Assembly (NCBI GenBank): GCA_977017645.1
Contig: CDRNVU010000048.1
Location: 1,612,001-1,676,000 of the forward strand
Reading direction: 5' to 3'
Length of the DNA stretch: 64,000 nucleotides
Source: Torpedo marmorata
Taxonomy: Eukaryota
Shown: piece by piece, positions 1 through 64,000 of the stretch
Numbering within the stretch: position 1 is the first letter of the stretch
Layout: each line of letters opens with the position of its first letter
The notes under the pieces: generated by a model
Databases searched by the model: none
What the model was told of the DNA's origin: nothing
What the model saw: the letters and a program-made list of their open reading frames with translations, nothing else
Position numbers and translations under genes: made by a program

Positions 1-28
1 AAAATTCATTACTTTGTGTATTTCATCT

Positions 29-1026
29 AGGTAATTTAATTTTAGATAAAAATCTATTAATTTTAGAATCATCTTGATCAATCTGAGATTTATATAAATT
101 CAAATAATAATCTTTAAAATAATAATTTATTTCTCTAGGTTTATATGTTATTTTCTTAGAATTATTTTTATAGCATTTATAGTTCTCAAAGTTTGATCTT
201 TCTTTAATTGCCACGCCAGCACTTTATGTGCTCTTTCTCCCAATTCATAATATCTTTGTTTAGTTATTACAATTAATTTTTCCGTTTTGTATGTTTGTGA
301 CAAATTATAATGCAATTTTTTCCCAACTAAATTATTCCTTTTTTCTTCTGATCTCTTTTTTTGCAAGTTCTTCTCCAAACATTCAATCTCCCTCTTCAAA
401 TTATACACCTCTCGAACATAGTCCTTCTTAATTTTTGCTGAATAACTTATTATTGGTCCTCTTAAATAAGCCTTTAAAGCTTCCCAAATAATAAATTTAT
501 TATCAGTCGAATTAGAATTTATTTGTAAAAATTCCTGAATTTCCCTTCTTATATAATCACAAAACTCCATTATTTTTAATAAAAAAGTATTAAATCTCCA
601 CCTATATATTGTGTTTTTCTGGAATTATACAAGACATTAATAAAGCCGAATGGTCAGAAATTATTCTCGCTTTATAAGATGCTTTTGTTGCTCTGTCTTG
701 AACTTGTGAAGACAATAAAAACAGATCTACCCGAGAATATGAATCATGTCTAAAAGAGTAAAAAGAGTAATCTTCTTCTCTAGGATTCAATGTTCTCCAA
801 ATATCTATTAAATTTAAGTCTTTCATCAAAGTCAGAACTCTTTTGGCAATTTTAGGTTTAGAAACTGATCTTGATGTTTTATCCATTATCGGATCTAAAC
901 AACAGTTTAAATCCCCACCAATTAAAATATTATCAATAGCTTCTGACAAATGCAAAAAAAGAATCTTGAGTAAATTTTCGTCATTCGCATTTGGTGCATA
1001 TAAGTGTCCACAATTCCGAATATATA
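29..1026 (-). mobile_element. L1-clade LINE fragment (ORF2 APE endonuclease and linker), 5'-truncated and frameshifted
   Basis: ORFs 602-955 (ILIGGDLNC, YSRVDLFL, ISDHSAL), 148-570 (IWEALKAYLRG) and 23-214. The DNA aligns by eye with the L1 copy at about 60405-61420. Confidence 0.92.
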
Positions 1027-2391
1027 GTGGTTATTGGAGAAAAGTTTTGGTGACAAGCATATAATTTCTAGAGTCTATACACAGAAAGCTCTTTCATGGT
1101 CATCAATAATACCAGAGGACACGGATGGTTTACAATCTTACGCCCTCTTTCTCAGAGGATTTTTAAACGTCATGACGGATATTGCCTATCGTCGAGAGGT
1201 TGACGTACCTCAGAATATGGTAAACATTGTAGATAAATTACCAAACCGGATGAGAGAATTATTTAAAATACAAGTTCTTGAATATCAAATAAAACACAAG
1301 GTGGCAACTACTTTTTAGGATTTGGTGGATTTCATTGAAGGACAAGTGGATGTTGTTACAGATCCAGTGTATGGAATTAAGAGTACTCAAACAGTGAGTA
1401 AAGAGGTTGAAAATACCAAATTGTATCCGCAACCAAAATTAAAGACAAGTACATTTGCCACCTCTCTCACAGTGGTGGATAAAGAAATTAAGGAAACTAA
1501 AAGTTCACCTGTTGAGAATATTTGTTTATTATGTAATTATAAGCACGATTTGGGAAAATATGCACAGATTGAAAAGTAGACGCATCGTGAGAAATCGCTT
1601 TTTTGAAGGGAAATGGAGTGTGTTATGTCTGTCTGTGTAAAGGAAACATCAGAAAAGACTGCAAAAAGCGACTCTCCTGCGATATATGTAATCAAAAACA
1701 TCCCAAAATGCTACACGTCTTCAAGGAAAAGAAGGATACAGAAAAGGAACAAACGTCGATGAAAGAAACAGATGAAAACAGTGCTCAAGCTTCAGTGTCG
1801 ACAAGTGGCCTGACTGGGGCCGGTGCAGAGAACTACAAACTCTCGATAGGACCTGTACAAGTTAATGCCAATATTGGGAATGAAACAGTACATACTTATG
1901 CATTTCGTGAACAAGGAAGCACTGCATCATTTTGCACTGTTGGGCTTATGAAAAGGCTTAAACCTGAAGAAAAAAGACAAATATTCTATTGAAAACCATG
2001 GAACAAAATATCTTTTTTAAACTAACATGGTTTCATGTTTATAGGCTGCTGGAAAACACAGTGACGATTTTTGTGATCTTCCAGGCATATATACACAGAA
2101 GGCTATGCCTGTGCATAAAGGAAACAAACCACATCAAAGTGAGGTGGATCAGTGGTCCTATCTGAGGAAGGTTTATATGCCGGAAGATAACTCTAAGATA
2201 GAGATGCTAATTGGTTTAAATGTACAAAAGGCTCTGGGACCAATAGAGGTAATACCTAGTGTGAGAGATAGACCTTACGCTATTAAAACAATGCTTGAAT
2301 TGACAATCAATGGACCATTAGAAAGAAAGAATGATATTGCTCAGAAGCAGTCAACAACCAGTGTCAATATGATATCTGTTGTGAAACTGAA

Positions 2392-3915
2392 AGAACCTTC
2401 AGAAGAATACAAACAGTTATTAGAAATTCTTGCTGATGAAAATGAATCAAGATCATCTAAATCGGTAAGGAAGAAATTGTTTTCATCAAAAATGGATGAA
2501 AATGAAGCATTCGAAAATGCTGCAAATACTGCAGGTGATTATTCCTGTGAAGTTAAATCAAACGGAAAGAATGAAACAAATATTTGATCAAAATCAAGAT
2601 CAAGATTCCATTTATTGTCATAATAATAAGACAGTGTCATATTCCATGAAATTTCTTTTTGCCTGCTGCAAGGCAGACAGATTCGCCACCGGCAGAAATT
2701 GCCTAAGCGCCTCTAACATTCCTTACAGTCAGAGAAAGAGAAGGAAAGAGAGACCCCCCAGAGTCATCGAGTGTCCGTAGATTCGCCTCCAGCGCTTCCG
2801 CAGCCTCCGCAGCCACAGAGAGTCCAGTCCAAACCATCGGCAAGCCGAGCTCCAGATCGAACCTCCGACACGGTCAGGGCGCCCTCGGCACCCCCTCGCA
2901 TCCCGGTTGCGATACCTGGTACTCCTCCAGCCAGTTCGAGCCAGCCTCCAGTAGTCCGCAGCCCAGCGTGAGTCCCCCGACAGAAGTCTCCAGCAGCCCA
3001 CAGCCTCCGCCGGTTCCTCGCCTCGAGTCGCAAGCAGACCGCCGAATGCACTGGTCCTTCAGCCTCAGAGCCCCTCACTGGTCCGCCGCCGTGGTCACCG
3101 TCCCGTGGGTCGTCTCCTCCGCTTCTCCTTCTCAGACGGGGGGTGATCTTCCCGACCTCTGGTGCCCTGCTCTAGTCCTCCGCTTCCCCGGAGTCTGCAG
3201 CCCCTCGTGGCTGCTGCCGGTTAAAAGGCGCTGCCATATTGGGCGCAGACTCTATGGTTGCGGGATCGTAAATAAAACCAAACAAATCTGACAATATGGC
3301 GCAACTGCCTTCAGAGTACAAAATGTTGAAAAATAACTTAGAAATATTGGATGGTCCAGAAAAATATGACCAAAAAGTTTTGAAGTTTGAACTTGAAAAC
3401 AACACTGAATCTGATAAATCGTCAGTTTTGAAAGTAACCGAAAGAGAAGCTCAGAGAGCAGTTGACAAGAATGGAGAATTAATTGTAAATATAATTCGTA
3501 AAACCATGAAGAAAAGAATAACTGCTAAAGAAATGAATGCAGTTATTTACGAAAGGGATTCAGCATTATCAAGATGCAAAAGGCTGGAGGAGGAGATTCA
3601 TTTTGTGAAAGAGAACAAGTCATTGTTTAATGACACAAGACAACTGACTATGGAAAACAATGAAGAATGTACCGTGACGATGCAAATATAAAGACATATT
3701 ATATTCTTGAAGACCCAGTTGAAAATGCAGAAAGAAAGAAATATTACATTATTGAAGACCCAGTTAATAAATACAGAAAGGGAATCTGATTAAAAAATTG
3801 CAAGGTAAATCATCAATAAATGAGACTGAATTGGAAGATGCAAAATTGGATCCGGAATTACAGGAAAAGACAATGGAAGCCAGAGTGGCTGTTGATGAAT
3901 TTGAGGAACCAATGT
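2392..3915 (+). pseudogene. MIPOL1: Intronless MIPOL1-like coiled-coil fragment inside the BEL element, interrupted by an insertion at 2584-3292
   Basis: ORF 3296-3691 contains KNGELIVNIIRKTMKKRITAKEMNAVIYERDSALSRCKRLEEEIHFVKE...TRQLTMENNEE. This matches vertebrate MIPOL1 as I recall it (KNGAIIVDRIYKTKECKMRITAEEMSALIEERDAALSKCKRLEQELHHVKE...MRHLTAENNQE). Boundaries are approximate. Confidence 0.8.
2584..3292 (-). mobile_element. ~710 bp non-coding GC-rich retroposon with a Rex1/Babar-type 3' tail
   Basis: On the minus strand it ends ATGACAATAAATGGAATCTTGATCTTGAT, and its 5' end has an AATATGGCAGCG motif. It is flanked by AATAT at 2579-2583 and 3293-3297 (candidate TSD). Confidence 0.65.
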
Positions 3916-4187
3916 TGTTTGAGTCCTACCCTTTCTATAACCGACCGCTGTAGAAAAAGGAACAGAGAAAGAAGACTCATCTTGTGTCCTCAAGAAAGTG
4001 AATACCTTGGAAATTGAAATTGACTTTCCAAACAGAACGATTACCAAAATCTGACTTTTAAATGAAACAGAAAGCTTTAATGATTGACTTTCAATTTCAT
4101 TTGAATATTTACCGGATGTGTTATTATATTTGATTCTCTTTATAGTTGTCATTATTATTTTTAAATATAATAATTTGGGGCCGGAAT

Positions 4188-4612
4188 TGTAAGTGTTAAA
4201 ATGACATTCAATCACTTGTTCACTTGGGATGCCAGTTTGTGGCAGCCTGCAGTTTGTTTTGCATTCCTTTGAGTGTTTCTGTTGTTGCAGCCTGTGAGAC
4301 CAAAGCCTTTCTCTGTGGTTTTGAGGTAAGACAGTCAGTTTTGAATTGTTCTTACTTCTGAGAAGATGGAGGGTCTTGGAATAGACCTGCAACTATACTG
4401 ACCGTTTAAAGTAACGGGTCAAGTAACGTATAAATTATATTTTAAGCATCATGTTAATCGTATCTCAAAGGTGATAAGTAATAACCCATATAAGGTGTAA
4501 TAAACCTTGGAAAACTCTATTCAAGTTCTTCGTGGATCGTTTTCGATAAATGAGTAATAAATAAGGACATTCCAGGCTCTCCAGGAGACTATATAGGAAG
4601 ATAGTCGCTACA
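4188..4612 (+). repeat. 3' LTR of the BEL/Pao element
   Basis: Follows the PPT-like GGGGCCGGAAT (4177-4187). Begins TGTAAG, ends GCTACA and contains AATAAA. CR1 sequence starts immediately after it. Confidence 0.7.
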
Positions 4613-6212
4613 CGAGAACAGCTTTTCCAAAATAGGGCGCCCATAACTGTGCACAGTACTTCAAGTGAGGTCTCACCAGCGCCCTGTAGAGCCTCATCAT
4701 TACACCCAGCTCTCATATGCTATTCCTCTAGAAATGAATGCCAACTTTGCATTCGCCAGCTTTCTTCACTGCCGACTTAACCTTGAGGTTAACCTTTAGG
4801 GTTTCCTGCACGAGGACTCCCAAGTACCTTTGCACCTCTGAATTTTGAATTTTATCTCCGTCTAAATAATAGACCGCCCGTCTTTGTCTTGTACCAAAGT
4901 GTATGACTGGACATACATCGTATTTCACCTGCCCTCTCCTTGCCCAATCTCCTAATCTATGCAAGTCTCTCTGCAGCCTTTCCGTGTCCTCAGCACCAAC
5001 AGCTCTACCACCTATTTTGGTGTCATCTGCCTAACCATGCTATTATACTTCCTGTAATTCCATGAGCGCACATCTTGTTAAGCAGCATCACATGTTACAC
5101 CTTGTCGAAGACCTTTTTGAAAGTCCAAATACACAACCTCCACTGATTCTCCCCTGTCCTTCCTGTTTATTGTCTCCACAAAATATGTCAAAGATTTGTC
5201 AGGCATGATTTTGCTTTAAGGAAACCATGCTGACTTGGAAATATCTTGTGAGACTCCTCTGGGTTCTCCGTAACCTCATCTTTGACAATTGATTGCAACA
5301 TCTTCCCAAACACCAACGTCAGATTAATAGGTCTGTTGTTTTACTTCCGCTGCTCCCTTCCACTTTTCAAGAAAAGAGTGACATTCGCGCTTCTTCAGTC
5401 CTCTGTAACCATGTCATAATCCGATTATTCTTTCAAAATCATTATCAATGCCTCCACAATCTCTGCAGCAACCTCCTTCCAAATTCAAGGGTGCATTCCT
5501 CCGGTCGGGGAGACTTATCTACCCTTAGACCATTTCTCTTCCCAAGTACCTTCTCTCTCGTGAACTTGACAGCACTCACTTCACATCCCAGAGACCTTTG
5601 AGAGTCAGATAAGCTACAAATGTCTTCAACTGTAAAGACTGATAAAATAAATATTTATTTAGTTCTTCTGCCATTGCAAACTCTCCGGCGTCATTTTCTA
5701 ACGGATCTATGTCTACTCGTGTCTCTCTTTTGCTCTTTATTTACTTATACAGAAGCTTTTTAACATCCTATTTGATATTATTTGCTCACCTCCTTACATG
5801 ATTTTTCTTTTCCTTCCTAATCACCTTTTCAGTTTCATTCTCTGTTTTTTTTAAAGTTTCCCACTCCTCCATCATCCCCCAAAGTGTTGCTTCCTTGTAT
5901 GGCCTCACTTTTGCTTTAACATTGGCTTTAACTTCCCTCGTCAGCCATAATTGTCTCATTTTTCCACTCATAACTTCCTTTCCTTTGGTATGTACCTGCT
6001 CTGCACTTTCCTCATTTTTGCAGAAATTTAAGCCATTGCTGATCTGCTGTTATCCCGAATAGTGTGATTTCCCAATGACTTTAGCCAGATCCTCTTTTAT
6101 GCGACTGAAACTTCCTTTACTCCACTGAAGTGTCGACACATCGGACATTTGCCTTTCCTTTTCAAATTTCACAGTGAATTCGATCATATTGTGATCACTG
6201 CTTCCTAGGGGT
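4613..6212 (-). mobile_element. CR1 LINE ORF2 fragment, decayed
   Basis: ORF 4728-4964 (WARRGQVKY, IHFG, RYLGVLVQETLK) and 5786-5971 (LWLTREVKANVKAK), with ADDTKI-like and HDFALRKPC-like remnants. Confidence 0.85.
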
Positions 6213-6214
6213 TA

Positions 6215-6335
6215 TTGCGTGTGTGTTTTTTGGAATGTGCTTGTTTGTGTGCGTATGTGCGTATGCGTGTTTGAATAAAAAGGTGTGTGTGCTTGTGTGT
6301 GTGTGTGTGCGTGTGTGCGCGCGCGCGCGCGTGTT
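6215..6335. repeat. Degenerate (TG)n/(CG)n microsatellite
   Basis: Direct reading: gtgtgtgtgtgtgcgtgtgtgcgcgcgcgcgcgc. Confidence 0.9.
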
Positions 6336-6739
6336 GGGGGGGGCGGGAAGCGTATGCCTGAGAGTAACTGAGGTGTATGTGCTCTCAGGTGATGTAAGGC
6401 AGAAGACAATTGAAGCTGGAGTTTACTACATAGATTCCCTAAGCCAGGCACGTCGTTCATTGTGGCCTTTGCTTATCTCTGCTGATCTCCTCTTCTATGC
6501 CATGTCCACGAGACCTTCCATTCGTTGAACTTTGAAATATTTCCTCTCTCCCCATTGAAGACATCCAATAATCTTGCTTCCCTCTCTGGAAGGTAATTCA
6601 AGCGATTAACCGTTCTCTGGGGTATACTTTGAATAGCCAGCACCTGACGTTTTATCTACGACCTATTCTTCGTCACTCCACACGTGTACGTAAACTTCTA
6701 CCTTGCACACCCCCATTGGTATCTCGAGAGTAAAACCCG

Positions 6740-6900
6740 AAAATCTGCAGGAACCGTGATAAAAATAAAAATAAAATACTGGAGAAACTCAGCAGTTCAA
6801 GCAATGTACGTTATATAGCAAAGGTAAAAACACATAACCAATATTTCAGGCTTTAGCCCTTCGTCAAGGCATGAATAAAACGTAAGAAGACACCCGATCA
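6740..6900 (-). repeat. Penelope-like terminal repeat (pseudo-LTR) fragment
   Basis: ctggagaaactcagc motif. The reverse complement resembles the copies at about 45195-45300, 48460-48560 and 52965-53085. Confidence 0.55.
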
Positions 6901-7273
6901 AAACTGGAATCTCTCTGTTTAAATAAAGTCGTCCCTCAATCATCTCAACTCCTGGTAATATCGGCACACAGTATCAACGTTTTGACTGAAGGTCTGGAGC
7001 CAATATGCTCTACTGCGATCCAGCAAATGCATCTGGTACATCTTATATCTCAATATTGATCCCATGAGGTTATGCATCAAATACAGAAAGACAGATCATT
7101 ATCTTAATTATCTTAATCTGTAAAAAGTGAAGTTCTATGAGCTTGGGACATCCTTGGAAAATAAACTCCAACATGAACAAGTGGTTTTGCAGTAATCGGC
7201 TGCTGTAATTTCCAGAGCAACACACACTCAGCGATCTTTGGCGAACTGTCAGATATTGTTTACAAATATACTA

Positions 7274-8370
7274 AAATCAAGTTCAAGTTTGTTTGTAGTC
7301 CAATTGTACAAGTACAAACAAATGAAAACAGTGTTCTCCGGTCCTCTGTGCACAATATGCACTCGTACAGTCATTACACACATACANNNNNNNNNNNNNN
7401 NNNNNNNNNNNNNNNNNNNNNNNNNNNNNNNNNNNNNNNNNNNNNNNNNNNNNNNNNNNNNNNNNNNNNNNNNNNNNNNNNNNNNNNNNNNNNNNNNNNN
7501 NNNNNNNNNNNNNNNNNNNNNNNNNNNNNNNNNNNNNNNNNNNNNNNAACTTGTTTACTTGTTTCTCATCCTGCTTGTGCTGCCTCTGATACTCCTATAA
7601 CGCTTTTCTGACGGGAGGAGTTACAAATGCTATGTGTGTGGTGGTTTGGACCCACTACGATTTTGCGAGCCCTCTTCAAAAACCACACCGCTAAATCACG
7701 TCGATGGGGGATGAGTGAGACCCAAATTACTGTCTCTTCCGCTTTTATGGTCCTCTGGATTTGCTTCCGATCTAATGCACCACAGCAAACATACCACACA
7801 GTGATGCAGCAGGCCAGAAGTCCTGTATAAAGTTGATCTGATGGTGGCGGTAGCGTTGCCCGCTTCCATCTTCTCAGGAAGTGCTGTCGCTGTTTCTCCT
7901 TGCTGACAAGGGAGGATATGTTATGTGCCTAAGATAGGTCACTTCTTAAGTGAACTACGAATATTTTGGTGCAGTCTATTCTCTCCACTCACTAAATATT
8001 GATGTGTGGTGGTGGATGGTCCTCCCTGGTCCTCCTGACGTCCAACATTATCTTCCTTGTCTTGATCAATTGGAGACTCAGTTTCTCCCAGCATATCACA
8101 AGATTTTACACCTCGTTTCACTTTGTTGCTGATGAGGCCAAAAACTCTCGTGTCATCTGCAAATGTGATGACACTGTTTGAGGTGTATCTGCCGTTTCAG
8201 TCGTGGATCAGTCGTGTGAACAGGAGAGTGCTCATTACACAGCCCTGCGGTGCGCCCGTGCTGAGCGCGACGGTGCTCAACGTTATATTGCCGAACCGAA
8301 CAGACTGTCGCCCTTCCGTTGGAAGTACAGAACCCATTAGCATGGAAAGGTGTAGGGTCCCATCGAGGAA
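7274..8370 (-). mobile_element. Rex1/Babar LINE 3' portion, spanning an N gap
   Basis: RT motifs [16 protein letters not shown] and FADDT on the minus strand. The tail at about 7274-7350 resembles the one at 19480. Confidence 0.85.
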
Positions 8371-8879
8371 ATGTTTACCGGGCAAAGTTGTCTTGTAATC
8401 CGATATAGTTCCGCTCAAAGAGAGGACGTAACTCGTCAAACCGGGTTCAATCAGCTTCATGGAAGGACACATGCAAGAGGAAAAAATCCACTGAAGGACA
8501 GGACTCTTATCTGCATTATTATAAAATTGTTGTGGGTTCCAAGTACAGAGCTGTCGGAAAGTGGCAACGCATGTAGATCGTAGCAAAGCTGTCTCATCTC
8601 ATTCGTTCCTTAATTGTGGAAGACCTCGCGAATGATTGTAAATAAATCGTCGCGTCCAAAATAAATCTTTCCAGGCCGCACTTGGCATGTTGTGGATACA
8701 TTTGTGGCCCGATTAAAAGAAGGATCTGACAGTTGTGTAAAATATACATCAGACAGTCTATCTTGAATTCTCTGCGGAGTTGGTAATCGAAAGGAAAACT
8801 TGATAGAATATTATAACACTTTCACAGGCATCAATATGACAGGCACTCAGAATATTTTGAAGGCTAATATGTCAAATAC

Positions 8880-9198
8880 TTTCAACGCTGCCTTAAGGAA
8901 GCAACCTCTATCAAAAAGGACCCGCAACACCCAGACCACGCTTTGTTCACACTTATATCATCCGGAAGGAGTTGCAGGAGCCTCAATACAAACACCCAGC
9001 GGCACAAGGACAGCTTCTTCCCATCTGCCATCGTATTTTTGAATGCACAATGAACCGCAGACACTACCTCACTTTATCTTATTTTACACAAATTTATTTA
9101 TTGTTAATTGTTATTTTTTGGCAATATTTGCACTATAATGATGCCGGACAACGACGAATTTTGTGACATGTTCATGACAATAAATTGTGATTCTCATT
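8880..9198 (+). mobile_element. Rex1/Babar 3' end
   Basis: KDPQHPDH / DSFFPSAI remnant followed by catgacaataaattgtgattct. Same tail family as 31080-31442. Confidence 0.85.
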
Positions 9199-9396
9199 GA
9201 TTTATTGTCTGGGTGGAGCACTTTATAGGAGTTTTTGGGGGCAAGATTTATTCCGCAGACAGAGATGGTTCGAGGGTAACTGTGGACTGAAGTTCAGATG
9301 CTGTTCGTTAAACACATTACTTTATCTCGAATGGGGAGATATGGATTACATGCAGGAAGAAGAGGCATTTATTATTTCTGTAGTGTACCGGGCAGA

Positions 9397-10279
9397 CTCG
9401 ACAAGGGTTTCGTGAGTTAATAAACATTCTGTCACCGCCGGTCTCTCCCACCTACTTCGTGAACTGCATTGCATCCATCTGAAGCTTTCGTGTCGCATCC
9501 ATCTGAAGCCAGCGTTTCGCATCGATTAAAACCTTCTTGTCAATATTGGATGTTTTGAGACTGAATTTTGAACTGAAATGTCCTTTTTGACGAGTGACAA
9601 CCAAAACTCCCCTCTTATTTTGCGTGGGGGACACGAAGCGAGTGATGGTCAAAAAGCTTACAAAACACTTTCCGTGGGTCAGACGTATTCACGTAACACT
9701 CACAATGGTCACAATCCAAACGCAGTATGTCTTCTGCTTCCAGAAACATTTCAGTGGGTCCGCGATCAAAGTGACCTTCACATTTTTGTCACAGAGTGGT
9801 ATTCTCATTCCCCTGCAACCTGGAGAAATCAGACTAATTGTCTATCACCACACGAGGCCACATTCACCACAGTATTCCTTCAAAGGTTGCTTTTCCAAGG
9901 GATGACTCTTTAAAATGGCAATATCGCATTCCCCTATAACATGGGGAAATCAGACAGATTGTCTATAACCACACACGAGGCCACTTCAGTACTGTATTAC
10001 TTCCAAGAGCACTGCTCCACAGCACTGCCTCCTCAAAATGGCCCCTGAGCAAAACTGTGTACTCAGGCTTGAATCTGATGGTCACATGGTCTAAGCACCT
10101 GGGGTTTTTCCACGGCCCCACCCTCTCTCTTCAGATGTATCCAATTTGGGAACACGCTGTCCTCAGCCTGCGGTCAGTTCAGTCACTCTACAGAGCCTGC
10201 AGGGTTTTGTTAAGTTTGTTTTCTCAACGTGACAGTCCCACGCAGATGAAATGTATCTGAAAAATGGTAGCACGTAATA
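9397..10279 (-). repeat. 3' LTR of Gmr1-like family A, truncated and partly inverted
   Basis: 9576-10279 aligns directly with about 16645-17358. 9397-9575 is the reverse complement of about 16479-16632. Confidence 0.85.
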
Positions 10280-13200
10280 CCTCCCACCAACAAATAAAAT
10301 TTTGATTTGTAAGAGCAAAGTTTTAACTGCAATGTTTTAAATAATCCATTCACTATTTACGTTATATAATACAACATTTTACAGTAACGTTGCAAACTTA
10401 ACATCTTGAAAGGCAATCAGCAATTACATTATCTTTTCCTTTAATATGAATTATCATTAAATCATATTCCTGTAGAATTAGACTCCAATTTAACAATCGT
10501 CGATTTTTGTTTTTACTTTTACTCAAGAACACTAAGGGATTATGATCAGTATACACAACATGTGGGCTCTGAGCTGTGCAGATATACACATTGAAATGCT
10601 GCAAAGCTGGTACAAGGGACAATAATTATTTCTCTATAGTAGAATAATTATTTTGATGTTTATTGTATATTTTTGGTGGACTAAGCCACTGGATGGTCAA
10701 TCTCATCACAACCGTCCTTTGTAAAAACACTGCTCCTGCAGCTTCATCTCTAGCATCAGCTGCTAAAGAAAATGTCTTCTCAAAGTCAGGTGACTTAAGC
10801 ACAGGGTGATGACATAAAATGACTTTCAGTTTGTCAAAGATTTCCTGTCAAAATTCTGTCCAAACAAACTTTTCACCCTTCTTCAAAAGGTTTCTCAAGG
10901 GTAGGGAGATATCAGAAATTTTTTTACAGCACTTTCTGTAATAACCAACAATTCCCAAAAACCTTCCAATAGCTTTCTTACCCTTGGGTATGGGAAATTC
11001 AACAATCGCCTGAACGTTCGCCTGAACAGGCGCCAACTTGTCCTGACCAACAACATAACCACGATAAGTCACAGGAGCATGGCCAAATTCACTTTTACCT
11101 AAATTCATAGTCAGGTTTACTTTTGAACGTTTGTCAAATAATTTCTCTAACACAGAGATATGTGCTTCCCATGTGTCATTCCCTGTAACCAAATCATCAA
11201 TATAAACATCTGTATGCTCTAAACGTTGTGTGACAGAATTAATCATTCTTCGGAATGTCCCTGGCCCATTCGTTATTACAAATGGCAAAACATTATATTC
11301 ATATAACCCTGACGAGGTCACGAACGCAGAAATGTCTCTACATCTCTCTGTTAAAGGAACACACCAGTAAACTTTCAATAAGTCCTTCTTGGTAAGAAAC
11401 TTAGCCTTTCCAACCTTGTCCATACAATCATCGACCCAAGGGATAGGATAAGCATCTGTCTTTGTTACCGCATTATTTTCTCCTATAATCAGTGCAAAAT
11501 CTAACCGTCCCATCTAATTTAGGCACCAGGACACAAGGCCAACTTCAATCTGATGTATAACGTCTAATAATATCATTCTTTAACATATATTCAATCTTAT
11601 TATTTACAAGTTTACACTTTTCCACATTCATTCTATATCGATGTTGTTCGATAGGTTTGGCATCTACAACATCCACTTCATGACAAGTTATTGGGGTTCT
11701 ATTAGGCACATCTGGAAACAGGATTCTAAATGTCAAAGGTCGCTGTTTCATTTGTAACTTTTCCTGCGGCTGCAGAGGAGCCAACGTTGCATCCAAATTC
11801 TACAAAATGTCCGAATTAAACAGACGAACTGGAACAATGTTTTGTTTGAAGTGACCCTCACAAGGGTCAGCTTGGGCTGTCTCAAGGTACCTAACTTCCC
11901 CAGTCCTATCCGAAACTAACACCTCTGGTGAAGGCTGTTCCTTGCTACCAGTCAAGTTCTTAAAATAGGGTTTTAACATGTTGACATGGCAACTCTGCGT
12001 TTTACGTCTCCGATCAGGTGCTTTAAGTAAATACGTAACTTCATTCACCTTTGACTCTATCTCTTAAGGGCCGGAACATTTTGCCCTAAGGGGATTGCAA
12101 TTTCTTGGGAAAATAATTAACACTTTATCCCCTGGTGTAAAATTTTTCACTCTGCCCTTTTTATCATACCAGACCTTCATTTTACCTTGAGCCGTTTTCA
12201 AGTTCTCTTGGGCCAATTCACAGACTTTCTGCAAACGATCTTCAAAATTCGAGACATAATGCAATAAATTCAACCGCACATCCTCATTAATCCATTGTTC
12301 CTTCAACAACACTAAAAGTCCTCTAACTTGATGTCCAAACACTAACTCGAAAGGGCTAAAGCCTAATGATTCTTGCACAGACTCTCTCACTTCAAACAAG
12401 AGCAAATGGACACCCTCATCCCAGTCTTCTCATTCTTAACACAATAATTTCTCATCATGGCTTTCAGAGTCGAATTGAATCTCTCCAAGGCCCCTTGAGA
12501 CTCTGGATGATATTCAGATGACGTGATCAGGTTAGCTCCCAATTCATCAACTGTCTGCTGAAACAGTCCCGACATGAAGTAGCTTCCCTTGTCTGATTGG
12601 ATCTTTTGAGGCAAACCAACTAAAGTGAAAAGTCTCAGAAAAGCTCTTGACACATGTTTAGCTTTAATATTTTTAAGTGGTATTGTTTCTGGAAACCTTG
12701 AGGCGGTACCATGATAATTAGCAAATGTTGAATTCCCGTTTTTGTCTTGGGCAATGGGCCAACGCAATCCACAGTAACTTTGGAACTTTTAACGCCAAAA
12801 ACAGAAATAGGTTCTGAAGGAGGTTCTGGGAGACCCTGATTAGGTTTATCCGCAACCTGACAAACGTGACAGTTCCGGCAAAATGTCCCAACATCTTTTC
12901 TCAGGCTCGGCCAATAGAATTGCTTCATGATCCTGTATACAATTTTATTTATACCAAGATGACCACCCAAACGTGCGCTTGGGACAAGGTTAAAATTTGG
13001 TCCCTATTAGCATTAGCAACTACCACCTGGTGAACATTTGCCCATTCTTTATTGGCAGGGATATCAAGTGGTTTACACTTCCTCATTATCACCCCTTCCT
13101 TAAAATAATATCCAACTGGCACTTTCTCAATTTCCTCCTTGGAGAGAGCCTTATCTCGCACCTCAGCAATGTCAGGATCTCTGTTTTTCCCCGCCATAAA

Positions 13201-13796
13201 CTCCTTTAGAGACAACGACAAGTCCGTGCCCTTGGGTTTACCACCAGAACTCTGGTCCAAACCCTGTGCACGGTCAAGCGCTTTAGACATAGCTCGCTTC
13301 ACTGGACAGGCTGGATATATATATAAATCTGTCTTTGTTTCCTCCATGACTGGCTTGGCAGTCAACCTCACTGCGGGGGCAACATTACTCTCTGCAGGGT
13401 CATTACCCAGTAATAACGAGACCGCCTCCGCTGGTCAACTTGATCGGACCCCTATGGGAACAGGTCCGTTAACTAATTCTGATTTCAACATTACCCTGTG
13501 CAGAGGTATCGACTCTGGATCACTCCCCAAGCCTCTAATCCATTTTATGTCACCCGTGGCAGTCTCATCGCCAAACTCCAACACACTGTCCAACACGAGT
13601 GTCTGGTCGTCCCCAGTATCTAGAAAGAATTTTACTGTCATTTGCGGTGACCCTTCCTGCAACGAAACCCAACCCTCTGACACAAAATATTTGAACTGTT
13701 AATACTCCAAGCAGGTCTGGAACTCTTTTGGTTTCCATGTTTTCCACGTTTTTGAATACAGGCACCTGGAGATGCCTCCCTTTCTCTCTTTTTACT

Positions 13797-14648
13797 TGTT
13801 ATGGACCATGACTGACCATTTGGACTGCGGACGGTCAGCAGGAAGGATGAAGTATTTTGGAGTATACACTGGGGCCAGGTACTGAAAGAGTTAACTTGCC
13901 CAGGACGTGGTGTACCCAGAGAGAGAGAGAGATAGCAGAGAGAGACAGACTGTGGAAAAGATACATTGTTGCACTTTTTCAAAAGCAGGTGCAGACCTCT
14001 GCAAAAAGCAGACAGTTGGGAGGTGCAAAGGCTAGAGAACACAGCCAAATGCAGGCTTGTGCATCCCAGAGAAAAGACTGGCAGGATAGCACATGGCCTC
14101 CTGTCTCAGAGAAATTCTGAGGTAAAGCAACTTCTGTGGAGAACAGGCGTGAGATCAGCGAGTCCAGCTGTGAGATCCAAGCACACGCCTTAATCAGTGG
14201 TATACTGATCTGAACTCGCAATCCTTATGAAAACACAAGAAGGGAACGTCATCAGAGAAGAAAAACAAGTATTTGTAAGCATAAACAGTCATTGTCTCTC
14301 TCCAACGTTCATTTAGAACTACTTCTACCTGATACAGAGCTGTATTTGAAACCTGAACTTAGAGAGTGAATTTTGTGGACTGTATTATTTCCTTTTGACT
14401 GACTTGTTTTTATGACTGACCTGGGGTTTTTGGGGAAAGTTTTTCCATTTTTACATAAGGGTTGGGCACAGACTGTAATGGTCTGGGCTTTACACACACA
14501 CCTTTTAGATAAGAATAGTGTTTATAGACGATTATAGTGGGGTTAATTGTTGTGAAATTATATGTTTAATTGTCTTTAATAAATAGTAATTTCTATTTTA
14601 CCCCTTTTGCATTGCGTCTTCTGTCGTTGCTGGTTTGATTTTGTTACA
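13797..14648 (+). mobile_element. Solo LTR of Gmr1-like family B inserted into the family A gag-pol region
   Basis: TGTTATGGACC...TTGTTACA is the reverse complement of the LTRs at 36676-37723 and 43747-44650. Perfect 4-bp TSD TACT (13793-13796 and 14649-14652). Confidence 0.93.
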
Positions 14649-15040
14649 TACTCAACACGGCACTATTTGCTTTCACATGAACAGGTTTCTAACAATAGTA
14701 GCACAGGGGTCCCGAAGGTTTTTCCTGTTCGTGCTTCCCTTCATCTTTACCCTGAGCACGAACTCCAGATCTGTTTTCTAACTAACGTGGATATTCCACA
14801 TTACCCCTCTGGAAGGTTATACCTGGCACAAATTGAACCTTGTGGGTTAAAGCATACTCATCCGCCAGTTTAGCAGATTCCTTCCTGATTTCCACTCCCT
14901 TTACATCTAAATAAACTTTTATGTTATCCGGAACGCATCTTTTAATCTCCTCGACTCACACGAGCTCTGTCATGCTCCCCATTTATGTTTCTTGACGTTC
15001 ACCACCGGTCAACGCACACCGCTTTATCACATGCAAAACC

Positions 15041-15312
15041 GCGGCAGTGTTGGAGTAGCGGTTAACGTAACGCCTTTACAGCGCCAGGGATCGGGACCGG
15101 ACCTGGGTTCGAATCCCGCGCTGTCTGTAAGGAGTTTGAACGTTCTCCCCGTGTCTGCGTGGGTTTTCTACGGGGGCTCCGATTTCCTCCCACCTTTCAA
15201 AATTTACCGGGGTGTAGGTTAATGGGGTGTAAATTGGGCGGCACGAGCTCGTAGGGCCGACATGGTCTGTTACAGTGCTGTATGTCTAAATTTTAAAAAA
15301 AATCAATTTAAA
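15041..15312 (+). mobile_element. tRNA-derived V-SINE (HE1-like) inserted in family A gag
   Basis: A box and B box (GGTTCGAATCC), V-domain-like core GTGGGTTTTCTACGGGGGCTCCGATTTCCTCCCAC, LINE-derived tail and A/T-rich end. Confidence 0.85.
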
Positions 15313-16243
15313 TTCCGTATAAGTCTGGTTCTCCGAACTTCCAACATTCCTATTTTTTGTCTATAGGCCTTTGGAACCAATTCGTAATCACGGCTTCCTT
15401 TACAGTCTCATAATGAGCCCCTTGTCGGGTTTTAAAAGCTGAGTAAACCTGCTGGTCTTTCCCTGTCATCACACTCTGTAACAGGTTGGACCAATCGTCT
15501 GTTGCCCATTTCAAACTTTCAGCCTCTTTTTCAAAATACTGAAAGTACTTGTCAATATCTGCTTCATCAAACGGAGGAACCAACACCATCTCCCTACTGG
15601 TCCTAAACCCCGCGCTGGCACCAGAAGGTAGATCTCCTTCACTCCTTTTCTCTCTCTCACCCTCAAATCGATGCTTTTCTAACTCTAATTGCCTTCGTCT
15701 TTCGGCTTCCTCCATCTCAAATCTGCTTTGCCTCTCTGCAATCCTGTTTTTAAAATTCTACCTCAACTTGTTTTTGTTCTATCTCTCTCTCTATCTATCT
15801 CTCTCTCTCTCTCTCTCTCTCCATCTGCTAATCTACGTTTGTCTCGCTCAAGCTCCAATCCATGTTTTTTTCTGATTCCGTTTGTTCCCCTGGTGACCGC
15901 TGCTCACGGGATTCACTCTAGAGAAATTGTTTTACCTCCTCCTCTTCAAACTTCCCTTCTCTTACATAACAGTGTCCTATTATTTTCTGAATCTCTGCCT
16001 CTTTCATCGCTGGTATTAACACCGCAAGTCCAACATTTGTGCGATAGTGAACAACTCACTATTTTTTGCCCGCTGCAAATCTGCAAAGGTGGGCGATCCC
16101 AAAAACTTATCAATCCCCATCGCTGCTATCGCTCCACACACAAGCCTTTACGTTGACTGAAAAACAATTCTAATCAATCAAACTGAAAATGAATCGATCA
16201 TTCTGCTCCAAATTTGGTATGATCCCGAAAGAGCCCCTACTTT

Positions 16244-17358
16244 TGTTACGTACCGGACATCAGAATTAGAAATTAGCCCAGACTGTGTTATATTGAAATA
16301 ATATTTTAATTATTAATAAACAATAAGATATAACTCTTATCTAATTTATCTAACTTATCTAATCTTATCTAAACTTATCAAAAGTGATCTAAACTTATCC
16401 CCCAACTATGCGCGAATATACTTATGTGTGTGTGGAATACCCCAAGCCACTAAAGCTCAAAGCACAGTTCTCGAAATGCAGTTCAAAGCTCAGTCTCAGA
16501 ATATCCAATGTTGTCACGTAGGTTTTAAATCTATGCGACACGCAGGCTTCAGATGGATCCGAAGTAGTTCACGCATTAGGTGTGAGAGACCGGGGTTACA
16601 GAATGTTTAATAACTCACGAATCCCTTGTCGAGATGCTTCCAGCGAAATGTCCTTTTCAGACGAGTAACAACCAAAATTCCGCTCTTCTTTGGAGTAGGG
16701 GACACGAAGCGAGTGATGCTCACAAAGCTTCAAAAACCCTTTCCGTAGGTCAGCCGAAATCATGCAACCCTCACAATGGTCACAATGCAAATGCAGTATA
16801 TCGTCTGCTTCCAGAACCCTTTCAGTGGTTCAGCCGATCTAGGTGACCTTCACGTTCTGGTCACAGAGTGGTATTCTCATTCCCATATAACCTGGGGAAA
16901 TCAGACAAACAGTCTGTCACCACACGAAGCCACATTTAGCACAGTATCCCTTCAAAGGTCGATTTTCCAAGTGCTGAATCCTTAGAATGGCCACATCGCA
17001 TTCCCCTATATCATGGGGAAATCAGACAGACTGTCTATAGCCACACACAAGGCCACGTCGGTACTGTATTACTTCAAAGAGCACTGCGCCACAGCACTGC
17101 CTTCTCAAAATGGCCCCTGAGCAAAACTGTGTGCTCAGTCTTGAATCTGTTGATCAAATGGTCTCTGCACCTGGTTTTTTGTTTCTTCCACGGCCCCTTC
17201 CTCTCTCTTCAGATGTATCAAATTAGGAACATGCTGTCCTCAGCCTGCTGTCAGTTCGCAGTCACTCTCCAAAGCCTGCAGGGTTATGTTAAATATGTTC
17301 TCTTAAAGTGAATGTCCCGCACAAATGAAAATGAACTGAAAAATGGGAGCATGTAATT
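16244..17358 (-). repeat. 5' LTR of Gmr1-like family A
   Basis: Starts TGTTACG on the plus strand next to the PBS. Homologous to 9397-10279 and has an internal ~120 bp imperfect tandem repeat. Confidence 0.85.
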
Positions 17359-17374
17359 TTTGACAGCTTATTCC

Positions 17375-18580
17375 GTCAAATCAAAGGCCTAGCAATGTGC
17401 ACCAGAATAGGTCCCAGCTATACCTGCCTGTCTGTGGGCTTGGTGGAGCAATCCATGCTACAAACCTACACAGGCAAGGCCCCTCAATTCTTCCCCCGCT
17501 ATATTGACGACTATATGCACTCGTTATGAGCTCGTCAAATTCATTTCCTTCGCTGCCAAAATCCACCCCCATCTCAAATTCACCTGGTTCATCTCCGAGA
17601 ACACTTTTTGATTTCCCTGTTTCCATCTCGGGAGACAAGCTTTCGACAGACATATTTTATAAACCAACTAACTGCCACCACTCCCTCGACTTCACGTCCA
17701 CACACCCAGTCGCCTGCAACGATTCTATTCCCTTTTTGTAATTTCTCCCTCTCTGTTTCATTTGGGCAGAAGATTAGGTCTTCCAGTCCACATCATCTGA
17801 AATGTCCGTTTTCTTCCACAAATGTGGCTTCCCCTACACCACCATCAATTCAGGCCTTACCGGTATCTCCTACATTTCTCGCTCATCTGCCCTAGCCCCC
17901 TCTACCCCAAGAAGTAACAAACAACGAATTCCACTTACCCTTACCCGCCATCCCACCAGCCTCCGCATTCAACACATTATCTCCGTAATTTGCTCCACCA
18001 AGAGCATGATCCCACTACTAGACAAACCTTCCCCGCTCCTCCCCTCTCTGCCTTCCGTAGGAACGCTCCCTCGGTGACTCCCACACCCACTCATCCCTCC
18101 CGCCAATCGCAGCCCAGCACCTTCCCCTGTGGCAGCAGAAAGTGCCACACTTGCGCCCCCATCTTCTGTTTCACCACAAACAGATTTTTAAAGTTAAGAA
18201 ACGAATTACTTGTGTATCCGCTTGAGTTAATTAATGCATTTGTGCTGCCGTTGTTTCCTTGTCTACATCGGGGAGACTGGGCACAGACTGGCAGGTCGCT
18301 TCGCTGAGCACCTCCGTCTGCACCAGTGACAGGGATCTCCCAGTGGCCAACCATTTCAATTCAACCTCCCTCTCCAATGCTCACATGTCTGTCTGTGACG
18401 TCATGTACCATCCCACCCAGACCACCCGTAAATTGTGGGAACAACACCTGATTTTCCATCTCGGCTCTCTCCAACCGGATGGCATTAACATCGATTTCTC
18501 CGGTTTCTGATAACCTACTCTTCATTTCACAACTTACCTTTTCCCTCTGTCTTCTTTCCCTTAGCTCTCCACCTATTCTC
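17375..18580 (+). mobile_element. Penelope-like element fragment (RT thumb and GIY-YIG endonuclease)
   Basis: LSTDIFYKPTNCHHSLDFTSTHP, RIPLTLTRHP, CGSRKCHTC, YIGETG-like motif, LPVANHFN and EQHLIFHLGSLQPDGINIDF. Confidence 0.88.
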
Positions 18581-18639
18581 TCTCTATTTACAGAGCAATG
18601 CCCCTTCCCCTGCTTGCTGCTGTGCCCTCTCTCTGTCAT

Positions 18640-19478
18640 CCACCGGAAATCCGAACTGGAGGGCGAGTAATTTCCTTACGATAAGGTTTGCTGGTGCTGC
18701 TCGGGGGCGGGGGGATTTAAACTGGATTTGCAGGGGGATGGGAACCCGAGTGCCAGAGCAGATAGTGGATGGGATGGGGGAAATATAATTTGAAAATTGC
18801 ACGTAACGTTAGAATTCAACGGGTTGTGCGCGGTGACAATGTGCTCAGGTACATATATATTTAATGTAAGGAGCATTGTAGAAAAATCAGACGAGCTTAG
18901 CGCGTGGATTGTCACGTGTAAATATGACATTGTGGACATTCGTGAAACATGCTTGGAGGAGAGATAGAACTGGCCGCTCAATGTTTCTGGCTTCTGTTGC
19001 TTCAGACGGGATAGAACGGGCTGGGGGATGAAAGGGGGAGGTGTGGCAATGCTCGTCCGTGAAAATATCACAGCTGTGTTCAGACTGAACAGACCAGAGG
19101 GCTCGTCTACTGAGGTTTTATGTTTTGTACTTAGGAACGGGAAATGTATGATCACACTAATGTGGTTGTATTATAGACCGCTCAATATTCAACGAGACAT
19201 GGAGCAGCAAATCTGTGGAGAGATAGCAGACAGCTGCAGTAAACATGTTGTGAAAGTAGGTGATTTTAACTTTGACTCATATATTGACTTGGGCTCCCAT
19301 AATTTAAAAACGCTGGATGGCTTGGAGTTTGTCAAATGTTTTCCGGAAAGTTTTCTAAATTAATATATGAAGATACCAACAACATAGCGCGAAATACTAG
19401 ATCTCCTATAGTGGAATGAGACAGGACAGGTGACATAAGTAGGTGTAGGGGAGTATTTTAGGTCCTGTAATCATAATA
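18640..19478 (+). mobile_element. CR1 ORF2 endonuclease region; resumes at about 20550-20625 after a Rex1 insertion
   Basis: GGGVAMLVRENI, YYRP and VGDFNF motifs (ORF 19028-19363). Confidence 0.85.
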
Positions 19479-20549
19479 TCAAGTCAAGTCAAATCCAATT
19501 TATTGTCATCTGATTGTACAAATACAACCCGACGAAACAACGTTCTCCGGTCCTCGGTGTAATACATGTAGACACCGAGAAATAACACATATACACAAAT
19601 CAATAGATATGCAGGGCATGCAGTTTATCGATACAGAAAAAGAAATAAATAAGGAGGTAAATAAATAAAAAAATAATCATTGCTTTGTACAAATGAGAGT
19701 CTCGAATTGTTAGTGTGAGCAGTTTCTTTCATCGTTAAACATTCTCACTGCCCGTGTGAAATATCTGTTCCTCAGCCTGTTGGTGCTGGCTCTGATACTC
19801 CTGTATACCTTCCCCGACGGGAGCATCTGAAAGATTCTATGTGCAGGGCGGAAGTGGTCCTCAATGATTTTGCGCTCCCTCTTCAGACATCGCTCCCCGT
19901 AGATCAGAGGTCTGAAGGGGGGGGGGAGACTCCAGTTATCCTCTCTGCCACTGTTATTGTCCTGTGGATTGACCACCGGTCACATTCTCTGCAGCAACCG
20001 TACCACACTGTGCTGCAGCGGCCAGGACGCTCTCGGTTGAGCTTCTATTGATGGTTGACATATCGGTTGCAGGTAGCCTTGCGCGATTTAGTCTTCTCAG
20101 GAATTTCAGTCGCTGTTGCGCCTTCCTGATAAGTGAGGTAATGTTGAGTGCCTACGATAGGTCGCTAGTTTAGTGAACTCCAAGGAACGTGTTGCTCTCC
20201 AGTCTCACTACTACAGAGTTGTTGATGTGTAGTGGAGGGTGGTCATTCCTCGTTCTCCTGAAGTCCAAGATCATCTCTTTCGCCTCGTCCACGTTGAGAC
20301 TCAGGTTTATACTCTCGTAACATTTCACGAGATTTTCCACCTCTTCACTGTAGTGCGACTCTTCGTTGTTGCTGATGAGGCCAACTTCTGTTGTGTCATC
20401 AGCATAAGTGATGTCACTGTTGGAGCAGGATCTGTCGATGCTGTTGGGGGTAAGTAGCGTGAAAATGAGCGGACTGAACACACACCCCTGAGGTGCCCCA
20501 GTGCTCAGCGCGACGGTGCTCGACATTCTGCTACCGACCCGGACAGACA
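19479..20549 (-). mobile_element. Rex1/Babar LINE, 5'-truncated, nested in CR1
   Basis: ORF 20170-20550 ([24 protein letters not shown]) and 19710-19976 (LPSGKVYRSI), with a (CTTGA)n-type tail after ATGACAATAAA. Confidence 0.9.
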
Positions 20550-21549
20550 AATGCCATTATTTTCATGTTAAGTATGGAGAAGGATAGGTCTGTTCCTCGT
20601 GTTGAGATTCTAAATTGGAGAATGACAATAGATAGATAGATGGATAGATAGATAGACAGACAAACAGTCANNNNNNNNNNNNNNNNNNNNNNNNNNNNNN
20701 NNNNNNNNNNNNNNNNNNNNNNNNNNNNNNNNNNNNNNNNNNNNNNNNNNNNNNNNNNNNNNNNNNNNNNNNNNNNNNNNNNNNNNNNNNNNNNNNNNNN
20801 NNNNNNNNNNNNNNNNNNNNNNNNNNNNNNNNNNNNNNNNNNNNNNNNNNNNNNNNNNNNNNNNNNNNNNNNNNNNNNNNNNNNNNNNNNNNNNNNNNNN
20901 NNNNNNNNNNNNNNNNNNNNNNNNNNNNNNNNNNNNNNNNNNNNNNNNNNNNNNNNNNNNNNNNNNNNNNNNNNNNNNNNNNNNNNNNNNNNNNNNNNNN
21001 NNNNNNNNNNNNNNNNNNNNNNNNNNNNNNNNNNNNNNNNNNNNNNNNNNNNNNNNNNNNNNNNNNNNNNNNNNNNNNNNNNNNNNNNNNNNNNNNNNNN
21101 NNNNNNNNNNNNNNNNNNNNNNNNNNNNNNNNNNNNNNNNNNNNNNNNAAAAGATTAGAGGGAATGTTAGGGCTATGTTCCTCACACAGAGAGTCGTGGG
21201 TGCAGAGAACGAGATGACAGATGAAGTGGTGAATAGCGGCACAATTTTAACATTAAAGAATCATTTGGACAGGTACATGGATAGGAGGGTTATGGAGGAA
21301 GATGGACTAGTGCATGTCGGTTGGACAAGGCATAATAATAATTCGGCACCCACTAGAAGAGCCAAAAGGCCTGTTTTCTGAAGAGTATTATTCTATGGTT
21401 CTCTGTTTCTAACTGATAATTTGATATGCAGGCAAAAACATCTTCTCTTTTCAGCTGAATTTCCTTGAACTGTGTTCAGAAAGGAGCATAAATAATCACA
21501 GTACGAATTCAGGATCTTAGGCCCACCAGAGGGGTGGTTCGGCCAATGA

Positions 21550-21810
21550 GGGCGGACAGTAGGAGTAGCGGTTAGCGCAACGCTGTTACAACGCCATTGA
21601 CCGGGACCGGGATTCGAATCGCGCTGTGTCTATGAGGACTTTGTGCCTTCTGTCCATGTCTGCGCGGGTTTACTGCGGGTGCTCCATTTCAATCCCACCG
21701 CTGAAAACGTAGCGGGAGTTGTTGATCAATTGGGTATATTTGGGCCTCACGGGCTCGTCCGTCGAAAGGGCTTGTTACAGTGCTGTTTTTCTATATTTAA
21801 GTATAAATTT
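21550..21810 (+). mobile_element. V-SINE copy, decayed
   Basis: Homologous to 15041-15312 (gtagcggttagcgcaacgc, gattcgaatcgcgctgt). Confidence 0.8.
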
Positions 21811-22289
21811 CCATGCAGCTATAAATATCCACTGAATGTTATGCCACTCATATCCAATATTATTCTCCTCACCATCCCATCAACTATTCCCGATGTCACA
21901 AAATTGTTTCCAGCCATATCCAACATTCTATCAACATTCTTCCGACAACCTGATTCCTTCACGTTGATTTAAGTCAAATGCTCAAATATGACGATTATCT
22001 GTCCTTTTTGCCCATGTCCCGGCATTCATACACCACCCATAGACACACATCACAGTTTATTCTTCCCACAATCGCATTTTACCGTCACACTCGACTCGAC
22101 CACTCACACAATTTACAGATGTCGACGTAACCTCACAAACCACACACGATTGAACTGCTGGAGGAATCTGAACTATCACAGGGAAATAGATGCTAAACTC
22201 CACGCAGACTGAACCGGAGGTGATACCTGAAGAGGAGGTGTTCAAGGTCTTAAAATTCAATTTATCGCCTGAAAATTAGTAACAATTTT

Positions 22290-23790
22290 AGAGCAGTGAA
22301 CATCTCAGCACAGTCCAGGCCCTTCAACCCACAAGGTCGCGCCGATCTACGAGAACCTACTCTGTAACAATCTTCTATTTCCACACTCACACACACAACA
22401 GTCTCATTTTCCTTCACCCATGTGCCAATTTAAGGGTCTGTTGAATATCTCTATTGTGCGAGCCTATACCACCACTCCGGGAATTACTTAGAGCACTCAT
22501 CACTCTGACATAAAAAAACGTATCTCTGATCATCCCGCGGATGATCGCTTCAGGAAAAATGTGTTGACTGTACATCCCATCTAAGTACGTCCTAATCCTA
22601 TGTACCTGTAATAATTTAACTCTCTGCCTTAGTTTCTCCAAAGTGAAATACCAAGCTCTGTCAACTTGGCTTCAAATGACATGATATCTGATACAGATAT
22701 CATCCTGCTCAACCTCCTCTGAATTTTCTCCAAAGAATCTACATCCGTACAGTCGAGAATAAATCGCAATATTCCAAATATTGTCTTCAAGAATTATCCA
22801 GACTGCAAGATTGTCCCACAGCCTTGAACTCAATACCCCGAAAAATGAAGACCAACGCACCATCCAGATATTTAACACTCCTATGAAATTACGTGACAAC
22901 CTTGGCGAATCAATGGAACTGTGCACAACTATAGCTCGGTAACTCCACACACTTAATAATCCAGCAATTCACAACACACTCTGCCTTTTGGTTCTATATT
23001 CCAATATGCAAAGTTTCACATTGATCATGATTGAATTGCATTTGATATTCCTCTGCCCAACTCTGCATCCTGTTTATATCATGCAGTAACCCACAAAAAC
23101 AGCGTGCACGTTCCACAACACATCAAACCTCCGTATAATCTGGCAATTTCTGACTATCCCCTCCAGTTCTATATCCGTCGTTAAAAAAATAATCACAGAG
23201 AGCAGGGGTCACAGATCAGACACCAACGGAACGCCACTAGTCACTGAACTTCACGCAGACAAACTTCCATCTACTGGTATCTCTGTTTTCTGCAGGCAGG
23301 CCAATCCGAGTACATGCAGCCAAGATTCATTAGAGCATATTTCTCCCAATTCCGCTTAATCCTACCATCTGGGACCTTTTAAAACTCCTTGCTAAAATGA
23401 ATTAGGGTCACATCAACCGGCGACCTTCATCATTGTATTTTAACACCTCCTCGAAACACTCACTTACGCTTACAATGCACCACCTGCTTCTCGGAAAACC
23501 ACGCTGGTTATCCATGTAAAACGATGTTTCTCTATATGCTCGTAAATACATGCACTTAGAATCCTCTTTGCCCACCCCTGACGTGAGACGCATTGGTCCA
23601 AAAATGGCAGGAATCGGCCTCTTTACTTTTCTATATTAGATGACTACTTTTTTTTTCATTCACTCTTTCTCCGGTATCTAAGTCTTTCTCGCGATGACGC
23701 AAAGTTCATCGACAAAGTTCAAGACTCTCTTCCCCCTCTTACTGTAATAAGATCGGCATATCACTGCCTGGCCCAGAAACTTACGTTTCC
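22290..23790 (-). mobile_element. Heavily decayed CR1 fragment within duplication copy 1
   Basis: Remnants of the CR1 RT and 3' end (acagtccaggcccttcaacccacaa, gagcaggggtcacag...cactagtcac). A paralogous segment flanks the Rex1 insertion in copy 2. Confidence 0.6.
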
Positions 23791-25259
23791 GAACATTGTG
23801 AGCAGATCCAGCCCTTACAACGTCTTAACACTGCATTGTTTAAGTTATGTGAAAGGTGCTGAATGTACATATTACGCTCATCGAATGAGGTGACACGGCA
23901 CGGAAATTATTAAATAGCTGAAGAACGAATCCTTTACTGAAATTATTAAGATGTTATTGATGCTGGCGTTCGTACATTAATTGCAAAAACAACATGACAA
24001 ACTCACCCTGATCAACAAAATGATGAAGTAAAATGTTCAAAATAGACATCATAATGCTCGTTTCTTTCGTTTGCTCTATTTCTCAACACCTTAATCGATT
24101 GCCCGCTATTAGCGTTTATTGAAACGGTTGAATCTGCAAAATGGAAGATTATGTTTCTGTGGTTATTGCCTGATCCGGGTTTCACTGCTGGCGAAGTTGC
24201 CTCGAAAACTGACTCTCAGTAAATAACACGTGTGCGGTTGCTACTGGCAGGTACATTCCACCGCCAGGACGTGCAATGAAATGAGCAGAATTATGACTTT
24301 ATCTGCATATCGGCTGCAAAATAAATAACGATGTTTTGAATTGACAGATATCAGAAGGGTGTCACAGTCCGGAAACATCGCTCAGTATGTAACGTTGTGT
24401 ACAGAAAATACGATTCAATCATTCATTTCTCCGCCCTGTCAAGATACAGATAAAGATAATTAATGCAGATAAAATGTCAATATGAACGAAAATCAAAAGA
24501 GTGTCCCTTCACAGATATGGAGGGTCCATGTATCCCGCTGCCTCCTGCGTCGCAGCTTGAGTGACGGACTGCGCAGCATTTTGACGGTCTTTCAAGCGGG
24601 TCGGTTTCAGGGTCACGGTCGCAAGAGTCCCTTATATAACGACTTGAGAATTAATCAAGTCACTGAAGGACTAATACTTAAATAAACGTATGCCATTTTG
24701 CAGAGTGGTTAAATCATCTGTCATCAAACACGATAAAAAGCCAACTCCTGCGTCGCTGACAGATGTAGACACAAACTCCTCTTCCTATTGTTCATCGTTT
24801 TCTTGTTGAAGACCCGTTCAGTACGAACAGATAGATGCCCGACGGATCGGTTAGTGCTTGTGGTCATTCTAATCAACAGAAACACCCAGTGTGTTTTACA
24901 CTTTCCCTCATACCAGCACAATTTGATGATGCAGTGACATTTCACGCATTGCGCGATCAATTTTGCCAACCCACCACCACAACGCTACACCATACAACTA
25001 AGTTATTTCTCACGCGCAATTCGTCCAGAGAACCATAAAACACTACAGCACAGAAAACAGGTCATTCGGCCCTTCAAGTGTGTGCCGAAATATCATACCG
25101 CTAAACATCCTTCACATTACTTCTTTGCTTCCTATCGAGAGCACAGTGGGGATGAGTGTAGAAATGGATCAGCTCACGGTTCACTGACGGGGAAGAGTCG
25201 ATGGGCTGAATAGCCTATTTCTGCCTCTTTGTCTTCTGGTCTAATGGTCTTATGACAAT

Positions 25260-26205
25260 AGCTGTTCCCAATTTACTCTCCCTCGTTCCTGCCTCATCCC
25301 ACCGTAATTAGCCCTTCCCCAATTAAACACTTTACCGCTTTGCCTTGTTTCATCTTTGTCCTCCGGTGTTCTATCTAACTCCGACATGCTTCCTCACAGA
25401 GTGGTCTGTCGCCTGACTAGGGTCATTACCCAGTACACAATCCAATATGGAATCTCCTCTGCTCGGCTCGTCCACATACAGCGTCAAATTCTGACCCATC
25501 TATCCCTCTTGCTGTAAGGAGATAACAATCAATATTTGGGAAGTGCATGTTTCCCATGACACACCCCGGATATTTCTGATCCATTCCAAAATATGCCTAC
25601 TTATCTGTTCCTCGTGCACCGACGGATATTTGATGGTCAATATGGAGTGATTATTTCTTTTCTATTTCTGACTTTCACCCACACCGACTCAGTAGACATT
25701 CCCTCCACAGCGTTCTTCCTTTCTGCAGCTGTGATACTAACCCTAACCTGTAATTATACTCCTCCCCCTTTTACCCCCATCGTATTCATTTTTAAACATC
25801 TAAAGCCCGGTAACTGCATCAGCAATTCCTATGTTTGCGTCAGTGAAGTCTCTGTAAACGCAACAACAACGTACTTCCTTGTAATGATCACACTCTAAGT
25901 TCATATCCATTACTCCAAATACACCTTGCATTGAAATAGACAAATTTCAAACCCTTGAACTCACGACATTTATCCTTTCTCCCCTGCCAATTCTTCATTA
26001 CAAACCCACAAAATATTGTATTATTGTTTTCACCTTCTGATCTTTGTTTTTCTCTCACATTCCCGTTCACATTCCCCGAGCAAACTAGTTTAATCTCCCT
26101 CCTACAGTTCTAGCAAACCTGCCTGCCTAGATATTGTCTCCTCCCCCGTTCAGGTGTAGACCGTCCATTTTTTATACAGGTCATAATTTCCCCACAAGGC
26201 CCGCT
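25260..26205 (-). mobile_element. CR1 ORF1-ORF2 junction and endonuclease fragment, decayed
   Basis: LKFVYFNARCI on the minus strand, plus GGGV and GDF-like remnants. Confidence 0.7.
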
Positions 26206-26994
26206 GGACCAAGCCTTCAGCCAAACATTCATCCCCCATAACTTCAGTTGTTTTCGTTCTCTTCCTCATATTTACATCAACCGCAGTGCATGTTTTTGTC
26301 ACACGATGAAATCTAAACGAACAACTGTGCTTCGTGTTAATCGGTGTAAATCAATTTGACATAATAAGAGGTTTCAAGATTTCTGTTTATCACCTCCTTC
26401 CGAGACAATCCATTGATATGTCAATGACAACAAGAAATGTCAGTGGATTAACAGAAGTAAAGATGGATATTATGACAATTGCCATTCAAACATTAGAAAT
26501 AAAACTGCATTGGAACAATCTCATACACAACACAGACGGCGACTGCAAACAGAGCCAAGGCACGATGGGATATTATCGCGATCTCACGAATGATTGTAAG
26601 TATCTTCACGAAATTAGTTCGCATCTTCTAAACTGAAGCACCTAATCCGCCCTGTCGTCGAAGACAATGATCGTTCTGACTATCAACTGACGCATTGCCA
26701 ATCAACTATTTTCAACAGGAAAATAAATCACACCTGTGGGAATTGTGGTTCCTATTAGTTTAATGTTGATCAAGGATGTTGAGAAAACTTATTTAATTAA
26801 TGTGTTCAACATAGTGTAGATATTGCGTAATATATTGGAGTGAATATGACATGGTTTTCCGGAGAAAATCAAATAATCACCAATCAATTATCTGACCCCT
26901 GTACTCGTCACCTGTTTGTCTTCAAATTCAAATAAATCGGTCAATAATAAGAGAAAGATTGAATCGTCGCCTGAGTAATCTCTTGCTTTTTTAG

Positions 26995-27290
26995 ACCATA
27001 AGACATAGGAGCATAATTATACAATTCAGCCCATCGAGTTCCCCTCCATTTAATTCGGAGCTAATCCATTTCCCCACTCAGCCCCTCTACCTGGCCTACT
27101 CCATATAACATTTGATGACCTGGCTAATCAAGAACATATTAAGATCCGTCTTAAATACACTCAATGTCCTGTCGTCCACAACTGCCTTCGGCGATACATT
27201 CCACAGATTTACCACCCTCTGACTGAATAAATTCCCCCTCATCTCTGATCCAAGCGGACGGCCTTCAATCTTGAAGTTGTGGCCCCGTGG
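26995..27290 (-). mobile_element. CR1 3' end
   Basis: RGHNFKIEGRP..FSQRVVNLWN..FKTDL (ORF 27096-27299) followed by the CR1 tail. Confidence 0.85.
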
Positions 27291-27503
27291 GTAATGCAAA
27301 AATCAGCTCAGTTATTTTCCTCTGATAAATTCCCTCTCTGTATATACTCTGCTTATATTTATATAAAGATNNNNNNNNNNNNNNNNNNNNNNNNNNNNNN
27401 NNNNNNNNNNNNNNNNNNNNNNNNNNNNNNNNNNNNNNNNNNNNNNNNNNNNNNNNNNNNNNNNNNNNNNNNNNNNNNNNNNNNNNNNNNNNNNNNNNNN
27501 NNN

Positions 27504-27522
27504 ACAGAGCGATAGAGGAGGT

Positions 27523-27554
<32 letters not shown>

Positions 27555-27607
27555 ACGAGAGAGAGACAGAGACAGACAGACAGAGAGAGAGAGACAGAGA
27601 GAGAGAA
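27504..27607. repeat. (GA)n/(GACA)n microsatellite
   Basis: Direct reading; adjacent to an assembly gap. Confidence 0.9.
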
Positions 27608-27986
27608 ACTTAGGTTTAGGGGAGAAGTTTAGAGGGAACATTAGGGCTCATTTCCTCACAGAGACTGGTAGATGCTGGGAACGAGATGACAGCTGAAGTG
27701 GTGAGGAGCGGCACAGTTTTTACATTAAATAATCATTGATGGGAGGGTCATGGAGGAATATTGACTAGTGCTTGTCGGTGTGACTAGGTATTATTATAAG
27801 CCAAAAGGCCTGTTTAATGTACAGTATTATTCTGTGGTTCTCTGGTTCTAAATGATAATTTCAAATGCCGGCAACTAGTTCTTCTCCTTTCAGATGAATT
27901 TGCTTGAACTGTGTTCAGAAAGGAGCATAAATAACCACAGACCGAATTCATGACCTTCGGCCCACCATAGGGGCGGCACGGCCAGC

Positions 27987-28242
27987 GGGGGCGGCACAGT
28001 TGGTGTCGCGGTTACAGCTGTTACATCGCCAGTGACCGGGAGCTGGATTCGAATCGCGCGCTGTCTCGGAGGAGTTTGTGCACTCTACACATGTCAGCGT
28101 GGGTTTACTCCGGATTTTCCAGTTCCCTTCCACCGCTGAAACGTAGCGGGAGCTGTTGATAAATTGGGTATATTTTGGAGGCACCGGCTCGTAGACCGAA
28201 AGGGTTTGTTACAATGCTGTATGTCTAAATATAAATTTAAAT
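27987..28242 (+). mobile_element. V-SINE copy, paralogue of 21550-21810
   Basis: ggggcggcacagttgg...ggattcgaatcgcgcgctgtc, at the same position within the duplicated unit. Confidence 0.8.
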
Positions 28243-29465
28243 ATCCATGCAGTCTATAAATATCCACTGGAACCTATTCCCCACTCAAATCCAAGATTAT
28301 TATTCTCACAATTCCATCAACCATTCACGATTGCACAAGATTGTTTGGAGTCATATCCAACATTCCATCCATTCATTAAAAATATTCCGTGTCTTCCGAC
28401 AACCCGAGTCCTTCACGCTGATCTAAGTCAAATAATCATATATTACGATTACATGTCCTTTCTGTCCATGTCCCGGAATCCAAACAGCACCTACAGACAC
28501 TAATCACAGTTTATGCTTCCCTCAATCGCATTTTCACCGTCACACTCGACCACTCACACAATTTACAAATGTCGAAGTAACCTTCCAAAACCACACACGA
28601 TTGAACTGTTGGATGAATCTGAACTATCACAGGGAAATAAATGCTAATCTCCACGCAGACGGAACCAGAGGTAATATCTCAAGAGGAGGTGCTCATGGTC
28701 TTAAAATTCAATATAACACCTCACATGAGCAACGATTATAGAGCAGAGAATATCACGGCACAGTCCAGACCCACAATCAAGGTCGCGCCGACCTATGTGA
28801 ACCTACTCTGCAACAATCTTGTATTTCCACACTCACACACACAATAGTCTAATTTTCTTTCACCTCTGTGCCTGTCTAAGGGTCTGTTGAATATCTCTAT
28901 TTTGCGAGACTATGCCACCGCCCCGATCTCTCAACACTCTGACGAGAAATGCGTATCTTTGATCATCCCGCGGATGATCGTTTCGGGAAACACGTGTTGA
29001 CTGTGCATCCCATCTAGGTACGTCCTAATCCTATGTACCCCAGATAAGTTAACTCTGCCTTCGTTTCTCCAGAGAGAAATTCCAAGCCCTGTCAACTTGG
29101 CTTTATGTGACATGATCTCTGATCCAGATTTCATCCTGCTAAACCTGCACGACACTATCGCCAAAGAACCCACATCCGTACTGCAATGTTATGACCAGGA
29201 AAGAACGTAATATTCTCAGTGTGGTCTGACAGGAATTGTACAGGACTTCAACATTACCCCACGGCCTTGAACTCAATACCCCGAATAATGAAGATCAACA
29301 CACCATCCAGCTTTTTAACTGTCTTATGAAATTGCGTGGTAACCTTGGCGGATCTATGGATCTGAACACTAATACAGCTCAGCTCCTCCATTCTGTTAAT
29401 AATTCTGCAATTCACCACTTAATCTGCCTTTAGTTTCTACATTCCAAACTGCAATATTTCACATT

Positions 29466-31442
29466 CAAGCACTCAGCCATAGACATAAATGAATATGCAA
29501 CAGGTGTCACCGACTTCATCAAGACCTGCGTGGATGAGTCTGTGCCCACGCGCAAATACCGGGTGTTCCCCAACCAGAAGCCCTGGATGAATCAAAGAAT
29601 TCGCAACTTGCTGAGGACGAGAACAAGGGCGTTTAAAGAGGGGGACCGGGATCTTTACAAAAAGTCCAGGCACGACCTGCGGAAGGCCATCTCTGAAGGA
29701 AAGTGGCAATTCCGAAGGAAGCTGGAGACAGAGACAGATACACGCCAGCTATGGCAGGGAATGCAGGCCATTACAGCCTACAAAACGAGGGCGAACACTA
29801 TAGACGGCTGTGATGCTTCACTACCCGATGAGCTGAACACCTTCTATGCCCGCTTTGAGAAGAAGAACAAAACAGTGCCTAATAGAATCCCTGAGAGGGC
29901 AGAGGACCCTGTGATATCTGTCTCTGAGGGCGACGTCAGAACATCATTCAAGAGGGTGAACCCTCGCAAGGCGTCAGGCCCTGACGGCGTACCTGGCAGG
30001 GTACTGAAAATCTGCGCCAACCAACTAACAGGAGTGTTCACGGACATTTTCAACCTCTCATTGCGGCAGTCAGAGGTTCCCACCTGCTTCAAAAGGGCAT
30101 CAATCATCCCGGTGCCCAAGAAGAGTAGTGTGAGCTGCCTCAACGACTATCGCCCAGTAGCACTAACTTCTACTCTGATGAAATGCTTTGAGAGGCTGGT
30201 CATGGCCAGAATTAACACATACCTAAGCAATTCGCCTATCGTCACAATCGCTCCACAGCAGATGCAATATCGCTGGCTCTCCACTCAGCTCTGGATCACC
30301 TCGAAAACAACAATTCATACATACGGCTGCTCTTCATAGACTACAGCTCGGCCTTCAATACCATTATTCCCTCAGTACTGGTCAGGAAGCTACAAACTGT
30401 AGGCCTCTGTACCCCACTCTGCAACTGGATCCTTGACTTTCTCATCGGAAGACCACAGTCAGTAGGAATTGGAAACAACGTCTCCTCCTCACTGATTATC
30501 AACACAGGCGCACCCCAAGGATGCGTGCTTAGTCCACTGCTCTACTCGTTATACACTCATGACTGTGTGGCCAGGCACAATTCCAATGCCATATACAAGT
30601 TTGCCGATGACACCACAGTTGTCGGCAGAATCACAAACGCCAATGAGGAAGCGTACAGGAGGGAGATAGATCAGCTCATTGAATGGTGTAATGACAACAA
30701 CCTCGAGCTCAACGTCAGCAAAACCAAGGAGATGATTGTGGACTTCAGGAGGAAGTCAGGGGAACACAACCCAGTCCTCATCGAGGGCTCAGTCGTGGAG
30801 AGGGTCAAGAACTTCAAATTCCTGGGTGTCAACATCTCCGAGGATCTGTCCTGGAGCATCCACGTGGATGCAATCACAAAGAAGGCTGGTCAGCGGCTAT
30901 ACTTTGTGAGGCGATTGCGGAGATTCGGTATGTCGCCAAAGACTCTCGTGAACTTCTACAGGTGTACCGTGGAGAGCATTCTAGCTAGTTGCATCACTGC
31001 CTGGTATGGTGGTGCCAACTCCCAGGACAAGAGCAAACTCCAGAAGGTTGTTACCTCGGCCTGTGACATCACGGGCACCAAACTTCACTCCATCGAGGAC
31101 ATCTACATGAGGCGATGTCTTAATAAAGCAGCCTCTATCCTCAAGGACCCCCACCACCCAGGCCATGCCCTCTTCACGCTGCTTCCATCGGGGAAAAGGT
31201 ACAGGAGCCTAAAGACGAGCACTCAACGGCACAAGGTCAGCTTCTTCCCCGCTGCCATCAGAATCCTGAACAATCAATGAACCAAAGACACTAGTGCACT
31301 ATTGTTTATAATTTTTTATATAGTAATGTCGTTAGAATGGTTAATATGAATGTTAATTGCACTATGATGCTGCCGCAAAGCACCGAATTTCATGACTTGT
31401 TCATGACAATAAATTCTGATTCTGATTCTGATTCTGATTCTG
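29466..31442 (+). mobile_element. Young 5'-truncated Rex1/Babar LINE (RT ORF with one frameshifting deletion near 30230)
   Basis: ORF 29530-30339 (PNQKPW, KASGPDGV, NDYRPVALTS) and ORF 30525-31280 ([25 protein letters not shown]), with an (ATTCTG)n tail. The paralogous empty site is at about 23020. Confidence 0.95.
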
Positions 31443-33559
31443 ATTTTTCATGATTGAACTGCATTTGATTCTTCTCTTCCCAAATCTGCATCCTGTTGAT
31501 ATCCTGCAGTAACCCACGAAAACCGTCTCAACTTTCCACAACACATCAAACCTCCAAATAATCTGCCAAATTCTGAATAACCCCTCCAATTCTATATCCG
31601 TCATTCAAAAAAAAAATAACCACAGAGAGCAGTGGCCACAGAACGCGAATCCTTACTGAAATTCACGCAGAATAATTTACATCCACTGGTATCTCTTTCT
31701 TCTGCAGCCAGGCCAATCCTAGATCCCATGTCTTCTAACTTTCCGGGTAATCCGAACATCGGGGACCCTGTCAAACGTCTTGAAAAAAATGCATTAACAT
31801 CACATCCAGCGGCGTTCCTTCATCGTTTTATATTCACTCCTCATGAAACACTCAATCAGGCTCGAAACGCACCACCTGCTTCTCAGAAACTCATGGTGAT
31901 TCTCCATTTAACACTATTTATATATATATATGCCTGAAAATATATGCACTTAGAATTCTCTTTGCCCACCACTGACTTGAGACGCACTGGTGCATAAATT
32001 GCAGAATTCTGCCTCTTTCTTTTTCTAAATAACGGCACGACATTTTTTCATTCTCCCTTTCTCCGGTATCTCTCTGCCGTCTAGCGATGACGCAAATATC
32101 ATCGACAAAACTCAATAATATCTTCACCGCTTACTTTAATTAGATGAGTACATCACTGCCGGTCCCGTAAACTTACCTTTCCGAATATTGTAAGCAGATC
32201 CAGCCCTTACTCTGTCTTAACTCCGCATTGTTAAAGTTACGTGAAAGGTGCAGGGTATCTGACTGGATATATTACGGTCATCGAATAAGGTGACACGGCC
32301 TGGAGATCATTAACTAGCAGAATAACTAATCGTTCAGTGTCATCATTAACATGATGTCGATGGTGACGTTCGTGCATTCTTAGCACAAACAACATGGCAA
32401 GCTCACCCTGATCAACCAAATGATGAAGTCAAAAGTTTAAAAATAGAAATCATAATGCTCGTTTCCTTCGTTTGCTCTATTTCTAAACACGTCAATCAAT
32501 TGCTTGTGTATAAAAATACGCAAGTGTCGTTTATTAAAACGGTTGTAGCTGCGAAATGGATTACTTTGTTGCTGTAGTTATTGCCTGATCCTAGTTTAAG
32601 TGCTGGCGAAGTCGCCTCGACAATGACTCTCAGTAATAAGACGTGTGCAGTTGTTACTGGAAGGTACAATCCACCTCCAGGACGTGCAATGAAATGAGCA
32701 GAATTATGACTTTATCAGCATATAGACTGAAACATAAAGAACGATGTTTTGAATTGACGGATATCAGAAAGGTATCACAGTCTGGACACATTCTTCAGTG
32801 TTTAACGTTGTGTACATAAATACGTTTCAATAATTAATATTTTGCCCTGTAAAGATACAGATAAAGACAATTAATGCAGAGAAAATGTCAATATGAACGG
32901 AAAGCAAAAGAGTGTCCCGTCCCAGATCTCGTGTGTCCATGGATCCCGCTGCCTCCTGCGTCGCAGCGTGAATGAGGGGCTGCGCTGTATTTTGACCGTC
33001 TTTTCAGCGGGTCGGTTTCAGGGTCCCCATCGCGAAAGTCCGTTAGATAACTACTTGAATAATTAATAAAGTCACTGACCGTCTAAGATTTAAATAATTG
33101 TATGTACTTCTTCAGATTCATGAAACTCATCTGTCATCAAACACAATAAAACGCCAACTCCTGCGTCGTTGACAAATGTATACACAATATCGTCTTCCTC
33201 TTGTTCATCGTTTTCTTGTTGAAGCCACGATCACTCGTTCAATTAGAACAGATATAAGACCGACGGATCGGTTAGTGCTTGTGGACCATTATAATCAACA
33301 GAAACTCCCAGTGTGTTCTACCCTTTCCCCAATCCCAGCACAGGTTGATGATGCAGTGATATTTGACGCATTTCTCGGTCAATTCTGCCATCCCATCATC
33401 AGGAAGCTACAAAATTAAATTATGCTGCTTCTCACTCATCGCGGAATTGGTTTTGCGCGAGCTCCAAGCAAGTCAAATTTTAAATAGAGTGGGATGTACA
33501 ATAACAGAGACACGAAGGGGACAACAATTGGGAAGACGGCAGAACAGCAACGGATGGAG

Positions 33560-36240
33560 TTTCTGCAAGAAATGGAGATGGTGTAAAGTAAATACATACC
33601 AAATAAGAGGAAATGTTCGAATGAAACATGTCACAACAGTGGCTGACTAAGGAAGTCAAAGCCAACGTGAAGGCTAAAGAAACGGTATACGAGGAAGGAA
33701 AATTTAGTGGAAATATAGCGGATTGGGAAGTTTTAGAAAACCTGAAGAAGGTAACTAAATCTCATAAACAGGGCTAAGATGAACTATTAAACCAGGATAG
33801 GAAATATTATCAAAATGGATGCAAAATGTCTCTTTAAGTATATAAAGAAGAAAAGAGAGGTGAGAGTAGATAGAGAACCACTATACAATAACGCTGGTGA
33901 AATAATAATGGGAGACAACTAAATGACAGAAGAAGTAAATGAGTATTTTGTATCCGACTTCACTGCGGAAGACTTTAGCAGTGAGCCAGGTCTCGGAGGG
34001 TATCAGGGAAGCGATGTGAGTGCAGCCATTACTTCAATTACTGCAATGGACAACGTGTTCAGTAGCTGCATTGTCTTAGTTATGATGTTTCCCGGACCAG
34101 ATGGATTATATCCTCGAGTCCTGATAGAGGTGCCGGTAGAGATTGTGGAGGCATTGGTAATGATATTTAAGGATTCTGAATGGATTCTGGCATGTTTCCG
34201 GAGGACTGGAAAATCGCAAATATCACCCCACTATTCAGGAATTGAGTGAGGCACCAGAAAGGAAACTATAGGCCGGTTAGCCTGACTTTAGTGGTTGGCA
34301 AGGTGTTCCAGTCGATTGTAAATGATGACGTACCGGAGTATTTTTAGGCACATGATAGGATACTCCAAAGCCAGCATGATTTCATTAAGGAACAACTTTC
34401 TTGACAAACCCATTGTAATTCTATGACGAAGTGACAAGCGGGCTGGATAAGGGAGATGCTGTGGATGGTGTGTATGTGGATTTTAATATGGCATTTGACA
34501 AAGTGCGTCACATAAGGCTACATAACAGGATAAGAGCCCATGGTATAACAGGAAAAATTCGAGCGTGGCTAGAACATTAGCAGACTGGCAGGAATCAAAG
34601 AGGTGGAACACAAGGATCATATGCTGATTGGCTGTCCCCTTAACGAGTGGTGTTCCACAGGGGTCGGTGTTGGTGCCGCCTCTTTTGAATTAATGTTGTG
34701 TACTAATTATTTGGATCATGGAATGAATGGCTGTTTGGACAAGTTTGCGGATGATACAAAGGTAGATGGAGGATCAGGTCGTGCAGAGGAAACACTGAAG
34801 CTGCAGAAGGATTTAGAAAGATTGAGAGAATGGGCAGAGAAATTAGAATGAAATGTAATGTCGAAATCTGTACGGTCATGGACTTTGACAGAAACATAAT
34901 ATACGGAGAGAATATTTTTAAGCCTTATTCTAATCTAACCCCTTCCTCTAATCAAGGTTTCCATTGAAAAAAAAGGTACAAATATGGATCAAATCGCAAC
35001 CTCCAGACATTAGACAGAGAATCCTCGGAGCATCCAAACTTCTGAGTATCCTGAAACTTCCAATCGTGATAATATTCCATGACTGGACCCCAGGACTTAT
35101 CAAATTGAAAGTTATTATCTTTAATGTTGTATCAAATTTCCTCTAAGTTTAAACAATACATTACATCGTGTAACCACTGTGTATGATTAGGCGAAGAATC
35201 TTCTTTCCATTTCAGTAAAATTTCTCGTCTGGCTACCAACATTGTAAAAGCTAAACTTTATTTATTTTTTTTTGTTGGGCATTTTTCTTTTTTTCTTTTT
35301 TACTTTCTTTTTATCTTTTTTTGAGTAATTAGTAAATGGGTTTAACTATGTCTGTTACTGTTTATTTAAAATCAAACAGAATAACTTCGGTTTATATCGA
35401 AAATAGTTTTAAGTATTTCTAATATGTTATTTTACATGTATATTAAAAGAGTTGTTATCTGTTTATTACAGATAATGTATGCATGATATATGTTAAACTC
35501 AATAAAAATATATTTTAAATATTTTTTTTAAATGGGGACAAAATGTAAAATACCCAAATGCAAAGGGACTTGGGAGTTCTCGTGCAGAATCGCCTGAAGC
35601 TAAACTTGCAGGTTGAGACGGCGGTGAAGAAGGGACATGCAATATTGACGTTTAGCTCCAGACAAGTAGAATGTAAGAGCAGGGGTGTGATGTTGAGGCT
35701 TCATTAGGCACTGGGAGACCTCACCTGGAGTATTGTGAGCAGTTTTGCGCTCCTCATTTCAGAAAGGATGTGCTCACATTGGAGAGCGTGCAGAGGAGGT
35801 TCACTCTGATGCTTCCGGGAATGAAAGAGTTATCATATGAGGAGCGCTTGGGGATTGGGAGAATGAGAGGGGATCTCATTGAAATATTTGGAATTTTGAC
35901 TCGTATTGACAAAGTAGATGCAGAAAGTATTTTCCCATGGTGGGAGGGTCTTGGACAGGTGAGCACAAGCTCAGGTTTAATGGGCGTCCGTTTACAACAG
36001 ATATACGTCGGAATATCTTCAGCCAGAGGGTGGTAAATCTGTGGAATTTTTTGCCACAGACGGATGTGGAGGACAGGAAATTGGGTGTATTTAATACAGA
36101 GATCTATAGATTCCTGATTAGCGAGGGCATCAAAGGCTTTGGGGAGAAGGTCGCATAGTTGGGCTGTGGGAACACTCATGATTGAATGGCGGGGCCCACA
36201 CGACGGGCTGAACAACTTCTTTCTATTCCTCTGTCATGAT
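33560..36240 (+). mobile_element. CR1 ORF2 (RT through 3' end), decayed, interrupted by an L1 tail at about 34921-35520
   Basis: PGPDGLYPRVL, NYRPVSLT, AFDKV, KFADDTK, LESVQRRFTLMLPGM and FSQRVVNLWN motifs. Confidence 0.88.
34921..35520 (+). mobile_element. Probable L1 3' end (ORF2 C-terminus and T-rich 3' UTR) nested in CR1
   Basis: AT-rich block that interrupts CR1 collinearity and ends in AATAAA plus an A-rich run. Flanked on both sides by aatattttt. Confidence 0.5.
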
Positions 36241-36259
36241 CTGATGCATATGGATAGGA

Positions 36260-36675
36260 GGGCAGGAGAGTTTGGACCAGATCCCTTCTTCAAGGCAGTG
36301 GCAAAAATTAGGCAGGCATCTTAATTAAAAATTGGAGCTGGAGTGGGAAGAATGGGAGGGGAGGGAGTCCAGACCAACAACAAAATTGGATAAATGGATA
36401 TGAGAAGATGAAAGGTGAGAATTGATTTTGGCTCTGTGAAAGGAGAAAGAGGGAAAGGGACGAGAGACAGAACAAGTGGAAAGGAGCCGGAGAAGAGAAG
36501 AGGGTGTCTTATCGGAAACCAGAGAAGTCGTTGTCCATGCCAACCGGTTGGAGGATGACCAGACAGAAGATGAAGTGTTGTTCTTCCAATTTAAGTGTGG
36601 TTTCAGTATGGCAGTGCATGAGACCATGGGCAAACATGTCGGCAAGGGAAAGGGGCAGGGAATTAAAGTGGGTTT
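36260..36675 (-). mobile_element. Penelope-like 3' region; continues at 44651-44789 on the far side of the Gmr1-like insertion
   Basis: Reverse complement of the GIY-YIG C-terminal region seen at 18330-18560. 44651-44789 encodes CIGETGRRLGDRFVVHL. Confidence 0.8.
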
Positions 36676-36817
36676 TGTTACAAATTCAAACCAGCAGCAA
36701 CAGAAGACGCAATGCAAAAGGGGTAAAATTGAAATTTATATTTATTAAAGACAATTAAACATGTAATTTCACAACAAATATCACCACTATAAACGTCTAT
36801 AAACACTATTCTTATCT

Positions 36818-36865
<48 letters not shown>

Positions 36866-37723
36866 GCCCAGACCATTACAGTCTGTGCCCAACCATCATT
36901 TAAAAATGGAAAACCTTCCCCAAAACCCCCAGGTCAGTAATAAAAACAAGTCCGTCCCAAAAATACAGTCCACAAAAATTCACTCTTTATGTTCAGGGTC
37001 CAAATTGAGCTCTGTGTGCTGGCAAAGAGGACTTCTTAATGAACGTTGGGGAGATAGACAATGACTGTTTAAGCTTACGAATGCTTGGCCTGTTTTTCTT
37101 CTCTGATGAATTTCCGTTTTGGTAGATTTACAAGGATTGCGACTCCAAATCCGTTTTGGATTGAGGCGTGTACTTGTATCTCACAGCATGTCTCGCTGAT
37201 CTCACGCCTGTTCTTCACAAACGTTGTCTTCAACTCAGGAATTTGCTGAGTCACGAGGCCCTGCGTTATTCTCCCAGCCATTTCCCCTGGGATGCACAAG
37301 CCTGGATTTTGCTGATTCAGGAGGCCCTTTGCTATTCTCCTAGCCTTTTCCCCTGGGATGCACAAGCCTGGATTTTGCTGATTCAGGAGGCCCTTTGCTA
37401 TTCTCCCAGCCTTTTCCCCTGGGATGCACAAGCCTGGATTTTGCTGGGTTCTCCAGCTTTTTCTAACTCCAAACTGCCACTAATTCAGTCCTCCACGACT
37501 GAACTTCAAGGCCATCCTGCAGAGGTCTTTTTCTGCCTTCTTCAAATGTGTCACCAAGTATCTTTTTCACAGTCTGTCTCCCTCTGGTGTCTTTCTCTCT
37601 GTAAGTACAACAAGTCCTGGGCAAGTTAACTCTTTCAGTACCAGGTCCCAGTGTGTACTCCAAAAGATTTCATCCTTCCTGCTGACCGTCCGCAGTCCAA
37701 ATGGTCAGTCATGGTCCATAACA
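36676..37723 (-). repeat. 3' LTR of family B, with an internal 66-bp unit in 3 copies
   Basis: TGTTACAAATTCAAACC...GGTCCATAACA on the plus strand; abuts the PPT. Confidence 0.95.
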
Positions 37724-38499
37724 CCTCCCAACCTCAAAGAAAACTTTGGTCTGCAAGAACAAAATTTTGGAAATTGAGGTGCTACAATATACACAATACT
37801 CACAATGTTTATCCATAAACACAAAATATGAACTGTTTTAACATAAAGTTTAGCATCCAGAAGGATAATCAGCAATTACATTATCTTTCCCTTTTATAAG
37901 TGTTATTACTAAATCATATTCTTGCAAAATTAGACTCCAATTCAACAACCGTCGATTCTTATTTTTCATTTTCAAAGAAAAACCAATGGATTATTGTCAG
38001 TATACTCTATGAGTGGTTTTGTAGCTGTGCAGATATAAACATCAAAGTATTGTAGAGCCAATACAAGAGCTAACAACTCTTTTTCTATGGTTGAATAATT
38101 CCATTGATGATCTTTGAACTTCTTCGAGAAGTAGGATACTGGATGGTCAATGTCCTCTTCGTTCTTCCTCTGGAACGGCATCGCTGGCATCCACGGCTAA
38201 AAAAAAGTCTGTTCTAAATTAGGTGAATTGAGCTCAGGTTAGTGGCATAACATGGCTTTCAATTCGACAAATGCTTCCTGACAACCTGTCGACCATACAA
38301 AATTTTCTCTCTTTCTAAGCATATTTCTGAGAGGCAGCGCAATATCTGCAAAATTTTTTCCAGAACTTGCGGTAGTAGCCAATCATTTCCTGGAAACTCC
38401 TCAGAGTTTTCTTACCAGTTGGAACAGGGAACTTGGAAAAGGTCACAACCTTTGCTTCTACTGGCGCCAAATGTCCCTGTCCTAATACATAACCCAGAT

Positions 38500-39589
38500 T
38501 GAACATTGGCTGGAAGGGAGAGGCCAGAGAGTGGTAGTGGATAATTGTCTGTCAGGTTGGAGGCAGGTGACCAGCGGTGTGCCTCAGGGATCTGTATTTG
38601 GCCCGTTGTTGTTTGTTATATATATCAATGATCTAGATGATGGGGTGGTAAACTGGATTAGTAAATATGCAGATGATACTAAGATAGGTGGAATAGTGGA
38701 TAATGAAGAAGGTTTTCAAGGATTGCAGAGGGATTTGGGCTGCTTAGAAAAGTGGGCTGAAAAATGGCAGATGGAGTTTAATGCTGATAAGTGTGAGGTG
38801 CTTCATTTTGGTAAGAAGAATCAGAACAGGACAAATGTAGTAAATGGGAGAGCATTGATGAATACAGAAGAGCAGAAAGATTTAGGAATAACGGTGCATC
38901 GTTCCCTGAAGGTGGAAACTCATGTGAACAGGGTGGCGAAGAAGGCTTTTAGTATGCTGGCCTTCATCAATCATTGCATAGAATTTAGGAGTTGGGAAGT
39001 GATGTTGAGATTATATAAGGCTTTGGTGCGGCCTAATTTAGAGTTCTGTGTGCAGTTCTGGTCGCCAAATTATAGGAAGGATATCAACAAGGTGGAGAGA
39101 GTGCAGAGAAGGTTTACCAGAATGTTGCCTGGGTTTAAGAATCTAGAGTACAAGGAGAGATTGAGCAGATTAGGTCTTTATTCTTTGGAGCGTAGAAGGT
39201 TGAGAGGGGATTTGATAGAGGTATTTAAAATTATGAAGGGGATAGACAGAGTAGATGTGGATAGACTATTTCCATTAAGAACAGGAAAGATTGAAACAAG
39301 AGGACATGAGCTAAGAATTAAGGGGCAGAGGTTTAGAGGTAACATGAGGGTGAACTTCTTTACTCAGAGAGTGGTAGCGGTGTGGAATGAGCTTCCGGGA
39401 GAAGTAGTGGCGGCAGAGTCAATTTTATTATTTAAGAAAAAGCTGGACAAGTATATGGATGAGAGGGAAGTGGAGGGTTATGGGCAGGGTGCAGGTAGGT
39501 GTGACTAGATAGGAATGTTTGGTTCGGTGCGGACTGGAAGGGCCTAATGGCCTGTTTCCGTGCTGTAATTGTTATATGGTTATATAGTT
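38500..39589 (+). mobile_element. Young 5'-truncated CR1 LINE with an uninterrupted RT C-terminal ORF (38531-39508), nested in family B pol
   Basis: 325 aa open frame (VTSGVPQGSV, KYADDTKI, DLGI, FFTQRVV) with a GTTATAT(G/A) repeat tail. The host frame ATVIY|LGYVLGQG rejoins when the insertion is removed. Confidence 0.95.
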
Positions 39590-42500
39590 ATAAATAACAG
39601 TAGCATATCGAAACTCACTTTTACTTAAATTAACTGTGAGATTCGCTTTCGACAGTCGTTCGAACAATTGTTTTAGCTCAAAGACATGCTCTTCCCAGTT
39701 GTCACTACTTACAATTAAATCATCAATGTAAGCACCTGTGTTTTTAAACCCATGAATTACTGAATTAATCATTCTCTGAAATGTTCCTGGAGCATTCTTC
39801 ATACCAAAAGGCATAACATTATACTCATACAGCCCAAAACGTTTTACGAATGCAGAAATCTCACTAGCCCTTTTTGTCAAAGGAACACACCAGTACCCTT
39901 TCAATAAGTCAATTTTTGTAAGATATTTGGCCTTCCCCACGTTGTCTGTACAATCGTCTATTCTAGGAATAGGATAAGCATCTGTTTTTTACAGCATTTA
40001 CTTTCCTATAATCAGTGCAAAACCTAACCGTTCCATTAGGCTTAGGCACTAAAACACAAGGGAAACTCCAATTGGAAGTTGACTTTCGAATGATTTTGTT
40101 CCATACCATGTAGTCAATTTCCTGATCTACCAGTTTGCACTTTTCCGCATTAATTCGATAGGGATGTTGTTTTATCGGTCTTGCATCTCCTACATCCACA
40201 TCATGATAAGCGATGGAAATTTTCTGAGGCACATCGGGAAATAAATTTATTCATTTTAAAAATAACTGACTCATCTCTTCCTTTTCAGAAGTTTTCAGAT
40301 GAGCCAACTTTGTCTCCAGATTGCACAAAATCATGGAATTTAATAACCTCGGGCTTATCAATTTCTGTGTCCCATGACCCTCTCTGAAACTGGTTATATC
40401 TGTCTCCTCCTTACCCTGATCAATAACCAGCATCTCTGGTAAATGTTCAGTCCCTTTGTATGGCACCTGTTCAAAATATGGCTTAATCATATTCACATGA
40501 CAGACCTGGGTGTCTCGTCTGCGATTAGGTGTTTCTATGACATAGGTGACATCATTAAATTTTGACTTAACTCTATAGGGTCCTGAAAATCTAGCCCTAA
40601 GAGGATTTGAATGGATGGGAAACAGAACTAATACGTTCTCACCAGGTTTAAAAGTTCTCATCTATGCCCTTCGATCATACCAAACCTTCATTCTCTGTTG
40701 AGAGGCCTTTAAATTATCCTTCGCTATCTCACAAGCCCTATGCAACCGATCCTTAAATTTTGAAACATAATCTAACAGATTTAAATGCACATCACATTTA
40801 AACCACTGTTCTTTTAATAATTTTAAAGGACATCTCACCTCATGTCGAAAACTACCTCGAATGGACTAAAACGAAGTTATTCTTGGACAGACTCCCTCGC
40901 TGCAAATAAAAACAAATGAACCCCCTCATCCCAATCCTTTTACTTCTCACAACAATAGGTTGTAATAATGTTTTTCAAAGACGAATGGAACCTCTCCAAG
41001 GCCCCTTTACTTTCTGGATGGGACGCAGATGATACAATCTGTTTAATTCCCAGTCCATCAACCACTTGTTGGAAAACGCCTGACATGGAATTACTGCCCT
41101 GATCTGATTTAATTTCGTTTGGAAAACCTACCAAGGTGAAAAACTGTACTATAGCCTTTCCCATTGCTTTTGCTTTAATGTTTCTCAGAAGAATGGTCTC
41201 TGGAAATCTGGTGGCTGCACACATAATTGTTAACAAATACTCATTCCCCGCTTTGGTTTTGGGCAATGGGCCAACACAGTCCACAATCACTCTCGAGAAA
41301 TTCTCGCTGAAAGCAGAGATAGGTTGCAAGGGTGCAACCGGGGTACCCTGATTAGGTTTACCCACCAACTGACAAGTGTGACAGGCCCGGCAAAAGCTTA
41401 CAACCTCCCTTCTCAAACTGGACCAATACAATTGTTTCATTATATTCCGTATAGTTTTCTTCACCATAATGTGACCACCTAAGGGTGTGCTGGGAGCCAA
41501 AGTTATTATTGCATCCCAATATACTTCAGGAATCACAACCCGCTGCACTACTGCCCATTCTTCATTGGCAGGAACATCACATGGTCTCCACTTTCTCATC
41601 AACACCCCATCTTTTTCATAGTAACCCATTGGCAACATTTTAATCTCCTCTTCAGAAAAAAACATATCCCTCACCTCAGCAAGATCAGGATACTCCTTTT
41701 GCCTTGCTATTTGCTCCTGTCGGGATAGTGACAAATATGTGCCTTCAGGTGTCTTACCATTGGATGGGTGTAACACAGGAGATTATCTCAACCTTTTCCA
41801 GGTATTCTAGATTATCACTGACTTTTTCTTTCACCAATATCGTTTCCACTGCCTTCTCTACAGTGACATTTTTCTTAGACATGGCCCTGGTTATGGCACA
41901 TGCCGCATAAATATCAGAGTCTTTCTCTGACATCAATGACTGGCTTAGTGGTCATTCGCACTGCAGGAACTACTTTACCCTCGGCCACGTCATTGCCTAG
42001 CAACAGTGAGACTCCTTCTACTGGCAACTCTCCTCTCACTCCTATTATAACAGGTCCTTCCACCAAGGCTGAGTCCAGCACTATTTTGCGCAAAGGAATG
42101 GACTCACCATCGTCACAAATTCCTTTAATCAAATTCATTTCACCGGTGTCAGTAGCTTCGCAAAAGTCCAAGACACTATCTAACACAAGTGACTGAGCAG
42201 CTCCAGTATCTCGCAAGATTTTCACTGGAACTTGCTTTGATCCTGCCTTAACTGAAACAAAGCCATCAGTCACAAAAGGTTTAAATACATCCCTAACTTT
42301 GTCAGTAAATTTGTCTCCTTCCTGGGTGTTATGCCTCTTCTCACTCTGAATACAAGCATTAGGCGTTGCATCCTTTTCTCTCTTCTTTTTCAACACTGGA
42401 CAGCTTGCTAACATATGACCAGCCTTCCTACAGTAGTGGCAAATGGGACCGGAAGGATTTTCCCTTTTCCACTTTCCTTCATCTCTTTCCTTAACACCAC

Positions 42501-43164
42501 GTCCAAATTTACTTTCCACTTGCGTGGTATTATCCACATTACCCATTTGGAAAATTCTGTCTGACGTCCACTAAGGCTTGTGGGTTAAAGCATATACATC
42601 TGCTAACTTAGCTGTATTTTGCCAGGTTTTCACCTCTATTTCATCTAAGTATGCCTTAATATCGTCAGGAACACACCTCTTTATGTCCTCGAATATTATC
42701 AATTCTCTCAATTGATTGTAATCATTGTTTACCGCCTTAGAGGTGCACCACCGGTCAAAACACACAACCTTTTCATAGGAAAAAACTGTGTAAGATTGGG
42801 TTGATAATCTTTTTGAACTTCTAAACTTCTGTCTATAAGCCTCTGGATCTAACTCATAAGCCTGGAGTGTAGCCTTTTTAACCGTTTCATAATCAGCAGC
42901 TTGCTCTGTGGTAAGAGTAGAATAAACTTGCTGAGCTTTTCATTTTATTACACTTTTTAACATAAGAGACCATTGGTCTTGTGGCCATTTTAATTTCACA
43001 GCCACCTTCTCAAAATGTTGGAAGTACTTATCTATTTCCGACTCCTCAAATGGAGGAACAAACCTAACTTCTCTACTAGCCACAAACCTCTCAACAGGAT
43101 GACGAATTTGATCTTGGTGCTCTTCTTGTCTCCTCTGATTTTCCAACTTAATCTTTTCCAGCAC

Positions 43165-43395
43165 ATATTGCCTAATGTTCTCCTCTTTCTCTAAGTCTAA
43201 TCTCTTTTGTTCCAATTCCGTGTCTAATTTCTTTTGTTCCAATTCCGTGTCTAATTTCTTTTGTTCCAATTCCGTGTCTAATTTCATTTGTTCCCTGGCT
43301 ACCTCCAAGTCTAATCTCTTTTGTTCCAATTCCCTGTCTAATTACTTTTGTTCCCTGGCTGCCTCCAATTCCAATTTATTTAGTTCCAATTGTAT
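43165..43395 (-). repeat. 27-bp tandem repeats in family B gag encoding (ELEQKKLDT)n
   Basis: Repeated unit tccaattccgtgtctaatttcttttgt; see ORF 42940-43329. Confidence 0.85.
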
Positions 43396-43720
43396 ATTTT
43401 CAGTAGGTTTACCCTTGCGAAACTGCTCTAACACGCTCTCCTCAAATGTTTTCCCTTTTATATAGTATTTGAATAATTTTCTCCCAATCTCTGCATTTTT
43501 CATTGATGGTTTTACAGAAGCAATGCCCAACTCTGCTTCTATACCCACTAACTGTTCCTCTTTAGCATTTGTTAAAGTATCAGGTTCAGGTGATAACGAA
43601 AATGTTTCTACATCCATTGTTGCTGGTTTTTCGTTACACGCACACTAGTTTTTAATTAGTTTTACAAAATAAATTCTTAAACCAGACTGGGATTCCTTCA
43701 ATTACCAAGATGGATCTTGA

Positions 43721-43743
43721 TTCAAATCCCGGACGAGCCCCCA
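43721..43743 (-). promoter_or_regulatory. Primer-binding site complementary to the tRNA-Pro 3' end
   Basis: The plus strand reads TTCAAATCCCGGACGAGCCCCCA, identical to the vertebrate tRNA-Pro 3' terminus including CCA. It lies 3 nt from the LTR. Confidence 0.92.
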
Positions 43744-43746
43744 TTT

Positions 43747-43890
43747 TGTTACAAATTCAAACCAGCAACGACAGAAGACGCAATGAAAAAGGGGTAACAT
43801 TGAAATTTATATTATTAAAGACAATTAAACATATAAGTTCACAATAATTAACCTCACTATAAACGTATATAAACTCTATTCTTATCTAAA

Positions 43891-43925
<35 letters not shown>

Positions 43926-44650
43926 GGCCAGACAATTACAGTCTATGCCCAACCCTCATGTAAAAATGGAAAACCTTCCCCAATTCCCCAAGGTCAGTCA
44001 TATAAACAAGTCAGTCCCAAAAATACAGCCCACAAAAATTCACTCTCTATTTTCAGGGTCCAAATTCAGCTCTGGTGCTGGCAAGAAGGACTTTTTAATG
44101 AACGTTGGAGAGAGAGACAATGACTGTTTATGCTTACGAATGTTTGGCCTGCTTTTCTTGTCTGATGACTTTCCCTTTTGGTAGATTCACAAGGATTGCG
44201 ACTCCAAATCCGTTTTGGGTTGAGGCGTGTACTTGTATCTCACAGACTGTCTCGCTGATCTCACGCCTATTCTTCACAAAAGTTGTCTTCAACTCAGGAT
44301 TTTGCTGAGTCACGAGGCCCTGTGTTATTCTCCCAGCCGTTTTCTCCTGGGATGCACAAACCTGGATTTTTCTGGGTTCTCCAGCCTTTTCAACTCCAAA
44401 CTGCCACTGATTCAGTCCTCCACAACTGAACTTTAAGGCCTTCCTGCAGAGGTATTTTTCTGCATTTTTCAAAAGTGTCACCAAGTATCTTTTTCACAGT
44501 CTTTCTCCCTCTGGTGCCTCTCTCTCTGTAAGTACAACAAGTCCTGGGCAATTTAACTCTTTCAGTACCAGGTCCCAGTGTGTACTCCAAAAGACTTCCT
44601 CATTCCTGCTGACCGTCCGCAGTCCAAATGGTCAGTCATGGTCCATAACA
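43747..44650 (-). repeat. 5' LTR of family B
   Basis: Homologous to 36676-37723, with a single copy of the 66-bp unit. Confidence 0.95.
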
Positions 44651-46357
44651 GTAATCACTGGGAGACCCACCCCTTTGCAGGGTGCATAGCCGAGGTGCAC
44701 AACAAAGCGATCTCCAAGTCTGCGTCCAGTCTCTCCTATGCAGAGGGGACCACAACGAGAACACGGGATGCAGAGGTAACAGAGAAAGGNNNNNNNNNNN
44801 NNNNNNNNNNNNNNNNNNNNNNNNNNNNNNNNNNNNNNNNNNNNNNNNNNNNNNNNNNNNNNNNNNNNNNNNNNNNNNNNNNNNNNNNNNNNNNNNNNNN
44901 NNNNNNNNNNNNNNNNNNNNNNNNNNNNNNNNNNNNNNNNNNNNNNNNNNNNNNNNNNNNNNNNNNNNNNNNNNNNNNNNNNNNNNNNNNNNNNNNNNNN
45001 NNNNNNNNNNNNNNNNNNNNNNNNNNNNNNNNNNNNNNNNNNNNNNNNNNNNNNNNNNNNNNNNNNNNNNNNNAGCAGGCATCGGGATTGGCAGACAGAG
45101 CATGAGAATGGGGGTGTGGTGGTAACAGAGAAAACTGCAATTGGCTTATGCTCTTCCTCCTGTCCCATCTCTCTTCCCACTGCTTACTGTTTGCCCATAG
45201 CTTGACGACGTTCTCAGGCTCGAAAAGTTGATTATATTTGATTGCCTCATGTGGGCTCTGCCAGACCTGCCGAGTTTCTCCAGCACTTTTGTGTATCAAC
45301 TGCCATCATAGACTTGTCAGAAATATTTGTTTCACTCCGAGACAGGCGTCTGCCTCCCCACTCAATCCATACTACGAGGCAGGTCACGTATACCGCCTAT
45401 TGGCCCCAGCGGCCGCCTCAGCTACACTGGACTCCATGCGGATTTGGAATCCCATCGACGAAGCCGCTCCCACAGCGGAATCCGTTTCTGGAAGTGATAT
45501 GCCGTTAGAACCACGGCCCGATGTCTCCATGCCCGGAGGCTTAACACCTGCTTCCACCGGTTGCTCCCGGTCCGGCGCTCACATTATTGGAGGGGAACGC
45601 TTGTTCAGGTGTCCAGCAGCCGCTGGGAGCGTGGCCACGTGCAACGAAAGTTCGTTGTGTTGCGGTGATGGCTGGAGTGAGGCAGATATTCGGTACCAAC
45701 TGGGTGTTGTTGTGAAGAACACTTTATCAATACTTACGGTCTTCCAACTGATATGAACATATAATGTAGAGTCGTAGATGACAGCGCGGACACTTCGGCT
45801 GACGATGTTGTGGAGACCAACAGTAAACCGCTGCACATCAATTGCAACCTTCCCTCCCTTACAGCCCACAACTCCCTCTTTTACTTAAATCCATGCGTCA
45901 ATTCAAGATTCGTTTAAATGTCCTTATTTTACCATCTCCACCGCCACCCCGTCAATGTGCTCTTTCTAAAAGAGTGATCCAAGATATCTCCCATAACTTT
46001 CCTCCGCTTGCCTTGAACGGACATCCTCTGGTATTGCCCATTGCCATTCCAGGAAAAGGTACTTCCTCGCCAATCCATCTGTGCCTCTCATAACCTTGCC
46101 TATCTTTACAATGTTCGCAGAACGGTGACATCTCTGCTCTTAAAGCGGTGAACATTCTCACCATACCTCGGTACAGGTGACAACAAACCTGAACTTGATT
46201 TCCACAAGACCTGTAAATGATCAAAAAATGACAAATTTTCATTGAAATGCAAAGTTGTTCCTTGGATTCGAAAGGAGTGTGAGTGATGTTATGAGGAGCG
46301 GTTTATGTTTTAATGTGGAGTTATTTATTTGAAAAGTGATATTGACAACAGGGGAAA

Positions 46358-46429
46358 TAGCAGAGGATGGTTTCGATCCATCGACCTCTGGGTTATGGGC
46401 CCAGCACGCTTCCGCTGCGCCACTGTGCT
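46358..46429 (-). tRNA. tRNA-iMet-CAT: Initiator tRNA-Met (CAT) with one acceptor-stem substitution
   Basis: The reverse complement AGCACAGTGGCGCAGCGGAAGCGTGCTGGGCCCATAACCCAGAGGTCGATGGATCGAAACCATCCTCTGCTA matches the vertebrate tRNAiMet except G5C. There is no encoded CCA, and T-runs lie downstream. Confidence 0.95.
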
Positions 46430-47164
46430 GTTGAACCACCACACCGTGTTTGGTTTGTGTGTGTTGCCATTCCGTTTTTCTCTCCTTGGGTGTCGGTTTC
46501 CGTTTACTTAACCGACTCCATTCCCTCCCCTTGATCACCTCTCTTTCTGTCCTTTTCCTCTCGTCCCCGTCACCCATTCTCTGCACATTATGTTTTATGT
46601 TTCAAATTTTACGCCACATCCGGTGCTTATTTCTGCCCCACTGATTCTCCATCCTGGTCTCTGTCCACGTTGCCAGATTTTTCGCAGTGGACGTTTTCAC
46701 ATTTGTTCACTGACCGTTTTTTCTGCGGCGCTGCCACCGCATATTCTCTTTATCTTCCTCTCCCTAATCATTCTGCTTTCTTTCACTTTGTCTCCGGGCT
46801 CTGTTTTGGGGCAACTATTAAGGTAACAAACAGTGGTCACGGTCTCGCCTGCAGCCGATGGGACCCGAGGAACGATTTATTCCTATGGATATTGTTGCAA
46901 ATTCACTGTCACACGGCGATTTGTTTTGTCCAACCCCGAGGTCTCCTTAAGTTCCCAATCATGTGACATGATTGAACAAACGTCTGAATTCCTTCCTTGT
47001 TGAAGGACAAGCGGCTCACTTTGTCTCTGTCAAAATTCACGGACAACTTTGCAAACACATTAGATTCTAAATTATTTATTTTCGTTCAGCAGGAACTTAC
47101 TTCAAATGCAACAAATCAGAACAGCGTGATTTAAGAGTTGGCAAATTTAACGTTGCTGTACAAT

Positions 47165-48350
47165 CAGATTTCTCAGGAAGTGCAGTGTTTGTTGCGCCTT
47201 CCACAAAGTTAGGAGGTGTTATTTTTGTCCATGACAGGTCTCTTCATAAGTGGACTCCGAGTAACGTACTGCTCATTATTCTCTCCACTACCGAGCTATT
47301 AATGTGCAGTGGTGGGTGTTCGTCCAGATGTCCAGAAGCATCTCCACGGTCTTGTCCACGTTGAGAAGCAAGTTGTTATTCTCGCACCACCACGGCATTT
47401 TCCACCTCTTCTCTGAAGTGCGACCTCATAGTTTTTTCTGATGAGACCAAATACTGTCGTGTCATGTGCGAACATAATGTCACTGTTGGAGCTGGATCGG
47501 GCTTGGCAGTCATGGGTTAGCCGCATGAATAGGAGCGAGCTGAGAGCCTTGAGGTGCTCCAGTGCTCAGTGTGTCTGTGCTCGACGTCCTGATACCGACC
47601 CAGACATTCAGTGGTCTTTCCGTTAGGAAGTCCAGAATGCAGTTACAGTGAGGCGTGTTGAGTCCCATCGATGACAGCTTAGCCACCAACCTCTGGGGTG
47701 CGGTTGTATTCAACACCAAGCCGGTCAATGAACAGCAGCCTGGCATATGAGTTGGTTCTCCAGGTGGGACAGGGTGGAGTGGAAGAGCATGAAACGGTTC
47801 CGTCTGTACGCGAAATGAAATGGGTCCAGATCCGCTGGGACCTGCACTTTAATGCGCTCCATCACCGGACCATTTCACAGTGGTTGAGATCAATGCCAGT
47901 GGGCGGAAGTTATTGAGGCCTGCAACTGTCGCCATCCTTGGGACCAGGATAATAATGGCTGTGTTGAAACACGCCGGGACGATGGACGGCTGCAGTGACT
48001 TGTTGTAGATATCCGTAAGGACATCCGGCAGTTTGCCTGCACAATCCCTCAGTCCCCAACATGATATGTTGTTTGGATCTGATGCCTTGTGTGAGTTTAC
48101 CTTGGATAGCGATATCCTACCTCGGCCGCGGCTGAACAAGGGACCTTTTCATCCGGGGCAGACGAGCTTTCTTTGGCCTCAGCCTGTTCATCTCGTCGAA
48201 CCATGGTTAGAAGATGTACAGTCTGACCTGAAGGGGGAATAGTTGTATTTGAGGAGAAGCACATCATATTCCTCCTGCACAGCCTCACACACAACGGCAT
48301 GAACTTTTCCTCATTTTCGGTAACCCACACATCGATTTGATTCCGCTGTT
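47165..48350 (-). mobile_element. Rex1/Babar LINE fragment, decayed
   Basis: [24 protein letters not shown] and FAHDTT motifs across ORFs at 47299-48139. Confidence 0.85.
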
Positions 48351-49057
48351 TCTATGAGTTTATCTCCTCCGGTTCTCTTCCCTAAACTCTTTCCAGCCGT
48401 GGTCTCTGTTCAGCTACCTCCACACCTCCACCACCTTCTGTCCAATTCCTGTCATCTTATCTTCCTTTAACTTGGATAAAGGTTCCGAAGCCCAGACGTT
48501 TTAATTCTATCCATAGACGCTGACAGACACGCGGAGTCCATCCAGCTTCTTTCTTCAATCCCATTCCACTAGTTGCCGTGTGTTCCCTGACCATCCTTTC
48601 CTTTCTCTCCATCAGCACAGAGATGTAGAAGCGACGAGGATCGGGCTTGGACCTTGGTTACGGCTGTTGGGCACATCTTTCTCCGGGAACAGGAGAAGCG
48701 GTTGTCTACTGGGCTCCACCAGCAGTAAGTGCCTGAAAGCGGCAGTTGCTGATCAATGTACACTGGCACCGTAAACCTCGTCGGTCAGACCCTTCAACGA
48801 TATCTTCCATTCCCAGTTGGCCAGCAGCATTGTGCCCTGTAACACGATGGATTATCCAACAGGTCGGACAGGAATCTGGTCAAGCTGGACGGCCTTCTGA
48901 CCACCCAGACAGGAAGAACGTCGGACGTCACCACCCCTGTCAATCAATGACAAACCCATTTACAGTTAAACACACATTTCAATTGGTCTTCCTCCTTCTC
49001 ACCTTCATTCCCATGGGTCTACCTGGGGCGGCCCCCCAGCCGGATGCGATCTGTAAC

Positions 49058-49245
49058 CATCACATCAGATTCCTGAATAATCAATGAACCAAAGACACTG
49101 CCTTACTTTTCGTGCACTATTATTTATAATTTTTTATAGTAATGTCGTAAGATGGTTATAATATGAATGTTTTCACCATGACGCTGCCACAAAAAACCGA
49201 ATTTCATGACTTGTTCATGACAATAAATTCTGATTCGGATTCTGA
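49058..49245 (+). mobile_element. Rex1/Babar 3' tail
   Basis: atcagattcctgaataatcaatgaaccaaagacact...catgacaataaattctgattc, near-identical to 57990-58176. Confidence 0.88.
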
Positions 49246-49505
49246 TCTCTCCCTCTCCAACTATGATCCTCCAATCATCACTGGATTGTTTACCTCTGGT
49301 TTTCCCTGCCTGAAGTCCACAATCATCTCCTTGGTTTAGGTGACATTGATGCAAGGTTGTGGTTGGTGAACAATTCAGACAGGTTTTAAATCACCCTCCT
49401 GTATGCTGACTCATCGCCTTTGTAAATACAACCCACTACCGTGGTATCGTCGGCAAATTTGTAGAGGGTGTTTTTTCCAGTATCGGGCCACACAGTCGTA
49501 GGTGT
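49246..49505 (-). mobile_element. Rex1/Babar RT fragment
   Basis: The minus strand encodes [12 protein letters not shown] and EMIVDFR. Confidence 0.75.
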
Positions 49506-49509
49506 AAAG

Positions 49510-50340
49510 TTAGTGGAGGAATACACGTGGAATCTACAGGCGGTTGAACCTTATATCAGAGAGAGGGGTTTCGGTGGAGAAGATTCTGAGGGACAATATT
49601 TATCCCAAGTCGAACGTCGCGGACATTCCAGATGTTGTCAGCATGGGTTTGTGCAGGGGATTCATGTGCAACAAATTCGGTTGAGATATGCGGAGGTAGC
49701 GGAGGATACTGAATGATTGTTGTTGGATGGAATTGTCCAGCGGGACAGCTGTTAGGCTTCTGACAAGTGTCCGCATGATAGTCCGGTCCAGAAGGTTAAG
49801 GGGCAGGGTTCAGATGCGGGTTGCCAAACTGTACACAACAGTGGTGGACAAGAAGAGGTAAAGTGTGATCGGTAAGTTTGTGGGGTCACGAATGTTGGCT
49901 CCGTCGTAAATTGAAAAGCGATTTGTTGTAGATACAGAGGAGAATGAATCAGCCGGAAATGTCGCGGAGCGGCCTGGTCGAATTTCATCCAGAAATGTAC
50001 ATGAGGTATGTTGCGATGTCAATTTATGTTGGGACATATGGAGACAATGCCGGTTAATTTGTAGCGTTGATATTCAGAGTGTTCTCGGGGGTCAACTCTA
50101 CAGCTGTCTGCAGGTTAGCACTCTGGTTAACAATATTGTGAAGAATATATTTGGCGTGCCTGCGTTCATAAACCTTGGCTGTATGTATGCCTTAGAATAT
50201 CCTGTTACAGTTGCAGGGAACTTTGTTTAAACAGCTCTTCGTGCTTTTGAACAGTTCTGGTCACCACACCACGAGTTTGTACTGGAGCAATTGAGAGGGG
50301 AGAGATGAGATTCAACGTTGACAGAAATAAAGAGGGGCTG
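49510..50340 (+). mobile_element. Highly decayed CR1 RT fragment
   Basis: cagcatgggtttgtgcaggg (QHGF) and cagttctggtcaccacac (QFWSP) remnants. Confidence 0.6.
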
Positions 50341-51138
50341 GAATTATATGGAGGGAATGAATTTACTGAATTCCACTGGATCCGCCACTGCACCAACGAA
50401 TCCCAGTTCAGCACAAGGTAACCCGACAAATGGTCACAGTTAGGAGAGGAGGTGCAGAAGAAGGCACGTGTACACAGAACGACATCTGCACACGGCAGAC
50501 AATACCGTTAACCGGCAGGAAGGCCCTTCGTCTTTGCACAACGGAGAGCATCCGGATACAGTTGTAAAGACATTTTAACATCATAAAGATGCCGATTACA
50601 CACATACATTGTGTACCCTGTGAGAGGAACAGCAGGGTAGATATTAACAACGTAGAGTAAGTCAACAAAGGCAGGTTGCTGACAGGAGAGGAGAGGTGAT
50701 GGCGAGCTGGAGGTTCTGTGCTGGTCAGAAAATCGGGTGTTCCAATCTCCTGTCATTCACTGCGTCTGGAATTTTGGTGAATGGCGAGGACGCAGATGAA
50801 GGTCTGAGGGAAGTCACCAATGGGCAGATCAGTCGGGTCAGGTAATACCGCTTCATTCAATGCACACACGGGATAAATCATATATATTTATCCATAAATC
50901 AGCTGGCAACACAAATCTGTGAAACAAATTGTTAATGTAGTCAGTAATGGTTTGGTGACGTCTTGTGTTCAACAACAATCCAGCTGAGGTCATGCCTATG
51001 ACCACGTGGCATTGGTAAATTGTGCAGAACATAACATAAAAAACAGGGCCATGACGTTGATGTAATGTGTTCGTATAAATTAATGTGAATCAGCTAATTA
51101 TAGTCGATGCAACCGTGTCACCGGGGATTGATCCTCTG

Positions 51139-51145
51139 TATAAAT
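51139..51145 (+). promoter_or_regulatory. Candidate TATA box of the GPCR gene
   Basis: TATAAAT about 90 bp upstream of the ATG at 51230, in non-repeat sequence. Confidence 0.55.
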
Positions 51146-51229
51146 CGGAGCTAATTTGAATTCATCAGCTCGGAGTGTCTGTCGGAGCTGTGGAGTCCGG
51201 GGCAACAGAAGTCACATCTTCTCACTGAA

Positions 51230-51299
51230 ATGGAATATCCAGTAATCTGGCGGATAGAAGATATCTTCTATCCTGTTCTTACAGCCTTTGGAATTCCCG
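51230..51299 (+). CDS. GPR139/GPR142-like class A GPCR, coding exon 1 (MEYPVIWRIEDIFYPVLTAFGIP)
   Basis: ATG at 51230, 23 codons plus 1 nt, then the donor G|GTAAG at 51300. The phase-1 join to exon 2 gives FGIP-A-NLV, completing TM1. Not listed in the ORF track. Confidence 0.85.
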
Positions 51300-52099
51300 G
51301 TAAGACGCTGTCTGTGTATCCGTTGATGGAAATTGACGTTTAATTATAATACCGGGAGCAGTTTCTCCCGCTGCAACCTGCCCAAATCCCCTCCATTTAA
51401 ATAAGGAGCAATCGACGTCTCGGCGCTTTTTGTCTGGTTGCAGCCGCACCGCGTGTGTAATGATTATGTTTAAACAGAGCAGCCCAATCCTGCAGGGTGA
51501 CGGTCGGTGATTGTAATGTGAGCGGGTCTCTGTATTAATTCGGAGAAGTGAGTGAACATCTTCTGATTTGAACCTCATCTGACATTTCCCTGCTTCATTT
51601 GATGTGTATGCAAAAATTGAATCTGAAAGAGTTTACGGGGGAGAGAATGAAATTATCCCGGCCCCAGTCCTCTTATGAGATAGAACAGAGATGACAACAT
51701 ACTTCACACATCTCACTTTTAGCGGGCCAGAATTTCACAGCGCCCTCGATCGAACGTGTGCACATCGATCGGAATGTCCACCTAAACTCTTCATGTGTGC
51801 CCTCGTTATGCCGTATCCAATTAATGATGCCCGTTATTTCTGCCGGTCACAATGTCTTTTAAACTCTTCAAAAATTAATTAATCAATATCTCCGGTGTCC
51901 TCAGGCAACAGGTTCAAACTCTTTGTGAAAATTAAAATCGTCAGGTCCATTTTGAATATTTATTCTTTCAATCAAAATCCATGATCTCTGATTTGAGACT
52001 CAGCGCGACTGGTGAACGAATATTTATATTTTCTGATAAATTTTCCTCTTTATTTTATGAATATTTGTACGATCCCTCCTCAGACCCAGGAATCAATGA

Positions 52100-52445
52100 T
52101 GCAGCAAGGAACGTGCCGGCCGATCCAGTATCTCCAGGTGACCCAACCCCCGCCAGTGAGGATCCTTTCCATCCAGATGCAGTATCCTTGACCCATTACC
52201 ATCCAGTAGGAAGTACAACAGGATCAAATCGCTACTGCCCGGCTGGGAAATATCTTCTTCCCGCAGGCTCCGAAAATGCTGAACAGTGTCCTGTTGCCGA
52301 GTGAATCATTTCAAATAATATTATGTGTTTATTTTAAGTTATATGTTTAGGCACAAATGTTATGTGCTGTGAATTGTGTATGTATGTGTGTGCACCGTGG
52401 TCTGAAGAAACGATGTTTGACTGGTTGTACATGGTAATAAATTAA
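52100..52445 (+). mobile_element. Decayed Rex1-like 3' end in the GPCR intron
   Basis: EDPFHP and LPSSRKYNRI-like remnants followed by a tail with AATAAA. Confidence 0.6.
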
Positions 52446-53096
52446 CTCAAGTTTCTGCTGAATTTTTCTGCAATATTTCCAGCTTAATGATAGCCTTCCA
52501 ATTCATGGGCGACCAGAAATGTCTCAACGCCGTTACGAGAAACACAACAGACGGAAGCTACTGGAATATGGACAAACAAAGTCCCAGGGTGTAACTCAGC
52601 GTTGTGAGCAGAATCAGTGGCTGATACAAGAATTGTCAACGTTTCTGGTCGGAACTGAAATGTTTCTTCATTCTACTTCTCCCACTGATGCAATTACCCT
52701 CTCGCTGACAGGGAGCGGAGGGAAGTTGCTCTCTTTGTTGGATCAATACGCCAACAAGCGACCAGTGTATTCGTTTCATTCAGCACGAGAAGCGGGAGGC
52801 ACCGGTTAAGTTTAGTCGTCGTTTATTGCCTCTTGTTCACAGCCGTCGCTCCCCCGCCTGTTTAATTTACCGATCAACAGCAGACAACGCTTCCCCAGAT
52901 CTGACCCACTTTTATCGGCTCTGAAAACCACTTCCATGCCCACATGGATGCAGTGCCTGCTCCCAATTCCTGAAAAGTTGCTGAGGCCCCATACGTCGAA
53001 TGCCGATTACTTTCCATTGATGCTGCGTGAACTGCTGAAACCCAGCGCGACTTTTGTATATTGTTCTAATTTTCCAGCATTGACAGACTCCATGAT

Positions 53097-53895
53097 TACT
53101 GGACGATAATTTTTTTTTTGAAAGGTTGCTCTGTGAAACAAACCTGCCGATTACAATATACACTTTAAGGCTGAACATGACGATAATTTCAGATTTGCTG
53201 TATCACGTTGGAAGTTGGAGAAACATTAAATTACCTTTTTATTGAATTTAACATGTTTAATCGCATAAAGATCGTCGAACATTGCGTTAGTTCAACTGAA
53301 CTTCAACTTGTTTTTCCGCTAATATTCGTTTGTACTCACCATCTAATGCCTCACGTGTCAGTCTCCAACAATAGTCCGACTGCATTGATGTGTTTCAGTT
53401 GCCCTGATACCGATTCCCATAGTCCCAATATCCTGGTGAAATCGTTCACCATGTTCGTCACTTACTACACCAAGATCAGCAGGGAAGAAGTCCAAGTGCG
53501 AATGCAGAAAATAAAATTTCAATGCTATGTTGCACTTCATGGTTTTGTGTGCTTGAAACATGTTGCCAATTATCGGGATGTTGTTTGGTCATCTTTAGTT
53601 GCCAGAAAAGTCTCAACAACATGTTTAAATGCCTTCCAATCATGCCCAGACCTAAGACAACATTTACATAGCACTTACACTGATTACATTCCTGGGCATG
53701 TTTGGACGGAACACAACATCCTGCTTTGTGGACAATTTACTATTAGACTTAAAATATGACAGGAAATCACAAACATAGGTTTTTCTCAAATACGGCACGT
53801 GACAGGAGAACTTTACGGTGAGTTTTGTGATCAGTATCTCAAAACATAAAATACACCTAAAGGTGTTCAGGAAGCAAACTCTCCGTGGTCCAGTG
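53097..53895 (-). mobile_element. Internally deleted Chapaev3-type (CMC) DNA transposon in the GPCR intron
   Basis: Transposase C-terminal motif FLHSHLDFFPADLGVVSDEHGERFHQDI (ORF 53358-53561). Termini tACTGGAC...GTCCAGTG form short inverted repeats. Confidence 0.78.
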
Positions 53896-54054
53896 TCCTT
53901 CCTGCCCTCTCCCGGTCTTTTCCACGGTCCAGGTCTCAGTTTCCACCGATCCGTGCGGGTAAAGTAATGTGGATGCGTTAACGAATCTGCCAAATTGTCG
54001 CTTTGGCTCCCGGTCTGGTCAGTAATTGATCTACATCTTTTCTCTCTATTGCAG

Positions 54055-54953
54055 CGAACTTGGTTGACATTGTTATCCTGTCCAGGGGAAAGTGCGGTCT
54101 CTCCAAGTGTGTCACTCGCTACCTGGTGGGGATGGCAGTGGCCGATCTCCTGGTCGTTATCTCCGACGCTCTGCTGAGGCAGACAGCTGACATTTATTTT
54201 CCATTTTCATTTCTCCTGTTTACCCCCGTCTGCCGTTTCAGGAAGTGGATGATCTTTGCAGTTACCGCGGCCTCCGTCTGGCTGACCGTCGTTTTCACCT
54301 TTGACCGATTTGTTGCCATTTGTCATGAGAAGCTGAAATCAAGATATTGCACCGAGAGAACGGCGGCTGTGGTTGTCGGGACTGTGAGTGTGCTGAGCTG
54401 TGTGGAGACAGTTCCCTGGTACATGACAATCGAACCTCTAGAATTCATTGACAATATTCCCTGGGGTTGTGTGGACAAACAGAACGTTGCAATGTCTCCT
54501 GCATGGGCTGCATTTGAGATATTTCACCGCATTTTAACTCCTTGTGTCCCGTTCTTTCTGATTCTGTTGCTCAATGCTCTGACGGTCAGACGGATTTTAG
54601 CGGCAAGTCGAGTCCGCAGGGAGCTCCGGGGCCGCAGAAACGGAGAGAATGAGAAGGATCCGGAGATGGAGAACCGACGGAAATCCATCGTTTTACTCTT
54701 CAGTATCACCGGCAGCTTCATCTTGTTGTGGGTGACACAGGTGGTGTTTTACATCTATCGACGAGTATCAAAGGTGTTTGAATACTCTGTGGTCGATCCC
54801 CGTTATATCACAGAAAGCATATCAGGAATGCTGCAGCTTCTCAGTTCCTGCACCAACACATGTATTTACGCCGTGACTCAGAGTAAATTCAGAGAGGAGC
54901 TAAAGAACGCGATTAAATACCCTCTGAGTCGGATCATGCAATTCGTTAAATGA
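54055..54953 (+). CDS. GPR139/GPR142-like class A GPCR, coding exon 2 (spliced product about 322 aa)
   Basis: Acceptor ttttctctctattgcag at 54054 and an open frame to TGA. Seven hydrophobic segments with the motifs MAVADLL, SVWLTVVFTFDRFVAIC, TPCVPF and SSCTNTCIY. Confidence 0.93.
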
Positions 54954-55734
54954 GGCGAAGAAATTGTTCAAATGTCTTCTCTGCACCAGACACGGTAGAG
55001 AAATTGAATCATGTTTTAATCCTGCAGCTAATAAACCGTCGCAGATCCCGGTGGCTCTGCGTCCTCGACCACTCTGGGATGTTCTCGTTGACCAGGACAT
55101 CATTTCCCTTTTCCCCTGATGGCCAGTCTAACACCTGTTCTCTCCATTCCGGTTGTGAGGAGGGATATGCAACTGAAGCGCTCACTTTGGTTTCATGTCT
55201 GCAGGTGTTGTCTGACACTCTGAATTTGGAGGCTAACAATATTTTTGTTTATTCCCAGTTTCTCTGCTCTCTGCGATTCCCAACATTGATATTTCCATCA
55301 GAACCTGGATATCCCCATCCCGATTGTGTTGATGCTCCGACNNNNNNNNNNNNNNNNNNNNNNNNNNNNNNNNNNNNNNNNNNNNNNNNNNNNNNNNNNN
55401 NNNNNNNNNNNNNNNNNNNNNNNNNNNNNNNNNNNNNNNNNNNNNNNNNNNNNNNNNNNNNNNNNNNNNNNNNNNNNNNNNNNNNNNNNNNNNNNNNNNN
55501 NNNNNNNNNNNNNNNNNNNNNNNNNNNNNNNNNNNNNNNNNNNNNNNNNNNNNNNNNNNNNNNNNNNNNNNNNNNNNNNNNNNNNNNNNNNNNNNNNNNN
55601 NNNNNNNNNNNNNNNNNNNNNNNNNNNNNNNNNNNNNNNNNNNNNNNNNNNNNNNNNNNNNNNNNNNNNNNNNNNNNNNNNNNNNNNNNNNNNNNNNNNN
55701 NNNNNNNNNNNNNTTATTATCTAGTTTGTCACCT

Positions 55735-56870
55735 TTATCTATCACAATGATTGGTCGTATCAACTCGATTAATATTAATATTTTTCTAAATTTCTGTATC
55801 TTTATTAAGCTTTACCAATTTTTATTCCTAAAGTATTTGTAAGTTCTATTAGGTCGTTTCATCTTACATATGCCAGGGGAACAACCACGTTTCAACAAAG
55901 CCCATCTTCAAAAGATTAAAAGGAATGGAGGGTTATCACTTCCAGATTTTAGATTCTATTATTGGGCGATAAATATTCCTAATCTGCTTTTATTATTGCA
56001 TTTTGATAAGTTAGTGAATCGCCCCTCCTGGGTGGAAATGGAATTAGAGTTTTAAAAAAAATACATCTAGGCTGGCAATTTTGGGATATTTTTTACCTTT
56101 TTCTTTTCCAAATTAACTCATAATCCGTTATTGAGAAATAGGTTGAGAATATGGGCTCAGTTCAGAAAATTGTTTGGTTTCAATAGTTTTCCTCTAGCCA
56201 CTCCCATTAAACATAATCACCTTTTTCACCGTCTGTGTTGGACGGAGGATTTAGGGAATGGTGTAGATTGGGAATTAATAGCTATAACGATCTTTTATTC
56301 GAGATAACTTCGCCTCTTTTGAACAAATGGGAGCCAAGTTTAATCTTTCTAATAGACATTTTTTTACATATTTACAAATCAGACATTTTGTTCAGTCCTA
56401 TCTATCTAATTTTCCTCGAATCTCAAATATTAATTTCCTTGATTCACTTTTTAATTAACGGTTCTTTTTCAGCGTGGATTAACATCATGCATATATAATG
56501 ATTTATTGGATATAAAATCAGCCTCTATGGCTGGGATTAAGAATGAATGGGAACGTGATTTGAAAATAATGTTTTCAGATGAAGATCGGTATCATACTCG
56601 TAGCTTGATTAATGGCTGTTCATTCTCTGCAAGACATTGTTTATTAAAATGTAAGGTGGTTCAAAAAATCCATATGTCCAAACTTAAATTATCTCTTTTT
56701 TTATGCAGATATTGATCCACAATGTGAGAAGCGTAAAATTTGTGACGCCTCACTGATTCATATGTTTTGGGAATGCTGAAATTTGGAGAGATTTAGGATA
56801 GATATTTTTCAGACTTTATCGATGATTTTCAAGATTAAAATAGAACCATGTCGGATAATTGTTTGTTTCG
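55735..56870 (+). mobile_element. L1 ORF2 3' fragment, decayed, second L1 family
   Basis: GGLSLPDFRFYYWA and KNEWERDL motifs, plus a C-terminal cysteine-rich / LIHMFWEC remnant. Confidence 0.85.
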
Positions 56871-56874
56871 ACCA

Positions 56875-57264
56875 ATGACTTATAAATAAGTGGGGATGAG
56901 GTCCTGAAGAAAGAATATAAGGAGTTAGGAAGGAAGTTATAAAGCAGGACCTCAAGGTTGGTAATCTCAGGATTGCTGCGTGTGCCACGCGCAAGAGATG
57001 GTAGAAATAGGAACATGTGGAGGATGAATGCGTGGCTAAAGTGTTGGTGGAGGGGGCAGGGGTTCACATTTGTGGATCATTGGGATCTCTTCTGGGGAAG
57101 GTCTGACCTGTAGAAAAGGGACGGGCTGCACTTGAACTGGAGGGGGACCGATATCCTGGCGGGCAGGTTTTCTAGAGCTGTTGGAGAGGGTTTAACCTAG
57201 TTTTGCAGGGGGGTGGGAATGAGAATGAGAATGCGGAGATTAGGGTAGAAGAACATCAAGACTT
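56875..57264 (+). mobile_element. CR1 ORF1 C-terminal (SGNH esterase-like) fragment; the element resumes at 62367
   Basis: Encodes ISGLL..P, MNAWL, GFTFVDHWDLFWG and DGLHLNWRG. Confidence 0.8.
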
Positions 57265-57407
57265 TTAAAAAATATTTTATTTAAAATTTTAAATCACAAA
57301 ATACATAAGGTAAAATATAAAATTATCAAAATACATGTGATATATTTACACCCTCCCTCCCTCCCTACCCTCCCTAACCCTCCCACCCCTTCTAATCTAC
57401 TAAAATT

Positions 57408-57425
57408 AAAAAGAAAAAAAGAAAA

Positions 57426-57473
<48 letters not shown>

Positions 57474-57480
57474 AAAAGAT
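57408..57480. repeat. (GAAA)n microsatellite in the L1 3' UTR
   Basis: Direct reading. Confidence 0.9.
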
Positions 57481-57813
57481 AGAATAAGGAGAATGTCAAT
57501 CTACAAAATACATCTATAACTAATTTTATTATGGAGGATAGGTTCGCCAGTCAGATTAGATGTCCAGAGATCTTCAAATCCTTAAACCAACAGCCTTCAT
57601 ATATGGGCTCCATATTTTCAAAAACAAATGATATTTATTACGTAAATTATAAGTCATTTTTTCAAGTGGTATACATGAACGAAGTTCTGCATGCCATCTT
57701 TCTAACCCTAAATCTACGTCAGATTTCCAAGTAATAGCAATACATTTCTTAGAAACAGCTAAAGCAATTCGCAAAAATTCTATTTGATACATATTTAATG
57801 TCATGTTAAAACT

Positions 57814-58176
57814 AACTTCACTCTATCGAGGACATCCACATGAGGCGGTGTCTTAAAAAAAAGCCTCTATCCTCAAAGACCCCCACCACCCAGGCCATGC
57901 CCTCTTCACTCTGCTTCCATCGGGAAAAAGGTACAGGAGCCTAAAGACGAGCACTCAACGGCACAAGGACAGCTTCTTCCCCGCTGCCATCAGATTCCTG
58001 AATAATCAATGAACCAAAGACACTGCCTTACTTTTCGTGCACTATTGTTTATAATTTTTATAGTAATGTCGTTAGATGGTTAATATGAATGTTGATTGCA
58101 CTATGATGCTGCCGCAAAAACACCGACTTTCATGACTTGTTCATGACAATAAATTCTGATTCTGATTCTGATTCTG
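57814..58176 (+). mobile_element. Short Rex1/Babar 3' insertion inside L1 ORF2
   Basis: Near-identical to 31082-31442, with an (ATTCTG)n tail and TSD AACT (57810-57813 and 58177-58180). Confidence 0.93.
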
Positions 58177-61100
58177 AACTCTTTTAATATTTCCAAACAA
58201 AAATATCATAGGGTCCATTGGGAATGTAATTTTCAATACTTTATCTAACATTTTTTTAACTTTCAGCCAAAAATAATAAACCTTTAGACAAGACCATGTA
58301 GAATGTACAAAAGAACCTTCCTCTCTATTACATCTAAAACATAAACCTGATAAAGTCGCGTTAAATTTCTTTAACATTTTAGGTGTTAAATATAATTGAT
58401 GAAAAAAGTTATATTGAACTAATCTATATCTAACATTAATAATCTTCGTCATACTTAGTTTACATAATTCTTTTAAATGATCTTCATCTAATGTTACATT
58501 CAAATCTAATTCCCACTTTAATCTTGATTTATGAATTCGTACTTTAGGAATTTTTCTCTGAAACCATCTATACATTTGAGAAATAAATGTATTTACATCT
58601 CCATTAGTAACCAATAATTCTAATTCACTCTGTCTTGTTAAAGTCAAACTATAAACTAATTTCCCAACCAAAAATGCTCTAATTTGATAATAAGCAAAAA
58701 GTGTATTATCCAATATATTAAATTTATCTTTCTTTCATTGAAAAATAATAAATTTACCAGCTTCAAAACAATCATTTATTTTCTTAATTCCTTTTTGAAA
58801 CCAAATTTGAAATAATTGATTATTAACAGTAAATGGAATAAGTTCATTTTGATATTAAGGCATTTTTGGAGAAATCAACCATTTTCCTCCTATTTTCTTA
58901 TCCACTCTATTCCATATTTCCAGCAAATGTTTAAAGATAGGAGAATTCTTCCTTCTTGTTAATATTAATTTAGAATTCCATTTATAAATAACTACTCCTT
59001 TTGAATCTTCTCCTATATTATTTAATTCTATTCTAATCCAAGCGGAAGACTTAGTGAAATCAAAACGTTCATTAACAAATTTTAATTGAGCTGCTTTATA
59101 ATAATTTTGAAAATTAGGAAGTTGTTAACCACCCATTTCATAATTCCAAGTTAATTTGTCTATACCTACCCTAGCCAACTTTCCTTTCCACAAAAACTTC
59201 CTAATAATTAAGTTTAAATCTTTTTTTAAATTTTGAGGAATTTCATAAGAAATTGATTGAAAGAGATATTGAATTCTTGGAAAAACATTCATTTTAATGC
59301 AATTTACCCTTCCCATTAAAGATATAGGTAAATCCTTCCAACTCTCTAACTCTTTTTTTAATTTTCATAAACAATGGTAAATAATTTAATTTATACAAAT
59401 TAACTAATTTTGTATCAATCATTATTCCGAAATATTTAATTTCTTCTTTTGACCATTTAAATTGTGTAATTTCTTTACATTTACTATAATCCCCTTGCGT
59501 TAATGCCATATTTCACTTTTATCAGAATTAATACTATAACCAGATATTTCCCCGTATTCTCTCAATAAAGCAGTCAATTGTATTAAATAAGTAGTAGGTT
59601 TTGTCATATATATCAATACATCGTCTGCAAATAAACTAATTTTATGCTCTTCCCTTCCAACTTTAATACCTACAATCTTAACATCTTGTCTAATTTATTC
59701 TGCCAAAGGTTCTATCGCTAAAATAAACAATGCTGGTGACAAAGGACATCCTTGTCTAGTTGACCTAGTCAGAGGGAATCTTGAAGAAATTTGTCCATTT
59801 GAAACCACTTTAGCATAAGGTTCTTTATATATAGTTTTAATCCAGTTAATAAATTTATTTCCAAAACCAAATTTATCCAATACCTTTAATAAAATATTCC
59901 ACTCTAATCTATCAAAAGCCTTTTCAGCATCTAACGTTAATACTAATGGTAAATCACCCTTCTTTTTATGCACATTAATTAAACCAATTAATCTAGCTAT
60001 ATTAACCATTGAATATCTATTTTTAATAAAATCAGCTTGATCTACATGGATTAAATCTGGTAAATAATTAGCCACTCTATTTGCTAAAATTTTTGCCATT
60101 ATCTTATAATCCACATTTAACAATGAAATAGTTCTATATGATTCTGTTTTCAACACATCTCTATCTTTTTTTGGTATAACTGTAATAATTGCATTTGAAA
60201 ATGTATCCGGTAACGAATGAGTTTCCGTAATTTGTTTCAACGCATCCATATATGGAGGTATCAATAAATCTTTAAACTCCTTATAAAATTCTGATGGGAA
60301 ACCATCTTCCCCTGGAGATTTACCACTCGTTAAAGAAGTAAGAACCTCATTAACTTCCCTCATTGAGAAAGGCGAGTCTAAAGAATCTTTACTTTGAGTA
60401 ATTAATGTAGGTAACTTAATTTTAGATAAAAATCTATTAATTTTAGAGTCATCTTGATCAATCTGAGATTTATATAAATTCAAATAATAATCTTTAAAAT
60501 AATCATTTCTTTCTCGAAATTTATACGTTATTTTGTTAGAATTCTTTTTATAGCATTTATAGTTCTAGAAGTTTGATCTTTCTTTAACTGCCACGCAAAC
60601 ACTTTATGTGCTCTTTCTCCCAATTCATAGTATCTTTGTTTAGTTCTTTCAATTAATCTTTCCATGTTATATGTTTGTAACAAATTATAATGCTATTTTT
60701 TTCCAACTAAATTATTCCTTTTTTCTTCTGATCTCTTTTTTTGCAAATCCTTCTCCAAATATTCAATCTCCCTCTCTAAATTATCCACCACTCGAAGATA
60801 ATCCTTCTTAATGTTTGCTGAATAACTTATTATTTGACCTCTTAAATAAGCCTTTAACGCCTCCCAAATAATAAATTTATTATCAGTCGAATTAGAATTT
60901 ATTTGTAAAAATTCCTGAATTTCCTTTCTCATATAATCACAAAAATCCATTCTTTTTAATAAAGAATTAAATCTCCAGCTATATATAGTTTTTTTTCTTT
61001 TTCCGGAATTATACAAGACATTAATAAAGGTGAATGATCAGAAATTATTCTCGCTTTATAAGATACTTGTGTTATTCTATCTTGAACTTGTGAAGACAAT

Positions 61101-62366
61101 AAAAACAAATCTATCCTAGAATATGAATCATGTCTAAAAGAGTAAAAAGAATAATCTTTTTCTCTAGGATTCAATTTTCTCCAAATATCTATTAAATTTA
61201 AGTTTTTCATCAAAGTAAAAACTCTTTTAGCAGTTTTAGTTTTAGCAACTGATCTTGATGTTTTATCCATTATCGGATATAAACAACAATTAAAATCCCC
61301 ACCAATTAAGATATTATCATTAGCTTCTGACAATTGCAAAAAAGAATCTTGAATAAGTTGTTCATCATCCGCATTTGGTACATATATGTTCATAAGTGTC
61401 CAAAATTCCGAGTATATCTGACAATGTATTAAAACATATCTACCTACCACATCTATAACCACAGATTGTATTTTAAAAGGTAATTTTTTATTAACTAGTA
61501 TGGCTACTCCTCTTGCTTTAGAACAAAATGAAGAAGCAACCACTTGACCAACCCATTCTCTTTTTAACTTCTGATGTTCCAAATCTGTCAAATATGTCTC
61601 TTGCAAAAAAAAGCTATATCTACTTTTATCTTTTTAATATGCGATAATGTTCTCTTCCTTTTAATCGGATTATTTAGCCCGTTTATATTAATATTTACTA
61701 TATTTATTGTTTTACTATCCATCATTATTAAATTTTATTAAATCTCTCTCCATCAAATCTACCAGCACCTTCCTCCAAAATCGTTATCTATTTGACATTT
61801 CCTTAAAAAGAAAAAAAGAAAACAAGAAAATTGAAAAGAAGCAAAACCCCAATGAATACAATACTGGTGAAGTTACCCCAGTATTACCCCCCTCCATTAC
61901 TCGAGAAGTGGCCCTCGCCACTAAGGTGAGGAAGGAGAAACAAAACGTCCACCCCCCAACAGATTTTACACAGCATTTATTATCATAACTTCATTTAAGC
62001 TTCTTCAAGGTCCTTAAGAACTTGATATTCATCAATCTCGACCTCGGCCTCCTCCTCGTTTCCTGAAGTACTTGGCAAAGAAACTTGCGACGGTGAAATC
62101 TCTTGAACTTGGTGATGATCCATCAAATCTTGATCTTTCTTCAAATACGGAAGAGAATTTGCATGTTGGAAAGCTTGTAAACAGTCCGTAAAAAAAGATT
62201 GATTTTCTTCAGATTGAACCTTCAAAACCGCAGGATATATAAAAGAAAACTTATATCCCTTTTTCGAAAGAATCGCTTTTGCTGGGTTAAATTCTTTTCG
62301 TCTTTTAACTATAGCTGAACTCAAATCAGGATAAAAGAAGACTCTGTTTCCCTTAACCATCAGTGG

Positions 62367-64000
62367 AGACTTGTAGGAAGAGAGGAACCAGAATGTTAAA
62401 GTTAATGAAGGAGATGGTTAGGGTTAGGGTTAGGGTTATTTGGGGGACATTCTCTCAAGTGTATATATTTGAATGCAAGGAGCATTGTAAGAAAGGTGGA
62501 CGAGCTTAGAGCATGGATTGACATATGGAAATATGATATTGTAGCCATCAATTAAACTTGGTTGCAAGAGGGGCATGATTGGTAGCAACATATTCCTGGA
62601 TTCCGTTGTTTTAGGCGTGATAGAACAGGGGGATAAAAGGTGGAGGAGTCGCATTGCGTGTTAGAGAAAGCATTACAGTGGTGCTATGGCGGGACAAATT
62701 GGAGGGCTCGTCCAGTGAAGCCATTTGGGTGGAATTGAGGAATGTGAGAGGCATTGAAACACGAATGCGAGTGTATTATAGACCACCGAATGGGCTGAGG
62801 GCAGTAGAGGAGCAAATCTGAATGGAGATAGCATATATGTGCAATAAAAATAAGGTGGTGATTATAGGAGATTTTAACTTTCCACACATTGACTGGAACG
62901 CCCAGACTGTGTAAGAGCTGGATGGGTTGGAGATTGTCAAATATGTTCAGGAAAGTTGTCTAAATAAATTCAACGAACAACCGACGAGAGAGGAGGCAGT
63001 ATTGGATCTCCTATTTGGGAATGAGATAGGTCAGATGACAGAGGTTTGTGTTACGGAACACCTTGGGTCTATTGATCATAATACTATTAGTTTTAGGTTG
63101 ATAATGGAGAAGGATAGGGCTGGGCATAAGGTTGAGATTCCTAATTGGAATAAGGCAAATTTCGCGGAGATGAGAAAGGATGTACAGGGTGTGGATTGGG
63201 ATAATTTATTTTCAGGGAAGGATGTAACAGATAAATGGAGGATATTCAAAGGGGAAATTTTCGAGAGTACAGAGTCGGTTCGTCCCTGTGAGGATTAAAG
63301 GAAGAGTTAGAAAATATAGCATATTGGGAATTTGGTTCGGAGGAAGAGCGATGTGAACAGCAGATATAGACAGCAGGGCATATATGAGGTCCTTTAGGAA
63401 TATAAGGAGTGTAAAAAAAATCTTAAGAAAAAAATAGAAACGCTAAAAGGAGATATGAGGCTGCTTTGGCAGACAAGGTAAAACATAAATCCAAAGGGAT
63501 TCTCCAGGTACATTAAAAGTAAAAGAATAGTGAGGGATAAAATTGTGCCCATTGAGGATCAGACGGGTAGGCTATGTGAGAAGTCAGAGGAGAGGTGGGA
63601 AATTTTAAATGATTTTTTTTTCTTCAGTATTTACAAAGGAAATGAATATTAAGGCAGGTGTAATAAGGAAATCTGGTAGCGAAGTCAAGGATTATATAAA
63701 GATTAATGAGGAGGTAGTATTGGCTATTTTAAAGAGTATAATGTTGGATAATATTCCAGGTCCTGACAGGATATTCCCGAGGACCCTGAGGGAGGTTAGT
63801 GTACAAATAGTGGGGGCTCTGACAGAAATATTTAAAATGTCACTGGCCACGGGGGATATGCCCGAGGAGTGGAGGGTAGCTCATGTTGTCCTGCTTTTTT
63901 AAAAGGGCTCCAAAAGTAAACCTGGAAATTATAGGCCTGTGAGTCTGACATCGGTGGTAGGTAAATGAATGGAGAGTGTTCCAAGAGATGGTGTATACAG
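62367..64000 (+). mobile_element. CR1 ORF2 (endonuclease to start of RT), decayed, runs off the window
   Basis: LKCIYLNARSI, GGGVAL, YYRPP, GDFNFP, LGSIDH, PGPDRIFPRTL and NYRPVSLTS motifs. Confidence 0.9.
62416..62438 (+). repeat. Short interstitial telomeric repeat (TTAGGG)n
   Basis: ggTTAGGGTTAGGGTTAGGGtta, a perfect 23-bp array. Confidence 0.75.

Follow-up and report, generated by a model that had tools for sequence, protein, structure and literature searches.

The window, a 64,000-nt stretch of Torpedo marmorata DNA, carries an element that is very probably the decayed 3' part of a non-autonomous BEL/Pao copy, in which RT, RH and IN have been replaced by pieces of spliced host RNA and the MIPOL1 piece likely derives from a putative circular RNA. 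Family copies from the same genome are numbered L001 upward, and the element and its surroundings are composed as follows.

1-1025, minus strand: fragment of an L1/Tx1-type LINE, endonuclease end, adjoining the element (PF14529, E 1.9e-5 on 602-1030)
1026-2388, plus strand: 3' half of BEL gag, Cys-His knuckles, protease and post-protease sequence, interrupted by stops and frameshifts (blastx to an intact BEL ORF, tree, translation)
~1534-1710, plus strand: Cys-His knuckles, followed at ~1900-1925 by a degenerate protease motif (translation)
2391-2422, plus strand: short BEL pol remnant left by an internal deletion (matches BEL sequence of L145 at 89%; aligns with L184)
2423-2586, plus strand: BRCA1 cargo, part 1, a splice of the last part of one host exon with the first part of the large exon (C61:25497301-25497229, 81%; C61:25488540-25488494, 89%)
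2587-3279, minus strand: 693-bp dispersed repeat, a secondary insertion that interrupts the BRCA1 piece (strand deduced from the short simple-repeat tail on its left)
3280-3456, plus strand: BRCA1 cargo, part 2, the large exon with an internal deletion (host C61:25488338-25488147, 79-83%)
3454-3750, plus strand: MIPOL1 downstream block, made up of Ee beginning mid-exon, Ef and the start of Eg (blastn to host exons, 84-96%)
3690-3780, plus strand: 45-bp tandem duplication within the MIPOL1 part (tandem-repeat analysis)
3770-3891, plus strand: MIPOL1 upstream block, the end of exon Ea and then Eb, set after the downstream block (tblastn, aa 338-370; Eb 85%; L147 82%)
3885-3966, plus strand: ELOA (Elongin A) cargo remnant (host C41:38994582-38994666, 78%)
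3964-4014, plus strand: likely relic of an IARS1-to-NDC80 joint known from L137-type relatives (local alignment score; intermediate L257)
4017-4187, plus strand: BEL pol C-terminal tail, 3' spacer and purine-rich tract at ~4176-4186 (82% identical to autonomous L184)
4188-4612, plus strand: 3' LTR, TG...CA, 425 bp (matches both LTRs of L031-L033; start resembles the LTRs of L184 and L186)

The initial annotation had recognized BEL Gag, zinc knuckles, protease and post-protease motifs, and this is borne out by blastx, in which positions 1031-2446 align to amino acids 438-909 of an intact 2018-aa BEL ORF of the same genome carrying PF05380, DUF5641, RVT_1 and rve, as well as by the tree, in which Gag, knuckles and protease are nested among PF05380-bearing elements and thus belong to BEL/Pao. 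The stretch 1026-2388 is 79% identical to the autonomous copy L184. The BEL sequence ends, as aligned with L145 and L184, at about 2422 and not at 2390 as first placed, while the proposed loss of the RT-RH-IN core agrees with the lack of any RT, RH or IN match in the element. Likewise retained as described are the pol C-terminus (4017-4204, 82% identical to L184) and the purine-rich tract preceding the TG...CA LTR. A 5' LTR, for which a look upstream had been suggested, is absent, as is gag, within the 10 kb upstream of the element; the minus-strand LINE adjoins at 1025, with neither the 5' half of BEL nor its 5' LTR beyond it, and the copy keeps its 3' LTR only. Pfam searches of the BEL and cargo frames, including the MIPOL1 families, and an Rfam search of window positions 1-8000 returned nothing. 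Situated in a duplicated region on small contigs, the window copy probably represents an older, heavily deleted branch, and would later have been multiplied passively through segmental duplication. The 693-bp repeat is present in L001-L005 and absent from L006-L030, that is from 25 of the 29 other loci of the first set, and its matches in 18 of 237 loci, unrelated introns included, identify it as a separate dispersed repeat and a later insertion.

The region between the BEL parts had been read as about 800 bp of one MIPOL1-like host cDNA. The likeness to MIPOL1 stands (67% identity, E 1e-21 to elasmobranch MIPOL1), but covers only about 440 bp (3454-3891); next to it lie spliced pieces of BRCA1 and ELOA, a likely IARS1/NDC80 relic and the 693-bp repeat. 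For the relic, the local alignment score to the IARS1/NDC80 joint is 52 compared to a maximum of 40 in 1000 shuffles, with L257 as an intermediate. The cargo is flanked by gag-protease and the pol tail. It spans exon-exon junctions of the host genes, also in its MIPOL1 part, and its ends carry neither a poly(A) tail nor a TSD of their own. All seven capture joints (7/7) are in frame, and the cross-gene joints with mapped host exon borders, the back-splice joint aside, lie inside exons. Microhomology, given as raw lengths with no null model, amounts to 6 nt at the BEL-ELOA joint, about 7-8 nt at two later deletions and 2 nt at the BRCA1-MIPOL1 joint, with none clear at BEL-BRCA1, and the MIPOL1-ELOA joint holds about 18 nt matching no assigned source. 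ELOA was captured twice in the family. Two features of the cases collected by Tan et al. (2016, PMC5131818) are found here, namely the substitution of internal element sequence by partial, spliced host RNA and further rounds of transposition. When the cargo of a young copy served as query, a protein search gave no match in 7,995 scored candidates, 695-2,212 aa long.

MIPOL1 had been thought merely to lack a middle block. The two blocks are, however, in reversed order, amino acids 437-535 preceding 338-370, and therefore do not represent a simple internal deletion. In relatives the order is Ee-Ef-Eg followed by Ea-Eb-Ec, permuted with respect to the host gene, and in the less deleted ones the last base of Eg is joined to the first base of Ea in precise agreement with the donor and acceptor sites of the host; in the window subfamily this joint has been lost through a later deletion. 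The permuted order is seen in 168 of 169 stretches with both blocks, the exception being a tandem array which is permuted in detail, and the three tested MIPOL1 exons from outside the circle have no match in 221 stretches. Reversed joint at splice sites (in relatives), circle exons only and lack of poly(A) are among the features by which circular RNA-derived retrocopies have been recognized (Dong et al., 2016). Permuted order and splice-exact joint therefore argue for a back-spliced, likely circular RNA as template rather than ordinary mRNA, so that of the originally proposed template switch the capture of host RNA holds, but not an ordinary MIPOL1 mRNA as its source. Most simply, the MIPOL1 piece would stem from a putative circular RNA with the predicted Ea-to-Eg extent, 780 nt, in frame and with no stop.

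Against this reading it counts that, of the two AGs in a tandem acceptor, the Eg-Ea joint employs the proximal and the host linear contig in run X12 the distal one. The letters of the joint would also result if the join were blunt, lying 1 base beyond one exon border and 2 bases short of another.

The family is very large, with more than 16,000 copies, and recently active. Exact copies genome-wide number 109 for the host-identical joint, 14,739 for the diverged joint and 16,737 for one MIPOL1 motif, compared to 0 for controls, as anticipated for a multi-copy family. Taking at least 16,737 copies of about 5.5-6 kb, we estimate the family's share of the genome at roughly 1.5%. The matches to the BEL-BRCA1 joint of the window, 133, are not a clean count of the window branch, because this joint is common to L226-type copies. 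Recent activity is evident from identical LTR pairs and 5-bp TSDs in two-LTR copies, about 5 bp being the usual TSD length of BEL/Pao. Paired TG...CA LTRs with a short TSD were found in three of four window-type two-LTR copies, three of five intron copies and 6 of 20 sampled copies. Divergence from the host is about 3-8% in near-host copies and about 17-20% in young copies. Cargo-bearing stretches gave no RT match (0/38 and 0/20) and thus do not possess the protease-RT-RH-IN set of an autonomous element, while intact autonomous BEL copies exist in the same genome; together with the TSDs of two-LTR relatives this supports the view that host RNA replaced RT-RH-IN in an element amplified in trans. 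Element-type contigs occur in three public runs, whose RNA nature is a guess, so no claim on expression is made.

The cassette is present on several backbones and prevails in the youngest branch. A single clade of the gag-protease backbones is rejected (AU p 2.3e-6), in trees that left out first six and then eight stretches of short coverage. As the backbones do not form one clade, the cassette has likely been exchanged between helper lineages.

Through the cargo a single open frame of more than 1,000 aa is often kept, not always reaching the native pol stop. Stops are scarce in the lineages that replicate: they make up 35 of 520 single variants versus 1 of 104 shared ones (p 0.019); in a larger, biased set the depletion is weaker (41/727 versus 8/260). 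Selection on the cargo amino acids was sought by dN/dS and variant N/S and none was found: dN/dS of the cargo, 0.42-1.16, is largely inside the neutral range of 0.41-1.13, that of gag and protease is 0.28-0.60. The cargo would accordingly be open-frame filler and not a working protein domain. It could also be, given the same origin, that the cargo is kept since its coiled-coil peptides or host-like RNA help the element, whether in assembling particles, in binding partners or as a shield against small-RNA silencing. The persistence of the cassette over several backbones up to its dominance in the youngest branch, as well as the frame staying open, would fit such a benefit, which we nevertheless consider unlikely in view of the mostly neutral-range dN/dS, the similar N/S of shared and single cargo variants and the deletion of differing cargo parts in different branches.

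With respect to the template, a linear RNA with repeated exons, arising by trans-splicing or from an ancestral, now lost Ea-Eg tandem duplication, would create the same splice-exact joint in the same family, and less than one full turn of the putative circle was copied. Such an RNA is a still less likely source, as each exon is single-copy within 400 kb at the host locus, four MIPOL1 proteins show no repeat, contigs of the host from runs X12 and X17 keep the linear order and the three tested exons from outside the circle are not found in the 221 stretches. Even less credit is given to two separate switches on ordinary MIPOL1 mRNA that met at splice sites by chance. Although the family switches templates often, with ELOA taken up twice, and the exon ends have AG in common, giving a microhomology of 2-3 nt, the chance of one switch landing on both donor and acceptor is about 7e-4, the other cross-gene joints with mapped borders lie inside exons, and the joint contains 3 bases from the intron side of the acceptor used in the X12 linear contig.

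That a LINE-made MIPOL1 retrocopy landed in a BEL element, as the abundance of LINEs in this genome and the attribution of vertebrate retrocopies, including those of MIPOL1 in cartilaginous fishes, to non-LTR elements in the text of a preprint (bioRxiv 10.64898/2026.06.26.734816) could suggest, is highly improbable: the cargo ends without poly(A) or TSD, about 1,000 aa of pol are replaced and not split, several genes are joined in frame and the copies travel with LTRs and 5-bp TSDs. A LINE-made processed pseudogene is thus excluded by the replaced pol, the LTRs and the TSDs, in line with the original annotation's preference for a transduced over an L1-made copy. An assembly artefact, conceivable for a copy in a duplicated region on small contigs, has a negligible probability and is excluded by thousands of dispersed copies on large contigs and by contigs of public runs under five organism labels, which bridge cross-gene or back-splice joints.

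Considering circular RNA as the template, we propose that the RT would have switched repeatedly onto co-packaged host RNA of BRCA1, MIPOL1 and ELOA, one branch later gaining a second ELOA piece, IARS1 and NDC80. Copying of the 780-nt Ea-to-Eg circle would have begun in Ee and stopped about 590 nt later, in Ec. Helpers would provide RT and IN in trans while the element encodes its own Gag-protease, and the open-frame filler may keep the RNA translated nearly to its 3' end, allowing escape from nonsense-mediated decay or cis packaging, with the cassette recombining repeatedly onto new helper backbones. Taken together, an LTR element probably copied a circular RNA of the host through the back-splice joint, joined the copy in frame to Gag-protease along with pieces of up to four other genes, spread to more than 14,000 sites and persisted by moving onto successive helper backbones.

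If true, this would be a direct mechanism for circular RNA retroposition, a fossil of germline circular RNA and the real source of the excess of MIPOL1 retrocopies in cartilaginous fishes. With the joint inside its vehicle, flanked by switch points and accompanied by helpers and dated branches, the LTR route becomes directly testable, and the divergence series allows one to ask what the element needs from a captured RNA, seemingly an open frame and not protein function. The family would also inflate retrocopy counts of MIPOL1, BRCA1 and ELOA and can mimic circular RNA calls in these animals.

Elements that depend on helpers and carry a fused host coding sequence instead of pol are familiar from the acutely transforming retroviruses. 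Maize Bs1 is a helper-dependent LTR element with host coding sequence replacing pol (cited in PMC5131818); unlike in both, the cargo protein here shows no sign of selection, just the open frame being kept. In the preprint (bioRxiv 10.64898/2026.06.26.734816), MIPOL1 heads the list of the genes most often retrocopied in cartilaginous fishes. Retrocopies are presented there as non-LTR products sifted by host selection, whereas the MIPOL1 copies examined in this genome are cargo of a selfish BEL family; we infer that its MIPOL1 retrocopies belong to this BEL family. No description of a MIPOL1-capturing BEL family was found in a literature search outside Repbase, Dfam and most subscription journals. 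On their own, the capture of mRNA by LTR elements and pseudogenes derived from circular RNA are known, and the same search found no report of the two combined at such scale.

The cases of LTR-mediated retroposition described by Tan et al. (2016, PMC5131818) include a chimera of two genes in Pao BATUMI, one case in BEL18_AG and a mouse locus with four genes. Common to these and the present family are partial spliced host RNAs from several parents replacing internal ORFs, lack of poly(A) and further non-autonomous rounds, while the short microhomologies noted there are clear here at some joints only. Those cases, by contrast, concern single or few loci in linear mRNA order, the word circRNA being absent from the main text; the present family has more than 16,000 copies and a back-splice joint, and combines a single long fused frame with likely exchange of backbones. 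For circular RNA-derived pseudogenes, with mouse circRFWD2 and its 33 high-confidence and 9 low-confidence copies as the example, the text of Dong et al. (2016, PMC4897178) leaves open the mechanism, and hence the route of circular RNAs back into genomes, with LTRs just enriched in the flanks. The non-colinear joint, the restriction to circle exons, the lack of poly(A) and the association with LTRs are shared, but here a defined LTR element contains the joint, which is in frame with Gag-protease and has several hundred times the copy number.

Positions 1026-4612 of the window hold the 3′ portion of a BEL/Pao element. Within it, 1031-2446 match amino acids 438-909 of an intact, natural 2018-aa ORF that occurs in the same genome and contains Peptidase_A17, DUF5641, RVT_1 and rve. 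Downstream of this gag-protease part no match to RT, RH or IN was found, and the 3′ end consists of the pol tail, a purine-rich tract and a TG...CA LTR finishing at 4612, which bears out the initial annotation of a BEL element without its RT-RH-IN core. A 5′ LTR, which the same annotation had proposed to look for upstream, was not found within 10 kb upstream of the element, which is adjoined by a LINE. Other repeats of the window are:

1025, minus strand: LINE adjoining the element
2587-3279: dispersed repeat, a later arrival unrelated to the element
30216-31277, plus strand, and 40943-41782, minus strand: ordinary fragments of LINE RT and LTR-type integrase

The window copy is a dead, deleted member, and what deserves interest is its family, which is almost certainly genuine: a non-autonomous BEL family whose cargo comes from several genes. 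Elsewhere in the window, a stop-free 307-aa frame (54030-54950, plus strand) matches the 7tm_1 GPCR family (E 4e-22) and may be a member of a gene cluster, the duplication of which would have multiplied the BEL copy.

The cargo, the spliced host-gene pieces in place of RT-RH-IN, is a mosaic of several host genes. The resemblance to MIPOL1 proposed initially held (67% identity, E 1e-21), but its extent did not, as MIPOL1 covers only about 3454-3891 in the window and the rest is BRCA1, ELOA and others. The piece 5′ of MIPOL1 is BRCA1 (E 1e-49), represented in long relatives by four spliced host exons, and the piece 3′ of it is Elongin A, with up to five spliced exons in relatives; the top protein matches of all three are elasmobranch, which marks the host as a cartilaginous fish, and probes for MIPOL1 and BRCA1 parts outside the cargo gave one match each in the 6.2 Gb genome. 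One branch (loci L137, L138, L143 and L146) additionally carries, all in frame, another ELOA piece ahead of BRCA1 and, after ELOA, IARS1 (E 7.5e-78) and then NDC80 (E 2.5e-12). Window 3964-4014 resembles the IARS1/NDC80 joint (score 52 versus a maximum of 40 in 1000 shuffles), and another locus, L257, is an intermediate. At L147:5690-5708, about 18 bases between the MIPOL1 and ELOA pieces may stem from a sixth donor.

The MIPOL1 piece is circularly permuted. In the window, amino acids 437-535 precede 338-370, and in less-deleted copies 437-553 continue directly into 295-385. With the host exons mapped on contig C40 and lettered Ea to Eg in gene order, the cargo reads Ee (from its middle)-Ef-Eg and then Ea-Eb-Ec (first ~19 bases), the joint leading from the last base of Eg, followed in the gene by GT, to the base that immediately follows the proximal AG in the tandem acceptor of Ea. 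Among 221 stretches, many of which overlap the same places, 169 have both blocks and 168 of these are permuted, the sole exception being a tandem array, which on closer view is permuted as well; none of the 221 matched the three exons tested from outside Ea-Eg. The host locus has a single copy of each exon, Ea to Eg amount to 780 nt in a closed, stop-free frame, and in public run X12 a host contig departs from the element sequence here on both sides, with the distal AG used. Back-splicing is the simplest reading of the Eg-Ea joint, and the MIPOL1 piece is quite probably of circular origin. Exon repetition in a linear RNA could give the joint instead and is a possible, less simple source; a random switch landing on both donor and acceptor has a chance near 7e-4. 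On the circular reading, the block that the initial annotation took for a simple middle deletion would, from the reversed block order and the deletion ends, be an uncopied arc of the circle plus a later deletion in the window's branch, where the joint was lost between two similar 7-8 nt stretches. At L144:4835-5936, near-identical 405-bp units of the MIPOL1 piece follow one another head to tail. Their joint falls inside exons, so that the repeat looks like the result of tandem duplication at a later time rather than of rolling-circle copying.

This is a large family with recent activity. In the genome, the host-identical 27-nt joint has 109 exact matches and a 25-nt MIPOL1 motif has 16,737, and a degenerate pattern made for the diverged joint has 14,739 (controls 0 throughout), all three being lower bounds that count in tandem and segmental duplicates. 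Twenty places were chosen by their position among the first 100 listed for contig C1. RT was found in none of them; nine retain a frame >1,000 aa that spans the cargo, and five have LTR pairs 99.6-100% identical with 5-bp TSDs, copies of the kind that the initial annotation suggested counting. Autonomous BELs with ORFs >2,000 aa and identical LTRs occur in the genome, among them L170 and L172. The window's branch, with LTR pairs about 90-96% identical and TSDs in 3/4 copies checked, is older than the young branch. The window's own insertion was copied by segmental duplication, since 25/29 other loci (L002-L026, mostly small contigs) have the same flank past the 3′ LTR (window 4613-5368). Five young cargo elements lie within introns of the MIPOL1 gene itself (G000:C40:64242001-64642000), one of them with a 1354-aa frame between LTRs that are 99.7% identical, and at G000:C1:1498294-1518174 five motif matches at 4,964-bp spacing form a head-to-tail array of the young element, its units 99.4-99.9% identical where fetched. 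Public runs carry the stretch in 18/20 listed rows. Eight runs were examined, and contigs spanning the back-splice or one of the cross-gene joints occur under five coded organism labels (X1, X6, X7/X12/X17, X11, X13); in run X5 all bins are covered and none of the listed pieces bridges a joint. The source sample may be represented by one of the runs, and the contigs do not speak to transcription.

The cargo has a single origin, because the branches have the same joints. In a midpoint-rooted knuckle-protease tree, with autonomous copies picked by profile score, cargo elements are not one clade (32 versus 16 rows, AU p 2.3e-6): the window's branch has autonomous L175/L180/L184/L186 as its sister group, with a common LTR start, the young cargo branch is placed among young autonomous elements, and older forms split off ladder-like. 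This scattering, compared against the shared joints, makes backbone exchange highly likely, for which recombination with co-packaged helper RNA would be the likely cause.

All seven capture joints (BEL-BRCA1, BRCA1-MIPOL1, MIPOL1-ELOA, BEL-ELOA, ELOA-BRCA1, ELOA-IARS1 and IARS1-NDC80) lie in natural frames uninterrupted by stops and preserve the reading frame of the host gene, for which our arithmetic gives a chance near 0.0005 if frames were random. In 30 pattern-picked copies, stops make up 35/520 single non-CpG variants versus 1/104 shared (p 0.019); the contrast is weaker (41/727 versus 8/260) in a 70-locus set that is biased and may contain duplicates. In four out of five young copies the 206-269 aligned cargo codons are free of stops, a state with a chance of 0.007-0.03 in neutral simulation at 15-20% divergence, the four being counted as one test because of shared ancestry. 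Amino-acid conservation was not found in the cargo: shared and single variants have similar N/S, and dN/dS (0.42-1.16) lies largely inside the neutral range (0.41-1.13). Open frames and rare shared stops without such conservation make it fairly likely, judged from sequence, that the cargo serves as open-frame filler, which would likely be kept open for escape from nonsense-mediated decay or for cis packaging. A SAP domain stands at the start of both the autonomous BEL ORF in L170 and the young cargo ORF in L242.

Literature searches, which did not extend to repeat databases, returned no description of this BEL cargo family. In a 2026 preprint (10.64898/2026.06.26.734816), MIPOL1 heads the list of retrocopied genes in cartilaginous fishes, and retrocopies are framed there as non-LTR products. 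Pseudogenes derived from circRNAs, with LTR-rich flanks, have been described with the mechanism left open (PMC4897178). Capture by LTR elements through template switching, with multi-gene chimeras and cases in Pao/BEL among the examples, has been described (PMC5131818), and the present family, also a multi-gene chimera, probably arose by such switching.

Follow-up and report, generated by a model that had tools for sequence, protein, structure and literature searches.

Permuted MIPOL1 sequence in place of pol in a decayed, multi-copy BEL/Pao-like element of Torpedo marmorata

Introduction

How did sequence from the host gene MIPOL1 come to lie within the remnant of an LTR element, and was it ever translated as part of the polyprotein of that element? 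The question is raised by a locus near the start of a 64,000-nucleotide stretch of Torpedo marmorata DNA (GenBank assembly GCA_977017645.1, contig CDRNVU010000048.1, positions 1,612,001 to 1,676,000 of the forward strand), which is referred to below as the window. A first-pass annotation had proposed that removal of one insertion, along with one copy of an AATAT repeat, restores an in-frame fusion of a BEL polyprotein with a MIPOL1-like protein. Our analysis supports the view that a BEL-like element, which proves to be multi-copy, captured MIPOL1 sequence, but it does not support the fusion. Spliced MIPOL1 sequence stands in permuted order in the place of pol, the element has decayed and taken a later insertion, and its sequence is widely repeated. 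We found no description of this MIPOL1-carrying LTR family in the literature listings searched.

A BEL/Pao-like carrier that lacks pol

The carrier lies on the plus strand and begins with a decayed gag-protease region (1030-2395) that contains several stops and frame changes and whose 5' end is missing where the remnant abuts a LINE fragment. A motif scan, read together with the list of stops, located three Cys/His knuckles at 1523-1561, 1621-1662, and 1678-1716, two of which are degenerate, and the motif scan also placed a degenerate protease-like motif at 1909-1932. Three such knuckles are a feature of BEL/Pao Gag, and the domain DUF1758 is likewise tied to BEL/Pao elements. The upstream frames of the remnant lead to DUF1758-bearing clusters in the ESM Atlas, with features of 0.90 (32% of members) and 0.93 (28%), whereas Pfam returned 0 families for the gag-protease region and thus no BEL family. 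We describe the carrier as BEL/Pao-like on the basis of these Atlas features and of motifs known from such elements. In the available part of one published survey, DUF1758 is listed as a protease domain of LTR elements (PMC5933816).

Farther downstream, beyond the MIPOL1 sequence, an unassigned plus-strand stretch (3891-4075) has at its 3' end a motif at 4037-4060. Pfam gave no match in the region of this motif, which we take to resemble the C-terminus of BEL Pol. Sequence features tentatively mark a putative polypurine tract at about 4175-4187 and a putative 3' LTR that runs from a TGT at 4188, through an AATAAA at 4499, to an ACA at about 4569, both on the plus strand. The resulting LTR would be approximately 380 nt long; lengths of 0.2-1.2 kb are given for BEL/Pao LTRs in the portion of the literature at hand (PMC3118150). 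The 5' LTR is absent, and neither a second LTR nor an LTR pair was found within the 64-kb window.

No reverse transcriptase (RT), RNase H, or integrase domain was detected by Pfam in any plus-strand frame of 1030-2584 or 3296-4197, and no Gypsy-like order of these three domains is present. The element is therefore non-autonomous at most. Compared with BEL/Pao elements as described in the passages available (PMC3118150), it shares the gag-like Cys/His motifs, a possible DUF1758-like region, and the putative LTR, but it differs in its broken frames and in its lack of RT, RNase H, integrase, and a 5' LTR.

Several other elements share the window. Two pieces of an L1/Tx1-like LINE, about 90% alike, lie on the minus strand at 1-1027 and approximately 58,141-61,633; an endonuclease match in Pfam covers 602-1027 and an RT covers 59,695-60,564, and the first of these pieces is the one that abuts the BEL remnant. 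Gypsy-like LTR remnants occupy approximately 9,400-14,650 (minus strand), with an RT at 10,848-11,513, and 36,700-44,650, with an integrase at 40,940-41,782. LTR-like repeats of the latter lie at 37,016-37,723 and 44,075-44,650, have inverted relatives near 13,800-14,650, and enclose a nested CR1-like RT frame of 340 amino acids (38,486-39,508, plus strand). The window also holds a single-exon open frame of 307 amino acids (54,030-54,953, plus strand) for a rhodopsin-family GPCR (7tm_1, E 4e-22).

Spliced MIPOL1 sequence in permuted order

Among 337 candidates, the downstream frame has a sole match, which is the MIPOL1 protein of Narcine, an electric ray (E 7.9e-23). The likeness falls into two plus-strand pieces. 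Piece 1 (3446-3676) corresponds to amino acids 442-520 of the Narcine protein (P0001), with 56 of 77 residues identical, and piece 2 (3770-3890) corresponds to amino acids 331-370, with a frame change near 3790 and 26 of 33 residues identical over amino acids 338-370. Between them (3677-3769, plus strand) are imperfect tandem copies of amino acids 520-535 with a 45-nt period, which include a stop at 3689-3691. Identity to two sharks is lower, at 50/74 and 47/74 for piece 1 and 21/33 and 20/33 for piece 2. The two pieces occupy the position expected of RT, RNase H, and integrase.

Exon borders of MIPOL1, as estimated from protein isoforms and divergent gene models, fall at 294/295, 339/340, about 374, about 418, about 429, 521/522, and 552/553. 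Piece 2 crosses the border at 339/340 and the tandem copies cross that at 521/522, in both cases without an intron, and so the source of the sequence was spliced RNA. No poly(A), 3' exons, or target repeat was found around the pieces. The locus thus presents an intron-less piece of mRNA within a discontinuous LTR element, without a poly(A) or a target repeat of its own, as is characteristic of LTR-mediated retrocopies.

The order of the pieces, amino acids 442-535 followed by 331-370, is permuted in all 28 of the 36 homologues that match both. Such non-colinearity is a hallmark of pseudogenes derived from circular RNA, and it raises the prospect that an LTR element reverse-transcribed a circular MIPOL1 RNA across its back-splice junction. 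The use of internal exons only and the missing poly(A) would also suit such an origin, as would the precedent of the mouse circRFWD2 copies (Dong et al. 2016, PMC4897178), which, in the sections available, combine non-colinear internal exons, many copies, LTR flanks, and no poly(A). A back-splice should nevertheless join an exon end to an exon start. Here the junction passes from about amino acid 525/535, within the exon spanning 522-552, to amino acid 331, within the exon ending at 339, on borders drawn from protein isoforms, and thus lies away from the exon ends, unlike the circRFWD2 copies as described there. Indeed, all piece ends (about 442, 535/525, 331, and 370) fall inside the estimated exons, as expected of template switching but not of back-splicing. 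Jumps by RT are likewise suggested by the tandem slip where the pieces join. We consider a circular RNA source very improbable.

A separate observation concerns the MIPOL1 model of Discoglossus (P0007), which contains four tandem copies of approximately amino acids 430-486, a region that piece 1 overlaps. These may reflect exon duplication or an artefact of the gene model.

Repetition in other fishes

The locus was aligned to contigs of four runs, representing four organisms and four studies; 19 runs were listed, each with at most a quarter of the words. None was marked as RNA, which carries no information on expression, and runs X4 and X17 are RNA only by guess. All 30 bins were covered in each of the four runs. 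One variant letter inside piece 1 was seen in 90, 39, 8, and 16 contigs of the respective runs, and one inside piece 2 in 61, 42, 1, and 14. The summed depth over piece 1 in run X1 reached 291,000-393,000, against 12-25 for single listed contigs, a figure that is not a copy number and that excludes a single-copy gene.

Among the 32 pieces listed of 127,778, the left edge of piece 1 is spanned by five, which come from three organisms, and the permuted junction by one; three extend from piece 2 through the motif at 4037-4060, and one crosses the putative LTR start at 4188. None of these 32 pieces (15 of 379 joints) bridges 2395 or the site of the retroposon described below, and that the gag side is joined to MIPOL1 in other copies too is presumed, as no listed contig displays it directly. 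In three other organisms the pieces are bordered by the same flanks, and many variant contigs with these flanks occur in all four, as counted by contigs and not by insertion sites.

The copies are clearly not all built alike. In X1 the depth over piece 1 exceeds that over the gag bins by a factor of 4-40, so that many MIPOL1 pieces may sit in other settings, and piece 1 is also deeper than the BEL bins in X2 and X4. The junction bin (3670-3789) is far shallower, with a depth of 2,420 in X1, and in that run the putative LTR has about a tenth of the depth of the inner region. An AT-rich plus-strand segment at 2396-2581 is repeated in other genomes (contigs X1 r3 and X4 r25 span it), and the plus-strand segment at the start of ORF 3272-3691 (3288-3445), which is not MIPOL1-like, differs among copies, with loose contig ends at 3352. 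These two repeated segments may stem from another transcript that was captured or from a non-coding part of MIPOL1.

These depths bear on whether the pieces might be an ordinary MIPOL1 retrocopy that was made by a LINE, was later rearranged, landed in BEL debris, and was multiplied by way of a separate repeat or a segmental duplication and not by LTR mobilization. The excess depth of piece 1 over the BEL bins in three runs, the absence of a 5' LTR or LTR pair from the window, and the lack of a listed contig that bridges the gag side are each compatible with that account. It is countered by the recurrence of the same flanks in three other organisms, by the absence of poly(A), 3' exons, and a target repeat around the pieces, and by a position that fits the missing pol. 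On balance, a LINE-made retrocopy appears improbable.

A later insertion and its target site

The element is interrupted by a GC-rich, very high-copy, non-coding retroposon of SINE-like character, 698 nt in length (2582-3279, minus strand). Its GC content is 58%, with 47 CpG, compared with 33-36% GC in the flanks. The first-pass annotation was right that an insertion divides this locus. Summed contig depth over the retroposon reached 2-4 million in X1, and no Pfam or Rfam match was obtained for it. On the minus strand, its 3' tail is similar to those of four window repeats, one of which is the 3' end of an RT-bearing LINE near 31,430. This LINE (29,434-31,430, plus strand; RVT_1 and ALKBH8_N) is presumably of the Rex1/Babar type and is a possible mobilizing partner of the retroposon; further tails lie near 9,200, 49,240, and 58,170.

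The proposed joining of the frames on the two sides of the insertion depends on the target site. AATAT does occur at 2579-2583 and again at 3293-3297, 714 nt apart, and the codon arithmetic built on this spacing was correct. An in-phase repeat of at least 5 nt between the two boundary zones is readily supplied by chance, however, arising in 820 of 1000 shuffles. An alternative 8-nt duplication, AAACAAAT, at 2574-2581 and 3280-3287 (plus strand), has a spacing of 706 nt and hence a different phase; a repeat of at least 8 nt arose in 117 of 1000 shuffles, so AAACAAAT alone is not significant.

Contigs from another organism distinguish the two. The alignments of records 18 and 19 of run X2 start at 3280 and 3281, with one and no window letters left out, respectively, and the 62 letters that precede the start in record 19 do not fit the retroposon. 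Positions 3281-3292 therefore belong to the host element and not to the insertion. Were AATAT the target repeat, the alignment of a copy lacking the insert should not continue leftward past 3293, because the nearest seven letters all mismatch. AATAT was accordingly rejected as the target-site duplication and is probably a chance repeat inside the host element. The evidence points to the better-supported 8-nt repeat at 2574 and 3280 as the likelier target repeat, the empty site itself being absent among the 15 of 379 joints displayed.

The proposed fusion frame

The two open frames on which a fusion was proposed do exist and share a phase: 2045-2587 (ATG at 2105; 180 codons) and 3272-3691 (ATG at 3296; 139 codons). 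Because 3281-3292 lie in the host element, however, the two frames of this copy are out of phase across the insert, and the restoration of frame that had served as the supporting signal, which depends on AATAT, is not supported. Their contents also depart from what was proposed. The upstream frame (2105-2587, plus strand) was thought to pass from BEL into captured sequence; it is indeed BEL-like in its post-protease portion to approximately 2395, but the remainder is unassigned, ends within the retroposon tail, and is not significantly MIPOL1-like. The best MIPOL1 score of 2396-2581, a marginal one against the Narcine N-terminus, was reached by 10 of 200 shuffles and lies in another frame. The Gag and protease motifs (1523-1716 and 1909-1932) that were to form the first part of the chimera precede ORF 2105 and are separated from it by stops and frame changes. 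That ORF therefore contains neither, and no single open frame holds both Gag and the host part.

Downstream, the MIPOL1 likeness is real from about 3446, approximately 150 nt after the retroposon, but it is absent at the join where it had been aligned. There, scores as high were reached by 166 of 200 shuffles for 3296-3337 and by 127 of 200 for 3290-3439, and none of 30 relatives covers residues 1-37 of the downstream ORF. Protein searches revealed no annotated fused protein (one of 337 candidates, which is MIPOL1 itself; 0 of 384; and 0 of 6), and the exact ORFs are absent from the protein collection, all of these being weak negatives. Metagenome and viral scans yielded nothing, a single pattern match proved to be a chance match in a bacterial-looking contig, and there was no meaningful PDB match and no Rfam match. 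An internal repeat noticed by eye between 2380-2583 and 3288-3450 was reached by 124 of 500 shuffles and is not above chance. A restored fusion in this copy is not supported.

The source elements might still have kept a translated BEL-to-MIPOL1 frame under selection that this copy has since lost. That long open frames flank the retroposon to the left and right would accord with such a history, as would the 77 codons of piece 1 that are free of stops. Among the 12 best-supported indel rows (of 89), those at four sites of 2105-3790 outside the insert come to three letters apiece, which hints at frame keeping. Among the six listed contigs over ORF 3296-3688, none differs from the window by a multiple of three and is thus in frame with it; five share one remainder, which may mean that a frame change is private to this copy. 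Weighing further against a kept frame, the 8-nt target repeat sets the two frames out of phase, piece 2 lies beyond both a stop and a frame change, no fused protein appears among the matches, and 27% of the residues of piece 1 depart from those of the Narcine parent, many of them at positions that are conserved in vertebrates. We regard selection on a translated frame as unlikely, and a coding chimera in the source elements of the family is unsupported. A more elaborate proposal, in which a selected BEL-to-MIPOL1 coiled-coil frame aided packaging or escape from control and drove the excess of MIPOL1 retrocopies in cartilaginous fishes, is unlikely.

A proposed origin by template switching

The reading that we favor, and judge to be probable, is that ray-like cartilaginous fishes harbor a non-autonomous LTR family of BEL/Pao type, of which this locus is one decayed copy, and that MIPOL1 was captured in this family by template switching, amplified in trans, and carried as a passenger and not as a selected fusion. 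RT in a particle of the ancestral element would have switched from the element RNA to a co-packaged, spliced MIPOL1 mRNA. It would then have jumped within that mRNA, producing the short tandem slip at amino acids 520-535 before moving back to amino acid 331, and would finally have returned to the element, such that MIPOL1 presumably took the place of the RT-RNase H-integrase region. Intact relatives may have copied the shortened element in trans to many loci in several species, of which the repetition is observed and the mobilization in trans is conjectural, as are the co-packaging and the template switches. The present copy would later have decayed and taken the SINE-like insertion with its 8-nt target repeat. 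Several observations given above weigh against this reading: the lack of a BEL family in Pfam, the unbridged gag side, the excess depth of piece 1, the shallow junction bin and LTR, and the three-letter indels.

The mechanism itself is already known as LTR-mediated retroposition. In the available portion of the report by Tan et al. (2016, PMC5131818), this route includes one case in a BEL element (the mosquito retrocopy in BEL18_AG), copies made by multiple switches, and re-mobilization as non-autonomous elements. The retrocopies described there resemble this locus in that partial spliced mRNA lies in a discontinuous LTR element without poly(A), that several switches are possible, and that the product is mobilized again as a non-autonomous element. 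They differ from it in that, at the locus described here, a single gene contributes the pieces, which are permuted and include a tandem slip, that its host is a cartilaginous fish, a lineage outside the survey in those passages, and that it appears to be repeated on a much larger scale than the few insertion sites reported there would indicate.

Implications for MIPOL1 retrocopies in cartilaginous fishes

A 2026 preprint (bioRxiv 10.64898/2026.06.26.734816) gives MIPOL1 as the first of the five genes most often retrocopied in cartilaginous fishes. In the passages at hand, it associates retrocopies with non-LTR elements, interprets lineage profiles as a result of selective filtering, and makes no mention of carriage by LTR elements. 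We offer the hypothesis that the LTR family described here may explain why MIPOL1 is among the most retrocopied genes of these fishes. The repeat-masked-alignment filter mentioned in the same passages could equally remove such copies, and the link to the LTR family is hypothetical to that extent. Other top retrocopied genes given there, namely SUDS3, SDF2L1, SLU7, and ZNF276 in cartilaginous fishes and PIWIL2 and DND1 in amphibians, are possibly transposon passengers likewise.

If the favored origin is true, the family would be an example from vertebrates of a BEL element that multiplied a gene fragment many times over, and it would caution that a permuted exon order need not mean an origin from circular RNA. 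Moreover, should the many MIPOL1 retrocopies in cartilaginous fishes prove to be passengers of a single LTR family, rankings of retrocopied genes in that lineage would reflect one capture followed by transposon amplification, and not germline expression or selective retention.
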